DNA from: an uncultured Ignavibacteria bacterium
GTDB taxonomy: Bacteria > Zixibacteria > MSB-5A5 > SM1-73
Assembly: GCA_964631815.1 (NCBI GenBank)
Contig: CAZWAO010000001.1
Location: 1 to 49,512, forward strand
Reading direction: 5' to 3'
DNA: 49,512 nucleotides
Shown: positions 1 to 49,512 of the stretch, one piece after another
Numbering within the stretch: the first letter of the stretch is position 1
Layout: each line of letters opens with the position of its first letter
Notes under the pieces: model-generated
What the model saw: only the letters and a program-made list of their open reading frames with translations
What the model was told of the DNA's origin: nothing
The model's database searches: none
Position numbers and translations under genes: made by a program

Positions 1-644
1 ACCACCATCACTAGTTTGATGGGAACGTCCAGGAACAGCTCGGTGAAGACCACCCCGTCCTTTTCCATCAGCCGGCTCAGGACATAATCAATTCTTTCCT
101 CCACGCTCACCTTGGGGTAATTCACCGTATGGAAGGTCTCCTGCGGCTGGCCCTCCAAAACCCGCTTGAAGGCGAAAATCAAATCGGACAAAGAAGCCTC
201 TATGAGAATTTCATCCTCCGGCAGCTTCTGCACGAAGGAGAAATCCTTCCGCGGAAACCAGGCGGATTGCGCAGTCTCCTTCTCTTTCAAAATCTGGGCG
301 GCCTCCTTGAACTTGCGATATTCCAGAAGGGCGCTGACCAGCTCTTCCCGCGGATCTTCCTCTTCTTCCTCGTCCTGGGTCTTGGGCAAAAGCATCTTGG
401 CCTTGATGCGCATCAGGGTGGCTGCCATCACGATGAACTCGCCGGCCAACTCCAAGTTAAGCTCCTTCATTAATTCGATGTATCCCAGATATTGTCTGGT
501 GATGTGGGCAATGGGGATGTCGTAGATGTCGATCTTGTCCCTTTTGATAAGAAACAAGAGAAGGTCCAAGGGCCCCTCAAAGACATCCAGCTTCACTGAA
601 TAGGAAGAAGTGCCTTCCTGGCTTTGCGTTTCGATCGATTCCAT
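1..644 (-). CDS. scpA: Segregation and condensation protein A (ScpA), N-terminal ~214 aa; the rest lies beyond the window start
   Basis: Absent from the ORF track because it has no stop in the window. The reverse strand from ATG 644-642 reads MESIETQSQEGTSSYSVKLDVFEGPLDLLLFLIKRDKIDIYDIPIAHITRQYLGYIELMKELNLELAGEFIVMAATLMRIKAKMLLP..., the conserved ScpA kleisin N-terminus. A GGAGGGGGAG Shine-Dalgarno lies directly upstream. Confidence 0.8.
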   Translation of the reverse strand, partial: MESIETQSQEGTSSYSVKLDVFEGPLDLLLFLIKRDKIDIYDIPIAHITRQYLGYIELMKELNLELAGEFIVMAATLMRIKAKMLLPKTQDEEEEEDPREELVSALLEYRKFKEAAQILKEKETAQSAWFPRKDFSFVQKLPEDEILIEASLSDLIFAFKRVLEGQPQETFHTVNYPKVSVEERIDYVLSRLMEKDGVVFTELFLDVPIKLVMV

Positions 645-687
645 TCTCCCCCTCCAACGAAATCCCAGAACTGAGCCCGGTCTCCTA

Positions 688-719
688 TGCATCGGGACTA
701 CAAAGTCCCGATGCAACAG
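688..719. repeat. Solo copy of hairpin 2 of the double-hairpin repeat element (TGCATCGGGACT-ACAA-AGTCCCGATGCAACAG)
   Basis: Perfect 11-bp stem with a 4-nt loop. These 32 nt are identical to 23003-23034 and near-identical to 24596-24627. It lies 13 nt downstream of the trpS stop and upstream of the scpA start. Confidence 0.8.
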
Positions 720-731
720 ACTAAGACCGGT

Positions 732-1703
732 TTACCACATCTTCATGGCCTTCCTCACGTCCTGCATAGTGCTCTGAGCCTTGGCTCTGGCCCTGTCTGC
801 TCCTGATTCTAATACCTTTTTCACGTATGTCAAGTCTTTTTCCAGCTCTGCGCGCCTTTGTCGAATGGGCTTCAGCGCACCGTTGGTCTTCTCTGCACAC
901 ATCTTCTTGCATTTTACACAGCCCAGTTTTCCCGTGGAACAGTCCCGGTGGATGGTCAAATGATCCGGGTTGTAGATCTTGTGCAGAAGGTACACCGGGC
1001 ATTCGTCCGGGTGGCCCGGATCGCCCATGCGTATTTTCGTAGGATCGGTGTACATGGTGGAGATCTTCTTGGCTGTGGATTCGTCCGACTCGCCCATGCA
1101 GATATGATTGTTATACGACTTGCTCATTTTCCGGTTGTCTGTACCCAGGATGGCCGGAGCCTGGCTTAGCTTTCCCTGCGGCTCGGGGAATACCTCGCCG
1201 TACAGACCGTTGAACCTTCTGGCTACCTCCCGGGTGAGCTCGATGTGCGGAAGCTGGTCTTTACCCACCGGCACCCAGTTGGCCTTGTAGATCAGAATGT
1301 CTGCCGCCTGGAGCAAAGGATAGCCCAGAAACCCGTAACTATCCAATCCCAGCTCTACGCTCTTCTCCTTGTAAGAGGGCACCCTCTCCAGCCAGGGAAT
1401 GGGGACGATCATGGAAAAGAGAAGATGCAGTTCTGCGTGCTCCTTGACCTGTGACTGGATGAAGATGGCGCACTTTTCCGGGTCCAGCCCGGCGGAGAGA
1501 TAGTCGATGGCTACTTCGATTATCCTGTCGTGCAGCTGTGACGTCTGGTCGTAGTCGGACGTCAACGCATGCCAGTCGACGATGCAGCAGTACATCTCGT
1601 AGTCGTTCTGAAGCCTCACCCAGTGCCGAAGCGCACCTTCTAAATTTCCCAGGTGCAGTTGTCCGGTGGGCTGCATACCGCTTAGGATCACTTGCTTGGC
1701 CAT
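732..1703 (-). CDS. trpS: Tryptophan--tRNA ligase (TrpRS)
   Basis: 323 aa. Class I aaRS HIGH-type motif (MQPTGQLHLGN) and KMSKS are present, and the length and sequence are typical of bacterial TrpRS. Confidence 0.95.
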   Translation of the reverse strand: MAKQVILSGMQPTGQLHLGNLEGALRHWVRLQNDYEMYCCIVDWHALTSDYDQTSQLHDRIIEVAIDYLSAGLDPEKCAIFIQSQVKEHAELHLLFSMIVPIPWLERVPSYKEKSVELGLDSYGFLGYPLLQAADILIYKANWVPVGKDQLPHIELTREVARRFNGLYGEVFPEPQGKLSQAPAILGTDNRKMSKSYNNHICMGESDESTAKKISTMYTDPTKIRMGDPGHPDECPVYLLHKIYNPDHLTIHRDCSTGKLGCVKCKKMCAEKTNGALKPIRQRRAELEKDLTYVKKVLESGADRARAKAQSTMQDVRKAMKMW

Positions 1704-1825
1704 ATGCTCCTCAATAATGTATGGTCAGTTAATGGACTTCCGAATTCTCACAACTCCTGACGTTTGCCTCTGCCGACCTCTCCGTTGACCGGTTTACGTC
1801 CATCCTCTGGCACCTTGGACGTTTA

Positions 1826-2332
1826 TCAATCCAGAAAGAGATATTGCTTCCATCGCTGGTCCGAAATCCCGATGAACTGCTGAATGAAGGTGATATGGGT
1901 AGGCCGTCTCGGCTCTCTGACAAGTTTGAAACCCGCCTGCTCTGGTGTACGATTGCCTTTCATGTTATTGCAGTTTATACAGGCACAGACTAAGTTCTCC
2001 CAGGTGTCCTTCCCCCCGAAAATTTTGGGGATGACGTGATCCACGGTCATGAGGCCGTGCGAGTCCCCGCAGTATTGACATCGATGTCCATCTCTCTTGA
2101 CCACGTTCTTGCGGGTGAGAAGAATCCTCTTGTGAGGAACCTGAATATAGAAGCCGAGTCTCACCACGCTGGGGAGCGGAATCGACGCGGAGATCGAACG
2201 AATCATCTGCCCATCGCACCTTTCTATTATCTCAGCCTTGCCCAGATACACCAAAACCACTGCCCTTCTCGCGGTGCAAACCGAAAGGGGCTCGTAGTTT
2301 TGGTTAAGCACCAGAACGTTTCTGTTTAGCAT
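1826..2332 (-). CDS. Small stand-alone HNH endonuclease
   Basis: 168 aa. HNH/zinc-knuckle core: DGHRCQYCG...TVDHVIPKIFGG...WENLVCACINCNNMKGNRTP. Confidence 0.8.
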   Translation of the reverse strand: MLNRNVLVLNQNYEPLSVCTARRAVVLVYLGKAEIIERCDGQMIRSISASIPLPSVVRLGFYIQVPHKRILLTRKNVVKRDGHRCQYCGDSHGLMTVDHVIPKIFGGKDTWENLVCACINCNNMKGNRTPEQAGFKLVREPRRPTHITFIQQFIGISDQRWKQYLFLD

Positions 2333-2374
2333 GGCCCAAACTCGCGTGTGATCTAAAAGCGTTCTTAAATTCCC

Positions 2375-2402
2375 AATCTATTCAAATCGCTCCGTATGTC
2401 AA
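2375..2402 (-). promoter_or_regulatory. Putative sigma70 promoter for the HNH-trpS transcription unit
   Basis: The reverse strand reads TTGACA-N16-TAGATT, about 40 nt upstream of the HNH start codon. Confidence 0.4.
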
Positions 2403-2774
2403 CGGTTTTTTGATCTTGCCTCGTCAGACGACGCGGCTTGCGTGGCTTGCCGGCGATGGATCGAACGCGAGATTGAATCTCCGGAGAATTGGATTCAGTG
2501 AAACATAGACTAGATTGGAGCACAAGAGACCGTTTTCACATCGTGGTTCGAGCGTTCAGTCAGAGCAAGCCACTTTATGACCAACTCAATCATTCTCAGT
2601 TTCTTTGTTTTCAGGCGGCTGTCCGACTAAAGGCACGGTAAAGCCTTTTACCTATTTTGTTGTCACCCTTGGCCAGCGTGGAACCTGGCGAGTTTACTGG
2701 GGTCGCCGGAAATCAGGTCTTCTGACGACTGCTCTGATGTTACTGGTTTATCCCTATACCCAGGAAAAAACTAG

Positions 2775-2803
2775 TTGACAGGTGTCTTCCTTTGAGTTAA
2801 TTG
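2775..2803 (+). promoter_or_regulatory. Weak candidate promoter (TTGACA-N17-TAATTG)
   Basis: Perfect -35 hexamer but a poor -10. It would give a ~230-nt leader before the 3036 start. Confidence 0.25.
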
Positions 2804-3035
2804 GAGGCGGGTAAACCAACGCACAAATATATAGCACGGGACTGAGCCACAAGAGAAAGGGTCAAGTAGTGCGCCAAGGGGTGTCGCGGTACTGAGACTT
2901 GCTGTCTCTCTTGCAGTGCTCCCTCTCCTGCGGGCAATACTGAAGGGATCGAATCAATATCTGGGGTGCGAGGCGGCCCAGTACTCGAGGTTGGCTCTTC
3001 GAGTATACCTGGGACCTGCCGAAGGAGCACTCTCT

Positions 3036-3917
3036 ATGGCCGTTCTTCAGGAACGTCTGCAACATGCTGAGCGCAGACCGATCCCTGCATGCAACAAACG
3101 GTCTTCTGCCCACAAAGATTCATCGGTGTTGAGATGGGCAGAGAGCTTCCTGTTTGCAGGCTGTTCCGCTCTTTTGTTACTCATCGCCAAGACATTTCCT
3201 CACTACTGGTATTTCTCGTTCTTTGCGCTGACGCCTTTTCTTTATAGAATCATCACCAGTCCACCTCAAGAGTCTCCTCGAATGGGATTCCTGCTCGGCC
3301 TTTCCTTCTTCGGAGCTTATTTGGGCCACTCTCTGGTGGAAGCACCTTTAGTTCATCTTCCCACGCTGGTAGTCGGCACGTTTCTCTTCTCGCTGTTCGG
3401 ATGGGCGGTCGGGTGGTTCCGTGAGCGCTGGGGATTCAGCGCCTCAATTGCGGCCTTACTTTGGGTGGGCTTGGAGATGGGACTGCTGAAATTCGGCTTT
3501 GCCGGCGGGATTCTTGTGGAACCCGGGTTTTCTGATCCTTTTCTGCATGGCTTGATCGGCCTGCTTGGATTTCTCGCGGTCTCAGCCCTCATAGTCGTCC
3601 TCGACTCTTTTCTGATTTTGGCAGTTCTCAAAACCCTCGAGATGGTTGAAAGGTGGAGGGAGGCGGTAGAGAGAGGGAACAGCAGACGGTATGCAGCTTC
3701 CGGCTCGAAATCGATGCGGGAGAAGACACACCTTGTGCCTGAGGGCCGAGCACCGCCTATGCAGAGGAATCTGCGTCTTTTACCTCTGAGAGGCGCAGTC
3801 GTCACTAAGGAAAACTGCAAGCCTATGGCTTACTCCGCCAGCGAAGTTTCAACTGAATGTCATATCTGGAATGGCGTTGGAGCCCGAGCTTTCATCCTCA
3901 TGCTGGAGGGTAATTAG
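3036..3917 (+). CDS. Polytopic membrane protein of unknown function (Lnt N-terminal-like hydrophobic region, no nitrilase domain)
   Basis: The ORF track gives 2916-3917. ATG 3036 is preceded by GAAGGAG (3021-3027). There are at least five hydrophobic segments (FLFAGCSALLLLIA, YWYFSFFALTPFLY, GFLLGLSFFGAYLG, LVVGTFLFSLFGWAVGW, LIGLLGFLAVSALIVVL). The C-terminal ~90 aa are compositionally odd. Confidence 0.5.
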   Translation: MAVLQERLQHAERRPIPACNKRSSAHKDSSVLRWAESFLFAGCSALLLLIAKTFPHYWYFSFFALTPFLYRIITSPPQESPRMGFLLGLSFFGAYLGHSLVEAPLVHLPTLVVGTFLFSLFGWAVGWFRERWGFSASIAALLWVGLEMGLLKFGFAGGILVEPGFSDPFLHGLIGLLGFLAVSALIVVLDSFLILAVLKTLEMVERWREAVERGNSRRYAASGSKSMREKTHLVPEGRAPPMQRNLRLLPLRGAVVTKENCKPMAYSASEVSTECHIWNGVGARAFILMLEGN

Positions 3918-3918
3918 A

Positions 3919-4389
3919 ATGAAGCGGAATGTCATAAGCATCATAGCTCTATCACTCTTGTTCCTTCTCGCGAACGTAAGTCTAGCTTACGGTACGACCC
4001 ACGACGTCCAGTTGGGTCCGGAACCGTGTCCCCCTAATATCCCCGATCCTCAACCTTCGCGCTTGCAGATAAGTACTGGAGACTTCGTTAGATTTCACAC
4101 AAGTGCCTCATGCGACTTCTGGGTGAGGGGACAGGCACCGATCGGAGAATTCCGTTTAGGGATCCACGGTGATACTGAGAGGGTCGTGGGACCTTTCACT
4201 GGGAAGCTTACCACTTGGGATTACTGGGTCGTTGATGGTGCAGTGGGAGAGGATTCCACGGCCGGGATTATCTACATACCGACTGGGTCTCTCCTTACGC
4301 AACTGGGAACGATCATTCTGGTCCTGTTGATGGCAGTAAGCGCCGCCTGGATTCTTACAAAGAGAAAAAGGAGACCGGTGCCGGTTTAG
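3919..4389 (+). CDS. Small secreted protein with a C-terminal TM anchor and basic tail (sorting-signal-like)
   Basis: ATG 3919 is preceded by GGAGGG (3905-3910). Signal peptide MKRNVISIIALSLLFLLANVSLAYG. The C-terminus is IPTGSLLTQLGTIILVLLMAVSAAWILTKRKRRPVPV. The ORF-track start at 3871 would overlap the preceding gene. Confidence 0.6.
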   Translation: MKRNVISIIALSLLFLLANVSLAYGTTHDVQLGPEPCPPNIPDPQPSRLQISTGDFVRFHTSASCDFWVRGQAPIGEFRLGIHGDTERVVGPFTGKLTTWDYWVVDGAVGEDSTAGIIYIPTGSLLTQLGTIILVLLMAVSAAWILTKRKRRPVPV

Positions 4390-4440
4390 AGGTGGTTTGC
4401 TGACAAACAGAGATAGCTGAGCCAAAACAGGAAAACCACG

Positions 4441-4469
4441 TTGGGGCAGGGGTTCAACCCCTGCCCCAA
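4441..4469. terminator. Perfect 12-bp hairpin (TTGGGGCAGGGG-TTCAA-CCCCTGCCCCAA) downstream of 3919-4389
   Basis: Palindrome read directly from the sequence. There is no U-tract on the plus strand, so terminator function is uncertain. Confidence 0.35.
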
Positions 4470-4671
4470 CCAATATCCGCTTCATCTCCCTGTGCCTCTA
4501 ATCCCGAACAGCATCGCGTCTTTTCCGGCAGGACGAAGTTGACCGTCTAGCGGATGTGGAAACCACTCCAATATCAATACCCCCCGGAGCGCTTCCCATG
4601 AGCGAAAACAACCCTCTTTCCCCTCACTGGCGGCCTCTCACACAAATCATCCTGGCAGTGGGATAAATGCC

Positions 4672-4700
4672 TTGCCATGAAGTTCTATAGAGTTTATATT
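4672..4700 (+). promoter_or_regulatory. Sigma70-type promoter TTGCCA-N17-TATATT
   Basis: Hexamers read directly from the sequence, ~50 nt upstream of ATG 4753. Confidence 0.5.
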
Positions 4701-4752
4701 TAGCAGTTACGTCAAACGGGTTGATGGAATTTCTCTCTGGCAGTTTGTTCCT

Positions 4753-5946
4753 ATGATCAAGAAGGTAATCATCGAGAAAGCCGAAAGGCTGCAAAAGATT
4801 CCTCCCGGTTCATCCGTGGAGACCAGAAGAATCAAGCTGAGCCTAATGCGCAGAGGAGTGGATATTATTGACCTGGGGGACCTAAATCCCGACCCGTCGC
4901 TTAGGGATTTTTTCATCTTGCCCCTGGATAAGGGCGATATGTTCGTCCCTTGCGATTCCACGACCTGGCAGCAGCTAAAGCGAGAATCGGGTAAGTGGTT
5001 ACAACAGAAATACGATGTGAGAGTCCGGGCTGACACCGAGGTTCTGCCCTTTTTTGGCGAGAAAAGGGTACTCCATCAACTGCTCTCGAGTCTGCTCAAC
5101 CCCGGCGATCTGGTGGCCGTGCCCGATCCTTGCGATCCGACATACAGGACGGCTTCCATTCTGGCCGGGGCCGAGGTGGAGGTCTTTCCCCTGCTGGAAA
5201 GAAACGATTATCTTCCCAATCTCACTGCACTGCCCTCCTCCGGCCGGGGAGCAAAGTTACCCAAGATTCTTTTCTTAAACTACCCGCACGATCCGACTTC
5301 GGCCGTCACCGACTCGGGCTTTTATCGCGAGGTGGTGGAGTGGGCCGGGAAAAAGAACGTGCTGGTGATAAACGACGTTTCAGGAAACGAGATATGTTAT
5401 GACGATCATACGCCGGTTTCGCTGTTACAAGCTAAGGGCGCCAGGAAATTGGCATTGGAGAAATTCTCCTTTTTCGCGCTGACCGGCATTCAGTTCGGGT
5501 TCCTGGCGGGAGACAGGGGCCTCATCGCTCAAACGGAATCGCTGCAGCAGGCTCTCGGTGATTTCCCGTCAAAGGCTCTGGTGCTTCAAGCGCTGGAGCT
5601 GTTGCGAAGATACCCGGAAATATCACACAGAAACAACCTGGAGTTCAGCCTGAGAAAGGCTACTTTGCTCAAAGAGCTCTTTAAGCTCAATTGGAGGGCC
5701 CGAAAGCCCAAAGCCGGGCCCTTTATCTGGGCTAAGGTCCCGGCCAGATATTCTTCCGTCGGGTTCTCCCGCATGCTTCTCAGGAAAGCCGGGGTGATCG
5801 TCTCTCCGGGATTCGGATTCGGCGAGCACGGGGAGGGATATGTTCGGATAGCGTTGAACCCGCCGGCAGAACAACTACACCAAGCCACGGATAGGCTGCT
5901 TTTACACTCCCATATCTGGCAAAGGAGATACCGGCCGAAATCCTGA
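4753..5946 (+). CDS. Class I/II aminotransferase-fold protein, divergent (PLP-site residues non-canonical)
   Basis: 397 aa. Family blocks are recognisable: LFLNYPHDPTSAV (cf. NPxNPTG), VLVINDVS (cf. SDEIY), FSFFALTGIQFGFLAG (cf. SKxxxMTGWRIGY) and GYVRIAL near the C-terminus. Confidence 0.75.
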   Translation: MIKKVIIEKAERLQKIPPGSSVETRRIKLSLMRRGVDIIDLGDLNPDPSLRDFFILPLDKGDMFVPCDSTTWQQLKRESGKWLQQKYDVRVRADTEVLPFFGEKRVLHQLLSSLLNPGDLVAVPDPCDPTYRTASILAGAEVEVFPLLERNDYLPNLTALPSSGRGAKLPKILFLNYPHDPTSAVTDSGFYREVVEWAGKKNVLVINDVSGNEICYDDHTPVSLLQAKGARKLALEKFSFFALTGIQFGFLAGDRGLIAQTESLQQALGDFPSKALVLQALELLRRYPEISHRNNLEFSLRKATLLKELFKLNWRARKPKAGPFIWAKVPARYSSVGFSRMLLRKAGVIVSPGFGFGEHGEGYVRIALNPPAEQLHQATDRLLLHSHIWQRRYRPKS

Positions 5947-6105
5947 TGTCCCGTAACCGAACCAAAGTTGATCTTCGGACAAGTCGTATGGTAAGCATGG
6001 CCGTCCGGCAACAGATCAGACCGGCACCATAATCGAAACGTGTTTCTTGGTAATCGACCAGAAGGGCTGCGGATCAAGCGGTGCTGACTGCATAAACTTG
6101 AGCAC

Positions 6106-6507
6106 ATGGGCATTATTAGATTACATAACATGACCTTTTACGGTTACCACGGCATTTCTGCTGCGGAAAGACAGACCGGAAGAAGGTTCGAGGTGGACGT
6201 CGAGCTGGTGGTGGATATGGATCGGCCGGCCAAAACCGATCGACTCAAGGACACGGTCAATTACACCCAGGTGTATCGGACCGTGGAAGAGCTGGTGGAG
6301 CAAAACAGCTTCGCCCTTCTCGAAACCATAGCGGTCAGATTGGCCAACCAGATACTGGCCAAGTTCAAGACCCAGGAGGTCACCGTGAGGGTCAGAAAGA
6401 AGATCCCTCCGGTGCCGGGAAATTTGGACCACATTGAAGTGGAGGTCAGGCGAAGAAGGGATAAGCCACAGTCCGGAAGTTCGCGAAAAACGGCCGCTCG
6501 CAGGTGA
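6106..6507 (+). CDS. folB: Dihydroneopterin aldolase
   Basis: 133 aa. MTFYGYHGISAAERQTGRRFEVDVEL...DTVNYTQVY...LLETIAVRLAN is typical FolB. Confidence 0.85.
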   Translation: MGIIRLHNMTFYGYHGISAAERQTGRRFEVDVELVVDMDRPAKTDRLKDTVNYTQVYRTVEELVEQNSFALLETIAVRLANQILAKFKTQEVTVRVRKKIPPVPGNLDHIEVEVRRRRDKPQSGSSRKTAARR

Positions 6508-6537
6508 TTCCGTCTTCCGCGGAGCATTCGTCGTCAG

Positions 6538-7059
6538 ATGCCGATTGGGGAGCCGAGGTGTGACGTGTCGACCGCATACATCAGCTTGGGATCCAATCTG
6601 GGGAACCGAATCGGCTCTCTCAAGGAAGCGCTCGACAGGCTGGGCGGATCGGAAGAGGTCATCATCGTCAAACGATCACCGGTTTACGAGACGCAGCCGG
6701 TGGGACCACAAGACCAGCGCTGGTTTCTCAACCTGGTGATTGGGGTCCAAACGACGCTCGACCCCGAATCGCTGCTCGATCGGCTCTTGGCCGTCGAGGA
6801 TCAGATGGGAAGAAAAAGGGATGAGCATTGGGGCCCGCGAAACATCGACTTAGACATCCTGCTTTATGACGATCGCATCGTGAACACAAACCGGCTCATC
6901 ATTCCTCATCCCCGCTTGCACCAGAGAAGATTCGTCCTGGTTCCTCTGTCCGAGATCGCCTCCCAAGCAAGCCATCCTATTCTGAAGAAGACGATAAGAG
7001 AGCTTCTGGATGGCTGCCGGGATGCTCATGTTGTGCGGTTCTATCAGGAAAAAATCTGA
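6538..7059 (+). CDS. folK: 2-amino-4-hydroxy-6-hydroxymethyldihydropteridine pyrophosphokinase (HPPK)
   Basis: AYISLGSNLGN...SPVYETQPVG...WGPRNIDLDILLY...IPHPRLHQRRFVLVPL. An alternative GTG start at 6565 has a better-spaced GAGG. Confidence 0.85.
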   Translation: MPIGEPRCDVSTAYISLGSNLGNRIGSLKEALDRLGGSEEVIIVKRSPVYETQPVGPQDQRWFLNLVIGVQTTLDPESLLDRLLAVEDQMGRKRDEHWGPRNIDLDILLYDDRIVNTNRLIIPHPRLHQRRFVLVPLSEIASQASHPILKKTIRELLDGCRDAHVVRFYQEKI

Positions 7060-7066
7060 ATTTCTT

Positions 7067-7095
7067 TTGCAGGCTATGGTCTTCGCGCGTATATT
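7067..7095 (+). promoter_or_regulatory. Sigma70-type promoter TTGCAG-N17-TATATT
   Basis: Read directly from the sequence, ~45 nt upstream of ATG 7141. Confidence 0.45.
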
Positions 7096-7140
7096 GAACC
7101 AACACAGCAAACCATCCTTCTGAGTCGAGGAATTTTCGGC

Positions 7141-7782
7141 ATGGGTGAAATTAACTACATCAACATCGAAGGTCCCCTGGGGGCGGGCACCACCAGCCTA
7201 GCAAAGATACTGGCGGACAGGTTGAACGCCAGGCTGATTCTGGAGGAGACCGAACAGAATCCTTTTCTCGCAGACTTCTACAAAGATAGAAGAAGATACG
7301 CCTTCCAAACCCAGCTGTTCTTTTTGCTTTCCCGGCACAAGCAGCAACAGGAGCTTTTCACCACCGACCTGTTTCACAAAAGGGTGATAACCGACTATTT
7401 CTTCGACAAGGACCGGATATTCGCCTCGGTTACCTTGGACGAGAGGGAACTCTATTTATATGAGCGGGTCTTGTCGGTTCTGGAAAGGGACGTCCCCAAG
7501 CCGGATCTGGTGCTGTACCTGCAAGCCTCATCGGAAGTCCTGCTCAAGAGAATCAGAGAGCGCAACCGGTCATATGAAAAGAACATCGATCTGGGTTACA
7601 TTCGCGAGTTAAACGAGGCTTACAATTACTATTTCTTTCACTACACCAGAACCCCGCTCTTGGTGGTAAACACCGACCGCATAGATTTCGTCAATCACGA
7701 AGAGGACTTAAGAGATATTCTGAATCTCTTGTCCTCTCCCCTCTCCGGAACCAAGTACTACGTTCCACTGGGAGAAGTATAA
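7141..7782 (+). CDS. Deoxynucleoside kinase family protein
   Basis: 213 aa. P-loop IEGPLGAGTTSLA, then NPFLADFY...AFQTQLFFLLSR and LLKRIRERNRSYE, typical of dNK (dAK/dGK/dCK) enzymes. Confidence 0.8.
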   Translation: MGEINYINIEGPLGAGTTSLAKILADRLNARLILEETEQNPFLADFYKDRRRYAFQTQLFFLLSRHKQQQELFTTDLFHKRVITDYFFDKDRIFASVTLDERELYLYERVLSVLERDVPKPDLVLYLQASSEVLLKRIRERNRSYEKNIDLGYIRELNEAYNYYFFHYTRTPLLVVNTDRIDFVNHEEDLRDILNLLSSPLSGTKYYVPLGEV

Positions 7783-7821
7783 GCGGCATCTCAACCTCCG
7801 ATTACAGGAAAGGCGCTTATC

Positions 7822-8625
7822 GTGGCTCAGGAGAAGATCACGGTCAGAAGTTTTGCCAGGCTGAAGCAAAAAAAAGAAAAGATCGCCGTGCTCACGGCGT
7901 ACGATTTTCACACGGCCCGCATCTTGGATGAGATCGGACTGGATGCCGTATTGGTGGGCGATTCCGCCAGCATGGTCTTCTATGGCTCGCCCAACACCCT
8001 TCCCATCACCATGGATCAGATGGTCTATCACACCAAGGCCGTCTCCTCCGCAGTGAAAAGATCACTTGTCATCGCCGACATGCCGTTTCTTTCCTATCAA
8101 ACCAGTGTACAGGAAGCCATAGCCAATGCGGGAAGGTTCCTGAAGGAGGGCGGGGCGGACGCTGTGAAGCTGGAGGGCGGGTTGGAAATGGCGGAGACCG
8201 CAGCCAAGGTGATCCAGATGGGCATTCCGGTGATGGGACATATCGGCCTTACGCCCCAGTCCATCAACCGGTTTGGGGGCTATACGGTTCGGGGAAAATC
8301 CGCAGAGGAAAGAGAATATCTTGTAAAAAGCGCCAAAGAGCTGGAGCGGGCCGGATGTTTCTCCGTTCTGATCGAGTCGGTACCCAAGGAGTTGGCTGTG
8401 GAGATCACCGGCTTTCTGCAGGTTCCCACCATTGGAATCGGGGCAGGCAGCGGGTGCGATGGACAGGTGCTGGTGATAAACGACATCCTGGGTCTGTTCG
8501 AGGATTTCAAACCCAAGTTCGTGAGAAGATACGCAAATTTGGCAAATGAGACAAGAAGAGCCTGCAGGGACTTCATGGAGGACGTCAAGTCGGGCAGGTT
8601 TCCGTCGGACGAAGAGAGCTATTAA
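7822..8625 (+). CDS. panB: 3-methyl-2-oxobutanoate hydroxymethyltransferase
   Basis: 267 aa, GTG start. LTAYDFHTARILDEIGLDAVLVGDSASMV...VKLEGG...GHIGLTPQS. Confidence 0.93.
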   Translation: MAQEKITVRSFARLKQKKEKIAVLTAYDFHTARILDEIGLDAVLVGDSASMVFYGSPNTLPITMDQMVYHTKAVSSAVKRSLVIADMPFLSYQTSVQEAIANAGRFLKEGGADAVKLEGGLEMAETAAKVIQMGIPVMGHIGLTPQSINRFGGYTVRGKSAEEREYLVKSAKELERAGCFSVLIESVPKELAVEITGFLQVPTIGIGAGSGCDGQVLVINDILGLFEDFKPKFVRRYANLANETRRACRDFMEDVKSGRFPSDEESY

Positions 8626-8657
8626 GCCGAATTCGGAACCGGAAGAGATCGCCATTC

Positions 8658-9506
8658 ATGCAGGTAATCAGATCGCCCAAGAAGATGCAGGAGATCTGTG
8701 CGGGACTTAAGCGCAGAGGGAAAACCATAGGCTTGGTCCCCACCATGGGCTATCTGCACCAAGGACATCTGAGCCTCGTCCGCATCGCCAAGAAGAAAGC
8801 CGAGGTAGTGGCAGTGAGCATATTCGTCAATCCCACCCAATTCGGACCAAAGGAAGACTTCGCCAAATATCCCAGAGACTTCAAAAGGGACAGGCTTCTG
8901 CTTAAACAGGAGGGCTGCGATTTGGTTTTCATCCCCAGCGTAAGGGATATGTATCCGGAGGGCTATCTCACTTACGTGGACGTGCGCGAGATCACGGGCA
9001 GACTGGAAGGTGCCTCAAGGCCCGGACATTTCTGCGGAGTGACCACCGTGGTGGCCAAACTGTTTAATGTCGTTCAGCCGGACGTGGCCGTGTTCGGACA
9101 AAAGGATGCCCAGCAGGCAGTGGTTTTGAAAAAGATGGTGGACGATCTGAATTATGGCATTCGCATGATAATCGCTCCCACGGTTCGGGAGAAGGACGGG
9201 CTTGCTTTAAGCTCCAGGAATACCTATCTCTCTCCCCAGGAGCGGAAACAGGCAGTGGTGCTTTACCGGTCGTTGTGGGAGGCAAGAAGGTTGATCCGAG
9301 CCGGAGAGAAAAACGTCCGACGGATCATGGCGCATATACGAGACATCATCAGTAGGCAATCCTCTGCCCGACCGGAATACGTCGCCGTAACCGACGCTCG
9401 AACCCTGGCGCCTCTAAGGAAACTGCAAGGTGAGGTCTTGATCTCGCTTGCCGTGTGGTTCGGAAAGACCCGGCTTATAGACAACATCAAAATAAAGGTG
9501 AGATGA
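8658..9506 (+). CDS. panC: Pantoate--beta-alanine ligase
   Basis: 282 aa. VPTMGYLHQGHLSLV (HxGH), SIFVNPTQFGP, FGQKDAQQ. Confidence 0.93.
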   Translation: MQVIRSPKKMQEICAGLKRRGKTIGLVPTMGYLHQGHLSLVRIAKKKAEVVAVSIFVNPTQFGPKEDFAKYPRDFKRDRLLLKQEGCDLVFIPSVRDMYPEGYLTYVDVREITGRLEGASRPGHFCGVTTVVAKLFNVVQPDVAVFGQKDAQQAVVLKKMVDDLNYGIRMIIAPTVREKDGLALSSRNTYLSPQERKQAVVLYRSLWEARRLIRAGEKNVRRIMAHIRDIISRQSSARPEYVAVTDARTLAPLRKLQGEVLISLAVWFGKTRLIDNIKIKVR

Positions 9507-9685
9507 AAGACGCTTGGCAATAGCCGTCAAACATCTTTGGTCGGATGAATTCAAAGAGCGAAGACGACACAACGTACAATCGTTGATAAGGATAGTACAA
9601 GAGAATGCGAATCGATGCGGCGCCGGCATGATTGGCAAGAGAAGAGATGGCGGTCGGTCTTTCGCATGAGATGGGAACACACGCT

Positions 9686-10042
9686 ATGTTGGTCACTATC
9701 TGCAAATCCAAGATACACCGGGTACGGGTCACGGAAGCCGACTTGGACTACGAAGGGAGTATCACTATCGACCGGCGGCTTCTTGAGGCTGCCGATATGC
9801 TTCCCCACGAAAAGGTCCAGGTGGTCAACTTAAATAACGGCGCCCGATTCGAGACCTACGTGCTGGTGGGAGAGAAAGATTCCGGAACCATCTGCTTAAA
9901 CGGGCCGGCGGCCAGACTGGGGCAGGTGGGGGATCTGCTCATCGTCATCTCCTATTGCCACCTGGAAGTGGCCGAGGCAAAAAAATACGAGCCGAGGATA
10001 GTACACGTCGACAAGGATAATAGAATCGTAGAAGAAGCGTAA
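9686..10042 (+). CDS. panD: Aspartate 1-decarboxylase
   Basis: The ORF track gives 9632-10042. The conserved protein begins [29 protein letters not shown], with the Gly-Ser self-processing site. ATG 9686 or ATG 9671 is a more likely start than 9632. Confidence 0.9.
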
Positions 10043-10107
10043 CCCTTGATCTTCGAATTGCATCCACCAACCTCCCGGGCTCAAAGCCTGAATTTCCCAA
10101 AGGGGCA

Positions 10108-10851
10108 ATGATAAATTCAAATCCACCGGTGGCTATCGTGTTGGCGGCGGGCAAGGGCAAGAGGATGAAGTCCCGGCTGCCCAAGGTGCTTCACCAACTG
10201 GCGGGAAAGCCCATGGTGGAGTATGTGGTGGATGCCGCCAGGGCGGCGGGCGTCGTTAAGATTATTCTGGTGATCGGGCATAAATGGGAGCGGATGTATG
10301 ATTACCTGAAGAGCCTGAAGGTCGAGTTCGTGGTGCAGGAGGAGCAACTGGGAACCGGACATGCGGTGCTGCAGGCCAAAGAGCTGCTCTCGGATTTCGA
10401 GGGTGATGTGTTCATTCTCTGCGGGGACGTGCCGGCGCTTAAACCTGCGACTCTGAGGAATCTATTGGAGGAACACCGAGCACACCGGGCCGCCGCTACC
10501 GTGTTGACCGCCGTTCCAAAAGATCCGTCAGGATACGGCAGAATCATCCGGGATGATAAGGGAGGGGTGCAGGGAATAGTGGAGGACAAAGACGCTTCTG
10601 CCGATCAAAAGAACATAGGGGAGATCAACACCGGCACCTTTTGTTTTGACAAGGCCGACTTGTTCTCGGTCCTGGAGCTGGTGAACAACGATAATGAACA
10701 GGGGGAGTACTACTTAACCGATACGCTTAAGCTTCTGTTGGATCGGGGGCTTCCGGTGCGGGCAGTGGTGGTCGCCGATCCCCGGGAGACGCTGGGGGTG
10801 AATTCGCCGGACGAGCTTGAGGCCATGGAGGAGTTTCTCAGACACGGGTAA
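10108..10851 (+). CDS. Sugar-1-phosphate nucleotidyltransferase equivalent to the GlmU N-terminal (uridyltransferase) domain only
   Basis: 247 aa. VLAAGKGKRMKSRLPKVLHQLAGKPMV...EQLGTGHAV...LCGDVPAL...GYGRI...EINTG...GEYYLTD aligns with the GlmU pyrophosphorylase domain. The ORF stops at the linker, and no left-handed beta-helix acetyltransferase region follows. Confidence 0.75.
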   Translation: MINSNPPVAIVLAAGKGKRMKSRLPKVLHQLAGKPMVEYVVDAARAAGVVKIILVIGHKWERMYDYLKSLKVEFVVQEEQLGTGHAVLQAKELLSDFEGDVFILCGDVPALKPATLRNLLEEHRAHRAAATVLTAVPKDPSGYGRIIRDDKGGVQGIVEDKDASADQKNIGEINTGTFCFDKADLFSVLELVNNDNEQGEYYLTDTLKLLLDRGLPVRAVVVADPRETLGVNSPDELEAMEEFLRHG

Positions 10852-11070
10852 AGTCTCCAAACGATGTTTCCGGATAGGGCGTATCATTGGCTGGCGGGAA
10901 CACCCTGGGCACCATGGGGTTATTCAGAATGTTCTCCTAAGGAAATCGTTATCGAGACGTGTTGGAGGTTCCTCGGTGTAATTGCATCCGCGGAGATTGA
11001 AGGGCAAGCATCATCGACCTGCTATCGTATTGCGATTATGGTTTATTTCCAGAGGCTTTGCAGAAAGTGG

Positions 11071-11099
11071 TTGACAGTTCAAAACCCGGGTTCTATATT
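11071..11099 (+). promoter_or_regulatory. Sigma70-type promoter TTGACA-N17-TATATT
   Basis: Near-consensus hexamers, ~35 nt upstream of ATG 11133. Confidence 0.55.
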
Positions 11100-11132
11100 T
11101 CGCTGTAAGCCGTCCTTTGGCAGGAGGCTCCG

Positions 11133-11609
11133 ATGAAAAAGATGGGTAAATTCGTCTGGCTTTCGATTGCACTAACGCTGGTCATGGTTCCTTTGGCTTC
11201 AGTTCGATTGTTGGCATCCGAGGTCCAGTCGGGGCAGAATGATCTTCTGGGAGTAAAATCCAACGTCAAGGGTTTCAGCCTGTTGGATCCCCAGCGGTTG
11301 AAGTTGCACCAGAGTTACACCTTCTCCTATTTCTCCAATTCCAGGTCCAGCGGAAGCCTGGGAATTTACACCACCACCTTGGACTATCAGCTCTCCGAGC
11401 CTCTGAGCCTGACTTTGAGTTTAAATTACCTGCACCAGCCCCTCTCGGTTTTCGGACGCACCAACGCGGGAATAAAAAGCGAGGTTTTGCCCAACTTTCA
11501 ATTGCGCTATAGGCCGAGCAACAGTTTCTTCTTGTCGATAGATGTGGTGACCCTGCCTTCCGCCTATGGCTGGGGATATGATGGGTATTGGTGGGACCGC
11601 CACCGGTGA
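11133..11609 (+). CDS. Secreted protein, probably a small beta-barrel or outer-membrane protein
   Basis: 158 aa. Signal peptide MKKMGKFVWLSIALTLVMVPLASV. Alternating-hydrophobic strands are present (YTFSYFSNS, LGIYTTTLDYQL, LSLTLSLNYL, FQLRYRP, FFLSIDVVTL). Confidence 0.55.
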   Translation: MKKMGKFVWLSIALTLVMVPLASVRLLASEVQSGQNDLLGVKSNVKGFSLLDPQRLKLHQSYTFSYFSNSRSSGSLGIYTTTLDYQLSEPLSLTLSLNYLHQPLSVFGRTNAGIKSEVLPNFQLRYRPSNSFFLSIDVVTLPSAYGWGYDGYWWDRHR

Positions 11610-11733
11610 AGTGTTGGTTTTCCGTATGTGCCCGACGATTCCAAAACATTTAATCCCGAAAGCATTAACTAATTCCTGATTTAACCCAAGCCGTTTCGCT
11701 TTCTTATCGACCATCGTTGCATTCGGTCAGCGA

Positions 11734-12267
11734 ATGTCCAAAATCACAAAAAGACGAAAGAAATACAGATACTACCGCCGAAGGAGACTAAAGAAACCCG
11801 GGCCGTGGAAATACTTGGTTTCCAAATTGGTTTCCCTCTCCATTCTGCTGTTGACGGTTGTCTTGGTAGTGTACGGCCTCTCCCTTTTCACCAAGCTGCG
11901 TCGACCCCCGATTCAGCGACAGGAGGAGCTGGTCTTTAGCCGAACGCAGATATTGAACGCCTCCCACAGAGAGGAAGCGGTTAAGCAGGTAACCGAAAGG
12001 CTGAACCGAATGAGGGCCGACAACGTCGCCCATCAGATCGTGGAAGTCGAAGAGCTGGAGGCTTTCTTAAGCGGTGAAAGCATGATTCTGGATCGTTCGA
12101 CGGATGCGGGGGGAAAAACTCCTTCCCGGCTGGCCCTGCTCACAGCCCAGGCTTTGGGTATCCCGGCCCGAAACGTGGTGCGCAAACAGCTGAAGGATAA
12201 TTACCAGGGGATTTCGCTGACCATCGTAATAGGCAACGATTGGCAGGTTCTCTCCGCAGGCATCTGA
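11734..12267 (+). CDS. Membrane-anchored protein with a LytR_C-like C-terminal domain
   Basis: 177 aa. Very basic N-terminus, one TM segment (LVSLSILLLTVVLVVYGLSLF), and a C-terminal region ending LTIVIGNDW that resembles LytR_C. Its position upstream of rsfS is common for such genes. Confidence 0.45.
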   Translation: MSKITKRRKKYRYYRRRRLKKPGPWKYLVSKLVSLSILLLTVVLVVYGLSLFTKLRRPPIQRQEELVFSRTQILNASHREEAVKQVTERLNRMRADNVAHQIVEVEELEAFLSGESMILDRSTDAGGKTPSRLALLTAQALGIPARNVVRKQLKDNYQGISLTIVIGNDWQVLSAGI

Positions 12268-12326
12268 GCGGATCACGCGCAGACCCAAATGAAGAGAAGG
12301 CAAGAAAACAGGAGGAATAAGACCGT

Positions 12327-12713
12327 TTGAGCATGACACCCAGGAGATTGGCTCGTTTGGCAGGTGAACTGGCTTTAGAGAAAAAAGCCTTCGACGTCAA
12401 GATATTGGATTTGCGCAAACTTTCTTCGGTGTGCGATTTCTTCGTTGTCTGTTCGGCCAGCGTCGAACTTCATGCCCGGGCGGTGGCGGATTGGATAACG
12501 GAGAACTTAGAGCAAAAGCAGATACGCTTCTGGCACCATGAGGGTTATCAGGCCTCCCGATGGATCCTTTTGGATTATGTAGACGTCGTGGTGCACATTT
12601 TCATTCCCGAGGTTCGGGAGTTCTACGGCCTGGAGAAATTGTGGGGCGATGCCAAAATGGAGGAACTCTCCCAGGATAAGACTCAAAGCCAAACCGAGAA
12701 AAAAAGAAAGTAG
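12327..12713 (+). CDS. rsfS: Ribosomal silencing factor RsfS (IojAP family)
   Basis: 128 aa. DVKILDLRKLSSVCDFFVVCSASV...WILLDYVDVVVHIFIPEVREFYGLEKLWGDA. Confidence 0.88.
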   Translation: MSMTPRRLARLAGELALEKKAFDVKILDLRKLSSVCDFFVVCSASVELHARAVADWITENLEQKQIRFWHHEGYQASRWILLDYVDVVVHIFIPEVREFYGLEKLWGDAKMEELSQDKTQSQTEKKRK

Positions 12714-13249
12714 GGCTTAAGCGGGCTCCGACATTTGTGTCTTGATCCTAAGGAGAAAGGGCGGGACGCGGTCTTGGAGTCTCTGAGGGATTAGCTCCAA
12801 CCGCCGGTCCGTCCACCAGACAGTCTAAGCTTTTTAAGGAACAAAAACCATTCGAGTAGAAGTTGACGGCGGGAAACAATTCGAATTCGGAAAGGAGGAA
12901 TTCACAGAGTCCACACAAGAAGCATCGACTTTACCTAAGAAACTCAGATCGTTGACCTCGAGGGGTTACCGCACTAGCTACAGGGATCGAAATCGATCCG
13001 TGCCTTGCCGAGCGATTTACTTAGTACAGCCAAACCGATCTTCGCCGCCAGGGGGTTTAGGCTTCCGATTCGTAACCAGCGAATCATGCAACGCAAAAGA
13101 GAAAGGTTCGGGTAGCGGTCGATTAGAGCCAACCTGATTGACTCTCGTTGTTTGCGGAGTGAGAGTGGCTCCTAAAGAGAGGCCATGAGGATACACGGAA
13201 AACGAACCAGCAACTTAAGCACTCAGCATTAAACCAGAGGAAAGGAAAA

Positions 13250-14497
13250 ATGAACATTGTAGAACTCCAGAGCAGGACGGTTGCCGAACTTCAGGATCTG
13301 GCCGAGGAGCTGGGAATACCCAACATCTCCGGATTGAGAAAGCAGGAGATGATCTTCAAGATCCTGGAAGCCAAGACGGAAAAAGACGGGTTCATCTTCG
13401 CGGAGGGGGTCCTGGAGATATTGGACGAGGGTTACGGCTTCCTCCGTTCGCCCGACTACAACTATCTCCCCGGCCCGGACGACATTTACGTCTCCCCTTC
13501 TCAGATAAAGCGCTTCGATTTGAAGACCGGGGATACCATCTCGGGCCAGGTTCGGCCTCCCAAGGAGAACGAGAAGTACTTCGCCTTGCTGAAGATAGAA
13601 GCGGTAAATCTCGAGAATCCGGAGATAGCCAAACACAAAGTGTTCTTCGACAACCTGACCCCGCTTTATCCCGAGAAGAAGCTTAAGCTGGAGACTTCTG
13701 CTGAGGAGGTCTCCACCCGGGTCATGGATCTGATGACTCCCATCGGCAGGGGGCAGCGCGGTTTGATCGTCTCCCCTCCCAAGGCCGGCAAAACCATGTT
13801 GCTGCAAAAGATCGCCAACAGCATAACCAGCAACCATCCCGACGTCAAGCTGATCGTGCTTTTGATCGACGAGAGGCCGGAGGAGGTTACCGACATGAAA
13901 CGGTCGGTCAAGGGAGAGGTGATCAGCTCCACCTTCGACGAGCCGGCCGATCGCCACGTGCAGGTGGCGGATATGGTGCTGGAGAAGTCCAAAAGGCTGG
14001 TGGAGCACGGACAGCACGTGGTGATTCTGTTGGATTCCATCACCCGTCTGGCCAGGGCCAACAACGCGGTGGTGCCTCACAGCGGCAAGATCCTCTCGGG
14101 AGGAGTGGACTCCAACGCCCTGCAGAAGCCCAAGAGGTTCTTCGGAGCAGCCCGAAACATAGAGGAGGGAGGGAGCTTGACCATCATCGGCACCGCTCTG
14201 GTGGAGACCGGAAGCCGGATGGATGAGGTGATCTTCGAGGAGTTTAAGGGAACCGGCAACATGGAGATGGTTTTGGACCGAAGGCTCTCCGACCGGCGCA
14301 TCTTTCCGGCCATGGACATCAACCGTTCCAGCACCAGGAAGGAAGAGCTGTTGATTACCCCGGAGGATCTGAACAAAATCTGGATCTTAAGGAAATTCCT
14401 CAACGAGATGAACTCCGTGGAGGCTATGGAGTTCCTGCTGGATCGCATAAGAAAGACCAAGAACAATTCCAAATTCCTGGAGTCCATGAAGGACTAA
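13250..14497 (+). CDS. rho: Transcription termination factor Rho
   Basis: 415 aa. Rho_N ([13 protein letters not shown]), RNA-binding domain ([33 protein letters not shown]), Walker A ([15 protein letters not shown]). It is preceded by a 536-nt ORF-poor leader. Confidence 0.96.
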
Positions 14498-14902
14498 CCG
14501 TTCCTTTCTTCTTTCCCTGCGGAGCTCTCGCGGTTGCGGCATCTCGTGATTCCCTGAGTGCCTTGCGAAACATTCCAACGCACGCAGACCATATCCTTCT
14601 ACCTGCCGGGTTCGGCTTGGTTTGATCCTGAAAGGATTCGGCTCGAAATCCGGGCTGACCAAGAAACGTCCGGCTGGACCTGCGGATGTCTCCGTCCGGA
14701 CTTGCAGGTTTGCCGGAAGTCCACCTTCAATGTGCGCAAGCCGGACCGCGCCCATCCTTGCCGCCCGTCAGAAACCCTATTGACAAATCCGGAAATTATA
14801 GTAGCTTTACCACTGGAAGAGGTTACACAAACCAGTTCCCACTGACAGATTTTAAGACAACCACATGGAGTCAACTTAACTTCTCTCCAGGAGGTAAAAC
14901 TC

Positions 14903-17893
14903 ATGCTTAAAGGAGAGCGAAGGATTTTTGTCCTTGTTTTGTCGGTCTGCCTGCTCCTGGTGGCCGAAGCGGCGTCGGGAGCAGCCATCAACAAGGATCA
15001 TGACTGGCAGATCATCCAAAACCGGCTGGCCGAATTTGAGCCTGCCGAGTCGGCAGTTGGGCCGGTGGTGAAAGACGGTCCCAAAGCTGGTGGAGACTTA
15101 ATCTGGTGGTTTCAGGGAATCGAAAACGTGGAATCCGTCTCGCCGTTTGTGGACGTGGACGGTGATGTGCTTCCGGACGTGCTGTTGGAAACCTACGATT
15201 CCGGCGCCCCGGCGGCAGATCACTTCTATTGCATCAAAGGGAACAGTCCCGGTTACGGCACGGTTCTTTGGTCCTGTCGGCCGGTGGGAGGACCGAGCAA
15301 CAGCGGCGGCTACGGCGATCAGTGCGTGTCCTATACCAGCGATCTAAACGGTGACGGGCATGCCGATGCTTTACTGGGCACGGCCTGGGGAGGCCGGACC
15401 GCGTATGGCATAGACGGCGTGAACGGAGGCACCATCTGGTCCTATGACACCTACGTGTACACTCCCTCCGGGTGGGTTTACAGCATCTGCCCCATCCAGG
15501 ATTTAAGCGGGGATGGTGTACCGGAGGTGGTCTTCGGGTGCGGCTCGGACGCCAACGCCGCTTACTGCGTCGACGGCACCAACGGCTCCTTGATCTGGAA
15601 ATTCCAGGCCAACGATGCGGTCTTTTCGGTGGCTGAGATCAGAGACGTGAATGGAGACGGGAAGAATGACGCTCTGGTGGGAACCGGCGATCCGGATGAG
15701 GATCGGCTGGTTTGCGTCTCCGGCGCCAGCTCGGGAAGCGCCACTTTAAGATGGCAAATCCACCTGGGGAACTCGGTGCATACCGTGGCAGCCATAGAGG
15801 ATGTCAACGGAGACGGAAAGCAAGACGCCTTGGCCGGCGTATGGGACGGAAGAGTGTATTGTCGAAGCGGCGTGGGTGGAGCCCATATCTGGAGCTACTA
15901 CGTGGGCGATTACATCATGCGGGTGGTCCCCATTGCCGACATCGATGACGACGGTATTCAGGACGTTCTCGTGGGATCCTGGGCTAATGCCATAATCTGT
16001 CTCTCCGGAGTGGATGGGTCCTTAATCTGCCGGTACACCGTGGGAACTCTTAACGGAGGGGACGTGTGGAGCGTGGATGCCATGGGTGACGTGAACGGTG
16101 ACGGCTATCCTGAGGCTTTGGGAGGATCGTTCGACTACAATGTGTATTGCGTTGACTTGAGACAGTGCGACACCCTCTGGACATACTACACCGGAAACCG
16201 CCTGTATACGGTCAGAGGTTTGCCGGATGTGAATGGCGACAATACCCCCGACGCCCTGGCCGGAACCCAGATGCTCAGCTCGTCCGGAGGAAAAGCTTAC
16301 TGCATCTCCGGTGGTGCTCCGCTGGACACCCTGCCGAACATCGTCAGCACCTGGCCCACGCAGAACCAATTGAACGTCCCCATCGACGCCGACATTTCGG
16401 TGACCTTCGATGTGCCCATGGATGAAACCACCATCAACAGCTCCACCTTGGTGGTCAACTCATGGTCCACCGGGCTTCATCAGGGAATCATCACCTACGA
16501 TGGCGGAACCAAAACGGCCACCCTGAATCCTTCGGTGGATTTCGATGAAGGGGAATTGGTAACCGTGGTACTCACCACGGGGATAGAATCGTTCTGGGGT
16601 ACTCCGTTGGAGAACAGCTACGTCTGGTCCTTCACTACCGAGGTCAGCGACGAAAGCCCCGGAACTTTCAGGCTGGATTCATCCTACACGGCGGGCGATA
16701 GCCCTTGGTCCATCTTCGCAGCCGACTTAAATGGCGACGGCGACGTGGACTTGGCCACCGCCAACGCCTACTCGGATAACATCTCAGTTCTATTGAACGC
16801 GGGGGACGGCACTTTTGCGGCTCACGTGACTTATCCGGTGGGCGACGAGCCCTGGTCGATCTTTGGAGGCGATCTTGACGGTGATGGAGACATAGACTTA
16901 GTGAGCGGCAGCATGGCCAACAACACGGTTTCGGTTTTGCTCAACAATGGAGACGGCACCTTTGCTCCCCAATCAACCTGCTTAGTCGGCACCAGCCCTA
17001 TCTGCGAATTTGCCGGCGATCTCGACGGCGATGGCGACCTGGACCTGGCAACGGCAAACGTATATTCCGACGACATCTCGGTCCTGTTGAACAACGGGGA
17101 CGGAACCTTTGCCGCGCAATCCCTCTATTCCGCCGGTGCGGGAAGCATGCCCGCATACGTCTTCGCGGCCGATCTTGACGGTGACGGGGATCTGGACCTG
17201 CAGACTTCCAACTACGGCACCTACGACGTTACGGTTTTGATGAACGACGGGCACGGCGCCTTCACCTTGTCGGCGCTCTATCCGGTAGGCGATCTTCCCT
17301 TGTCGGTTTTAGCCGCCGATCTGGATGCGGACGGTGACTTGGACTTGGAGACGGCCAATTGCTACTCCTACAATGTCTCGGTCCTCTTGAACAACGGCGA
17401 CGGCACCTTTGGCGCCCAGTCGGTCTATCCTGCTGGCACCAACCCGTGGTCGAGCTTCGCCGTGGACGTGGACGGTGACGGTGACCTGGACCTGGCCACA
17501 TCAAACGAGTATTCCAACGACGTCTACATTCATCTGAACAACGGGGACGGTACGTTCGTCGTCGATTCGATCTATCCGGTCGGCGATTACCCTTACTCCG
17601 TTTCTGCCGCTGACTTTGACGGCGACGGCGATCTGGACTTAGCGACCGCCAATCACGGCACCGACGACGTTTCGGTTCTGCTCAACTGCCTGTGCACCGG
17701 CAACGCCAACGGAGACGAGATAACGGACGTGGCGGACGCGATTTATCTTCTGAACTACCTTTTCAAGGAGGGACCAGCCCCCAGTCCGTTGTTGACCGGC
17801 AACGTGAACTGTGACGGTGTAGTGGACGTGGGAGATGCCATCTACCTTTTGAATTATCTGTTCAAGTCAGGTCCTCCGCCCAAATGCTGTTAG
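14903..17893 (+). CDS. Large secreted double beta-propeller (FG-GAP/VCBS-type) protein with an Ig-like domain and a C-terminal dockerin
   Basis: 996 aa. AGGAGG Shine-Dalgarno and a signal peptide (RRIFVLVLSVCLLLVAEAASGAA). Eight D[VLI]NGDG...YC[VI].G..G..[IL]W blades span about 15149-16320. The Ig-like module is at 16334-16639. Seven ~49-aa FG-GAP repeats and a dockerin follow. Confidence 0.9.
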   Translation: MLKGERRIFVLVLSVCLLLVAEAASGAAINKDHDWQIIQNRLAEFEPAESAVGPVVKDGPKAGGDLIWWFQGIENVESVSPFVDVDGDVLPDVLLETYDSGAPAADHFYCIKGNSPGYGTVLWSCRPVGGPSNSGGYGDQCVSYTSDLNGDGHADALLGTAWGGRTAYGIDGVNGGTIWSYDTYVYTPSGWVYSICPIQDLSGDGVPEVVFGCGSDANAAYCVDGTNGSLIWKFQANDAVFSVAEIRDVNGDGKNDALVGTGDPDEDRLVCVSGASSGSATLRWQIHLGNSVHTVAAIEDVNGDGKQDALAGVWDGRVYCRSGVGGAHIWSYYVGDYIMRVVPIADIDDDGIQDVLVGSWANAIICLSGVDGSLICRYTVGTLNGGDVWSVDAMGDVNGDGYPEALGGSFDYNVYCVDLRQCDTLWTYYTGNRLYTVRGLPDVNGDNTPDALAGTQMLSSSGGKAYCISGGAPLDTLPNIVSTWPTQNQLNVPIDADISVTFDVPMDETTINSSTLVVNSWSTGLHQGIITYDGGTKTATLNPSVDFDEGELVTVVLTTGIESFWGTPLENSYVWSFTTEVSDESPGTFRLDSSYTAGDSPWSIFAADLNGDGDVDLATANAYSDNISVLLNAGDGTFAAHVTYPVGDEPWSIFGGDLDGDGDIDLVSGSMANNTVSVLLNNGDGTFAPQSTCLVGTSPICEFAGDLDGDGDLDLATANVYSDDISVLLNNGDGTFAAQSLYSAGAGSMPAYVFAADLDGDGDLDLQTSNYGTYDVTVLMNDGHGAFTLSALYPVGDLPLSVLAADLDADGDLDLETANCYSYNVSVLLNNGDGTFGAQSVYPAGTNPWSSFAVDVDGDGDLDLATSNEYSNDVYIHLNNGDGTFVVDSIYPVGDYPYSVSAADFDGDGDLDLATANHGTDDVSVLLNCLCTGNANGDEITDVADAIYLLNYLFKEGPAPSPLLTGNVNCDGVVDVGDAIYLLNYLFKSGPPPKCC
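16684..17689 (+). repeat. Seven tandem ~147-nt coding repeats (FG-GAP/VCBS blades)
   Basis: Repeated unit: P[WL]S.FAADLDGDGDLDLATAN..S[DN][DN][VI]SVLLNNGDGTF......YP.G. Confidence 0.85.
17699..17890 (+). other. Dockerin-type module (class 1), C-terminus of the 996-aa protein
   Basis: [64 protein letters not shown]: two Ca-loop plus helix segments. Confidence 0.8.
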
Positions 17894-18147
17894 CCGGCGG
17901 CGGTCGGATTACATGGGGTTGACTTTTGCAGCCGCAGACTTTTGGTCTGCGCGCTTGAGCACAGGTTCCCCGGCGCGCTGCTACAAGGAGCATTGTCAAC
18001 CGTACCACATTGATGACTTTGCATCTTTTGTCGTGTCTTGGTGAACGGCGGTATGAGGAAAGCGATAAACTATGAAAGCGGAGACATTGAAGTCTCCAAT
18101 CACGGGAGGCGGAGGCCTCCCGCCATCTTTTCAGGAGAAGACAGCCC

Positions 18148-18912
18148 ATGGACATGAGGATCAAAGACAAGTTCCTGCAGTCGTGGCGGAAATACTTCGA
18201 CGATGCGGAGTTGCCCATTATCTTCTACTACACGGATGATGCAACGCCCGCAGAGGTGCTGAAGCCGCCCTCGGAACATAGATGTGTAATTTGCGATCTG
18301 GGGCGGGTCAGAAGCGGGGAGTCCCTCTGTTTCGGCCCCGATTCGCCCGGATGCGGAGGCGGAAAGAGATACTTCGGATTCACCCAGGAGCTTTCCCCCA
18401 ACTTCGAATATTTCCTGTCTTGCGGAATACCGGGGAAGCTGGAGGGCGAGCGCTACAAGAAAACGCCCGAGCTGGTCAAGGAAGCGCTCAAAAGATCGCC
18501 CCAGTTCAAGGCCCCGGCGAATTTCATTGTCTTCAAACGGTGGGATTCTCTGGAGAAGTCCGATGATCCTCAGGTGGTGATATTCTTTTCCCCGCCGGAC
18601 GTTCTCTCCGGACTTTTCACCTTGACTAACTACGACGAGGCCGATCCCGACGGGGTATTTGCGCCGTTCGGTGCCGGATGCAGTACCATCGTGCAGTATC
18701 CTTTCCTGGAGAGAAACTCCGAACGTCCCCGGGCGGTTCTGGGGATGTTCGACGTTTCGGCTCGACCCTGCGTCCCGCAAAACGTTCTGACCATTTCCGT
18801 GCCCATGGACAAGTTCGTCAGGATGATCGATAATATGGATGAGAGCTTTCTGATCACCGGTTCCTGGAACAAAGTGAACCGGAGAATAGGCCGCTCGGAG
18901 AAAAATAACTAA
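18148..18912 (+). CDS. DUF169 family protein (cytoplasmic, Cys-containing)
   Basis: 254 aa, no signal peptide. CVICDL...GCGGGKRYFGF...PQVVIFFSPPDVLSGLF...GAGCSTIV...ARPC resembles the DUF169/COG2043 pattern. Confidence 0.6.
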   Translation: MDMRIKDKFLQSWRKYFDDAELPIIFYYTDDATPAEVLKPPSEHRCVICDLGRVRSGESLCFGPDSPGCGGGKRYFGFTQELSPNFEYFLSCGIPGKLEGERYKKTPELVKEALKRSPQFKAPANFIVFKRWDSLEKSDDPQVVIFFSPPDVLSGLFTLTNYDEADPDGVFAPFGAGCSTIVQYPFLERNSERPRAVLGMFDVSARPCVPQNVLTISVPMDKFVRMIDNMDESFLITGSWNKVNRRIGRSEKNN

Positions 18913-18993
18913 TTCTCAGCCGGAGAAAAAAACAACTTGTGACAACTCCGCGCATACACAACTAAGAAATCAGCTTCCCTGTCTGGAGGTTCT

Positions 18994-20700
18994 ATGACCA
19001 AATGGACGATGTTCTGCTTGACCTGCGGGCTCATTTTAGTCGGTATGAGCGGCCGGGTTTTTGCCGCCGATCTTTCACGGGCGGTGATTTTGGACGTGCC
19101 GGATTCCAAAATCGAATCGCAGTTCGGGAAACTGCCTCCTTTGCAGCTTACTCCGCAGGATTTGGCCGGCATGGCCTCCTATCGATTCGAGGGCGACACT
19201 CTTAAAGTACTTGCCATCTTGGTGGAATGGGACAATCGACCTCATACCTATTCCCGGGAGACCTTCGACAGCCTCCTTTTTTCCAGGAATGTATTTCCGG
19301 GGGGTTCTCTGGCAGACTACTACTATGAGGTATCCTACGGACAGCTATGCGTCACCGGGCAGGTTCTGGAGTGGTATAACGCCGGATGGTATTACGACGA
19401 CTATTGGCTGGAGGATCTTTTTGCCGATCTGGACCCGGACATAGACTACTCTCAGTTCGATGGCGATCACAATGGCGACGTGGACGCCGCGGTCTTCATT
19501 CGCTCGGGCAACGGTGAGGAGGACTCGCAAGTCTCCTGGGATATCTGGTCTTATGCCATGGTTTACCCACCGGGTTCAGGCCCCGGACCATTCGACGGTA
19601 TGTACATACCCAGATGGAATACCTCCCCGGAGACACGACCGCTGCGGAATCCGGATAACCCCACACAGTTTTCCGGAGTCGACACGCTCAATCGGATTCG
19701 GGTATTCGCCCATGAAATGGCCCATTGTATCGGATTGCCGGACCTGTATGACTATGATGACAAGCTGGTGACCTCCACCTACTACACGCCCGATGACGAC
19801 AACGATCATCCCTATATGGATTGGTGTTTGATGGGATATTACGGCTACGGGCTGTTCTCCATCGGGACCGACATACCGGTTCATCTCTGCGGATGGTGCA
19901 AGAAGGAGATGGGATGGATCCAGCCGGTCGTGCTGACCGAGGGCACCTACCAGGATCTGGTGATACACAGCTTCGAGACGACCAACGACAGCTCCCTGTA
20001 CCTGATTCCGATAGATCCGGCCCAAGGTGAGTATTTCCTCTTGGAATACCGCAACCGAGTCTCCCCGGCCCAGTATGACAAGGTGGATTCCGACTTCAGC
20101 TGCTATTTCTGGCCGGATTTGGCCTATGGCTGCGATCCCTTAGACCGGGGGCTTCTGGTGACCCACGTTCACGACTCGCTGGGCGCATACTACTGGCGGA
20201 TAAACAGCGGCACGCCGGATCTCCCCCATTACACCGTGGCCGTGGAAGACGCAGGCTACAATCCCACACGGGACGTTTGGAGCAATCCGGAAGGGTTCGT
20301 CACCGACAGCGCCCAGTGGTGGTACCCGTACGAAACCAGGAAGGCAGCGGTGTTCTCAAGCGATGTATCAGGTCAGGAGACTTTTGGTCCCGAAACCTAT
20401 CCCAGCAGCGACGGATACTACAGCCCCACCGGAATAGTGGTCACCGTCGATTCTATGCTAAGCGACAGGCTTTATGCCTACGTCTACATCCCGTCGTCGT
20501 TCTCACTTGGCGATGCAAACGGCGATGAGGTGGTAGACCTTGAGGACGTGATCTTTCTGCTGAACTACCTGTTCAAAAACGACGACCCTCCCGACCCGTT
20601 GGAGGCGGGCGATGCCAACTGCAATGGCACGGTCGAGCTGGGGGATGCCATCTTTCTCTTGAACTATCTTTTCAGAAACGGCCCACATCCGAGCTGTTAG
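18994..20700 (+). CDS. Secreted M6-family (immune inhibitor A-like) metalloprotease with a C-terminal dockerin
   Basis: 568 aa. Signal peptide (FCLTCGLILVGMSGRVFA). LKVLAILVEWDN...GSLADYYYEVSYGQL...DGDHNGDVDA...VFAHEMAHCIGLPDLYD (HExxH plus the LPDLYD hallmark of the M6 domain). Confidence 0.85.
   Translation: MTKWTMFCLTCGLILVGMSGRVFAADLSRAVILDVPDSKIESQFGKLPPLQLTPQDLAGMASYRFEGDTLKVLAILVEWDNRPHTYSRETFDSLLFSRNVFPGGSLADYYYEVSYGQLCVTGQVLEWYNAGWYYDDYWLEDLFADLDPDIDYSQFDGDHNGDVDAAVFIRSGNGEEDSQVSWDIWSYAMVYPPGSGPGPFDGMYIPRWNTSPETRPLRNPDNPTQFSGVDTLNRIRVFAHEMAHCIGLPDLYDYDDKLVTSTYYTPDDDNDHPYMDWCLMGYYGYGLFSIGTDIPVHLCGWCKKEMGWIQPVVLTEGTYQDLVIHSFETTNDSSLYLIPIDPAQGEYFLLEYRNRVSPAQYDKVDSDFSCYFWPDLAYGCDPLDRGLLVTHVHDSLGAYYWRINSGTPDLPHYTVAVEDAGYNPTRDVWSNPEGFVTDSAQWWYPYETRKAAVFSSDVSGQETFGPETYPSSDGYYSPTGIVVTVDSMLSDRLYAYVYIPSSFSLGDANGDEVVDLEDVIFLLNYLFKNDDPPDPLEAGDANCNGTVELGDAIFLLNYLFRNGPHPSC
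20509..20697 (+). other. Dockerin-type module (class 1), C-terminus of the M6 protease
   Basis: GDANGDEVVDLEDVIFLLNYLFKNDDPPDPLEAGDANCNGTVELGDAIFLLNYLFRNGPHPSC. Confidence 0.8.
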
Positions 20701-20728
20701 CATATAGCCGTTGATGGAGCACAATTCG

Positions 20729-20764
20729 GCCCCAGCCTCGTTTGAGCTGGGGCTTTCTTCTATT
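20729..20764 (+). terminator. Rho-independent terminator after the M6 protease gene
   Basis: GCCCCAGC-(9 nt)-GCTGGGGC stem followed by TTTCTTCTATT. Confidence 0.6.
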
Positions 20765-20848
20765 CGAACAGGACCTTTTCGGTTTTGACCTTCCGATGAC
20801 CATCCGGTCACATGATCGACATCCACCAAGCTCCGGGACAGATTTTCC

Positions 20849-20878
20849 TTGACCCCAGACCGTAGCGACGGATATATT
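20849..20878 (+). promoter_or_regulatory. Sigma70-type promoter TTGACC-N18-TATATT
   Basis: Read directly from the sequence, 30 nt upstream of GTG 20909. The -35 coincides with the ORF-track TTG start, which argues against that start. Confidence 0.45.
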
Positions 20879-20908
20879 TGCCTGAAGCCAAATCGAAAAG
20901 GAGGGAAT

Positions 20909-22762
20909 GTGAACCAACGTGTCGGGCCTTTCAAGCAGCTAAGAAGACTTTTTCCCGTTCTGTGTCTTATCGTCTTTATTCTCCTCGGCTGGAATAGGAG
21001 TACTCTCGCAGCAAAGGACTACTACATTCAGAATGTAACCATACAAGCCCGACTAAACGCCGACGGCAGCATGGACATAAAGGAGACCAGGACCTATTTG
21101 TTCCGGGGACATTTCCACTGGGCTACCTACCATCTGCCCACCGACAGGACCGGCGGGGTGATCGATTTCACCGTGGGCGAGGAAGGCAGGGCGTATTCCC
21201 GGGGATACCAGGCAGTAGCGGGAACTTATCAATATGATGAAACCGCCGATGCAATTGACGCCAAGTGGTTCTTCGACGCTGAGGATGAAATCCGCGTTTT
21301 TGTTCTCTCCTACAGAATCCTGGACGTGGTGAAGCTCTATCAGGACGCTGCGGTCTTGTATCACAAGTTCGTAGGGACCGGTTGGGATAAAACATCCCAA
21401 CAGGTAAACGTGACCGTTTATCCTCCCGAGGCGATTGACAAAAAAGACGTGAAAGCATGGGCTCACGGACCCTTGTGGGGCACAATCCGGATCACGGATG
21501 ATGGGTCGCTCGTGGCTGAAGTACAGAGTCTGCCGGCAAAGACCTTTTGGGAGATCAGAGCCATATATCCGACAAGTCTCTTTCCGGGGATCATGGAGGT
21601 GATTCCCGAAAGGGTGGTTGAAAACATCCTGGCCGAGGAGAAAACCTGGGCAGATGAGGCCAATAAAAAGAGAGAGGAATGGACAAGAAAGCAAAAAGCC
21701 AGAAAGGTTCTTACCGGATACGGAAGTTGGGTGGTTCTGATATTAAGTGGATTCGGCCTCTGGAGGGTGATCCGGCTTTACAAACGATATGGAAGGAAAC
21801 ATAAGGTCTCCTTTCCCGACACCTTTTACTCCGAGCTTCCGTCGGACATCCCGCCTGCCCTGCTGAGTTATCTTCTGCATCGTGGACAGTTGGGCGGAGG
21901 AGCTTTGGTGGGCACTCTGCTCGACTTAGCCCGGCGTGGTTTCCTGAAGATCAAGGAGGACATGCAGACCAAGAGGGGAATCTTCGGGTCCTCCAAAAAG
22001 CGTCTGTATACACTACAATTCGCTCGTGACTTCCATTCGGAGAATAAGGAAAGCTTGAAGGATTTCGAGGAAAGTCTCCTGGCGTTTATTTTCGATGATC
22101 TGGCCGAAGGCAGGGACGAAATCGACTTTGCGACTTTGAAGAAGAGTCGCTCCAGATTCCTCAGTTGGTTCAGGCAATGGAAGAAAGAGGTGCAAGCGAT
22201 GGGCAAAAACCAGGGCTACTGGGAGAAAGAGAGCCTGAAGGCCAGCAAAAAGGGAATGTTCGTGGGGCTGCTTTTTATCGTGGTGACGATCCTGTCGGTG
22301 ATCTTAATCGGAGCATGGGCTATAGTGCCGGGCATCAGCGCTGTTGTCCTTATGATTATCTCTGGTTTCATCCCCAGACGGACCCCGGAGTACGAGTTGG
22401 AAGCGACAAAATGGAGGGGGTTGAGAAAGTATCTGAAAAAATATCATTTCAGAGATTCAGACAGCCGGTTCTTCTTGGAGAATATCGGCAGATTCTTGGC
22501 TTACGCGGTCGTTTTGGGATTGTCTGCTGAGGTGATCAAGAAGATGGCCGAGATGATACCAGAAGGCCAACAGAGCACCTATGTTCCCTGGTATGCGGCC
22601 AGCCATCCTCATGCCGATTTCTCGCCGGCCGGGTTTGGTGAAGCTCTCTCCTCACTCATGACTACAGCTACAACCACCATGAGTTCTGCCTCCGGAAGCG
22701 GCGGGGGTGCTTCGGGAGGAGGGGGCGGCGGAACCGGTGGCTCTGGCGGCGGAGCGGGTTGA
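20909..22762 (+). CDS. DUF2207 domain membrane protein with a Gly-rich C-terminal tail
   Basis: GTG 20909 is preceded by AAGGAGGG. It has a signal/anchor segment (LFPVLCLIVFILLGW), an extracytoplasmic N-domain (YYIQNVTIQARLNADGSMDIKETRTY..F.G.FHWATY), several TM segments and the tail SGSGGGASGGGGGGTGGSGGGAG, all typical of DUF2207. Confidence 0.8.
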   Translation: MNQRVGPFKQLRRLFPVLCLIVFILLGWNRSTLAAKDYYIQNVTIQARLNADGSMDIKETRTYLFRGHFHWATYHLPTDRTGGVIDFTVGEEGRAYSRGYQAVAGTYQYDETADAIDAKWFFDAEDEIRVFVLSYRILDVVKLYQDAAVLYHKFVGTGWDKTSQQVNVTVYPPEAIDKKDVKAWAHGPLWGTIRITDDGSLVAEVQSLPAKTFWEIRAIYPTSLFPGIMEVIPERVVENILAEEKTWADEANKKREEWTRKQKARKVLTGYGSWVVLILSGFGLWRVIRLYKRYGRKHKVSFPDTFYSELPSDIPPALLSYLLHRGQLGGGALVGTLLDLARRGFLKIKEDMQTKRGIFGSSKKRLYTLQFARDFHSENKESLKDFEESLLAFIFDDLAEGRDEIDFATLKKSRSRFLSWFRQWKKEVQAMGKNQGYWEKESLKASKKGMFVGLLFIVVTILSVILIGAWAIVPGISAVVLMIISGFIPRRTPEYELEATKWRGLRKYLKKYHFRDSDSRFFLENIGRFLAYAVVLGLSAEVIKKMAEMIPEGQQSTYVPWYAASHPHADFSPAGFGEALSSLMTTATTTMSSASGSGGGASGGGGGGTGGSGGGAG

Positions 22763-22887
22763 TTTCCCCAAGTCCGGGGGAGTATACGAAGAGGCTACCG
22801 CCCCGCTTTTTTCTTTTAATGAGATTGAATCATCGTAACTTCGTTTGCTCCGATTAAGAGAATCGCTGCCCACGCTGACGATTCGTC

Positions 22888-22915
22888 TTTACAAAATCGT
22901 CTGTAGGCTTATTTT
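22888..22915 (+). promoter_or_regulatory. Candidate promoter TTTACA-N16-TATTTT
   Basis: Read directly from the sequence. A transcript from here would carry the double-hairpin element (22954-23034) in its 5' UTR. Confidence 0.35.
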
Positions 22916-22953
22916 GTGGTAAGAGAAAGGTTACTTCATTCAAGCCCATAGCG

Positions 22954-23034
22954 TCAAGTTGCGTCGGGATATTGTTATCCCGACGCGAAATCAAAGTTGA
23001 GAGTGCATCGGGACTACAAAGTCCCGATGCAACA
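22954..23034 (+). repeat. Double-hairpin repeat element, copy A (81 bp)
   Basis: TCAAGTT-GCGTCGGGATA/TTGT/TATCCCGACGC-GAAATCAAAGTTGAGAGT-GCATCGGGACT/ACAA/AGTCCCGATGC-AACA. It has two perfect 11-bp stems and is repeated at 24544-24627. Confidence 0.85.
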
Positions 23035-23071
23035 GAGCCCCAGCCGTTTGGTGATCTTCCACGGAGGAAAC

Positions 23072-24364
23072 ATGAATAAGAAGTCGTTTTCATACCATAT
23101 AGGCACTGTGTTTTTCTGTCTGGGCTTTTTCTTTATGGCTTCTTTAGCGAATGCTGAGCCCATCATCGCCGATCACAACTCCGTCGGAGAGTTCGAGAAC
23201 ATCCCCGATTCGCTCATCCAAGCCATCGGAAGCGACTATCTGATCTTCTACGGACACACTTCTCACGGCAGCCAGATCGTGACCGGGATAAGTCTGCTCT
23301 ACGACGAGGATCCTTTCTACGACCCGCCGACATTCTACGAGTATGGGGACGACTTGGGAGGCACCGGAGACACATCCTGGGCACCTCCCACCAGGGCTTG
23401 GCTGAATTCGCATCCGGAGTATAACATGGTCATGTGGTCCTGGTGCGGCGGCTGTTCCGACAATACGGAGCAAGGTATAAACATATATCTTGATGCGATG
23501 AACGGGCTGGAGCAGGACTATCCCGGCGTCAGATTCATCTACATGACCGGTCACTTGGACGGCAGTGGCCCGGAAGGTAATCTTTACGCCAGGAATAATC
23601 AGATTCGGGACTACTGCCTGGCAAACGACAAAACCCTCTTCGACTTCGCGGATATTGAAAGCTACGATCCTGATGGCAATTATTACCCCGATGCCAGCGA
23701 TGCCTGCGAATGGTGCTACGATTGGTGTGCGCTCTATCCTTGCCCCTCTTGCGGCTGCGCTCACTCTCACTGCTTCAACTGCTACCAGAAGGGAGAGGCC
23801 TGGTGGTGGATGATGGCCCGAATCTCCGGCTGGAATCCGGAGTTGGATTCTATTCCGGAAGTCGTGAGCACTTCACCGGCAAATAACCAAATGAATGTGC
23901 CGGTGAACACGAACATTACGGTTACTTTCAGCATCGAAATGGACCAAACCTCGATTAACGATACCACGTTTGTGGTGAGCGCGGAGTCCAGCGGGATTCA
24001 TCCGGGAACGATAACCTACGACAGCCCGACCGAAACTGCAACCTTCGACCCGGACAGCAACTTCCATGAAAACGAGATGGTGAACGTGACGCTGACTGCG
24101 GAAATAGGATCATCCGAGGGGATTCCGTTGGACAGCAGTTACGCCTGGTCATTCACTACGAACATGGGAAGAGGGGACGTAAATGAAGACGGAATCGTGG
24201 ATATATCGGACGCAATCTTTCTGCTGAACTACCTCTACCGGAACGGCCCGGCCCCTGATCCCCTTGAAATCGGAGACGTCAATTGCGATGACCTGGCAGA
24301 TTTGGAGGACGCGCTCTATCTGATAAACTATCTCTTCAAAAACGGACCTTCGCCAGGTTGCTGA
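23072..24364 (+). CDS. Secreted protein: unassigned enzyme-like N-domain, Cys/His-rich knot, Ig-like domain and dockerin
   Basis: ATG 23072 is preceded by GGAGG. The ORF-track start at 22997 lies inside the hairpin repeat. Signal peptide (VFFCLGFFFMASLANA). The Cys cluster CEWCYDWCALYPCPSCGCAHSHCFNC is present. The Ig-like module (23852-24160) is homologous to 16334-16639. Confidence 0.8.
   Translation: MNKKSFSYHIGTVFFCLGFFFMASLANAEPIIADHNSVGEFENIPDSLIQAIGSDYLIFYGHTSHGSQIVTGISLLYDEDPFYDPPTFYEYGDDLGGTGDTSWAPPTRAWLNSHPEYNMVMWSWCGGCSDNTEQGINIYLDAMNGLEQDYPGVRFIYMTGHLDGSGPEGNLYARNNQIRDYCLANDKTLFDFADIESYDPDGNYYPDASDACEWCYDWCALYPCPSCGCAHSHCFNCYQKGEAWWWMMARISGWNPELDSIPEVVSTSPANNQMNVPVNTNITVTFSIEMDQTSINDTTFVVSAESSGIHPGTITYDSPTETATFDPDSNFHENEMVNVTLTAEIGSSEGIPLDSSYAWSFTTNMGRGDVNEDGIVDISDAIFLLNYLYRNGPAPDPLEIGDVNCDDLADLEDALYLINYLFKNGPSPGC
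24173..24361 (+). other. Dockerin-type module (class 1)
   Basis: GDVNEDGIVDISDAIFLLNYLYRNGPAPDPLEIGDVNCDDLADLEDALYLINYLFKNGPSPGC. Confidence 0.8.
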
Positions 24365-24463
24365 TCGCCGATACAGGTCAGTGAGTTTGCTCGACTGGCT
24401 TGATTTTCCTCCTTGAGGTAGGGCGAGAGTTAGCAGCTCATCATCGCACATATGGAAGTTGTC

Positions 24464-24486
24464 CCTTCTCCCCTCTGGGGAGAAGG
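24464..24486. repeat. Perfect 10-bp palindrome CCTTCTCCCC-TCT-GGGGAGAAGG
   Basis: Read directly from the sequence. It overlaps the start of direct repeat DR-1. Confidence 0.7.
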
Positions 24487-24544
24487 CTAGGATGAGGGGC
24501 AGGCACCAAACAGATAGGGCAACCGTTATGCAAGCTGTCGATCT
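24482..24544 (+). repeat. Direct repeat DR-1 (~60 bp)
   Basis: AGGATGAGGGGCAGGCACCAAACAGATAGGGCAACCGTTATGCAAGCTGTCGATCT matches 24680-24740 at roughly 80-85% by eye, with one 1-nt indel. Confidence 0.75.
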
Positions 24545-24627
24545 CAAGTTGCGTCGGGATATTGTTATCCCGACGCGAAGTCAAAGTTTTCGAGAGTGCA
24601 TCGGGACTACAAAGTCCCGATGCAACA
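24544..24627 (+). repeat. Double-hairpin repeat element, copy B (84 bp)
   Basis: Same two hairpins as copy A, with one A/G difference and a 3-nt TTC insertion in the linker. Same orientation, 180 nt downstream of the 24364 stop. Confidence 0.85.
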
Positions 24628-24679
24628 AAGTGTTACCCATGTCCCCGAACACCTGTTACCCATCACTCCGGTCTGTACA

Positions 24680-24740
24680 AAGGTCAGGATGAGGGGCAAG
24701 AATCAGACAGAAGGGCACCCGCTATACAAGCTGTCGATCT
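24680..24740 (+). repeat. Direct repeat DR-2 (~60 bp)
   Basis: AGGATGAGGGGCAAGAATCAGACAGAAGGGCACCCGCTATACAAGCTGTCGATCT. It abuts the stop codon of the minus-strand GyrI-like gene. Confidence 0.75.
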
Positions 24741-25196
24741 TTATGCCTCCTTAACCGGGATGTAAATATACAAATCCAGTTTCCCCTGGTCCGGTCGGAA
24801 GTTGTCATCATAGAACTCGAACTCCGGACCCTGCGTTCGCTGGTAGCCGGACTGAGGCAGCCATTGGCGATAAATCTGCTGAAACGCCTCCTTGATGTTT
24901 TTCAGGTTGCAGGGAAAAACCGCATAGGTCTGCTCGGGCACCTGCCGGCTTTCCATTCCCTGGGGTATATTTGACGCTTCCTCCACCTCCACGGCGGCGA
25001 GATAATCAAACTCGCCGGTTTTCTCGTCATAGTTGTCCATAACTCCGAAGCCGTACCTATTGGCCCTTTGTTTGATTTCGCCCACCCTGGGCATGAACTT
25101 TTCCCACAACTGGGGTATCTCGTTTCTCTCGCTCTTGCCGCGGTACTTCATGCCCACGACCACAAATCCCGGTCTACGAGCTATTTTGGGCTCCAT
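24741..25196 (-). CDS. GyrI-like small-molecule-binding domain protein
   Basis: MEPKIARRPGFVVVGMKYRG...IPQLWEKFMPRVGEI...YGFGVMDNYD...FDYLAAVEV...FEFYDD is typical of the GyrI-like/AraC-effector-binding fold. Start ATG 25196 has an AGGAAG Shine-Dalgarno. The ORF-track start is 25250. It overlaps the ABC-F 3' end by 23 nt. Confidence 0.8.
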   Translation of the reverse strand: MEPKIARRPGFVVVGMKYRGKSERNEIPQLWEKFMPRVGEIKQRANRYGFGVMDNYDEKTGEFDYLAAVEVEEASNIPQGMESRQVPEQTYAVFPCNLKNIKEAFQQIYRQWLPQSGYQRTQGPEFEFYDDNFRPDQGKLDLYIYIPVKEA

Positions 25197-27093
25197 CTTG
25201 TCTTCCTTTTTCCTGGTCTTGCGATCTCGAGGAATCCTCCCATTCGGCATACAACTTCTCCAGCCTTTGGGACAGCTCCTCCTTTTCCTTGTTCAGCTCA
25301 AGGAGCTTCTGCCAATCCGTATAGATTTCCTCTGTGGCCAGGAGGTAGTCGATCTCCTCGATTTTCTGCTCTGCCTGGGTGATCTCTCTTTCTATCTCAA
25401 ACGGATTCCTCTTCTTGGGTTTCCGCTGGGCCTTCCTCGCCCGGACTTTCTCCTTCTGCTGTCTGGAGACCTTTAGTCTCTTCTGCTCTTTCTCTTTCTG
25501 CTCTCTTTTCTTCTCCTCGTAGTAGGAGTAGCTTCCCAGATATTCTTTCAGCTTGCCGTCTTCAAAAGCATATATCCGATTGACCACTTTGTTGAGAAAA
25601 TACCGGTCGTGTGAGACCACCAGAAGCGTGCCTGCGAATTCTGCCAAAGCCTGCTCCAGCACCTCCCTGGAGGCGATGTCCAGATGATTGGTCGGCTCAT
25701 CCAGAATCAGGAAGTTGGGCTTGGAGAGAATAAGCTTGGCCAAAACCACCCGACTTTGCTCTCCACCGGAGAAACTTTTCACTTCCCTGAAGACGTCCTC
25801 TTCCCGAAACAGGAACCTGGCCAAAAAACTGCGCATCTCGCCAAGAAGCATGCGGGGGTTGACCTGCCATACCTCGTCCAGAACCGATTTTTCCAGGTTC
25901 AAACCGGAATGTTCCTGATCATAGTAACCCACGTCGACGTTGGAGCCGACCTTAACTTCGCCGGAGGTGGGGGGTTCATCCCCCAAGATGATTTTAAGAA
26001 ACGTGGTCTTGCCGCAGCCATTGGGGCCGATCAACCCCACCCGGTCGTCCCTTTCGATGGCGAAGTTGGCATTCTCGAAGAGCTGGTTGCCGTCGAATCT
26101 CTTTCCCACGTTTTCGGCCCAGATCAGCGCCCGGGAAGTTCGTTGCGTGGGCGCAAACGAAAACTTCATCCTTCTGGTTCTGGTCTTGGGCTTCTCCAAT
26201 CTCTCCAGCTTCTCCAGGGTTTTTCTGCGCGACTGCGCCTGCTTGGTTTTCTGTCCGGCGATGTTCTTGCGGATGAAGTCCTCGGTGCGAAATATCTGTT
26301 CCTGTTGGGCGTCGTATTCCTTAAGCGCCTTCTCCAGCCTTTGGGCTTTCTGTTCCACGTAGGAGGAGAAATTGCCCACGTACCTGGTTGTGCCGTGGTT
26401 TTCCAGCTCCACCACTTCCTGAATGACCCGGTTCAGAAAGTAGCGGTCGTGCGAGACGATAACCACCGTGCCCTCGAACTCCGAGAGGTATTGTTCCAGC
26501 CATTCAGTCCCTTCGATATCCAAATGGTTGGTGGGCTCGTCCAGAAGCAGCAGGTTGGGATCGGACAAAAGCACGGATGCCAAAGCGGCCCGGTTTTTCT
26601 CCCCCCCGCTCAGTATATTGATGGGCTTGTCAAAATCCTGCTTTCCGAATCCCAATCCCTGAAGAACCGTCTCGATTCTGTTCTCGTAATTGTAGCCGCC
26701 CTTGTTCTCGTATTCCAACTGCAACTTCCCGTAAGCATCCAAAAGCTTCTTGGGATCGGGTGCAGAAGACATCTCCTGTTCCAGCTTGCGCAAGTCGTCG
26801 TGCAGGCTCAGAAGCTCAGAAAAGGGCTTGAGCATCTCGTCGAACAGAGTCAAATCGTCTTCCAATTGATATTCCTGGCGCAAAAAGCCGATCTTCAGAT
26901 GCTTGCTCCTGCTGACCTCTCCCTTATCCGGCTCCAGCTCGCCGGTGATGATTCCGAACAGCGTGGTTTTACCCGCGCCATTGGAACCCAAGAGCCCGAT
27001 CTTTCTTCCTTCCTCGATCTGCCAGGTGATACCATTCAGCACCAAGTTGGCGCCGTAGGATTTTGAAATGTTTCTCAGGTTCAATAAGGTCAT
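25174..27093 (-). CDS. ABC-F family ATPase (Uup-like, with a C-terminal coiled-coil extension)
   Basis: Two ABC cassettes (Walker A GSNGAGKTT and GPNGCGKTT; signatures LSGGEKNR and FSGGEQSR), a basic linker and a K/E-rich C-terminal tail. Start ATG 27093 (MTLLNLRNISKSYG). ORF-track ATG 27153 lies inside the predicted promoter. Confidence 0.9.
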   Translation of the reverse strand: MTLLNLRNISKSYGANLVLNGITWQIEEGRKIGLLGSNGAGKTTLFGIITGELEPDKGEVSRSKHLKIGFLRQEYQLEDDLTLFDEMLKPFSELLSLHDDLRKLEQEMSSAPDPKKLLDAYGKLQLEYENKGGYNYENRIETVLQGLGFGKQDFDKPINILSGGEKNRAALASVLLSDPNLLLLDEPTNHLDIEGTEWLEQYLSEFEGTVVIVSHDRYFLNRVIQEVVELENHGTTRYVGNFSSYVEQKAQRLEKALKEYDAQQEQIFRTEDFIRKNIAGQKTKQAQSRRKTLEKLERLEKPKTRTRRMKFSFAPTQRTSRALIWAENVGKRFDGNQLFENANFAIERDDRVGLIGPNGCGKTTFLKIILGDEPPTSGEVKVGSNVDVGYYDQEHSGLNLEKSVLDEVWQVNPRMLLGEMRSFLARFLFREEDVFREVKSFSGGEQSRVVLAKLILSKPNFLILDEPTNHLDIASREVLEQALAEFAGTLLVVSHDRYFLNKVVNRIYAFEDGKLKEYLGSYSYYEEKKREQKEKEQKRLKVSRQQKEKVRARKAQRKPKKRNPFEIEREITQAEQKIEEIDYLLATEEIYTDWQKLLELNKEKEELSQRLEKLYAEWEDSSRSQDQEKGRQDGAQNSS

Positions 27094-27143
27094 AAAGTGA
27101 TCGTCTTGGTTGAACAGTTGGGAAAACAAAGACGCATGTTCAT

Positions 27144-27172
27144 ACGATAACATGCGCAGCCGGTTTCGTCAA
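27144..27172 (-). promoter_or_regulatory. Candidate promoter TTGACG-N17-TATCGT for the ABC-F gene
   Basis: Read on the reverse strand, ~50 nt upstream of ATG 27093. Confidence 0.4.
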
Positions 27173-27275
27173 CATATTCCGGAATGTGATGGTCGAGCCG
27201 TTGCGCTTTATCGGCGATGAGGCTCACGACTTCAAGTGAAACGAGGGCAAAAGCGAGGTTACAGGTGAGAAGTCT

Positions 27276-29414
27276 TCAGGTTTTCTCTTCTATCGTCGTC
27301 TCCTTCCTTCTGCTTCTGGAGAGAATCATTTCCAAGGCTACCAGGCCGAACGCCACCCATAGGAAGGTCTTCCACAGTTCTTTCCCGTAGCGGGATTGTA
27401 GAATCGATTTTGCTAAGTCGTCCTGGGGCTCAAGGTAGGCAAAGGAAACCCCTTCAAGTCTCTTGTCAAGCTCGGAGATGTCGATCTTCGCGGGATCGGA
27501 ATCTTGGGGGGCGACATTCACCGCAAAGCGATCTACTGTCTCCGGCTGATCGGCAGAGGAACCCAAAAACCTTATGCTGTATATCCCGGGAAGTTCTACG
27601 TCGCTTATGTTCAGAACCAGCTTTTCGCCCTGAAACGATGGATGCAGGGCGGTTCTCTTCATCTGGGGATCCACCACCTCGATTTCCTTTCCGGCCAGAT
27701 CGGCTGGAAGCTCCCGGAAAACCTCCGAGCCTACCAAAATGTTCTCATTCAAACGAGTCAAATCGGAAGCAAGATACTCTACAGACCGATTGATCATGGG
27801 AACGAAGAAGGGATGGATTACCAGATCGCCCTGGGTTTCATCCACCGGCGCCGCTAAAAGCAGCATCTTTCCCTTGCCCAAACTCTTTTCCACCAGCGCC
27901 GGCTTGCCCAAATTGAAACGAATAAGGGTCTTGGTATCTTTCCCGCTCTCCGGCAGCTCGAAGATGCTGGAGAACTTAATGGCTGGAGCGTCTCCCCCTT
28001 CCACCTCGCGGTAGACCTGGAAAATGGGATGCTCCAAATCGATCTTCTCGAAGCTGAAGAAACCTCCCGAGTTCTTGGTGGCCGTCAGCGGACTTTTCAG
28101 GTCAAACCCGAACAACTCTCCGGCGACGTCCTTGGCGTAGAACTCCGGATCGACATTGTCTCCCAGTATGAAAAAGACTCCTCCTCCTTGCTGCACGAAT
28201 CTCTTGAGGTTGGTCAACTGGACCTCGGATAAGCGGGACAGGTTGGAAAGGATCACCACCTGGTAGCGGTTGAAATCCACGCCCGGCAGGGAGCTTAAGT
28301 CCGCCCGGGTGACTTCCTTGCTGGCATCGCCGCTCTGCAAGGGATTGAGAGCCAAACTAAGATAGCGGGTGTCCCTGTCGCTCTGCCCAACCAACAGAAC
28401 CCGGGTTTTCTCCGGAATCCGAAAGGCGAAATACCTCCGGTTGTCGATGAGCAGATCGTCGTCGGTCAATTCGAAAAATCCTGTGTGAATGCCCGCCTGC
28501 TCCACCGTGGGCGCAAACCTGACCGTGGTTTTGCCCTCCTTTTCCACGTCCACGTCAGTCTGGCTGACTCTCTTTCCGTCCAGATACAGGCCCACCAAGA
28601 GGCTCCTAGCGGGCTGGGAGTTGTGGTTGACCACCTGCGCGGATATCTGAAACGGCCTTCCCTTTTCAATCAACTGATTGCCGAAATCGATTTTTTCCAG
28701 AGATAAATTCTGCTTCTCCCCGGGCGCCACATCCACCACAAAGAGTTTGGCATTCTGAGCTTGGGAGCTGGCAAGGTTCGCGGACAGGTCAGACCAGCCG
28801 GCTTTATCCATATCGGTAATCAGGTACATCTCCCGGTTCAGATTCTTGGAATCTCCCAGGATATGGTAACCCAGATTGAGGGCAACTCCTACGTCTGTTA
28901 TCTCCGCCGACAAGGCGGTCTCTTCCAGATGCTTGGTTAGATTCTTGAAATCGGACGTGGGCTGCTGTGTCACCGGTTCGGGCTTGGATGCGAACAGGAT
29001 CAGGCTGGCTTCGTCGCCCTCCTCAAGCTGCGCCAATATCTGCTCTGCTTTTGCCTTGGCCAACTTGAATACCGGTCCGTCTTTGGTATCGTATCCCATG
29101 CTGTACGAGTTGTCCAGAAGAATCACCACCGAGGTCTTGGCATGTGCGCCCACTTTTGTGGCGAAACCTCCCTTTATGGCCGGCCTGGCAAAGGCGGCCA
29201 CCACCAACAGGATGATCAGGGTCCGAATCACCAGAAGCAGGTACTCCACTATCTTCACCCTTCTCATCCTGGTCTTCTCCAAAGACCTAAGAAACAGAAG
29301 GGAGCTGAAAGGTATGGTCTTAACCTTCTGCCGGTTGAAGATGTGAATCAAAAGCGGCAGAAGAATGGCGGCACCCGCCGCCAGAAGTATGATGGGATTT
29401 AGAAAGCTGAACAC
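27276..29414 (-). CDS. BatA-like membrane protein with N-terminal double-TM and vWA domains
   Basis: 712 aa, GTG start with GGGGA Shine-Dalgarno. FLNPIILLAAGAAILLPLLIHIFNRQKVKTIPFSSLLFL (aerotolerance BatA N-terminal motif), MIDAS-like VVILLDNSYSMGY, and a C-terminal TM segment. Confidence 0.8.
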   Translation of the reverse strand: MFSFLNPIILLAAGAAILLPLLIHIFNRQKVKTIPFSSLLFLRSLEKTRMRRVKIVEYLLLVIRTLIILLVVAAFARPAIKGGFATKVGAHAKTSVVILLDNSYSMGYDTKDGPVFKLAKAKAEQILAQLEEGDEASLILFASKPEPVTQQPTSDFKNLTKHLEETALSAEITDVGVALNLGYHILGDSKNLNREMYLITDMDKAGWSDLSANLASSQAQNAKLFVVDVAPGEKQNLSLEKIDFGNQLIEKGRPFQISAQVVNHNSQPARSLLVGLYLDGKRVSQTDVDVEKEGKTTVRFAPTVEQAGIHTGFFELTDDDLLIDNRRYFAFRIPEKTRVLLVGQSDRDTRYLSLALNPLQSGDASKEVTRADLSSLPGVDFNRYQVVILSNLSRLSEVQLTNLKRFVQQGGGVFFILGDNVDPEFYAKDVAGELFGFDLKSPLTATKNSGGFFSFEKIDLEHPIFQVYREVEGGDAPAIKFSSIFELPESGKDTKTLIRFNLGKPALVEKSLGKGKMLLLAAPVDETQGDLVIHPFFVPMINRSVEYLASDLTRLNENILVGSEVFRELPADLAGKEIEVVDPQMKRTALHPSFQGEKLVLNISDVELPGIYSIRFLGSSADQPETVDRFAVNVAPQDSDPAKIDISELDKRLEGVSFAYLEPQDDLAKSILQSRYGKELWKTFLWVAFGLVALEMILSRSRRKETTIEEKT

Positions 29415-29471
29415 TTTTCCCCGTCGGTCTACCTGTTTTGACGTCGACTAATGATTCGATCCGGCCGACTC

Positions 29472-31370
29472 TCAGCGCGGTAGAGACGCCAGAAGCTTCC
29501 GCGCTTCCTTTTTCTCCTCGTACCCGGCAGGCAAGGCTAAGACTTCCTCCAGATAGCGTTCGGCCATAGCCTGATCGTTTTTCTCCCGGTATGCCTGCGC
29601 CAGGGCCAGAGATATCCTGCTCTGATACAGCGGCCTCTCTTCCAGAAACTCGGCTATTTGATAGAAGTGGATGGCCGAGTCTACCTCGCCCACGTGAAAG
29701 AAACACTCGCCCAGCCTGTAATAGGGAATGGGCTTGCCGGTGAATTCGACAATGAAGCGCCTTCCGTAAAAGAGCGCGTCCTCGTAGTTCTTGTGGGCCT
29801 CTTTCTCCCGGCCCAGCTTCTGGTAGATCGTTCCCAGGTCCAGGTAGATTTCCAGCCTAAGCTGTGTGCCGGGATCCCGAAGCAATGCCTCGTTGAGCTG
29901 CTTCTCCGCCAGAAGGAGATCTCCGTTTAGTGTCTGCAGTTCGGCCAGCCTGATGCGCGGCTCCACGTAGGAGGAATCCAAATCTATGACTTTCCGGTAA
30001 TAGGCCATGGCCCGGCTGTACTCGCCCTTAATCCGCTCGATGTTTCCCAGGGTATTCAAATATTCCAGGTTCAGGGTGTCGCGGCTTAGGACCTCCTGGT
30101 AGTATCTCTCCGCCATGTCGTAGTTGCCCTGAAGGTAGTAAACGTAAGCCAAGCTGCGGAGAATCCCCACCTGTCTGCCATATAGATTCAGCATGTCTTC
30201 ATACAACTGAGTTGCCTCATCATAATGCAGGTTGGCCGTCTTGACCTGGGCGGCATAGTAGAAATCCGATATGCTGTCTCGGTATCCTTCCAGAAAGGAA
30301 AGCCACTCTTTCTCCAGCGTGCCCAGATCCTCCTGGTACACTTCCCGAAAATCACTCTCCAAGGTCAAGTCGGTGGACTTTTGATACAGGTTCTTGAATT
30401 TATCTTGGTTGTATGCGGTAACTAAGAATCTGGTGAAGGAGCTGGCTTCCCAGAAACCCACGTCCGTCGGCTGGTTTCTGTAATCCTTGGTGACCAGAAG
30501 CTTCCTTAAAGGTACCCATCTGCGGGAGGCGATCAGCTTCTGGGTGAAATGATGCGATAGGGAAAAATAGTTGCCGATGCCCTCCGCCAGCATGGGGGGC
30601 GCGTAACCCCAGAGCCGGTAGAAAAGAAGAAATCCCACGCCGGGGGAATCCAAGCTCCGCTCGGTGAGATTGTAAACGGCGTAGAGTTTGTTGCGCACCG
30701 GGTCCAGGCCGATGTCGAACCGATCGTCCCAGGTGATCTCGGGCACCCGGCAGGGAAGCAGGTAATACTCCATCCGATCCATGGCCGGCTGGGTGAATCC
30801 AAACACGTCACGAAACCGTCTGTATTCGGTCTCCCCTTCCCCTTTCAATCTGGACCAGTGCAGATCAGCCAGCGAGTTGAGAAGGTAGCGAAAGAAGAAA
30901 TGAGAACTGGGAAGTTCATCCCATTCATCTGCCTCCTTGTTCCGGCTGTCTAAGTCGCATTCCGAATCCGGCACGTCCCTGATTTCGGAGGTGAGGTAAA
31001 CCCGGAAGACCCGGTCTCCTTTTACCCGAACTTCGTCCAGCAAGAAAGTCTCGCCGTCTTTGACCAGAACTTCCTTGAATACGGTCTGGGGCTGAGGGGG
31101 TAAGGTGATCAGGCTCAAATCCAGCGTGGCATTTTCGCTGTCAATTATCTCCGGCGTCACAGTCAGGGTGAAATTGGCCAGAAAGGATGCTTTCTGTTTA
31201 CCATCGGGGAACTGCACTTCTCTTTGATCGATGAGCTTGAAGCTGGTGGTGTCCGAGGAGATTCCCTCCTCCACCCTGATAGTTAGCACCACTCCCTGAG
31301 AGGCCCAGGCCTTTATCGGGCTGAATAAAAGTGCCGAAATTAAGAGGAGCAAATACACTTTCAATCTCAT
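29472..31370 (-). CDS. Secreted TPR-repeat protein with a ~350-aa non-TPR N-terminal region
   Basis: 632 aa. GAGGAGAGGG Shine-Dalgarno, signal peptide MRLKVYLLLLISALLFSPIKAWA. The C-terminal half holds multiple TPR units (AQVKTANLHYDEATQLYEDML, LQGNYDMAERYYQEVL, etc.). Confidence 0.8.
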   Translation of the reverse strand: MRLKVYLLLLISALLFSPIKAWASQGVVLTIRVEEGISSDTTSFKLIDQREVQFPDGKQKASFLANFTLTVTPEIIDSENATLDLSLITLPPQPQTVFKEVLVKDGETFLLDEVRVKGDRVFRVYLTSEIRDVPDSECDLDSRNKEADEWDELPSSHFFFRYLLNSLADLHWSRLKGEGETEYRRFRDVFGFTQPAMDRMEYYLLPCRVPEITWDDRFDIGLDPVRNKLYAVYNLTERSLDSPGVGFLLFYRLWGYAPPMLAEGIGNYFSLSHHFTQKLIASRRWVPLRKLLVTKDYRNQPTDVGFWEASSFTRFLVTAYNQDKFKNLYQKSTDLTLESDFREVYQEDLGTLEKEWLSFLEGYRDSISDFYYAAQVKTANLHYDEATQLYEDMLNLYGRQVGILRSLAYVYYLQGNYDMAERYYQEVLSRDTLNLEYLNTLGNIERIKGEYSRAMAYYRKVIDLDSSYVEPRIRLAELQTLNGDLLLAEKQLNEALLRDPGTQLRLEIYLDLGTIYQKLGREKEAHKNYEDALFYGRRFIVEFTGKPIPYYRLGECFFHVGEVDSAIHFYQIAEFLEERPLYQSRISLALAQAYREKNDQAMAERYLEEVLALPAGYEEKKEARKLLASLPR

Positions 31371-31387
31371 TAGTCCCTCTCCTCGAC

Positions 31388-32380
31388 TTAGAAATTCCGT
31401 ATGCCGGTAAGGCTTGACTCGCAGCGGCGACTGCCAGGGCGCCCCTTCAAAAGAGTACGTAAAACATGCAAATTCTGGATGTCCTTTTCATTGCCTCCCT
31501 CCTTGGGAGTCTCCAGAATCTTGGGCACGTGGTTCCATCGCTCATCTTTCATCAGCAAACGGAAGGCCTCAAGGCCGATTTCTCCCTGCCCGATGTGTTG
31601 ATGCCGGTCTACATGGGAGGCCAACGGCTTCATGGAATCGTTTGCATGTATAGCCATAAGCCTTGACAGGCCAACGACTTTTTCAAATCCCACGAAGGTC
31701 GCATCGTACGCCCTTCTGGTTCTTATATCGTAGCCGGCAGCGAATATGTGGCAGGTATCCAAACACACCCCTAGTCTTTGGCTCTCCTCGGTCCCCTCGA
31801 TGATCTGAGCCAGATGTTCGAAGCGATAACCTATGCTGGTTCCCTGCCCGGCAGTAGTCTCTAACAGGATTTTCACCTCGTATCCCCGGGTTCGGTCGTG
31901 GAGCCAGTCCAGCGAATCGATTACCCTTTGTATTCCTTGTCCTTCACCGCTACCCACGTGCGAACCGGGATGCATTACCAGGTATGGCAAACCCAACATC
32001 TCCGCTCGTTTCAACTCCACCAACATGGAATCCCGTGACATGCTATATACGTCCTTCTCAGGAGAAGCCAGGTTGATGAGATACCCGGTGTGACCCAATA
32101 CGGGTGATATTCCCGTTTCCATTTGATGATCCAAGAATCTCCTCGCCTCCTTCGAGGTCAGCCCCTTGGCCTTCCACTGATTGTTGTTCTTTGTGAAAAT
32201 CTGTATGGTTCTGCATCCCAACTCCTGCCCCCGTAGGAGAGCATTGGACAATCCTCCGGCGATGGACATGTGCGCGCCAATCAATGGATAATTTGCCATA
32301 GTCTGCTTTAGCCCGTTGGTTGTGCCAGAGGCTTTTCCGGTCCGATCAGACCCTATCCGCTTAATCCGTTGACCGGCCAT
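31388..32380 (-). CDS. nfo: Endonuclease IV (AP endonuclease family 2)
   Basis: IGAHMSIAGG...IQIFTKNNNQW...HTGYLINLASP...LVMHPGSH...LLETTAGQG...VCLDTCHIFAAGYD...IHANDS. ATG 32380 abuts the DUF58 stop. The conserved core begins at ATG 32299, which is an alternative start. Confidence 0.9.
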   Translation of the reverse strand: MAGQRIKRIGSDRTGKASGTTNGLKQTMANYPLIGAHMSIAGGLSNALLRGQELGCRTIQIFTKNNNQWKAKGLTSKEARRFLDHQMETGISPVLGHTGYLINLASPEKDVYSMSRDSMLVELKRAEMLGLPYLVMHPGSHVGSGEGQGIQRVIDSLDWLHDRTRGYEVKILLETTAGQGTSIGYRFEHLAQIIEGTEESQRLGVCLDTCHIFAAGYDIRTRRAYDATFVGFEKVVGLSRLMAIHANDSMKPLASHVDRHQHIGQGEIGLEAFRLLMKDERWNHVPKILETPKEGGNEKDIQNLHVLRTLLKGRPGSRRCESSLTGIRNF

Positions 32381-33280
32381 CTACCACAGCCTCTGCCTTT
32401 TGCTTAAGTAGGAAAACAGGGCGTAATCGAAGGGAATCGAAGTGTCTAAAAGCACATAGTCGATCAGGCTCTCCCGGCACTGAAGCGTATACTTGGTCAC
32501 CAGGGCCTTAAACCTCTCCTCGTATTCCTTCCTTATCTGCCAGGGAGAGGTCATCAACTCCTCATCCGTCTCTAAGTCCTTGAAGACCGCCAGCTCGGGG
32601 AAGGCAAAGGTGCGCTCCTTGGGATCCAGCACGTGAAACACGATCACCTCGTGCTTCTTGTGGCGAAAGTGCTTCAGCCCGTTTAGCACCTTGTCCGGAT
32701 CGTCGAACAAATCGGATATCAAAATGATCAGACCGCGCCTTTTAATCCTCTCCGCCATTTCGTGCAGCGCCGAGCTGATGTTGGTGGTCAGAGATGGCTG
32801 CAGTTTGTCCAGTTCCTGCAGGATAACGTGCAAATGGCTTCGCAGGGCCGACTTGGGCGGGATGTATTTCTTTATCTTCTCATCGAAAAGAACCAAGCCC
32901 ACCGAATCCCGCTGCTTGAGCATCAGGTAGGACAATGCCGCGGAGAGATAGCAGCCGTACTCCAGCTTGTTGGGACTCTGGGAGCCGTATCCCATGGAGC
33001 CTGAAGTGTCGATCAAAAGGTAAGCTTTGAGATTGGTTTCCTCCTCGAATTCCTTGATGAAGAACCGATCGGTCTTGGCGTATACTTTCCAATCCACGTT
33101 TTTCAAGGGATCGCCCGGCATATACTGCCGGTGCTCGGCAAATTCCACCGAAAAACCGTGATAGGGACTCTTGTGCAGTCCGGCGATGAACCCCTCCACC
33201 ACCAGCCGGGCCCTCATCTCCATGCCGGACAGCTTGGACACGACGTCCGGCTTTAAGAATCTGCGATAGTCCTCTGGCAT
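32381..33280 (-). CDS. DUF58 domain protein (MoxR-associated, vWA-like)
   Basis: 299 aa. KSPYHGFSVEFAEHRQYMPGDPLKNVDWKVYAKTDRFFIKEFEEETN and LLIDTSGSMGYGS are hallmarks of DUF58. Confidence 0.9.
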   Translation of the reverse strand: MPEDYRRFLKPDVVSKLSGMEMRARLVVEGFIAGLHKSPYHGFSVEFAEHRQYMPGDPLKNVDWKVYAKTDRFFIKEFEEETNLKAYLLIDTSGSMGYGSQSPNKLEYGCYLSAALSYLMLKQRDSVGLVLFDEKIKKYIPPKSALRSHLHVILQELDKLQPSLTTNISSALHEMAERIKRRGLIILISDLFDDPDKVLNGLKHFRHKKHEVIVFHVLDPKERTFAFPELAVFKDLETDEELMTSPWQIRKEYEERFKALVTKYTLQCRESLIDYVLLDTSIPFDYALFSYLSKRQRLW

Positions 33281-33396
33281 TGTCTTATCCTGTCTTTACT
33301 CGGATCATGCAAGCGTCAAACCCAGGCTTTACGTCCAGACCGTAAGATCACCTGAAACCGCTTGCCAGTCCGAGACCGAAGTTCGGCCCACGAAAG

Positions 33397-33900
33397 TCAA
33401 GGCGTCGGCTCTCTCTCCGCTATCTTCCGCTCAAGCGCCTGGGCCAAATCCGAATTGAGGCTCTTCAGAAAGGCCACTTCGGCTTCCGCCTTCTCCGGCT
33501 CACCCTGATACAGATAAGCCATGCCCAGGTTGTAATGCGCCTTCTTGTCCCAGTAGTTGAGCTCGATCACCTTCTTAAAATTCTCTATGGCCCGGTCAAA
33601 GTCTTTCATGCCCAGGTATACAGATCCTATATTGGTGTAAGCCTGGACGTAGTGGGGATCAACTTCCAGCGCCTTCCGGTATTCATCCAGAGCCTTATCC
33701 GCATTGCCTTGGGCCTGATACTGGAAGCCCTTCTTAAAATGCTTTTCCGCTTGCTTCTCCTTGTTGGCGCAACCGGAGACCAGACACAGGCCGAAGCAAA
33801 GGAGTAAACTTATCAGCAGGTATCCCCACCTCACGACGATCTTTTTGTCGTCGACCTTTGGTGCCGGTTCACACGGAGAGAATAACCGGATTCTGCGCAT
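33397..33900 (-). CDS. TPR-repeat lipoprotein (BatC-like)
   Basis: Lipobox LVSGC after a hydrophobic segment. Three to four TPR units (ADKALDEYRKALEVDPHYVQAYTNIGSVYL...). The start is taken at ATG 33900; the ORF track gives 33960. Confidence 0.7.
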   Translation of the reverse strand: MRRIRLFSPCEPAPKVDDKKIVVRWGYLLISLLLCFGLCLVSGCANKEKQAEKHFKKGFQYQAQGNADKALDEYRKALEVDPHYVQAYTNIGSVYLGMKDFDRAIENFKKVIELNYWDKKAHYNLGMAYLYQGEPEKAEAEVAFLKSLNSDLAQALERKIAEREPTP

Positions 33901-34105
33901 TCTGTTGTTTATACTCTCTTGAGCCTTCCATGACTCAGACAAAATCTCCACCTTTCGCAAAAAGGTGACCCATCGGACATTGGTCTATATGTTTTACTTG
34001 AATTGACCTTACAAGATTTGCCTCCACAGCTGCTCGTTAGTCGATTCGGCTGCGACCGGATTGGCTTCCGCCCCTTGACCCCTGTTCTAAGCATCCACCT
34101 CCCGA

Positions 34106-34924
34106 TCAGGTCTTCTTGCTCTGAACCTGCTCGGCTTTCAGCGATAGGGACAAAAGGAAAGCTGTGCCGGCGACTAAGATGATGGTAGCCCCGGATGCCA
34201 GATTGAGGACGGCGGAAAGAAAAAGTCCGCAGAAGGTGAAGACCATTCCCAAAAGCACGGAGAGGATCATCATCTTCTTCAGATTATGCGTGAAGCGGGC
34301 GCTGATGGCGGCGGGGATGGTTAAAAGTGCAATCACCAGGATGATGCCCACGATTCTTATCAGCACCACCACGGTCAGCGCGATTAAGCCCAGAAGAAGG
34401 AAATACAGCTTGTTCACCGGAACCCCCGCCACCACGGCAAACTCCTCGTCGAAGGAGAAGGCCAGAAATTCCTTGTACAGAACTGACACCACCAGAATGA
34501 TGATGGCCGCTAAGATCATCATGGCCACCACGTCGGTAAACGGTACGGTGAGGATGTTGCCGAAAAGATAGCTGAAAAGGTCGGGGGCATAACCCGGGCT
34601 TAAGCCCACGAAGACCACTCCCAAAGCCATGCCTATGGCCCACATGATGCCGATGGCGGTATCCTGCCTGAGGCTGGTCCACCTGCTCACCCCGCCTATG
34701 CTGAAAGCGGAAGCCAAAGAGAAGAAGACCGCTCCCCAGATGGGATTGATTCCCAACAGGTACCCCAACCCAATTCCGCCGAAGGATGCATGTGATATCC
34801 CCCCGCTGATGAAAACGATCCGGTTGACCACCACGTAGGGACCAATGATGCCGCACACCACGCTGGCCAATATTCCGGCGACCAAGGCATTTCGCATGAA
34901 ATCGAACTGCAGAAGCTCGGTCAC
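34106..34924 (-). CDS. Metal (Zn/Mn) ABC transporter permease, ABC-3 family (ZnuB-like)
   Basis: VTELLQFDFMRNALVAGILASVVCGIIGPYVV..., polytopic. GTG 34924 overlaps the upstream TGA as GTGA, which suggests translational coupling. The ORF-track start at 34990 is an out-of-context extension. Confidence 0.88.
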   Translation of the reverse strand: MTELLQFDFMRNALVAGILASVVCGIIGPYVVVNRIVFISGGISHASFGGIGLGYLLGINPIWGAVFFSLASAFSIGGVSRWTSLRQDTAIGIMWAIGMALGVVFVGLSPGYAPDLFSYLFGNILTVPFTDVVAMMILAAIIILVVSVLYKEFLAFSFDEEFAVVAGVPVNKLYFLLLGLIALTVVVLIRIVGIILVIALLTIPAAISARFTHNLKKMMILSVLLGMVFTFCGLFLSAVLNLASGATIILVAGTAFLLSLSLKAEQVQSKKT

Positions 34925-35688
34925 TGCTCGTCCTCGTGTGTCTTGAGAACCCGGTGGGGTACTCCGTGAGCGATCATCTCCACCGGGCATTGGTAGGTCT
35001 CCATCAACTCCTCCGGCGTAACCTCCCGGGAATTGTGATAGAACAGCTTCCGGTTGAGGCAGGCGATTTTGTCCACGTGCACCGATACCGCACCCACGTC
35101 GTGGGAGACCAGGATAATGGCCATCTTGTGTTTCAACTCGCCCAACAGCTCATAAAATCCCGTCTGCATGCGGGCATCCACGCTGGACGTAGGCTCGTCT
35201 AAAATCAACAGCCGGGGTTCGCTCACCAGTGCTCTGGCCAAGAGGACCCTCTGCTGTTGCCCTCGGGAGAGCTTCCCTATCTGCCGACGGCCCAGCTCCC
35301 ACATTCCCACGGTCTTTAGGGCATTTTGGGTAATCTCCCTGTCTTTGGCGTCATATTTCCTGAAAAGCCCGGAGTGTCGGTATCGTCCCATCAGTACCAC
35401 TTCCTCCACGCTCACCGGGAAATCGAAGTCAAAACGGCTATGCTGGGGAACGTATCCCACGAACTTCCTTGCTTTCTCCGGAGTAGTATCGAAAACCTTT
35501 ATCTCTCCTGTCCGGGGATGTACCAAACCAAGGATAAGCTTGAGCAGCGTGGTCTTTCCTCCCCCGTTGGGTCCCATTATCCCCAGGAAGTCGTTCTGAT
35601 AGACCGAGAGATTAACCCCCTCCAGAACCACCAGGCCCTCATAGGCCACCCAGACTTCATTCAACTTTACGATCTGCTCGGAATCCAT
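34921..35688 (-). CDS. Metal ABC transporter ATP-binding protein (ZnuC-like)
   Basis: 255 aa. Walker A GPNGGGKTT, signature LSRGQQQRV, Walker B LLILDEP. Confidence 0.9.
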   Translation of the reverse strand: MDSEQIVKLNEVWVAYEGLVVLEGVNLSVYQNDFLGIMGPNGGGKTTLLKLILGLVHPRTGEIKVFDTTPEKARKFVGYVPQHSRFDFDFPVSVEEVVLMGRYRHSGLFRKYDAKDREITQNALKTVGMWELGRRQIGKLSRGQQQRVLLARALVSEPRLLILDEPTSSVDARMQTGFYELLGELKHKMAIILVSHDVGAVSVHVDKIACLNRKLFYHNSREVTPEELMETYQCPVEMIAHGVPHRVLKTHEDEQ

Positions 35689-35691
35689 AGG

Positions 35692-36555
35692 TTATCTCAT
35701 GGCTTGAACCAACCGCCCTACCACAGTCCGCATGTCGGCCAGATAATGCTCCGGCAGGGGATCCAAAAGCTCCATGGAACCGCCGATCTCGTGAGCCACC
35801 ACCTCGGCGCCTTTGGTCGAAAACTGCGGCGACACGAAAACGATCTTGTGACGCATGCCCTTGCTCTTATCGACTACCTCCTTGATGTTATCCGCCGTGG
35901 TCTCCTTGCCCTCCTCCTCTACTGCTATTTGTTCCAGATCGTAATCTCTGGCCAGATAGCCCCAGGCCGGATGATAGACGATGAACCTTCTGTCCGTCAA
36001 ACCATTCAGTCGTTCTCTCGTGTTTCGGTCAAGCTCATCCAGCTGTTCCAGGAACTTGTTCTTGTTGGTAATGTAATAGTCCTGATTTTGGGGGTCCAAA
36101 CTGACCAGACCGTCACAGATGTTGGTCACCATCTTCTTGGCGTTGGAAGGAGAAAGCCACACATGCGGGTCTTTTCCCATAAGCCGTATGCCCTGGGAGC
36201 TGTTTACCACCAACATGTCTTTGTTGATCTTCATCAGCTTGTCCATCCAGGCCAGCTCGAATTCCACATCAGTCCCCACCTCGACGAACATTCGGGCTTT
36301 GCTCACGGCAACCAACTGCGAGGGTTTGGGCTCATAGCTGTGGGGACTGGCACCCGGCGGAACCATTACCGTCACATTTACCTTGTCCCCTCCCGCCTGT
36401 TCCACAAAATCCGCCAAAGGAAGAATGCTTACCACCACTGCCAATCTGCTCACTTCCGCAGTCTTCTTTCCGCAAGACCACGTAAGTGAGAATGCGGCAA
36501 TCGCAAGCAGGAAGATGACGATACGGGGTATCCGGTTTGCCAACCGTCTGATCAT
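35692..36555 (-). CDS. Metal ABC transporter substrate-binding lipoprotein (ZnuA/TroA family)
   Basis: 287 aa. Lipobox LTWSCG. VVVSILPLADFVEQAGGDKV...GASPHSYEPKPSQ...DPHVWLSP...HPAWGYLARDY. No His-rich loop, so the metal specificity is open. Confidence 0.88.
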   Translation of the reverse strand: MIRRLANRIPRIVIFLLAIAAFSLTWSCGKKTAEVSRLAVVVSILPLADFVEQAGGDKVNVTVMVPPGASPHSYEPKPSQLVAVSKARMFVEVGTDVEFELAWMDKLMKINKDMLVVNSSQGIRLMGKDPHVWLSPSNAKKMVTNICDGLVSLDPQNQDYYITNKNKFLEQLDELDRNTRERLNGLTDRRFIVYHPAWGYLARDYDLEQIAVEEEGKETTADNIKEVVDKSKGMRHKIVFVSPQFSTKGAEVVAHEIGGSMELLDPLPEHYLADMRTVVGRLVQAMR

Positions 36556-36679
36556 CTATAAGTTCTGATCCGATGAGTTCTGGGATTTCCCCTCTTTGAG
36601 CCGGCTGCGCCCGACAGCGCCCCACTTTTCCCGTTCGCGGAAGAGGACGGGACTCCATCGGTTTGCGGGAAGCAAGCGC

Positions 36680-37675
36680 TCAATCCTGCTTTACATCATT
36701 CAAGAGTCGTTCTATGATGTCCAGCGTCCCTACTCCGTCAGCCTCGGCATTAAAAGAGGTGACGATGCGGTGCCGGAGAACCGGCCGGGCAGCGGCCCGG
36801 ACGTCTTCCACGGAGGGCGTGTATCTGCCGTCTAAGATGGCGCGCGTCTTGGCCCCCAAAATCATGTATTGAGAGGCGCGTGGTCCGGCACCCCAGTTGA
36901 CCCAGTTCTTGATGTAAGACAGGGAGTTGTTCTCATTCGGCCTGGTAGCCCGGGCCAGCCTGACTGCATAGGCCACCACGTGATCCGATACCGGCACCCG
37001 ACGGGCCAGCTTCTGAAGAGCAACTATCTCCTCCCCCCCCATGATCTTGCCCAGGTCCCAATCATAGGCGCTGGTGGTCGACTTGACTATGGTGCTCTCC
37101 TCTTCCTCGGAGGGATAGTCCACGTAGATGTTGAACATGAAACGATCCAACTGGGCTTCGGGAAGCGGATAGGTTCCCTCCAGCTCGATCGGATTCTGAG
37201 TGGCCAGAACGAAAAACGGCTCCGCCAGCTTGTAGGTTTCGCCTCCGGCGGTCACCTCGTGCTCCTGCATGGCCTGCAAGAGCGCGGCCTGGGTCTTGGG
37301 CGGCGTCCGGTTTATCTCGTCGGCCAGCACGATATTGGCAAAGACCGGGCCCTTGACGAACTTGAAGGTTCTCTCTCCAGTGGCACCGCCCTCCTGAATG
37401 ATCTCCGTGCCGGTGATGTCCGAAGGCATCAAATCCGGCGTGAACTGGATGCGGTTGAATTTCAGATCCAGAATCCTGGATATGGTGGATATCATCAGGG
37501 TTTTGGCCAGTCCGGGAACCCCGATCAAAAGACAATGACCGTTGGACAAAAGTGCAATCAGGAGCTCGTCGATCACCCGCTCTTGTCCCACGATCACCTT
37601 CTTGATCTCGTTTTTGATTCTGTTGCGAGCTTCGTTGAGCTTCTCTACCGCTTGCAGATCCTGTTTCTCCGCCAT
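36680..37675 (-). CDS. MoxR-family AAA+ ATPase
   Basis: ATG 37675 is preceded by AGGAGG. VIVGQERVIDELLIALLSNGHCLLIGVPGLAKT (Walker A), VLADEINRTPPKTQAALLQAMQE (Walker B / AAA_3). Confidence 0.92.
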   Translation of the reverse strand: MAEKQDLQAVEKLNEARNRIKNEIKKVIVGQERVIDELLIALLSNGHCLLIGVPGLAKTLMISTISRILDLKFNRIQFTPDLMPSDITGTEIIQEGGATGERTFKFVKGPVFANIVLADEINRTPPKTQAALLQAMQEHEVTAGGETYKLAEPFFVLATQNPIELEGTYPLPEAQLDRFMFNIYVDYPSEEEESTIVKSTTSAYDWDLGKIMGGEEIVALQKLARRVPVSDHVVAYAVRLARATRPNENNSLSYIKNWVNWGAGPRASQYMILGAKTRAILDGRYTPSVEDVRAAARPVLRHRIVTSFNAEADGVGTLDIIERLLNDVKQD

Positions 37676-37749
37676 GTTTTCCTCCTGAGTAGTCAATACT
37701 AATATACATTCGAAGCTTCAGGATAATTGAACCTTTTTTAAGAAATCGG

Positions 37750-38049
37750 GTGCGCGAATGCTCCCGCATGCGGCGAGTGTGGCAGGTCAAAATTTGCGAC
37801 AGCTGGGGCACAGTAACTTGGCCGAATGAAACCCGGCAGTTCGTCTATTTCATCCATCGGGATGCCAACGGAAACGGGTCGATCAACCTGGAAGATGCGA
37901 TTTGTCTTCTCAACTATCTATTCAGAAACGATGACCCTCCAGATCCTCTGGGAGCGGGGGATGCCAATTGTGATGGAATAGTCGAACTGGGTGACGCCAT
38001 CTACCTGCTGAACTATCTGTTCAAGGGCGGAGACCCGCCCGAGTGTTAG
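37750..38049 (+). pseudogene. Orphan dockerin-only ORF (93-99 aa, no signal peptide): either a gene remnant or a stand-alone dockerin
   Basis: The C-terminal 63 aa (37858-38046) read [63 protein letters not shown], about 70% identical by eye to the M6 protease dockerin. The N-terminal 30-36 aa have no signal peptide or recognisable domain. Start candidates are GTG 37750 or ATG 37768, without a clear Shine-Dalgarno. Confidence 0.5.
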
Positions 38050-38060
38050 CACGAACGTAG

Positions 38061-38270
38061 GGGCGAATCTTTAGATTCGCCCGCCATAAGTAAAGAAGAG
38101 AACCGATTGACTCTTTTTGCCCCTCTCTCCATATTTATGGAGAGGGGGACCACAGGGGAAGAGGTAATTGAAAAGGGCGGAGCTTAAGCTCCGCCCCTAC
38201 ATCTAAATCAATCCTTAAGGGTTCGGGCGGAGGTTACACGGACGTGCCCGTCTGGGAACCCCGCCCGAAC
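38061..38270. repeat. Cluster of four strong palindromic hairpins in a convergent intergenic region
   Basis: 38061-38082 is GGGCGAATCT/AGATTCGCCC. 38121-38148 is CCCTCTCTCCAT-ATTT-ATGGAGAGGGGG. 38175-38196 is GGGCGGAGCTTAAGCTCCGCCC. 38221-38270 is GTTCGGGCGG...CCGCCCGAAC with inner pairing. Confidence 0.75.
38171..38196 (-). terminator. Probable abfD terminator (hairpin 3 plus a short U-tract on the minus strand)
   Basis: A perfect 22-nt palindrome is followed on the minus strand by TTTTC. Confidence 0.4.
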
Positions 38271-38279
38271 GTTATTCTG

Positions 38280-39743
38280 CTATTTCTTCTTTTCCGGCTC
38301 CGGTATTTCCTCCTCTATACCCGCAAGTTTTCTGGCAAGCTCCGCCTTGTCCTCCAATTTCGCCTGGGCGCGTATCACCAGCTTGGCCCCGTCCGGCGAG
38401 CCTCCGCCGTGCATGCATCCGGGAACTCCCGGCCCGATGGTGAACCACTCCACCAGTCGAGCTGCTCTGGCACGAGCCTCAGCCGAGGATTTGGCTTTGA
38501 GATACTTCTTGACCAGATGCCCGTATTTCTCATCCTCGAAATCCACCCACGACGGCAAACAGCCGGTCTCGGCAATGCCGCCGGAGATATCCTGCGCCAG
38601 AACCGAGGTCTCATAGGGCAAAGTGGCCACGTGTACTTTGTTCACGTTGGAGAGCAAGGGGTCGGGCTGCCACACCCCGGAAGGATGTTTCCTTCCCAGA
38701 GTGGCTGCAGCTACTCCCATTCCGAAGGTGGTCTCGTTGTTGATCACCATCCTGGTCAGCTTGTCGGAGAATGGCTTGATCGAGAGTCCGTTGGATCTTG
38801 CCACCAGCATGGCCCCTCCCACCTTCACATCCCCCTGCCCTGCCACGCAGCCGCCGATGGCGGTCCGATAAGGCATGATGAAATTCAAAACCGCGCTTAA
38901 GCTGTATTTGAACTCGCCGCACATAAAAACCCGCTCGTTGGGCACGAACACATCCTCGAAGAAGAGATAAGCCTGGGTGATGCCGCCTTTCTTCACCGGA
39001 ATATCGAAACCTTCCTCTTCCTCGCGGGTATCGGACGGACGGCGCGTCTCCACGATGTAAAGCCCTTTGGTGTCCCGCGGTATGACGAAGCTGATGGACC
39101 AGTCCTTATCCGGTTCTTTGTATCCGGAGCCGGGAAGGACGAAAATCTCGTTGGACGCGGCCACGCCGCAGATCATCACCTTGGCGCCTTTGACCACGAT
39201 GCCATCCGGCCTTTTCTCCACCAAGTGCAGGTTCATGTCCGGGTCTTCCTGCTGGGAGGGCGTTTTGGTCCGGTCGCCTTTGGGATCGGTGAGGGCGCCG
39301 GAGATGGAGATGTCGTTCTTTTGCGCCTGGATCAACCATTTCTTCAGCCTCTCATGGTAGTCCGTTCCCAACTCCTGGTCCATATCGTAGGTGGTGGCCC
39401 ACATGGCATTGATGCAGTTCCAGCCCACGCACCTTCCCCCGGTACAGGTGCCGGTTAAGTTGAACATCAATCGCTTCATCTTGCAGTTGGCCACCATATC
39501 CTCGGCACTCTGGATGACGGACAGATAGCGAGATATCTTCTCTCCGGTCAGGTGTGAGGTGGTGGTCATCAGGTCCTGAATCTTGGAATCATGTTGAGCC
39601 GCATATATCTGCGCATGCCCTTCCACCGTCAATTTGGTGGCCGGATTGCTGGTCACGTCTTCGATCAGCTTGCCGAATTTATAGACGTTCGGCCGCATCT
39701 TTCTCAGACTCTCCTTGTATTGCTCCACGGTTCTTAGTGCCAT
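38280..39743 (-). CDS. abfD: 4-hydroxybutyryl-CoA dehydratase / vinylacetyl-CoA delta-isomerase family protein
   Basis: 487 aa. Full-length resemblance to AbfD/HpaB-fold enzymes: RTVEQYKESLRKMRPNVYKFGKLIEDV, cysteine cluster TGTCTGGRCVGWNC, GGCVAGQGD, and ...CMHGGGSP near the C-terminus. Confidence 0.88.
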   Translation of the reverse strand: MALRTVEQYKESLRKMRPNVYKFGKLIEDVTSNPATKLTVEGHAQIYAAQHDSKIQDLMTTTSHLTGEKISRYLSVIQSAEDMVANCKMKRLMFNLTGTCTGGRCVGWNCINAMWATTYDMDQELGTDYHERLKKWLIQAQKNDISISGALTDPKGDRTKTPSQQEDPDMNLHLVEKRPDGIVVKGAKVMICGVAASNEIFVLPGSGYKEPDKDWSISFVIPRDTKGLYIVETRRPSDTREEEEGFDIPVKKGGITQAYLFFEDVFVPNERVFMCGEFKYSLSAVLNFIMPYRTAIGGCVAGQGDVKVGGAMLVARSNGLSIKPFSDKLTRMVINNETTFGMGVAAATLGRKHPSGVWQPDPLLSNVNKVHVATLPYETSVLAQDISGGIAETGCLPSWVDFEDEKYGHLVKKYLKAKSSAEARARAARLVEWFTIGPGVPGCMHGGGSPDGAKLVIRAQAKLEDKAELARKLAGIEEEIPEPEKKK

Positions 39744-39784
39744 TGAATTCCTCCGGAACTCTTGAAGGTTAGCGTCCTGCTCAC

Positions 39785-39812
39785 ATTATACACAATCTGA
39801 GCGACAGGTCAA
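39785..39812 (-). promoter_or_regulatory. Sigma70 promoter TTGACC-N16-TATAAT for abfD
   Basis: Read on the reverse strand, ~40 nt upstream of ATG 39743, which has a GGAGGA Shine-Dalgarno. Confidence 0.6.
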
Positions 39813-39880
39813 GCGTATAATGCTGATGCGGAAGGAGCCGCGGTTGGTATACAAACCCCAGAGCGCAGCCAAAAAAGTGG

Positions 39881-39908
39881 TTGCTAAATAAGGAAAGTTG
39901 TTTATAAT
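39881..39908 (+). promoter_or_regulatory. Sigma70 promoter TTGCTA-N16-TATAAT for hbd-ackA
   Basis: Read directly from the sequence, ~55 nt upstream of ATG 39963, which has a GAAGGAAGG Shine-Dalgarno. Confidence 0.6.
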
Positions 39909-39962
39909 AGTGTCTTGTTTTGGGCGCTGCGAAAACCATCGAGTTGAAGGAAGGTAGATCGG

Positions 39963-40859
39963 ATGCCTATAGCAAAAGTGATGATAATCGGGGCCGGCGT
40001 GATGGGCAGGGGAATTTCCCGGCTGCTGGCCGGTGCGGGAATCGAAGTGGTGCTGGTCGACTTGAACCAGGAGATAATAGACGAGAGCCTTAAGCACATC
40101 TCCGAGGAGATGGACTCGGATATCAGCAAGTGGGGCATGACGGAAAGCGAGAAGAGGGCCACACTCTCGCGGATCAAGTGGACCACGGAGTATGACGACG
40201 CCCCGGACGTGGATTTGGCCATCGAGGCCACGCCGGAGGATCTGGAGGCCAAGCAGAAGATATTCTCCAAGCTGGACCACCTGACCCGTCCCGAGATCAT
40301 TCTGATCAGCCACACCTCCACCCTTTCCATAACCGAGATTGCCGCGGTCACCCAAAGGCCCGACAAGGTGGTGGGGTTGCACTTCATCCCCCCGGTGACC
40401 AAAGTCCCCTTGGCAGAGGTGGTAAAAGGTCTGAAGACCTCTCCCGAAACCCTGGATGTGATCAAGCACTTCATAGAAGAGCACTTGGACAAAACCGTGG
40501 TGACCGTGCACGAGTATCCGGGTTACGTCACCACCCGGATCATCGTTCCCATGCTGAACGAGGCCATGCACGTGCTGATGGAGGGCATCGCCACGGCCGA
40601 GGACATCGACACCGCCATCAAGCTGGGCTATGGCTTGACCATTGGTCCTCTGGCTTTGGCGGATATGATGGGCTTGGACGAGGTGATGAGATGGATGGAA
40701 AACCTCCTGCACGAGCTTTCGGATCACAAGTATAATCCCTGTCCCCTGTTGAGAAAGCTGGTGCGGGCCGGACACTTGGGAAAGAAGACCGGGCAGGGAT
40801 TCTTCGAGTACGACGAAGAAGGAAACAAGCTGGGAATGGCCGATTTGTCCAACAGATGA
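39963..40859 (+). CDS. hbd: 3-hydroxybutyryl-CoA (3-hydroxyacyl-CoA) dehydrogenase, NAD-binding
   Basis: 298 aa. Rossmann motif VMIIGAGVMGRGI, EATPEDLEAKQKIF, SHTSTLSITEIA, HFIPPV..VPLAEVV, GYVTTRI. Confidence 0.9.
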   Translation: MPIAKVMIIGAGVMGRGISRLLAGAGIEVVLVDLNQEIIDESLKHISEEMDSDISKWGMTESEKRATLSRIKWTTEYDDAPDVDLAIEATPEDLEAKQKIFSKLDHLTRPEIILISHTSTLSITEIAAVTQRPDKVVGLHFIPPVTKVPLAEVVKGLKTSPETLDVIKHFIEEHLDKTVVTVHEYPGYVTTRIIVPMLNEAMHVLMEGIATAEDIDTAIKLGYGLTIGPLALADMMGLDEVMRWMENLLHELSDHKYNPCPLLRKLVRAGHLGKKTGQGFFEYDEEGNKLGMADLSNR

Positions 40860-40922
40860 GGGCTTATCCCGTTTTCCTTAAGATAAGTTAGCGGAAAAAC
40901 TCTCTCGAGGCAACGCACTCAC

Positions 40923-42158
40923 ATGAAGACATTGGTTTTGAACTCCGGCAGTTCGTCCGTCAAGTATCAGTTCATAGACGTCAGCAAATCATACGTGCTG
41001 GCCAAGGGGATGGTCTCGCGCATCGGGGCCAGTGCCGCCGTGCTGGTACACAAGCCGCATGACCGGCCGGAGGTGACCATCTCCAGCGAGATTTTGGATC
41101 ATATCATGGCGGTGGAACACGTGATCGCCATGCTGCTCTCGCCCAATCACGGCGTGATCCGCGACAAGTCGGAGATCGACGCTGTGGGGCACCGGGTGGT
41201 GCACGGGGGCGAGAAATTTCCCGATTCGGTGCTGGTCGACCGGGAGGTGCTGCAGGTCCTGCGAAGCTGCATCGAGCTGGCGCCCTTGCATAATCCCCAC
41301 AACATTCGGGGCATCACCGCCTGCATGCAGATTCTCCCGGGGGTTCCTCAGGTGGCGGTGTTCGATACCGCCTTCCATCACCACATGCCGCCCCATGCCT
41401 ACGTTTACGGAATCCCCTATGTGCTGTACAAGAGATACTCCATACGCCGATACGGGTTTCACGGCACCTCGCATTTCTACGTTTCCCGTAGAGCCGCCCG
41501 GATAATGGAGCGGCCCATCGAGGACTTGAGGATCATCACCTGCCACCTGGGAAACGGCGCCAGCATGGCGGCCATCAAAGGAGGAGTTTCCATCGACACC
41601 TCCATGGGATTCACCCCCCTGGAGGGGCTTTTGATGGGAACCCGCTCCGGCGATTTGGATCCGGCCATAATCCTGCACATCATGGCCCGGGAGGAGCTTT
41701 CGCTGCATGAAGCCAACACGCTGCTGAACAAGCACAGCGGACTGCAGGGCATCTCGGGCATCTCCGGAGACATGCGCGACATCATCAGCGAGGCGCACCA
41801 GGGGAATTCCTCCGCCCAGCTGGCCCTGGACGTTTACTGTTATCGCATTCGTAAGTACATCGGAGCCTACACCGCGGTGTTGGGCGGTCTGGATGCTTTG
41901 ATCTTCACCGCCGGAATAGGAGAGAACTCGGCGGTAGTGAGAAAGAAGTGCTGTCAGGGACTGGAGTTTCTGGGCATCCGGATCGACGACGCCAAAAACG
42001 AGGAGGCCGGCAACAAGTCGGCCAGCTCCATCCGGGCGGCCGACTCCCCAGTGGAGGTTTTGGTGATACCCACCAACGAGGAGCTGGTGATCGCCATAGA
42101 CACCCAGAAGACCATTCAGGAGGCGGAGGAAAAGAAGAAGATGCGGAAAGGAGTCTGA
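40923..42158 (+). CDS. ackA: Acetate (short-chain acid) kinase
   Basis: 411 aa. LVLNSGSSSVKYQ, GHRVVHGG, HNPHNI, FDTAFHHHMP, YGFHGTSH, CHLGNGASM, TAGIGENS. Confidence 0.9.
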   Translation: MKTLVLNSGSSSVKYQFIDVSKSYVLAKGMVSRIGASAAVLVHKPHDRPEVTISSEILDHIMAVEHVIAMLLSPNHGVIRDKSEIDAVGHRVVHGGEKFPDSVLVDREVLQVLRSCIELAPLHNPHNIRGITACMQILPGVPQVAVFDTAFHHHMPPHAYVYGIPYVLYKRYSIRRYGFHGTSHFYVSRRAARIMERPIEDLRIITCHLGNGASMAAIKGGVSIDTSMGFTPLEGLLMGTRSGDLDPAIILHIMAREELSLHEANTLLNKHSGLQGISGISGDMRDIISEAHQGNSSAQLALDVYCYRIRKYIGAYTAVLGGLDALIFTAGIGENSAVVRKKCCQGLEFLGIRIDDAKNEEAGNKSASSIRAADSPVEVLVIPTNEELVIAIDTQKTIQEAEEKKKMRKGV

Positions 42159-42162
42159 AGGG

Positions 42163-42495
42163 TTGCGAAAAGCTCTTGTCACGGTTCTGTGTTTCTCCGC
42201 CATGATGGCCTGCCAGAAGTCCAGGGTGGAGAGTCTGCGGGCACGGCTGGACGAATTCCGGAACGTTCTCCCCTCCCAAATAAGACAACAGTTCGACTCC
42301 CGGGACTACGAAAATGTGGCGGCGGCCATCGACTCGCTTGTCCAAGTCGACCCCCAGTTCAATGAACGCTACCAAAAAGTCAAGCACGAAGAGTTGATAG
42401 ACATCTTTTCTTCCCAGGAGGTGGTGGACTTCTTTCGGGAGCATTTCGTGGAGGAGATCGAAAAGCTCACCCGGACCCAATCAACGGACGGGTAA
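42163..42495 (+). CDS. Small lipoprotein of unknown function
   Basis: 110 aa. TTG start 4 nt after the ackA stop, preceded by GGAAAGGAG. Lipobox SAMMAC. Confidence 0.45.
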   Translation: MRKALVTVLCFSAMMACQKSRVESLRARLDEFRNVLPSQIRQQFDSRDYENVAAAIDSLVQVDPQFNERYQKVKHEELIDIFSSQEVVDFFREHFVEEIEKLTRTQSTDG

Positions 42496-42696
42496 GGTAT
42501 CTCACTGGTTAGAGTCTGAAGCTCTCGCTCTTTGCAGAAGTCGAAGTCTGAATTTCAGCTTAACCGGAAAAGGTGATTCTGAAAAAGCCGGAGCAGACAG
42601 CGGAAACGTCCCAGACAAAAAAATTAGAATTATGTTCGCAACGAAAATCTCGATTCATCTGAAAATAGTTCATAAGCTATTCCACAGGAGGACGGT

Positions 42697-43551
42697 TTGT
42701 ACGAGATACTTGAACTTAAAAAGCTCGCCCCACAAATCAATCTGCTGAAGCTTCATCTCCCTTTGATAACCCAAAGGGCCAAGGCAGGACAGTTTGTGGT
42801 GTTGAGAATCCACGAAGAGGGTGAAAGGATTCCCATGTCCATCACCGATCTGGACCCGGAGAGCGGAATTCTCACCATCATCTTTCAGGAGGTGGGAAAG
42901 ACCACCGCCCAGCTGGCCACTTTGAAGAAGGGCGGCTTCCTGGCGGACGTGGTTGGTCCTCTGGGCATTCCCACGCATGTGGAGAATTACGGCTACTGTG
43001 TCTGCGTGGGCGGCGGCATCGGCATCGCTCCCATACACTTTGTGGCCAAAGCTCTTAAGGCAGCGGGGAACCGCGTGATATCCATCATCGGTGCCCGTAG
43101 CAAGAACTTGCTCATCTTGGAACAGGAGATGAGAGAGCTGAGCGACGAGCTTCATATCTCCACAGATGACGGCTCGTATGGTCACCATGGATTCGTCACG
43201 GACATTCTGACCGAGCTTCTTTCGCACGAGCCCAAGCCCGACTTCATCATGGCCGTCGGACCGGTGATAATGATGCGAGCGGTGTGCGGCGTCACCGGGC
43301 CACACGGCATTCCCACTCTGGTCAGCTTGAACCCCATCATGGTTGACGCCACCGGCATGTGCGGGGCCTGCCGGGTGACCGTGGGAGGAAAGACCAAGTT
43401 CGCCTGCGTGGACGGTCCGGACTTCGACGGACATCAGGTGGATTTCGACGAGCTGATAAAAAGACAAGCCATGTATCAACGGCAGGAGAAGATGGCCATG
43501 GAGAGATGGGAGAGGATGTGCCAGGCCGGATCGAAGGGAGGTGCTGCCTGA
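42697..43551 (+). CDS. nfnA: NfnA/SudB-type ferredoxin-NADP+ reductase-like subunit (FAD, [2Fe-2S])
   Basis: 284 aa, TTG start after AGGAGGA. GQFVVLRIHEEGERIPMSI, VGGGIGIAPI, and the C-terminal Cys motif GMCGACRV...FACVDGP. Confidence 0.85.
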   Translation: MYEILELKKLAPQINLLKLHLPLITQRAKAGQFVVLRIHEEGERIPMSITDLDPESGILTIIFQEVGKTTAQLATLKKGGFLADVVGPLGIPTHVENYGYCVCVGGGIGIAPIHFVAKALKAAGNRVISIIGARSKNLLILEQEMRELSDELHISTDDGSYGHHGFVTDILTELLSHEPKPDFIMAVGPVIMMRAVCGVTGPHGIPTLVSLNPIMVDATGMCGACRVTVGGKTKFACVDGPDFDGHQVDFDELIKRQAMYQRQEKMAMERWERMCQAGSKGGAA

Positions 43552-44954
43552 TGGACCCCAAAGAGAGACTTAAGATACCGCGGCAGAAGATGCCGGAGCA
43601 AAGCCCCCAGGAAAGGGTCAAGAATTTCAAGGAGGTTCCCCTGGGTCTTACTCCCGATCTGGCCAAAAAAGAAGCCCAGAGGTGTCTGCAGTGCAAGAAA
43701 GCGGTTTGCGTGGCCGGCTGTCCGGTGGAGGTGAACATCCCCGCGTTCGTGCGTCTGATCTCCGAGGGCGATTTCGTGGGGGCGGCGAAGGAGCTGAAGA
43801 AAACCAACAGCTTGCCTGCGATTTGCGGAAGGGTTTGTCCCCAGGAAACCCAGTGCGAATGGCTCTGCACCCTGGGGAAGAAATACAAACCGGTGGCCAT
43901 CGGCGCCCTGGAGAGGTTCGCAGCGGACTACGAGAGGGAAACCGGCAAAGTTGAGATTCCCAAGGTGGCGCCACCCACCGGAAAGAAGGTGGCCGTGGTG
44001 GGCTCCGGGCCTGCAGGTTTGACCGTGGCCGGCGATCTGATCAAGCTGGGACACCAGGTTACGGTTTTCGAGGCGTTGCATAAGACCGGCGGGGTCTTGG
44101 TCTATGGGATACCGGAATTTCGACTACCCAAGACCATCGTTCAGGCCGAGGTGGATTACGTGGAGAAGCTGGGGGTTGAAATCAAGACCAGCTTTGTCGT
44201 GGGGAAACTGTGGACCATTGATGAGCTGTTCGAAGAGGGGTATCATGCGGTTTTCATCGGGACCGGAGCCGGACTTCCGAACTTCATGCACATTCCGGGT
44301 GAGAATTTAAACGGCATCTATTCCGCCAACGAATACCTCACCCGATCCAATTTGATGAAGGCTTACAACTTCCCCGAGTCGGACACGCCCATCTTTTCGG
44401 GAAAGAACGTCGCCGTCTTGGGTGGTGGAAACACGGCCATGGACTCGGTGCGCACCTCGTTGCGGTTGGGCGCAGACAACGCTTACATCGTTTATCGCCG
44501 CTCCAAAGCCGAGATGCCCGCACGAATAGAGGAAATCCACCATGCGGAGCAAGAGGGAGTGCAGTTCCATTTCCTTACCACTCCCATAAAGTACAACGGA
44601 AACCAGGACGGATGGGTGACCTCCATGGAATGCCTGCGCATGGAGCTGGGCGAGCCGGATGCCTCCGGCAGAAGGCGGCCGGTTCCCATCGAAGGCTCCA
44701 ACTTCACCATGCAGGTGGACACGGTGGTGGTGGCCATCGGCAACAGCTCCAATCCGCTGATACCCCAAACCACGCCCGGTCTGCAGGTGAACAAGTGGGG
44801 CAACATCCTGGCCGACGAGGACACCATGAAAACCTCTCGGGAGGGGGTGTGGGCCGGAGGCGACATCGTCACCGGCGGGGCCACCGTGATTTTGGCGGCC
44901 GGTGCGGGCAAGACTGCGGCCAAGGACATGCACCGCTATCTGATGAGCCTATGA
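43551..44954 (+). CDS. nfnB: NfnB/SudA/GltD-type NADPH-dependent oxidoreductase subunit (2x[4Fe-4S], FAD)
   Basis: ATG 43551 overlaps the nfnA TGA as TGATG. CLQCKKAVCVAGCP, CGRVCPQETQCE, VAVVGSGPAGL, VAVLGGGNTAMD. The ORF-track start at 43359 is an Arg/Gly-rich extension overlapping nfnA. Confidence 0.88.
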   Translation: MDPKERLKIPRQKMPEQSPQERVKNFKEVPLGLTPDLAKKEAQRCLQCKKAVCVAGCPVEVNIPAFVRLISEGDFVGAAKELKKTNSLPAICGRVCPQETQCEWLCTLGKKYKPVAIGALERFAADYERETGKVEIPKVAPPTGKKVAVVGSGPAGLTVAGDLIKLGHQVTVFEALHKTGGVLVYGIPEFRLPKTIVQAEVDYVEKLGVEIKTSFVVGKLWTIDELFEEGYHAVFIGTGAGLPNFMHIPGENLNGIYSANEYLTRSNLMKAYNFPESDTPIFSGKNVAVLGGGNTAMDSVRTSLRLGADNAYIVYRRSKAEMPARIEEIHHAEQEGVQFHFLTTPIKYNGNQDGWVTSMECLRMELGEPDASGRRRPVPIEGSNFTMQVDTVVVAIGNSSNPLIPQTTPGLQVNKWGNILADEDTMKTSREGVWAGGDIVTGGATVILAAGAGKTAAKDMHRYLMSL

Positions 44955-45084
44955 TTCTTGGACTTGGAAAATGGATTCGGTATAGTGGGGCCTGCCAAAC
45001 AAAGTGAATCCATTCTTTCCGGACGGTAAACTTGGGTATATGTCATAGGTGGGCCAACCGCGCCCGCCTCATATCAGGCACAAG

Positions 45085-45127
45085 AAAAGACCGGAGCGAC
45101 CCGCAGGTCGCTCCGGTTTTCTTTATT
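45085..45127. terminator. Bidirectional rho-independent terminator between nfnB and the C1 peptidase gene
   Basis: CCGGAGCGACC-CGCA-GGTCGCTCCGG (45091-45116) is flanked by AAAAGA upstream and TTTTCTTTATT downstream. Confidence 0.7.
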
Positions 45128-45149
45128 CTGATCGGGATGGCAAGGACGC

Positions 45150-47621
45150 TTACGGATTGCCAGGCGCAGGCCCGTTTTTGTAAAGGTAATTGAGCAGGTA
45201 AATCGAGTCTCCTATGTCCACCATACCATCCAAGTTCACGTCTCCACAGGAAGTGATGGGATCACATTGCGGAGGTGTGCCGCTCTTGTATAGATAGTTG
45301 AGCAGGTAAATGGCATCGCCCACGTCCACAGCCCCATCGCCGGTGGCATCGCCGCACACGGACTCGCATTCCCATATCCAGACATGGAAGTCGTCCACGC
45401 CGGCTTCCACCACAGAGCCGGTGCCCAAATCCGAGGCCTCGAAGCGAACCCTGACTTGATCGGTCAAAGTGACGACATGCCCGACCCAAAGATCGTATTG
45501 GCTCCAGCCCGGAGAGGTCTCGGGTCCAATGGTCTTGGCCTGGGTCCAGTTGGTCCCGTCGTCGCTGGACAAATAGACCTTGAAGACATCCTCCGCCTTG
45601 GTGGAAGTATTTTGGATGCCCGCGTAGGCAGGAAAGCTGTCCGGGTCCTGTCCGGAGTCATTGGTATACCAGAGAGCGAAGTGGATTCTGGCATCGCTTC
45701 CCTCGCTTAAGTCCAAGGTCGGGGAGATCAGCCGGGTGGCCCCGCCGTCCACGTCCGAATTGCCGTCGACGTTGTCCGTGAGATAGCAGCAGCCGGAGCC
45801 GTCGAAATCGGCAGGCGGGTCGCCCCTGTCGCCGCCTCCCACGGGAACACCGCGCTCCCAGGCACCGGAGGTTAGATAGGGATCGTTTTCCACGGTCCAA
45901 CCCGAATTGGTCTCGAAGTCGTCGGCGAACATGGAGGTAAGCATCCCCACCAGCGAAGAGTAGACTATGGAAGGAGCATATGGCGGATCGTAGACTTCGC
46001 CCGCCAGAGATGCCTGGGCGCTGAAGTAGAATTGAGGCGTCACCCCACAGCCGGCCCCCGGAAGCGTAGCCTCATATAGATCGCCGCCCAGCGATGTCAA
46101 CGGCGCGGAGATGTAAGAGCCGCCTTGATAGCGGTAGTGAAGCATCTCCGTGCCCGGGATGAGAGAATCGTCTTCGTCGCGGATCCGCACCTGAACGCTG
46201 GTGGGAGTGCCCGGCACTAAGAATTCGGGCAAACCATCGGGATAGTCGAAGTTCAAGGGGGTTTCCAGCCGGCTCAGTCCCTTCATGCAGAAGTTCGCCG
46301 TGCCGGTCCAGGGCGGGTCGTCAAAATCCTGCAGGTCGATCCAGACCCCATCCTGGCGATAGTAACTCTGTCCAGGCCTGGCGGAGGACTCCACAATGGT
46401 GCGATACTTGGCGCCTAAAAGCACGGGAACGTCCGAGGTCCGGTCATAGGGCTGACCGCCGTCCGACAGGTACAGGTAGACATAGAAATCCTGGTGGGCT
46501 TGCAGGGGAATAGGTGTATCCAGGTCGATGGTGTGAAATCCGGTGTACTGAATGAATCCCGATTTGGTGGAAAGCACGTCCGTCAACCCACCGCCATCAA
46601 AGCCACCGAATACCGTGACCGTGTAATCGACGTTGTCCGCGGCGGTGAAGAAACTGACGGCCCTCAGCACCTCCTGACCCTTCCCCCCACCCTGGGCCGT
46701 GAAGGCATTGAATGCCTCCAGGCAATCCTGCTTGGTGTCACGCCAGCCGTGGTAATCGTGATAATACACCCGATCGTACGACATGGGCTCGACGTTGTGA
46801 AGAGAGACCGCACCCATCTGGGGATCCTGACAACTGTACTTATCATAGTAGGATATCCAGAAGTAGCCGTTCAAGCACCAACCTTCTCCCCAGGAATTCT
46901 TGACCAACCAGGCGCCCCGCTGGGGAGCCTGGGTCTGTTTGTTGTCGTCCCAGCCGATGATGGTCACCGCATGATTCGGCTCCGAGCTACTGGAAGCCGG
47001 CTGGTAGTGGCAGCAGTTGGACATGTACGAGCCGCTGTAGCATATGCAGGTGCCCATGGCCCCGTATGTCATGATTATTTCTTTGATGGTGTTGATGTTG
47101 GATAGGTCGGTTCCGGCCACGTACCATTCGACGTCCCGGGGGTAGTAATAATGGTAGGAGGTATCGTCTCTGGCCGGAGGATAAGTGAAAGACTGACCGT
47201 CTATGTCTCGCACCGCCCCCTCGCCCCGGCTTAGATAGGCCGAGGCCACTCGATAGTCTCCCCCCTCGTGAACCACCAACCCGCTGCCCGTGGGAGGGGT
47301 GATGTCATCGTTGTTGTTCTCGTTGAAGCCGTTCCACCAATCCAAATGATACTCCGCCAGGTTCGGCTCCCCACTTTCTCCCGCCGCCAGCCAGCCTCCG
47401 GTCATCAGGAGATTGCTCTCCATGGAGGCCATCACACCATGAGTCCAACAAGTGCCGCCCTGCTGGCTTTTGACGGAGGTCACGTAATTGACGCCTCCCA
47501 CGTCTCTGAGATCGAAAGAACTTGGCGGATCAGCCAGGGAGGCCGTGAAAGCACCGGCAGAAATCAGGCACGAGCATAGCAACGCCAGAAAAACGACCAA
47601 AGACCTTCTGCTTTGATTCAT
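45150..47621 (-). CDS. Secreted papain-family (C1) cysteine peptidase with beta-sandwich/MAM-like modules and a C-terminal dockerin (class 2)
   Basis: 823 aa. Signal peptide ([23 protein letters not shown]). Catalytic motifs [11 protein letters not shown] (Cys), [11 protein letters not shown] (His), [10 protein letters not shown] (Asn). The MAM/ConA-like region reads [14 protein letters not shown]...CCYLTDN.... Confidence 0.88.
45153..45356 (-). other. Dockerin-type module (class 2, Cys-bracketed)
   Basis: [68 protein letters not shown]. Confidence 0.8.
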
Positions 47622-47762
47622 CGAGGAACTCTCCTTTCGCGGGGTTGTACAGCAGGACCTATCATAGAAACAACCCGGGGGAAAAAACCGTTTTACTCTT
47701 CAGTTCGCTTTTCCATGCTAGGGGAAACAGCCGCCTTGTCGGACAGCGGCTCTTCTTATATC

Positions 47763-47790
47763 AATATAACCGGTTGGCTTGATTTGTCAA
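47763..47790 (-). promoter_or_regulatory. Sigma70 promoter TTGACA-N16-TATATT for the 45150-47621 peptidase gene
   Basis: Read on the reverse strand, ~140 nt upstream of ATG 47621. Confidence 0.5.
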
Positions 47791-47891
47791 GGAGTTAGCA
47801 GGTATGAGATTCCCGCTGTGCTGTTCCGATGACGGATCAACTCCGTTTTCTCCCCCTTTCAGAGGAACACGGGAAGTTGGCGCCAAGGCGC

Positions 47892-47926
47892 AAAAAAAGC
47901 AGGGTCGATTCCCGCATCGACCCTGC
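47892..47926 (-). terminator. Rho-independent terminator of the upstream C1 peptidase paralogue
   Basis: GCAGGGTCGAT-TCCCGC-ATCGACCCTGC is followed on the minus strand by TTTTTTT, 35 nt after the stop at 47960. Confidence 0.75.
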
Positions 47927-47959
47927 TTGTCGCATTCATCTACTCCAGGCTCTGCGCCC

Positions 47960-49512
47960 TCACCTGGGCGGGCTACCCGGAGCCGGTCCTGCTTTGAACA
48001 GGTAGTTCAGCAGGTAGATGGCATCGCCCATGTCCACCACGTCGTCTAAGTTCACGTCTCCGCAAAGGGTGATGGGCTGGCACGCCGGAGCGTCACCGTA
48101 CTTATACAGATAGTTCAGGATATAGATGGCGTCTCCGATGTCGACCAAGCCATCGCCGTCGGCATCGCCGCAGTTGGCGATGGGCGAAAATCCGGTGACC
48201 TGAATATCGTCGATGTTCCAACCGAAGGACTGCCACCCGCCGTCGGAGGTACCCATGGTCCATCTCAGATAAACCGTCGGTTGGTCATCCGCCAGCGAGG
48301 AGATGTCCAAGTCCATCTCGTGCCAGGCGTCGTCCACGATCTGATCGGGATTCTCCCAGACAGTGGTGAAGTTGATTCCGTCGGAGCTTACCCGAACCGA
48401 GGCATGATCGAAATCGGGGTCCTCTACTCCCAGCCAACGCCAGAATTTCAGATGTACGTTGAACAAACCGGTCAAGTCCAGAGCTCCGCTGGTCAGATGC
48501 TTCTCCGTCATGTTCTTGGGATAATCTCCCGAAAGGTTGTAACCATAGACATTGGTGCCGGTATAACCGCTGGTGGGATCCTGACCGTTGGCGCCTCCGC
48601 CCGTGGGCTGACCGAAAGCCCAATCCGGCTGAGCTGTCCAACCGGGATCGGTGTCTAAGGTCCATTGGTATGCCGCCGTGGGCGTCCCCACCGTCAGCAT
48701 CACCTGGCGGCTGTCGTCGCCCGCATGATCGGTCAGGTTGGTGAAATAGACGGTGGCGAAGTAAGCACCTTGCTGCAGAGTGGCTGCGTTGGCATTGATC
48801 TCCACGTTCACCTGGCCCGTCTCGTACACGTCCAGGGAGCCGGATACGTCGCCGGAGAGTGTAATCCAATCCGCATCCGCGGTGATCTCATAGCTCATGG
48901 TGACCGCGTTTTTATTCTCGAAGGTGTAAGGGCTGCTGGAGGGAGAGAACGGACCTCCCACCGGGCCTTCCGATTTGAAGTCGTCCTCGGGATCAACCCG
49001 CACGCCCCGATCCACGGTCAACGCCTTCATGCAGAAATTGGCCGTGCCGGTCCAAGGGGGATCGCTGAAGTCATGAAGATCCAGCCATGCGCCGCCCTGG
49101 CGATAGTAGCTCTCTCCGGGCCGGGCAAAGGACTCGACTATGGTGCGGTAGTGCGCTCCCAAAAGCACCGGAACGTCGGAAGTGCGATCATAGGGCTGTC
49201 CGCCGTCCGAAAGATACAGGTAGACGTAGAAGTCGTCGCCGGAGCTTAAGGCCACCGGAGTATCCAGGTCGATGGTGTGAAATCCGGTATATTGAATGGT
49301 TCCCGACTTGGTGGACAGCTCGTCTAAAAGCTCCCCTCCCTCGAAACGATCGTAGATCTCGACAGTGTAGCTGACGTTATCTGCCGCCACGAAGAAGCTT
49401 ACGGCCTGAAGCAGCTCATCGCTGCCCGCCTCGAACGCGTTGAAGGCCTCCGAGCAATCCTCTTTGGTGTCCCGCCATCCGTGGTAGTCGTGGAAGTAAA
49501 CGTGCTCGTATC
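47960..49512 (-). CDS. C1 cysteine peptidase paralogue (C-terminal ~517 aa in the window; the catalytic N-terminus is off the window end) with a class 2 dockerin
   Basis: The reading frame stays open past ORF-track ATG 49390 to the window edge: ..[47 protein letters not shown].. parallels [40 protein letters not shown] in the neighbour. A MAM/ConA-like region and a dockerin follow. Confidence 0.88.
   Translation of the reverse strand, partial: YEHVYFHDYHGWRDTKEDCSEAFNAFEAGSDELLQAVSFFVAADNVSYTVEIYDRFEGGELLDELSTKSGTIQYTGFHTIDLDTPVALSSGDDFYVYLYLSDGGQPYDRTSDVPVLLGAHYRTIVESFARPGESYYRQGGAWLDLHDFSDPPWTGTANFCMKALTVDRGVRVDPEDDFKSEGPVGGPFSPSSSPYTFENKNAVTMSYEITADADWITLSGDVSGSLDVYETGQVNVEINANAATLQQGAYFATVYFTNLTDHAGDDSRQVMLTVGTPTAAYQWTLDTDPGWTAQPDWAFGQPTGGGANGQDPTSGYTGTNVYGYNLSGDYPKNMTEKHLTSGALDLTGLFNVHLKFWRWLGVEDPDFDHASVRVSSDGINFTTVWENPDQIVDDAWHEMDLDISSLADDQPTVYLRWTMGTSDGGWQSFGWNIDDIQVTGFSPIANCGDADGDGLVDIGDAIYILNYLYKYGDAPACQPITLCGDVNLDDVVDMGDAIYLLNYLFKAGPAPGSPPR
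47963..48172 (-). other. Dockerin-type module (class 2, Cys-bracketed)
   Basis: [70 protein letters not shown]. Confidence 0.8.

Follow-up and report, generated by a model that had tools for sequence, protein, structure and literature searches.

Closest described systems

The type I dockerins of clostridial cellulosomes, represented by C. thermocellum Doc918/OlpA (3UL4), Doc435/OlpC (4DH2) and Xyn10B/CipA (1OHZ and 2CCL), are C-terminal modules of ~60 aa that consist of two 22-residue segments, each with an EF-hand-like Ca loop and a helix. Dockerins reportedly also occur on proteins other than glycoside hydrolases in bacteria and archaea that do not degrade cellulose, where they often greatly exceed cohesins in number, as the 2009 survey of Peer and coworkers (FEMS Microbiol Lett 291:1) is said to have found; the lineage described here reportedly lay outside its coverage. 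In the literature searched, dockerins are nowhere mentioned together with Zixibacteria.

Two other kinds of C-terminal tag invite comparison. The cargo of type IX secretion (T9SS), such as the gingipains of Porphyromonas gingivalis, resembles the proteins described below in its families (C25, S8, M6, C10 and FG-GAP proteins) and in having the tag at the extreme C-terminus. The dockerin, unlike the beta-sandwich C-terminal domain (CTD) of T9SS cargo, is an alpha-helical Ca-binding module, and attachment in the model proposed here would be non-covalent, via cohesin. The NCBIfam family NF041540 ('GC-type dockerin domain-anchored protein') is a named C-terminal anchor class with, by its name, a Gly-Cys end, and many of the copies described below likewise end in ...PGC. 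Only two of eight scanned proteins matched this model, at ~17 bits against a cut-off of 29, and the modules are therefore not members of NF041540.

A cellulosome-like system has been proposed for Ca. Stygibacter, a member of the Cloacimonadota (Williams et al. 2021; PMC8542988). Its dockerin-tagged enzymes belong to the S8, C25, GH18 and GH57 families, and its cohesin scaffoldin, a non-catalytic protein of 3,755 aa with tandem cohesins and CBMs, bears a T9SS CTD (PMC8542988). The system described here is an in-silico extension of that idea with some variant features. Both hosts belong to candidate phyla of the FCB group, both have signal-peptide enzymes with C-terminal dockerins (including S8 and gingipain-like C25 peptidases in Ca. 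Stygibacter), in both a cohesin-bearing protein has a T9SS C-terminal domain for surface attachment, and polypeptide degradation is the presumed function of both. The present system differs in its phylum, in having a single cohesin within a dockerin-cohesin-CTD cassette, and in its far greater number of dockerin genes, at least 63 of which lie in 296 kb of one sister MAG.

Dockerin proteins of the window

The window, which is the whole stretch of 49,512 nucleotides that was analysed, comes from an uncultured FCB-group, Zixibacteria-like bacterium. It holds five genes for secreted dockerin proteins and one gene remnant, listed here with two neighbouring genes given for context.

14903..17893, + strand: 996-aa secreted propeller protein; dockerin 17699-17890, end ...PPPKCC
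18148-18912, + strand: DUF169 protein without dockerin (context); Pfam DUF169 7e-27
18994..20700, + strand: 568-aa secreted M6-family metalloprotease; dockerin 20509-20697, end ...PSC
20849-22762, + strand: DUF2207 membrane protein with Gly-rich tail, without dockerin (context); DUF2207 and DUF2207_C matches
23072..24364, + strand: 430-aa secreted Cys-rich protein; dockerin 24173-24361, end ...PGC
37858-38046, + strand: orphan dockerin module in ORF 37750-38049, no signal peptide
45150..47621, - strand: 823-aa secreted papain-family (C1) cysteine peptidase; dockerin 45153-45356
47960..49512, - strand: paralogue of 45150..47621, cut by the window end; dockerin 47963-48172

The 996-aa protein consists of a signal peptide, an N-terminal beta-propeller, a Big_5 Ig-like domain (residues 476-579), ~10 FG-GAP/VCBS repeats (Pfam FG-GAP_3, 7e-64 across 10 stretches) and the dockerin, and has an orthologue of 997 aa in a sister MAG (locus L001). 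The 568-aa protein exceeds the cut-off of the M6-family model TIGR03296 (112.8 bits versus 110.8), falls slightly under the gathering score of Pfam Peptidase_M6 (21.9 bits versus 22), possesses an HExxH zinc motif (HEMAH) and has orthologues of 568 aa in L012 and L035.

The Cys-rich protein most likely starts at the ATG at 23072 rather than at the TTG at 22997 of the listed ORF, since the resulting 430-aa product matches homologue lengths. A signal peptide and a 230-aa Cys-rich SGNH/GDSL-like domain are followed by a Big_5 domain (71 bits) and the dockerin (33-37.6 bits). The Cys-rich domain (residues 29-258) belongs to a large unnamed family with 7141 homologues and is matched by no Pfam or NCBIfam model. 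Its AF2 model (pLDDT 92) retrieves PatB and GDSL esterases in Foldseek (E 1e-4, probability 1.0), with a TM of just 0.44-0.5 and 10-14% identity, and the motif GHTSHG could be SGNH block I. Based on this SGNH/GDSL-like predicted fold, the protein appears to be enzyme-like.

The 823-aa peptidase (Peptidase_C1, 56.7 bits) also has a lectin-like domain (Lectin_like, 83.7 bits) and a choice-of-anchor-J-like region, and an orthologue of 823 aa is encoded in L069. Its paralogue (Lectin_like 104.7 bits, BACON_2 24.8 bits, Dockerin_1 27.1-34.4 bits) crosses the window end at 49512, so that its N-terminal peptidase part lies outside the window; the full-length orthologue in L069 has 797 aa. The cargo of the window thus comprises an M6 and two C1 peptidases, an FG-GAP propeller and an SGNH-like domain, and a Pfam scan found no glycoside hydrolase in any window ORF. 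A sequence-only reading of this DNA had described a propeller protein, an M6 metalloprotease and a Cys-rich enzyme-like protein between 14903 and 24364, each with a signal peptide, and had recognised no glycoside hydrolase; these assignments are borne out, and hydrophobic N-terminal signal sequences are present in all three proteins.

Genomic setting

The same reading had called this interval an island, a description that does not hold. The dockerin genes are flanked by housekeeping genes (Rho, RsfS, panBCD and folBK), GC is 0.52-0.58 throughout the window, and sister MAGs with 83-88% nucleotide identity keep the same gene order. Two genes of the interval (DUF169 and DUF2207) lack a dockerin. 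A horizontally acquired genomic island was rejected on the even GC, the housekeeping flanks and the synteny. The position of the DUF2207 gene between dockerin genes is kept in L045 and L012, and no evidence ties its product to the dockerin system.

The three further copies that had been noted beyond the interval are all dockerins, one of which is an orphan. The module at 37858-38046 lies in an ORF of 93-99 aa and groups, at >=90% identity, with the C-terminal end of P0274, a 968-aa protein whose gene in the syntenic locus L078 lies between MoxR and an AbfD-like gene. The segment 9855-12637 of L078 (2.78 kb) is absent between window positions 37767 and 37780. By this comparison, the orphan module is the remnant of a deleted gene for a Peptidase_C10, FG-GAP and dockerin protein.

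Dockerin modules

The window modules are C-terminal and 63-70 aa long (n=6). When scanned alone, they gave the following scores against Pfam Dockerin_1 (PF00404), whose gathering score is 22.9 bits.

17699-17890, + strand: dockerin module 1, 25.1 bits
20509-20697, + strand: dockerin module 2, 32.4 bits
24173-24361, + strand: dockerin module 3, 37.6 bits
37858-38046, + strand: dockerin module 4, 27.0 bits
45153-45356, - strand: dockerin module 5, 34.3 bits
47963-48172, - strand: dockerin module 6, 34.4 bits

All six exceed the gathering score and are far above chance. The duplicated segments that had been pointed out at these places are present, with 59-63% identity in alignment and 17 invariant columns, among them LNYL of both halves. 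Profile A1 matches the solved type I dockerins 3UL4_B (3e-6), 4DH2_B and 2Y3N_B. The one module that was modelled with AF2 (24158-24361; pLDDT 93.9; helices 16-27, 36-39 and 49-60) has a predicted three-helix fold like that of solved dockerins: its best 32 Foldseek matches in the PDB are all cellulosomal dockerins (probability 0.96-1.0, TM 0.6-0.8), 31 of them in cohesin-dockerin complexes and one a dockerin alone in a solution NMR structure. The predicted fold superposes on clostridial type I dockerins at TM 0.7-0.8 with 24-40% identity. Judged by profile, alignment and this model, the six modules are type I dockerins, the architecture that had been proposed for them.

The alignment of 156 copies from related DNA places the Ca ligands at D2, N4, D6, D10 and D13 in loop 1 and at D35, N37, D39, D43 and D46 in loop 2. 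Ligand positions 1, 3, 5, 9 and 12 are occupied in both ~22-residue segments, each of which is followed by a helix. All 156 copies keep D13 and D46, at least 94% keep each of D2, D6, D35 and D39, and both ligand sets are retained in all six window modules, which are thus predicted to bind Ca2+. The dockerin halves share a mean identity of 65%. The helix motif LLNYLF(K/R)GGPxP forms a surface that is near-invariant across paralogues with unrelated cargo, which, together with the similar halves, is what a single shared partner and a dual binding mode would predict; the near-symmetry of clostridial type I dockerins is likewise compatible with dual binding.

This near-invariant motif distinguishes the modules from clostridial dockerins, as does a Cys pair in most copies. 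A terminal Cys is conserved in most copies and shows covariation with a Ca-loop-2 Cys (118/3/5/23, Fisher 3.7e-19); the pair probably forms a disulfide that ties the C-terminal tail back onto this loop. To our knowledge, no such Cys pair has been reported for solved dockerins. The module at 45153-45356 belongs to a subtype that lacks the terminal Cys and has Cys residues flanking the Ca loops. The module ends no more than 9 residues from the C-terminus in 149 of the 156 copies, and 109 of 125 complete dockerin ORFs begin with a hydrophobic N-terminal signal. Among 1.84 billion proteins, the dockerin profile matches 11,249 clusters at E <=1e-10.

Dockerin repertoire of sister genomes

Sister MAGs carry dozens of dockerin genes, for the most part for peptidases. 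The sampled sister-MAG DNA (0.87 Mb) holds 151 of them, and about one quarter of the genes in DNA sampled around dockerin genes carry the tag. Dockerin_1 was matched at E <=1e-4 by 56 of 70 sister-MAG dockerin proteins. Cargo families recognised in these 70 proteins are C25 (9), C1 (6), S8, M28, M23 and M20 (3 each) and M6, M1 and GH116 (2 each), with 31 matches falling to eight peptidase families; C10 cargo is found in the syntenic relative L078. Since GH116 occurs in two of the 70 proteins, the system is protease-dominated but not protease-only. The idea of a surface assembly devoted to protein capture and degradation, put forward in the sequence-only reading, accordingly stands as to its emphasis on proteases and not as to exclusiveness. 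Clostridial cellulosomes differ in having glycoside hydrolases as cargo, whereas peptidases and propeller or lectin proteins make up most of the cargo here, and their hosts are Gram-positive clostridia, whereas the host here belongs to the FCB group and is presumably diderm.

A cohesin-like module joined to a type IX secretion domain

No cohesin was found among the window ORFs, in agreement with the earlier reading, which had held that a docking system would be contradicted if no cohesin-like protein existed in the genome. Sister genomes do encode a cohesin-family module beside the same type of dockerin. Five proteins of four sister MAGs (L008 twice, L036, L047 and L068) and ten metagenome proteins have a dockerin followed by a ~135-aa module, referred to here as MID, which stands directly after the dockerin in the same chain in 15 of 15 distinct copies. 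Every copy whose C-terminus is on the contig ends in a T9SS sorting domain (TIGR04183, 34.2 bits versus a cut-off of 23). The resulting dockerin-cohesin-CTD cassette, with a dockerin-cohesin linker of ~15-30 residues, ends enzymes or a minimal protein of 418 aa. L036 belongs to MAG CAZPRG01, the source also of L001, L045 and L069, three loci that share synteny with the window at 83-88% nucleotide identity.

The best PDB matches of the MID profile are cohesins (5G5D_A, E 0.012; 3L8Q_A, E 0.068), and Pfam Cohesin (PF00963) is matched by 3 of 11 MIDs (best E 9.8e-4), and every other family by one at most. The MIDs of L008, L036, L047 and L068 score under the Cohesin gathering score (best itemised 15.5 bits versus 24.1), and a narrow CipA type I cohesin profile finds no MID. 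The MID HMM matches P0086, P0127, P0046 and P0143 at 1e-31 to 1e-35 (BLASTP 30-47% identity, E 1e-13 to 1e-22). In the first three of these proteins the matched regions are above the Pfam Cohesin threshold (32.4, 28.7 and 25.5 bits), and that of P0143 is under it (17.0 bits). By transitive homology through these intermediates, MID is assigned to the cohesin family. Related proteins have other arrangements: P0042 (Pfam Cohesin 58 bits) has two cohesins and terminal dockerins, and the cohesin-like region of P0127 is N-terminal.

Cohesin-bearing proteins number five versus 151 dockerin genes in the 0.87 Mb, or ~1 to 30. In this DNA and in 11 metagenome loci, only single-cohesin proteins and no multi-cohesin scaffoldin were found; with this and with cargo that is not dominated by glycoside hydrolases, the system is not a cellulosome in the strict sense. 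An HMM of the sister-cassette CTD matches 21 proteins encoded in the loci but no window protein; Pfam Por_Secre_tail likewise finds no T9SS CTD in the window, and by the same HMM dockerin-only proteins lack a T9SS domain. Anchor and client dockerins differ in no alignment column.

Proposed assembly and alternatives

The sequences are most likely explained by a surface assembly, held together by cohesins and dockerins and anchored via type IX secretion, that serves extracellular proteolysis, and it is reasonably probable that the window proteins are clients of such a non-cellulosomal system in an FCB-group (Zixibacteria-like) fermenter. Client proteins would be exported through Sec by their signal peptides, after which the C-terminal type I dockerin would fold around two Ca2+ ions, with the Cys pair stapling the tail to the second Ca loop in most copies. 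The dockerin would then plug into a cohesin displayed on the cell surface, a putative pairing that would place the clients at the surface. As the cohesin shares a chain with a T9SS sorting domain, type IX secretion would both export the anchors of sister genomes (cargo, dockerin, cohesin and T9SS sorting domain) and attach them to the outer membrane; having dockerins of their own, these anchors could also link up with one another. A similar anchor is presumably present in the source genome, given the modules seen in sister genomes. Peptidases and propeller or lectin binding modules would capture and degrade extracellular protein, and the products may feed nearby genes for amino-acid and acyl-CoA fermentation.

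Alternatively, the dockerin could be a C-terminal tag peculiar to this lineage that needs no cohesin, the cohesin-bearing proteins being a side branch. Such a tag might help the protein to fold or stabilise it once Ca is bound, or it might direct sorting or anchoring through other machinery or a surface polymer. Many organisms reportedly have dockerins without detectable cohesins, according to the survey of Peer and coworkers, and dockerins outnumber cohesin-like modules ~30 to 1 in the sampled DNA. The location of 149 of 156 modules at the very end of the protein, usually with a conserved terminal Cys, would suit a tag, as would the SGNH-like family, in which Dockerin_1 is interchangeable with the T9SS CTD: its members bear Dockerin_1 or Por_Secre_tail, FlgD_ig, CHU_C or IPTL-CTERM at the same C-terminal position. 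However, both the fold and the conserved helix surface match type I dockerins that bind cohesins, the Cys covariation suggests a disulfide within the module and not a site of processing or lipidation, and this very dockerin subtype is accompanied by cohesin-family modules. The Sec signal peptides further speak against a C-terminal secretion signal of the T1SS kind. A tag of this kind is a minority prospect, but one that deserves weight.

Since each single cohesin adjoins a dockerin in the same chain, the pair could also close in cis. The cassette cohesin would then be a structural clasp in certain T9SS cargo, and dockerin-only proteins would be freely secreted or bound to another cohesin or receptor encoded elsewhere in the genome. 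The unbroken dockerin-MID order fits this arrangement, as do the restriction to one cohesin per chain and the lack of a multi-cohesin scaffoldin among the sampled loci. Against it, anchor and client dockerins are alike at every alignment column, so that a cohesin able to bind one of them should bind the rest, and the arrangements of P0042 and P0127 depart from the cassette; a cis clasp is accordingly improbable. That the modules reflect only chance resemblance to EF hands or low-complexity sequence, or a faulty assembly, as the modest individual Pfam scores (25-38 bits) might suggest, is refuted, with virtually no probability left to it, by the 6 window copies and 156 in related DNA that are all in register at C-termini, the number of profile clusters, the confident, dockerin-specific fold prediction and the conservation of the genes in synteny across species.

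If the modules do form a cohesin-dockerin surface assembly, its architecture may be unusual. We tentatively suggest that there is no long scaffoldin, and that dockerin-cohesin-T9SS enzymes, each having both plug and socket, daisy-chain into an open network joined by many dockerin-only clients, which a disulfide-stapled dockerin would stabilise. Such a route to a proteolytic analogue of the cellulosome on a Gram-negative surface might, with similar caution, be one that was previously undescribed.

Significance

If the proposed assembly exists, a widespread lineage of sediment and soil, known only from metagenomes, would commit a very large share of its secretome to one modular docking system aimed at protein and not at cellulose. 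Cohesin-dockerin assembly would be extended to diderm FCB bacteria and mechanistically tied to type IX secretion. Orthogonal parts for designer enzyme complexes could come from the very uniform dockerin, which probably has a disulfide staple, and from the small single-cohesin partner. The system would also offer a handle on the part that these organisms play in the turnover of protein and necromass.

Dockerin modules of the window

Translation of the open reading frames (ORFs) at 14903-17893, 18994-20700 and 22997-24364 yields products with hydrophobic N-terminal signal sequences, each closed by a duplicated segment that follows the pattern GDxNxDGxhDxxDAIxLLNYLF. The minus-strand ORFs 45150-47621 and 47960-49390 likewise end in such a segment, and a sixth copy lies inside the small ORF 37750-38049. 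Aligned with one another, the six segments are 59-63% identical and share 17 invariant columns, and all six, scanned alone, exceed the gathering score of Pfam Dockerin_1 (25.1 to 37.6 bits; gathering score 22.9), which bears out the duplicated C-terminal segments where the sequence-only reading had placed them. The further copies that it reported elsewhere in the window are present as well, but the one at 37858-38046 is an orphan and the gene that ends at 47963 is cut short by the window boundary.

Sequence places the window modules in the type I dockerin family, as does the predicted fold of the single module modelled; three independent tests concur. A profile built from the six modules matches type I dockerins of cellulosomes with structures in the PDB (3UL4_B at 3e-6, then 4DH2_B and 2Y3N_B). 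An AlphaFold2 model of the module at 24158-24361, made from 109 sequences, has three helices and a mean pLDDT of 93.9, and its first 32 Foldseek matches in the PDB are cellulosomal dockerins throughout (TM 0.6-0.8), 31 of them in cohesin complexes. In both EF-hand-like loops the Ca-ligand positions are kept across 156 copies from the window and related genomes, D13 and D46 being invariant and D2, D6, D35 and D39 at least 94% conserved. The dockerin identity proposed for the modules thus passes the profile check and, for the one module modelled, the structure check.

Type I dockerins are known for a dual binding mode. The two halves of a module here are 65% identical on average, and the helix motif LLNYLF(K/R)GGPxP hardly varies despite the unrelated cargo attached to it, features that are compatible with one common partner and dual binding. 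Modules with a Cys in Ca loop 2 (column 38 or 40) tend also to have one in the short tail past the last helix, column 38 pairing with a tail x-C and column 40 with a tail xPGCA (contingency counts 118/3/5/23; Fisher p = 3.7e-19, a value uncorrected for phylogeny). The simplest reading of this pair is a putative disulfide that staples the C-terminal tail, which would suit an oxidising environment outside the cytoplasm and speaks against a processing site at the terminal Cys. Many modules have a Gly-Cys terminus, recalling the name of NCBIfam NF041540, 'GC-type dockerin domain-anchored protein', which matched two of eight scanned proteins at ~17 bits against a cut-off of 29; the term 'GC-type dockerin' is absent from the literature searched. 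A type IX secretion system (T9SS) C-terminal sorting domain (CTD) was looked for on the window proteins and none was found.

The 93-aa product of the orphan ORF 37750-38049 clusters with the C-terminus of a 968-aa JGI metagenome protein that combines Peptidase_C10, FG-GAP and dockerin domains and is encoded at the same site, between MoxR and the AbfD-like gene. When the window is aligned with the related locus L078, 2.78 kb of the latter (9855-12637) is missing between window positions 37767 and 37780. On this alignment the orphan is a deletion remnant, the deletion having taken the Peptidase_C10 and FG-GAP part of a dockerin gene that is intact in a related metagenome contig.

Cargo of the dockerin proteins

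The dockerin proteins of the window carry the following cargo:

14903-17893, plus strand: beta-propeller with Big_5 and about ten FG-GAP repeats
18994-20700, plus strand: M6 metalloprotease with the motif HEMAH (TIGR03296, 112.8 bits vs a cut-off of 110.8)
23072-24364, plus strand: Cys-rich domain with Big_5
45150-47621 and its truncated neighbour, minus strand: C1 peptidases with lectin-like domains

The Cys-rich protein contains a secreted domain of 230 aa (23156-23845, plus strand) with the motifs YGHTSHGSQ, SWCGGCS, YMTGHLDG and CAHSHCFNCY. The family to which it belongs is very large (more than 7000 proteins; 7141 homologues) and unnamed; there is no Pfam or NCBIfam model for this family, and its members occur in Zixibacteria, Latescibacteria, Eisenbacteria, Acidobacteriota and one archaeal MAG. 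The 120 best matches share 54-91% identity, with about ten invariant Cys. A model of the domain (pLDDT 92) is similar, at moderate TM, to SGNH/GDSL esterases and to the peptidoglycan O-acetyltransferase PatB, and the fold is predicted to be SGNH/GDSL-like. The C-terminal tag in this family varies among Dockerin_1, T9SS CTDs, CHU_C, IPTL-CTERM, TSP_3 and Big_7. Such swapping of the dockerin for T9SS CTDs, CHU_C or IPTL-CTERM tags at one position lends some support to the main rival of a cohesin-dockerin assembly, namely that the dockerin is a tag working independently of any cohesin.

A homologue search with one 68-aa module gave six matches, and an alignment query returned short ORFs only. Since these searches yielded taxon names but no cargo census, the census was taken on 70 dockerin proteins from sister-MAG loci. 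Peptidases recur in it (C25, nine; C1, six; S8, M28, M23 and M20, three each; M6 and M1, two each), together with FG-GAP (six) and GH116 (two), the latter being the sole glycoside-hydrolase family among the 25 families listed. The earlier reading of the cargo as devoted to protein capture and degradation is thus upheld and extended.

Abundance of the module

A scan of one genome per species gave 167 confirmed dockerin matches, concentrated in about eight MAGs. The window and 76 fetched loci together form a sample of 0.87 Mb, in which 156 ORFs bear the module. In 149 of them no more than nine residues separate the end of the module from the C-terminus, and an N-terminal hydrophobic signal is present in 109 of the 125 complete dockerin ORFs. 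Dockerins occur in 151 of the 641 called genes of the sample, a share raised by the selection of loci for dockerins; a single MAG shows 63 dockerin genes in 296 kb. When searched against 1.84 billion representative proteins, the module profile matches 35,994 clusters at E <=1e-3 and 11,249 at <=1e-10, and this dockerin subtype is therefore abundant in metagenomes. At the top of the profile search stand proteins with at least six tandem copies of the subtype (P0007, P0008, P0010 and P0011); nine copies were mapped in P0007, P0008 and P0010, with up to 12 matched stretches counted by the search. Chains of many dockerins like these are unusual and could cross-link cohesin-bearing surfaces.

Genomic context and host

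The dockerin genes had been described as an island, a reading rejected on even GC content across the window, housekeeping neighbours and conserved synteny. The remaining ORFs are ordinary chromosomal genes (TrpRS, folB/folK, panB/C/D, Rho and RsfS, a BatA/VWA/DUF58/MoxR cluster and ZnuABC), and the window is collinear with contigs of the MAGs CAZPRG01 (loci L001, L045 and L069; 83-88% nucleotide identity), CAYMNI01 and CAYFQZ01 (76-87% identity), all TPA MAGs titled 'uncultured Ignavibacteria bacterium'. On composition and synteny the dockerin-bearing stretch is conserved core sequence. The host is called an FCB-group, Zixibacteria-like bacterium, the label resting on Zixibacteria being every source name attached to close dockerin homologues and on further loci from Candidatus Zixiibacteriota MAGs.

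Metabolic genes of the window encode an AbfD-like HpaB-family enzyme, Hbd, acetate kinase and an NfnAB-like pair. The identification of Hbd from sequence is confirmed at 39963-40859 (plus strand), a 3-hydroxyacyl-CoA dehydrogenase with 3HCDH_N and 3HCDH domains; a 329-aa minus-strand ORF (39786-40775) without a family match overlaps this real gene. The cluster at 27276-37696 (minus strand; BatA/VWA, TPR, DUF58 and MoxR) resembles Bat aerotolerance clusters and is broken by a xylose-isomerase-like TIM-barrel gene and the ZnuABC zinc transporter, an order identical in L078. Between dockerin genes lies a DUF2207 membrane protein gene (20849-22762, plus strand) whose product has a long Gly/Ser-rich C-terminal tail; its position is kept in at least two sister MAGs, and nothing was found to connect this protein with the dockerin system. 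Next to trpS lies a stand-alone gene for an HNH endonuclease (1826-2332, minus strand).

A candidate cohesin in sister genomes

No window ORF matches Pfam Cohesin, in agreement with the earlier remark that a cohesin module could not be recognised in the window. Among seven non-C-terminal dockerins, five, from four sister MAGs, share one architecture in which the dockerin is followed by a module of about 135 aa, here termed MID. In the four C-terminally complete copies MID is followed by a T9SS sorting domain ending KMxLVK, assigned from FlgD_ig and Por_Secre_tail matches and from TIGR04183 (34.2 bits against a cut-off of 23). The same order occurs in eleven further metagenome loci, with cargo that includes S8, C25 with beta-helix, FG-GAP/UnbV_ASPIC and Laminin_G, and the cassette is also found on a minimal protein of 418 aa. 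A dockerin directly precedes MID in all 15 distinct copies. The conserved C-terminal dockerin-cohesin-CTD cassette, its cohesin a divergent one, occurs in the following:

L036: 1842-3098
L008 (two genes): 2-2233 and 2299-4569
L047: 5492-10960
L068: 2193-8255
L079-L089: the eleven metagenome loci

Scanned directly, MID gives a sub-threshold match to Pfam Cohesin (15.5 bits; gathering score 24.1), which is the only family matched by more than one MID (three of 11, best E 9.8e-4). A MID profile has three matches in the PDB, the best two being the cohesins 5G5D_A (E 0.012) and 3L8Q_A (E 0.068). The decisive tests pass through four proteins retrieved by the window's dockerin profile (P0086, P0127, P0046 and P0143), which the MID HMM matches at 1e-31 to 1e-35 and which BLASTP aligns with MID at 30-47% identity (E 1e-13 to 1e-22). 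The same regions exceed the Pfam Cohesin threshold in P0086, P0127 and P0046 (32.4, 28.7 and 25.5 bits), with P0143 at 17.0. On the HMM, BLASTP and Pfam results MID is concluded to be a divergent member of the cohesin family. A three-sequence CipA type I cohesin profile, its CipA sequence verified as identical to 1ANU, matched neither the loci nor MID by hmmsearch or hhalign and, with a Neff of 1.4, is treated as uninformative; the cohesin link is drawn from PDB type II cohesins, Pfam and the intermediate sequences. Since L036 comes from CAZPRG01, a MAG syntenic with the window, the window's genome very probably carries its orthologue.

P0042 (832 aa, on a 5.5-kb ENA contig) contains two Pfam cohesins at 58 bits, each preceded by a dockerin-like segment, and a C-terminal dockerin, a layout that resembles an adaptor scaffoldin built from the same module types. 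A second type of post-dockerin extension, 145 aa long, Cys-rich and without a Pfam match, ends in CVQRD(D/H)YPWG(I/T)P in L011 (2372-5365) and L013 (325-2982). Seventeen further sister-MAG proteins (for example in L029, L043, L044 and L030), none of them in the window, have this T9SS sorting domain but lack a dockerin, and both C-terminal tags therefore coexist in these genomes.

A proposed surface assembly and its relatives

The model best supported by these sequences has cohesins and dockerins assembled on the cell surface of a diderm. Cassette proteins would be exported and fixed by the T9SS, and their cohesin would receive the dockerins of clients exported through Sec, for example the five intact window proteins. 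A separate specificity class for the cassette dockerins was considered and rejected, as no alignment column sets them apart from client dockerins, and for the same reason the cassette's own dockerin could link cassettes to one another. Dockerins exceed cohesins roughly 30:1 in the sampled DNA. The output of the assembly would be peptides and amino acids feeding the fermentative metabolism encoded nearby.

The system is not a cellulosome in the strict sense, which has a multi-cohesin scaffoldin and cargo dominated by glycoside hydrolases, since no such scaffoldin was found in the sampled loci and glycoside hydrolases do not dominate the cargo. The nearest published system is the 'cellulosome-like' complex described in silico for Ca. 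Stygibacter (Cloacimonadota), in which S8 and C25 peptidases bear dockerin tags and a scaffoldin with cohesins ends in a T9SS CTD (PMC8542988). No paper linking dockerins with Zixibacteria was found in the literature searched, and a search for Latescibacteria and dockerin matched two fungal-microbiome studies only; at NCBI such proteins already go by the name 'dockerin type I repeat-containing protein'. The features of this variant that merit follow-up are the single-cohesin cassette of dockerin, cohesin and CTD, the putative Cys staple and the scale of the family.

Follow-up and report, generated by a model that had tools for sequence, protein, structure and literature searches.

In characterised type I dockerins, binding specificity is carried by positions 10, 11, 17, 18 and 22 of each repeat. 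Dockerin-tagged peptidases have been reported together with a cohesin scaffoldin in a phylum of the FCB group, and this scaffoldin itself bears a type IX secretion system C-terminal domain (T9SS CTD) (PMC8542988). Here, we describe a pair of peptidase–dockerin genes, A and B, found in a 49,512-nucleotide stretch of DNA (the window) from an uncultured, sediment-type, Zixibacteria-like bacterium of the FCB group. The best PDB sequence match of the gene A product is Cwp84 (4d59/4ci7; residues 47–449, E 2e-19), and this Cwp84-like C1 peptidase, which ends in a dockerin, is predicted to be secreted. On balance, A and B probably represent tandem, independently transcribed, secreted C1A peptidases with swapped cassettes and a type I dockerin tag, whose cysteines act as a structural staple. 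They are ordinary members of a large, little-studied family.

Gene organization and the conserved head

Both genes lie on the minus strand as tandem neighbours, and their signals indicate separate transcription units (Table 1). A terminator for each gene and a promoter for the downstream one, both proposed in the preliminary description, are found as hairpins after A and B and a promoter match before A. On a syntenic contig (L001, 92% related), the stem of the hairpin after gene B is invariant while its loop is changed; both promoter hexamers are likewise invariant, and the spacer between them has diverged. Neighbouring genes encoding acetate kinase, NfnAB-like and 3-hydroxyacyl-CoA dehydrogenase proteins suggest a fermentative anaerobe.

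Gene B does run off the window, as described earlier; its reading frame is open from the stop codon to the window end with no upstream stop, and about 279 N-terminal residues are missing. As the window spans the complete contig, these residues lie beyond it. Its 92%-identical orthologue (L001:6410-8797, 795 aa) indicates a full length of about 795 aa, and the peptidase domain, whose possible lack had been raised against the preliminary reading, is present and intact in this orthologue at residues 28–263. The syntenic contig carries three tandem peptidase–dockerin genes, with the third paralogue upstream of B, and related genomes carry up to six.

Table 1. Positions of the genes, domains, dockerin cysteines and transcription signals in the window.
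Feature	Position	Strand	Remarks
Gene A	45150..47621	-	complete CDS, 823 aa; ORF list
Putative signal peptide, A, ~residues 1-29	47535..47621	-	from sequence reading
Papain-family catalytic domain, A, ~residues 31-282	46776..47531	-	Pfam and Cwp84 match
Cwp84-type lectin-like domain, A, residues 285-449	46275..46769	-	PF18560, E 2e-23
Ig-like middle module, A, residues 450-562	45936..46274	-	type-A cassette, first half
MAM-like jelly-roll domain, A, residues 563-752	45366..45935	-	type-A cassette, second half
Class-2 type I dockerin, A, residues 756-823	45153..45356	-	Pfam 33.9 bits
Dockerin cysteines, A	C756 (C1) 45354-45356; C786 (C2) 45264-45266; C792 (C3) 45246-45248	-	codons
Ribosome-binding site AAAGGAGAG	47629..47637	-	5' of gene A start codon; read from sequence
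Sigma-70-like promoter of A	47763..47790	-	TTGACA-16-TATATT, 11/12 matches
Terminator-like hairpin after A	45090..45117	-	bidirectional; common to convergent nfnB-like gene ending at 44954
Gene B	47960..49512	-	5'-truncated at contig end; 516 aa readable; stop codon at 47960
Lectin-like domain, B, fragment residues 1-165	49016..49510	-	PF18560, E 7e-30
BACON-like Ig module, B, fragment residues 166-278	48677..49015	-	type-B cassette, first half
Distant MAM-like domain, B, fragment residues 279-446	48173..48676	-	type-B cassette, second half
Class-2 dockerin, B	47963..48172	-	Pfam 34.3 bits
Dockerin cysteines, B, fragment numbering	C447 (C1) 48170-48172; C477 (C2) 48080-48082; C483 (C3) 48062-48064	-	codons
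Terminator-like hairpin after B	47897..47928	-	13 bp + T7
Class-1 dockerin, FG-GAP/Big_5 protein (CDS 14903-17893)	17696..17890	+	...NVNCDG...PPPKCC (stop)
Class-1 dockerin, M6-like metalloprotease (CDS 18994-20700)	20506..20697	+	...DANCNG...HPSC (stop)
Class-1 dockerin, Big_5 protein (CDS 22997-24364)	24170..24361	+	...DVNCDD...SPGC (stop)
Orphan class-1 dockerin-only ORF (stop-to-stop 37693-38049)	37858..38046	+	comparison module

The layout common to A and B comprises a putative Sec signal peptide, a papain domain, a PF18560 lectin-like domain, a two-domain beta-sandwich cassette and a type I dockerin; in gene A, Pfam matches Peptidase_C1, Lectin_like and Dockerin_1. The mature-protein motif of A starts right after the putative signal peptide, with no propeptide detectable between the two, and the alignment of homologues is conserved from D31. 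Residues Q53, C58, H217, N242 and W244 occupy invariant columns across 26 homologues, and the first four are the catalytic residues; the intact papain triad context read earlier in this gene is thereby upheld, its motifs being present. Following the catalytic core, a stretch of about 125 aa had been judged three quarters to four fifths identical between the paralogues; the identity was right (77%), but the stretch is in fact the 167-aa Cwp84-type lectin-like domain. Together, the catalytic and lectin-like domains form a Cwp84-like head that would cleave extracellular proteins.

Mosaic structure of the paralogues

Identity between A and B changes sharply along the proteins, amounting to 68% in the peptidase, 77% in the lectin-like domain, about 20% in the middle module, 23–28% in the MAM-like domain and 74% in the dockerin. 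The roughly 200 aa previously taken to be unrelated are so only in part: the middle modules (about 113 aa) have no detectable homology to each other (hhalign probability 16%), but the MAM-like domains of about 170–190 aa that come after them are homologous (hhalign 98.9%, E 1e-17). A Pfam scan of the gene A middle module gave no match; the module is all-beta in its AlphaFold2 model, and Foldseek matches it to P. gingivalis PPAD in the region of the Ig-like domain (107 columns, rmsd 2.9). The corresponding module of gene B, scanned alone, matches BACON_2 with 29.6 bits, above the cutoff of 25. The MAM/ConA-like region attributed to both proteins is sub-threshold by sequence, with a weak MAM match in A (16.8 bits, E 0.006) and an InhA-like_MAM match below cutoff in B (20 bits, E 5e-4), but it is borne out by structure prediction, as the model carrying the gene A domain (pLDDT 84) finds its best PDB/Foldseek match in the MAM region of meprin beta (4gwm_A; E 5e-7, 21% identity). 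The gene A domain ends in the conserved Cys752. The gene B domain has zero cysteines, the pair typical of B-type MAM-like domains having been lost as a pair, so that only the dockerin cysteines remain downstream of the lectin-like domain.

Sequence comparison supports a two-domain cassette as the probable unit of exchange, consisting of either the Ig-like module with the type-A MAM-like domain or the BACON-like module with the type-B MAM-like domain; in 80 loci drawn from several phyla, neither half occurs without the other. The whole cassette would have been swapped, with the head in front of it and the tail behind it otherwise conserved, and the paralogues would differ because of this exchange. 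The two types of cassette are both ancient and widely distributed. The B heads share 72% identity with A of the same genome and 72–74% with B of other genomes, and since they are equally far from both, the exchange was not a recent local event. Duplication followed by module replacement, as first proposed, therefore agrees with the mosaic identities but needs modification, in that an entire cassette of ancient type was replaced. With their alternative cassettes, the paralogues would bind different substrates or surfaces.

Cysteines and classes of the dockerins

A dockerin ending had been recognized in both genes, and the two modules score well above the Pfam cutoff of 22.9 bits (Table 1). The AlphaFold2 model of the gene A dockerin has three helices (pLDDT 88) and retrieves only type I dockerins with Foldseek (TM 0.75–0.85, superposition 1.6–2.3 Å), and the dockerin profile matches C. 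thermocellum dockerins with E 1e-8; by model and profile search, the fold and the Ca2+ ligands of the class-2 module are canonical. The module would act as a tag through which the enzyme is held, in a Ca2+-dependent manner, by a putative cell-surface partner.

We define class 2 as dockerins with C2 and C3 in the linker between the repeats (C-x6-C), and class 1 as those with a cysteine at position 4 of loop 2 and a C-terminal cysteine. The three-cysteine pattern of A and B is missing from the four other dockerins of the window, as had been observed; all four have the class-1 pair, which had been overlooked. A pairing of these two class-1 cysteines is hard to square with canonical dockerin geometry. 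Conservation of the three class-2 cysteines, on which the preliminary reading leaned, holds for the recurring pattern and for C2 and C3, which co-vary among homologue dockerins (both in 64, only one in 10 and 4, neither in 49), but not for C1, which is absent from 12 class-2 modules, including that of A's closest orthologue (92%), where a serine takes its place. In a representative library of 548 dockerin modules, even cysteine counts dominate and 156 of the 162 C1-bearing modules also have C4; the protein P0255 contains nine tandem modules, each with exactly C1 and C4.

Judged from these sequences, the extra class-2 cysteines are most likely structural, providing a small internal staple and not a new docking code. 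C2 and C3 are most likely disulfide-bonded, closing the linker that joins the calcium-binding repeats, and C1 is probably the leftover half of a widespread bracket from N-terminus to C-terminus (C1–C4), probably unpaired in class 2. The suggestion of a disulfide-stapled variant thus remains the best reading, but stapling is not peculiar to class 2, as class 1 is cysteine-stapled too; the two classes would differ in the topology of the staple on a shared dockerin scaffold and not in the recognition surface. Each class-2 dockerin of the window has three cysteines, which leaves one thiol without explanation. These organisms are probably anaerobes, in which extracellular disulfides are less secure.

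Docking specificity, export and related systems

It is very unlikely that the cysteines are not disulfide-bonded at all and are free or metal-binding thiols, serving for example in a redox switch or metal site, or that C1 forms an intermolecular disulfide with a partner. An anoxic, reducing habitat, to which the fermentative neighbour genes point, would suit such thiols, as would the odd count in both window dockerins and the lack of any other cysteine after the lectin-like domain of B, but the paired gain and loss of C2 with C3, of C1 with C4 and of the two cysteines of B-type MAM-like domains, together with the enrichment of even counts, argues for bonding, and the dispensability of C1 in close orthologues makes an essential covalent link through it unlikely. 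Two docking specificities, also proposed previously, would direct class 2 (on Cwp84-like and C25 peptidases) and class 1 (on M6-like, FG-GAP, Big_5 and lectin-less C1 proteins) to different cohesin-like receptors, sorting the enzymes to different complexes or sites. Both classes are present on one contig, the class-2 linker is longer by 3 residues, and columns 25 and 61, at the helix ends, show a moderate class bias between Tyr and Phe. Class is also kept within protein families over long distances, as none of 117 M6-like metalloprotease orthologue dockerins, down to 57% identity, is class 2, and in 7/7 loci the lectin-less C1 peptidase has a class-1 dockerin while the adjoining Cwp84-like genes are class 2. 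Certain Cwp84-like orthologues, however, bear class 1 or C1+C4 dockerins, and there are no class-specific recognition residues: the total-variation distance between classes is at most 0.40 at the five canonical positions, against 0.8–1.0 at the cysteine and linker columns. The predicted segregation of the classes in trees also fails to appear, since with cysteines and linker masked they intermix and cluster by genome in neighbour-joining trees of about 54 columns and non-independent sequences; identity between classes within a genome (62–71%) exceeds that within a class between genomes (51–61%). As the classes are mixed in trees and cannot be told apart at the canonical recognition positions, a separate specificity is unsupported, and we regard it as unlikely, the more so as no cohesin of any kind was found in the loci searched. 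The stability of class within families nevertheless hints at a functional distinction outside a pure stability-staple model, and some functional difference between the classes is possible on that ground.

The module might instead be a calcium-stabilised C-terminal signal for export, sorting or surface anchoring, analogous to the T9SS CTD and recognised by secretion or attachment machinery and not by a scaffoldin, which we consider quite improbable. It sits exactly at the place of the T9SS CTD of 60%-identical homologues and of gingipain-family and Cwp84-like proteins from other lineages in the FCB group, and is found on many secreted but unrelated proteins of the same contig. When the window and about 1.3 Mb of related loci were searched, in weak and local tests, neither a cohesin nor a scaffoldin-like partner came up; Peer et al. 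reportedly described in 2009 dockerins without cohesins in many non-cellulolytic genomes. The canonical type I fold and Ca2+ ligands speak against an export signal, as do both helices, which are conserved, near-symmetric and co-evolving within genomes, as expected of a protein-binding surface. Poly-dockerin proteins have up to nine internal modules, which cannot all be terminal signals, and in the related phylum the dockerin-tagged peptidases are accompanied by a cohesin scaffoldin that carries the T9SS CTD (PMC8542988).

A dockerin tag that would tether A and B to a partner thus remains our preferred reading. The C-terminal tag is swapped within the family: among the best 120 homologues, the tail is a class-2 dockerin in 43, a class-1 dockerin in 12, another dockerin in 7 and T9SS-CTD-like in about 39, and a gingipain-family C25 peptidase likewise carries a class-2 dockerin. 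Where A and B have their dockerin, the Bacteroidales homologues, in contrast, have a type IX secretion C-terminal domain.

Architecture and history of the tandem peptidases

Judged by their sequences, the proteins encoded by genes A and B, which lie in tandem on the minus strand, would be modular extracellular cysteine peptidases, and proteolysis is predicted for both. Gene A encodes, in order, a signal peptide, a papain domain, a lectin-like domain, a middle module of 113 aa, a MAM-like domain of ~190 aa, and a dockerin. Gene B lies upstream of A, and its frame stays open as far as the window extends, in line with the initial view that the second gene runs off the sequence. The window comprises the entire contig, since a protein identical to A is recorded on a contig of exactly 49,512 bases, and B was therefore completed by way of an orthologue. 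L001, a syntenic contig of a close relative, encodes a protein 92% identical to that of gene A, shares with the window the downstream nfnB-like, nfnA-like, acetate kinase, 3-hydroxyacyl-CoA dehydrogenase, and HpaB-family genes, and contains three peptidase–dockerin genes in tandem. The middle gene of this array is 92% identical to gene B across all 516 residues and is 795 aa long, so that window B is short of ~279 N-terminal residues. Peptidase_C1 occupies residues 28-263 of this orthologue (Pfam, E 3e-23), which speaks against a second gene devoid of a peptidase domain, B's own copy of that domain lying off the window. The source genome probably has a third paralogue past the contig end, such that the array continues. 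In L001, the third tandem paralogue, upstream of the B orthologue, is composed of a lectin-less C1 peptidase, a type-A cassette (see below), ~380 aa of unknown sequence, and a class-1 dockerin, and arrays of three to six dockerin-tagged genes are found in other related genomes (L003, L004, L005, and L006). Named homologues belong to Candidatus Zixiibacteriota, some closely related assemblies carry the label "uncultured Ignavibacteria", and the source records name these proteins "lectin like domain-containing protein" or "C1A family cysteine protease".

Features of the peptidase–dockerin genes and related elements
Feature	Location	Strand	Remarks
Gene A	45150..47621	-	complete ORF, 823 aa
N-terminus of gene A	47531-47621	-	
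Lectin-like domain of gene A	residues 285-449		PF18560, E 2e-23, 83.7 bits (cutoff 27)
Gene B	47960 (stop end) to window end	-	516 residues readable
Lectin-like domain of gene B			PF18560, E 7e-30, 104.7 bits (cutoff 27)
MAM-like domain of gene B	48173-48676	-	
Leader of gene A	47622-47762	-	~140 nt, promoter to A start
Shared hairpin after gene A	45087-45120		GC-rich, T-runs on both strands
NfnB/GltD-like gene	ends at 44954	+	convergent with gene A
Class-1 dockerin	17696-17890	+	
Class-1 dockerin	20506-20697	+	
Class-1 dockerin	24170-24361	+	
Class-1 dockerin	37858-38046	+	
Orphan dockerin-only ORF	37693-38049	+	at most ~92 aa from first Met
MoxR-like gene	36680-37696	-	
HpaB-family gene	38280-39743	-	
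Third tandem paralogue in L001	L001:2799-5903		1034 aa
Gene of the tag-swap set in L010	L010:4842-7091		

The papain triad context that had been read in the first gene is intact: the catalytic Cys and His, the oxyanion-hole Gln, and the orienting Asn occur in C1A papain order, and Q53, C58 (GGTCWTHG), H217 (NHAVTIIGW), and N242 (KNSWG) are invariant in an alignment of 26 homologues. Gene A matches PF00112 with an E of 5e-15 (Pfam), and cathepsins L, K, and H are matched when it is searched against PDB sequences. The lectin-like beta-sandwich directly follows the catalytic domain, and the alignment to the chains of Cwp84 of C. difficile, the best solved relative of A (E 2e-19, residues 47-449), is contiguous through both domains. 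No papain-type propeptide was seen in gene A, in which the mature motif directly follows the signal peptide; at its N-terminus, the catalytic domain apparently begins straight after that peptide. Cwp84 and the cathepsins do have a propeptide. In three related loci (L056, L065, and L067) from MAGs labelled Bacteroidetes, Bacteroidales, and Clostridia, single ORFs of ~1,500 aa contain two full C1-peptidase and lectin-like heads within one protein, amounting to a fused tandem-gene arrangement.

Between head and dockerin, the two proteins carry a cassette of two domains, Ig-like and MAM-like in gene A (type A) and BACON-like and MAM-like in gene B (type B). The 113-aa module of A has no Pfam match and no match to BACON or BACON_2, and the middle module of B matches BACON_2 with 29.6 bits alone (cutoff 25) and with 24.8 bits within the whole protein. 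The region initially described as MAM/ConA-like stays below the curated sequence thresholds in both proteins (PF00629 / PF20773; 16.8 bits against 26.4 in A, where the Pfam MAM match has an E of 0.006, and 20 bits against 26.9 in B, where the match is to InhA-like MAM), but a MAM-type jelly-roll fold is predicted for A by structure modeling. Since profiles of the MAM-like domains gave nothing significant against PDB sequences (for A, meprin beta alone at an E of 0.14; for B, no match), a structure comparison was needed. The AlphaFold2 model of A residues 450-752 is all-beta (pLDDT 83.9), with human meprin beta as its best PDB match (4gwm_A and 4gwn_A, E 5e-7, 21% identity); Eph ligand-binding domains, CBM4, and the gingipain Kgp K3 adhesin come next. 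A further match, to P. gingivalis PPAD (107 columns, rmsd 2.9 A), we attribute to the Ig-like first module of the modeled region. The MAM-like domain of B is homologous to that of A (profile–profile comparison by hhalign, 98.9%, E 1e-17), and "MAM-like" is the safe label for both, because the fold rests on prediction and related jelly-rolls score similarly. C752 of A probably belongs to the MAM-like domain, since it and C612 are jointly almost invariant. Of 16 B-type MAM-like domains, 14 have a conserved Cys pair, which window B and its orthologue lack altogether, reading "DLT" and "SFGWN" where relatives have "DCS" and "YCGWN"; this loss of the whole pair suggests a disulfide in the relatives.

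The identity between A and B changes abruptly along their length, being 68% in the peptidase (compared through the L001 orthologue), 77% in the lectin-like domain, about 20% in the middle module, 23-28% in the MAM-like domain, and 74% in the dockerin. The conserved stretch after the core, estimated by eye at three quarters to four fifths identical, is the lectin-like domain, and the two middle modules have no detectable relation (profile–profile, 16%). A survey of 80 related loci from species-representative genomes revealed that the middle and MAM-like modules are always combined in either of two fixed ways, type A or type B, and that in Zixibacteria-like, Planctomycetota, Fibrobacteraceae, and Bacteroidales genomes the same head carries both pairs; the type A pair is found behind other heads as well. 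The preliminary description had proposed a duplication followed by module replacement. The exchange holds, and comprises the whole two-domain cassette, but a recent local duplication is rejected, since A and B heads from one genome are no more similar than heads from different genomes (the B head shares 72% identity with the A head of its own genome and 72-74% with B heads elsewhere) and both cassette types are spread across several phyla. In a neighbor-joining tree of the heads, the B-type genes of the window's clade fall mostly together, and at deeper levels A and B types interleave. The picture from these sequences is that of an old tandem family with an exchanged two-domain cassette, and not of a recent duplication with one replaced stretch.

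Own terminators and a promoter of the downstream gene, as proposed before, were located by a sequence scan. A GC-rich hairpin of 13 bp with a run of seven T behind it lies 32 nt past the B stop, and a TTGACA-16-TATATT promoter match (11/12) lies ~140 nt upstream of the A start, which is preceded by the ribosome-binding site AAAGGAGAG. In the alignment of the B–A intergenic region with L001, the terminator stem is invariant and its loop differs, and both promoter hexamers are invariant, unlike the terminator–promoter spacer, which has diverged much more; at the sequence level, this conservation supports separate transcription of B and A. The hairpin after gene A would act as a bidirectional terminator, shared with the convergent NfnB/GltD-like gene. 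The leader of gene A is ~95% identical to that of L001, above the adjacent spacer. A riboswitch or attenuator in this leader was considered and dropped, since it has no Rfam match and its folding energy is not unusual (z -0.15).

Cysteine patterns of the dockerins

The C-termini of A and B are bona fide type I-like dockerins with a predicted three-helix fold. The isolated C-terminal 77-79 residues match Dockerin_1 with 33.9 bits (A) and 34.3 bits (B) against a cutoff of 22.9, and in both proteins both repeats have all Ca2+ ligand positions of the F-hand, defined as a 12-residue loop D-x-[DN]-x-[DN]-G-x-[IV]-x-x-x-D followed by a helix, two in tandem. When the profile of the A and B dockerins was compared with solved dockerins, those of C. 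thermocellum matched at an E of 1e-8, with the linker gapless. The AlphaFold2 model of the dockerin (pLDDT 88) has helices at segment residues 23-34, 46-49, and 59-70, and its Foldseek matches in the PDB are almost only dockerins, including all of those with a probability of at least 0.89; the best of them have a target-relative TM of 0.75-0.85 and deviate by 1.6-2.3 A.

Both dockerins carry three cysteines (C756, C786, and C792 in A), which define class 2: C1 is located two residues ahead of loop 1, C2 in a "PPxC" past helix 1, and C3 two residues ahead of loop 2, in a C-x6-C arrangement with C2. The other four dockerins of the window, which belong to an FG-GAP/Big_5 protein, an M6-like metalloprotease, a Big_5 protein, and an orphan ORF, are devoid of this pattern, as had been noticed earlier, and have a pair of their own instead; their linker is three residues shorter than that of A and B. 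All four share this pair, whose first cysteine is the fourth residue of the second Ca2+ loop (D-x-N-C-D/N) and whose second lies at the extreme C-terminus. The orphan dockerin-only ORF sits between the MoxR-like and HpaB-family genes, has no obvious signal peptide, and may represent either the remnant of a gene or a free-standing mini-dockerin; at its position, the gap in L001 is ~250 nt shorter and contains no dockerin. A search for dockerin-only proteins returned just 14 short fragments and was uninformative.

The conservation of the cysteines was surveyed in 127 non-identical dockerin modules from homologues and related loci. C2 and C3 are both present in 64 modules, only one of them in 10 and 4, and neither in 49, and the C2/C3 pair and the loop-2 Cys are mutually exclusive. 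C1 is missing in 12 class-2 modules, including that of P0002, the closest orthologue of A, in which it is Ser, and within class 2 the C-terminal cysteine C4 occurs only alongside C1 (15 vs 0). Among the modules with a loop-2 Cys, 29/30 also have the terminal one. The expectation that all three cysteines are conserved in homologues therefore holds for the co-varying C2 and C3, but not for C1. The dockerin profile was also searched against 1.84 billion cluster representatives (E <= 0.001), of which 50,227 proteins matched, and in the best 149 of these, holding 548 modules, C1 is accompanied by C4 in 156 of 162 cases, cysteine counts of 0, 2, and 4 predominate, and class 2 is rare (7/548). Each of the nine tandem modules of one cluster representative, P0255, is bracketed by exactly C1 and C4 ("CGD...GPAPxC"). 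This protein and three more representatives (P0256, P0259, and P0262) are poly-dockerin proteins with 6-14 tandem modules and little else, which could serve as connectors in a cohesin–dockerin network.

These patterns suggest that the secreted modules are disulfide-stapled in several alternative ways. Class 2 would be defined by the C2–C3 linker staple, and C1 of the window genes would be an unpaired remnant of the common C1–C4 bracket; all of these disulfides, including the C2–C3 staple, are predicted. The class-1 pair is hard to fit and not obviously compatible with canonical dockerin geometry, and an attempt to derive from that geometry how loop 2 position 4 would pair with the C-terminal Cys in class 1, and how the four-cysteine variants would pair, was abandoned, since under it the patterns contradict one another. 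A literature search for dockerins in Zixibacteria or for disulfide-containing bacterial dockerins found nothing relevant, and as far as could be found, the cysteine-staple classes are an undescribed dockerin variant.

The three cysteines had also been taken to suggest a second docking specificity, in which case classes 1 and 2 would represent two recognition codes and should segregate in a phylogeny of the dockerins. The distribution of the classes over enzyme families would agree with such a division: none of the 117 dockerins of M6-like protease orthologues is of class 2, and the lectin-less C1 peptidase adjoining Cwp84-like genes always carries class 1. However, once the cysteine and linker columns are masked, the classes interleave in a neighbor-joining tree, and the modules cluster by genome. 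The class-2 dockerins of the window are 62-64% identical to class 1 of the same contig, as compared with 57-61% to class 2 elsewhere and 51% to class 1 elsewhere, and the excess of within-genome over between-genome similarity is repeated in three other genomes; likewise, the B dockerin is nearer to that of A (72%) than to those of B orthologues (59-66%). When 112 class-1 and 63 class-2 modules are compared column by column, the classes are told apart by their cysteine and linker positions alone, and not by the positions that determine specificity in characterised type I dockerins. Two recognition codes are thus not supported by these comparisons, and the staple type seems to be under family-specific constraint.

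The C-terminal tag and its proposed role

Judging from the homologues, no part of the protein is exchanged as readily as its C-terminal tag. Of the 120 best homologues of A, 43 have a class-2 dockerin at the C-terminus, 12 a class-1 dockerin, 7 a dockerin of another kind, and ~39 a T9SS-type domain. The T9SS CTD PF18962 is absent from A and B and present in Bacteroidales and in some homologues of 60% identity. Close homologues differ by a swapped tag, which may be a T9SS sorting domain or a class-2, class-1, or C1+C4 dockerin. In a related locus, a class-2 dockerin is found on a gingipain-family C25 peptidase, at the place taken by the T9SS domain in the gingipains of P. gingivalis. The proteins concerned in these swaps include that of the L010 gene in the table, P0096, P0108, and P0111, and the Bacteroidales protein P0010 and others.

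By analogy with Cloacimonadota, in which dockerin-tagged peptidases are accompanied by a cohesin scaffoldin bearing a T9SS domain, the dockerin may tether the peptidases to the cell surface. No cohesin was found by Pfam in eight window proteins, the large ORFs near dockerin genes in related loci had no internal repeats (self-repeat screen of 157 ORFs), and a clostridial cohesin query gave no match; these tests are local and weak, covering one contig of the genome, and divergent cohesins would escape them. A far wider proposal, which we consider unlikely as it stands, is that a large, undescribed dockerin branch in Zixibacteria-like, FCB, and Planctomycetota bacteria serves as a general surface-tethering tag of a secreted "degradome" (C1, C25, and M6 peptidases and adhesin-like proteins), replacing the T9SS CTD. 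The tag would be stabilised by family-specific disulfide topologies (linker staple C2–C3, terminal bracket C1–C4, and loop-to-tail pair), fixed per enzyme family over long distances and perhaps encoding more than stability, such as assembly order, resistance to the host's own proteases, or redox-controlled release, and poly-dockerins would act as the connectors.

To our knowledge, research on dockerins has dealt almost exclusively with those of Gram-positive cellulosomes, and the ones described here are attached to proteases of an uncultured FCB-group lineage. The locus adds a member to families already known, and its value is modest, lying in the annotation of two proteins listed as "hypothetical" or "lectin-like" and in a documented cassette exchange within a tandem family. 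Taken as a whole, the observations of the preliminary description stand with quantitative corrections, and its interpretation stands in part, for the cassette exchange but not for the second specificity. If the staples are real, they would offer natural stabilised dockerin scaffolds ready for protein engineering and a marker for classing the secreted proteome of these sediment bacteria, and the use of either a T9SS signal or a dockerin by the same enzyme head would bear on the Gram-negative surface display of enzymes.

Comparison with known systems

Cwp84 (PDB 4ci7 and 4d59; PF00112 and PF18560) is a surface-layer-processing C1 protease with a lectin-like domain. Its catalytic motifs, NHAV.I.GWDDN and AWLVK.SWG, are near-identical to those of the window proteins, and both are secreted and surface-associated, which for the window proteins is a prediction. 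In contrast, Cwp84 has an N-terminal propeptide and three CWB2 repeats that anchor it in the Gram-positive wall, whereas the window proteins have added Ig-like or BACON-like and MAM-like domains and a dockerin end, and sequence identity is low. CWB2 repeats have no Pfam match in the window proteins, whose C-termini consist of cassette and dockerin, and as the propeptide is also missing, these proteins share the Cwp84 core but are not Cwp84 orthologues.

With the type I dockerins of C. thermocellum Cel9D, Xyn10B, and Cel48S (PDB 4fl4, 1ohz, and 2mte), the window dockerins share two 22-residue F-hand repeats, canonical Ca2+ ligands, and the three-helix fold, the class-2 linker is of canonical length, and the two repeats of A and B are near-identical to each other, as in dual-binding-mode dockerins. 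They differ in that their hosts are peptidases of a Gram-negative-type FCB bacterium and not glycoside hydrolases, in their helix signature "D.(V/I)YL.NYL(Y/F)K.GP.P" followed by a proline-rich tail, and in C1, C2, and C3, the aligned clostridial 4fl4 and 4dh2 having other residues at C2 and C3. In the R. flavefaciens ScaA dockerin, an intramolecular, non-covalent "clasp" has been described (PMC3821032), in which contacts between the N- and C-terminal flanks stabilise the module, and the C1–C4 bracket of relatives would be a covalent version of it. Unlike these, the window dockerins are without C4 and have just C1 and the C2–C3 linker pair, for which the literature searched yielded no described counterpart.

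"Ca. Stygibacter" (Cloacimonadota, FCB) has peptidases (S8 and gingipain-like C25) and glycosidases with signal peptides and C-terminal dockerins, for which a cellulosome-like complex has been proposed on a scaffoldin of 3,755 aa that combines tandem cohesins with a T9SS CTD; the cysteine classes of the dockerins are not discussed there (PMC8542988). Zixibacteria-like loci related to the window similarly place dockerins on C1, C25, and M6-like peptidases, but the local and weak tests made here found no cohesin protein. Finally, the T9SS cargo of Bacteroidota, such as gingipains and PPAD, resembles the window proteins in combining a secreted hydrolase, an Ig-like spacer, and a C-terminal tag, the middle module of A being similar to the Ig-like region of PPAD and the MAM-like domain to the Kgp K3 adhesin jelly-roll. 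Close homologues of A end in PF18962, whereas the window proteins themselves end in a dockerin and not in a CTD.
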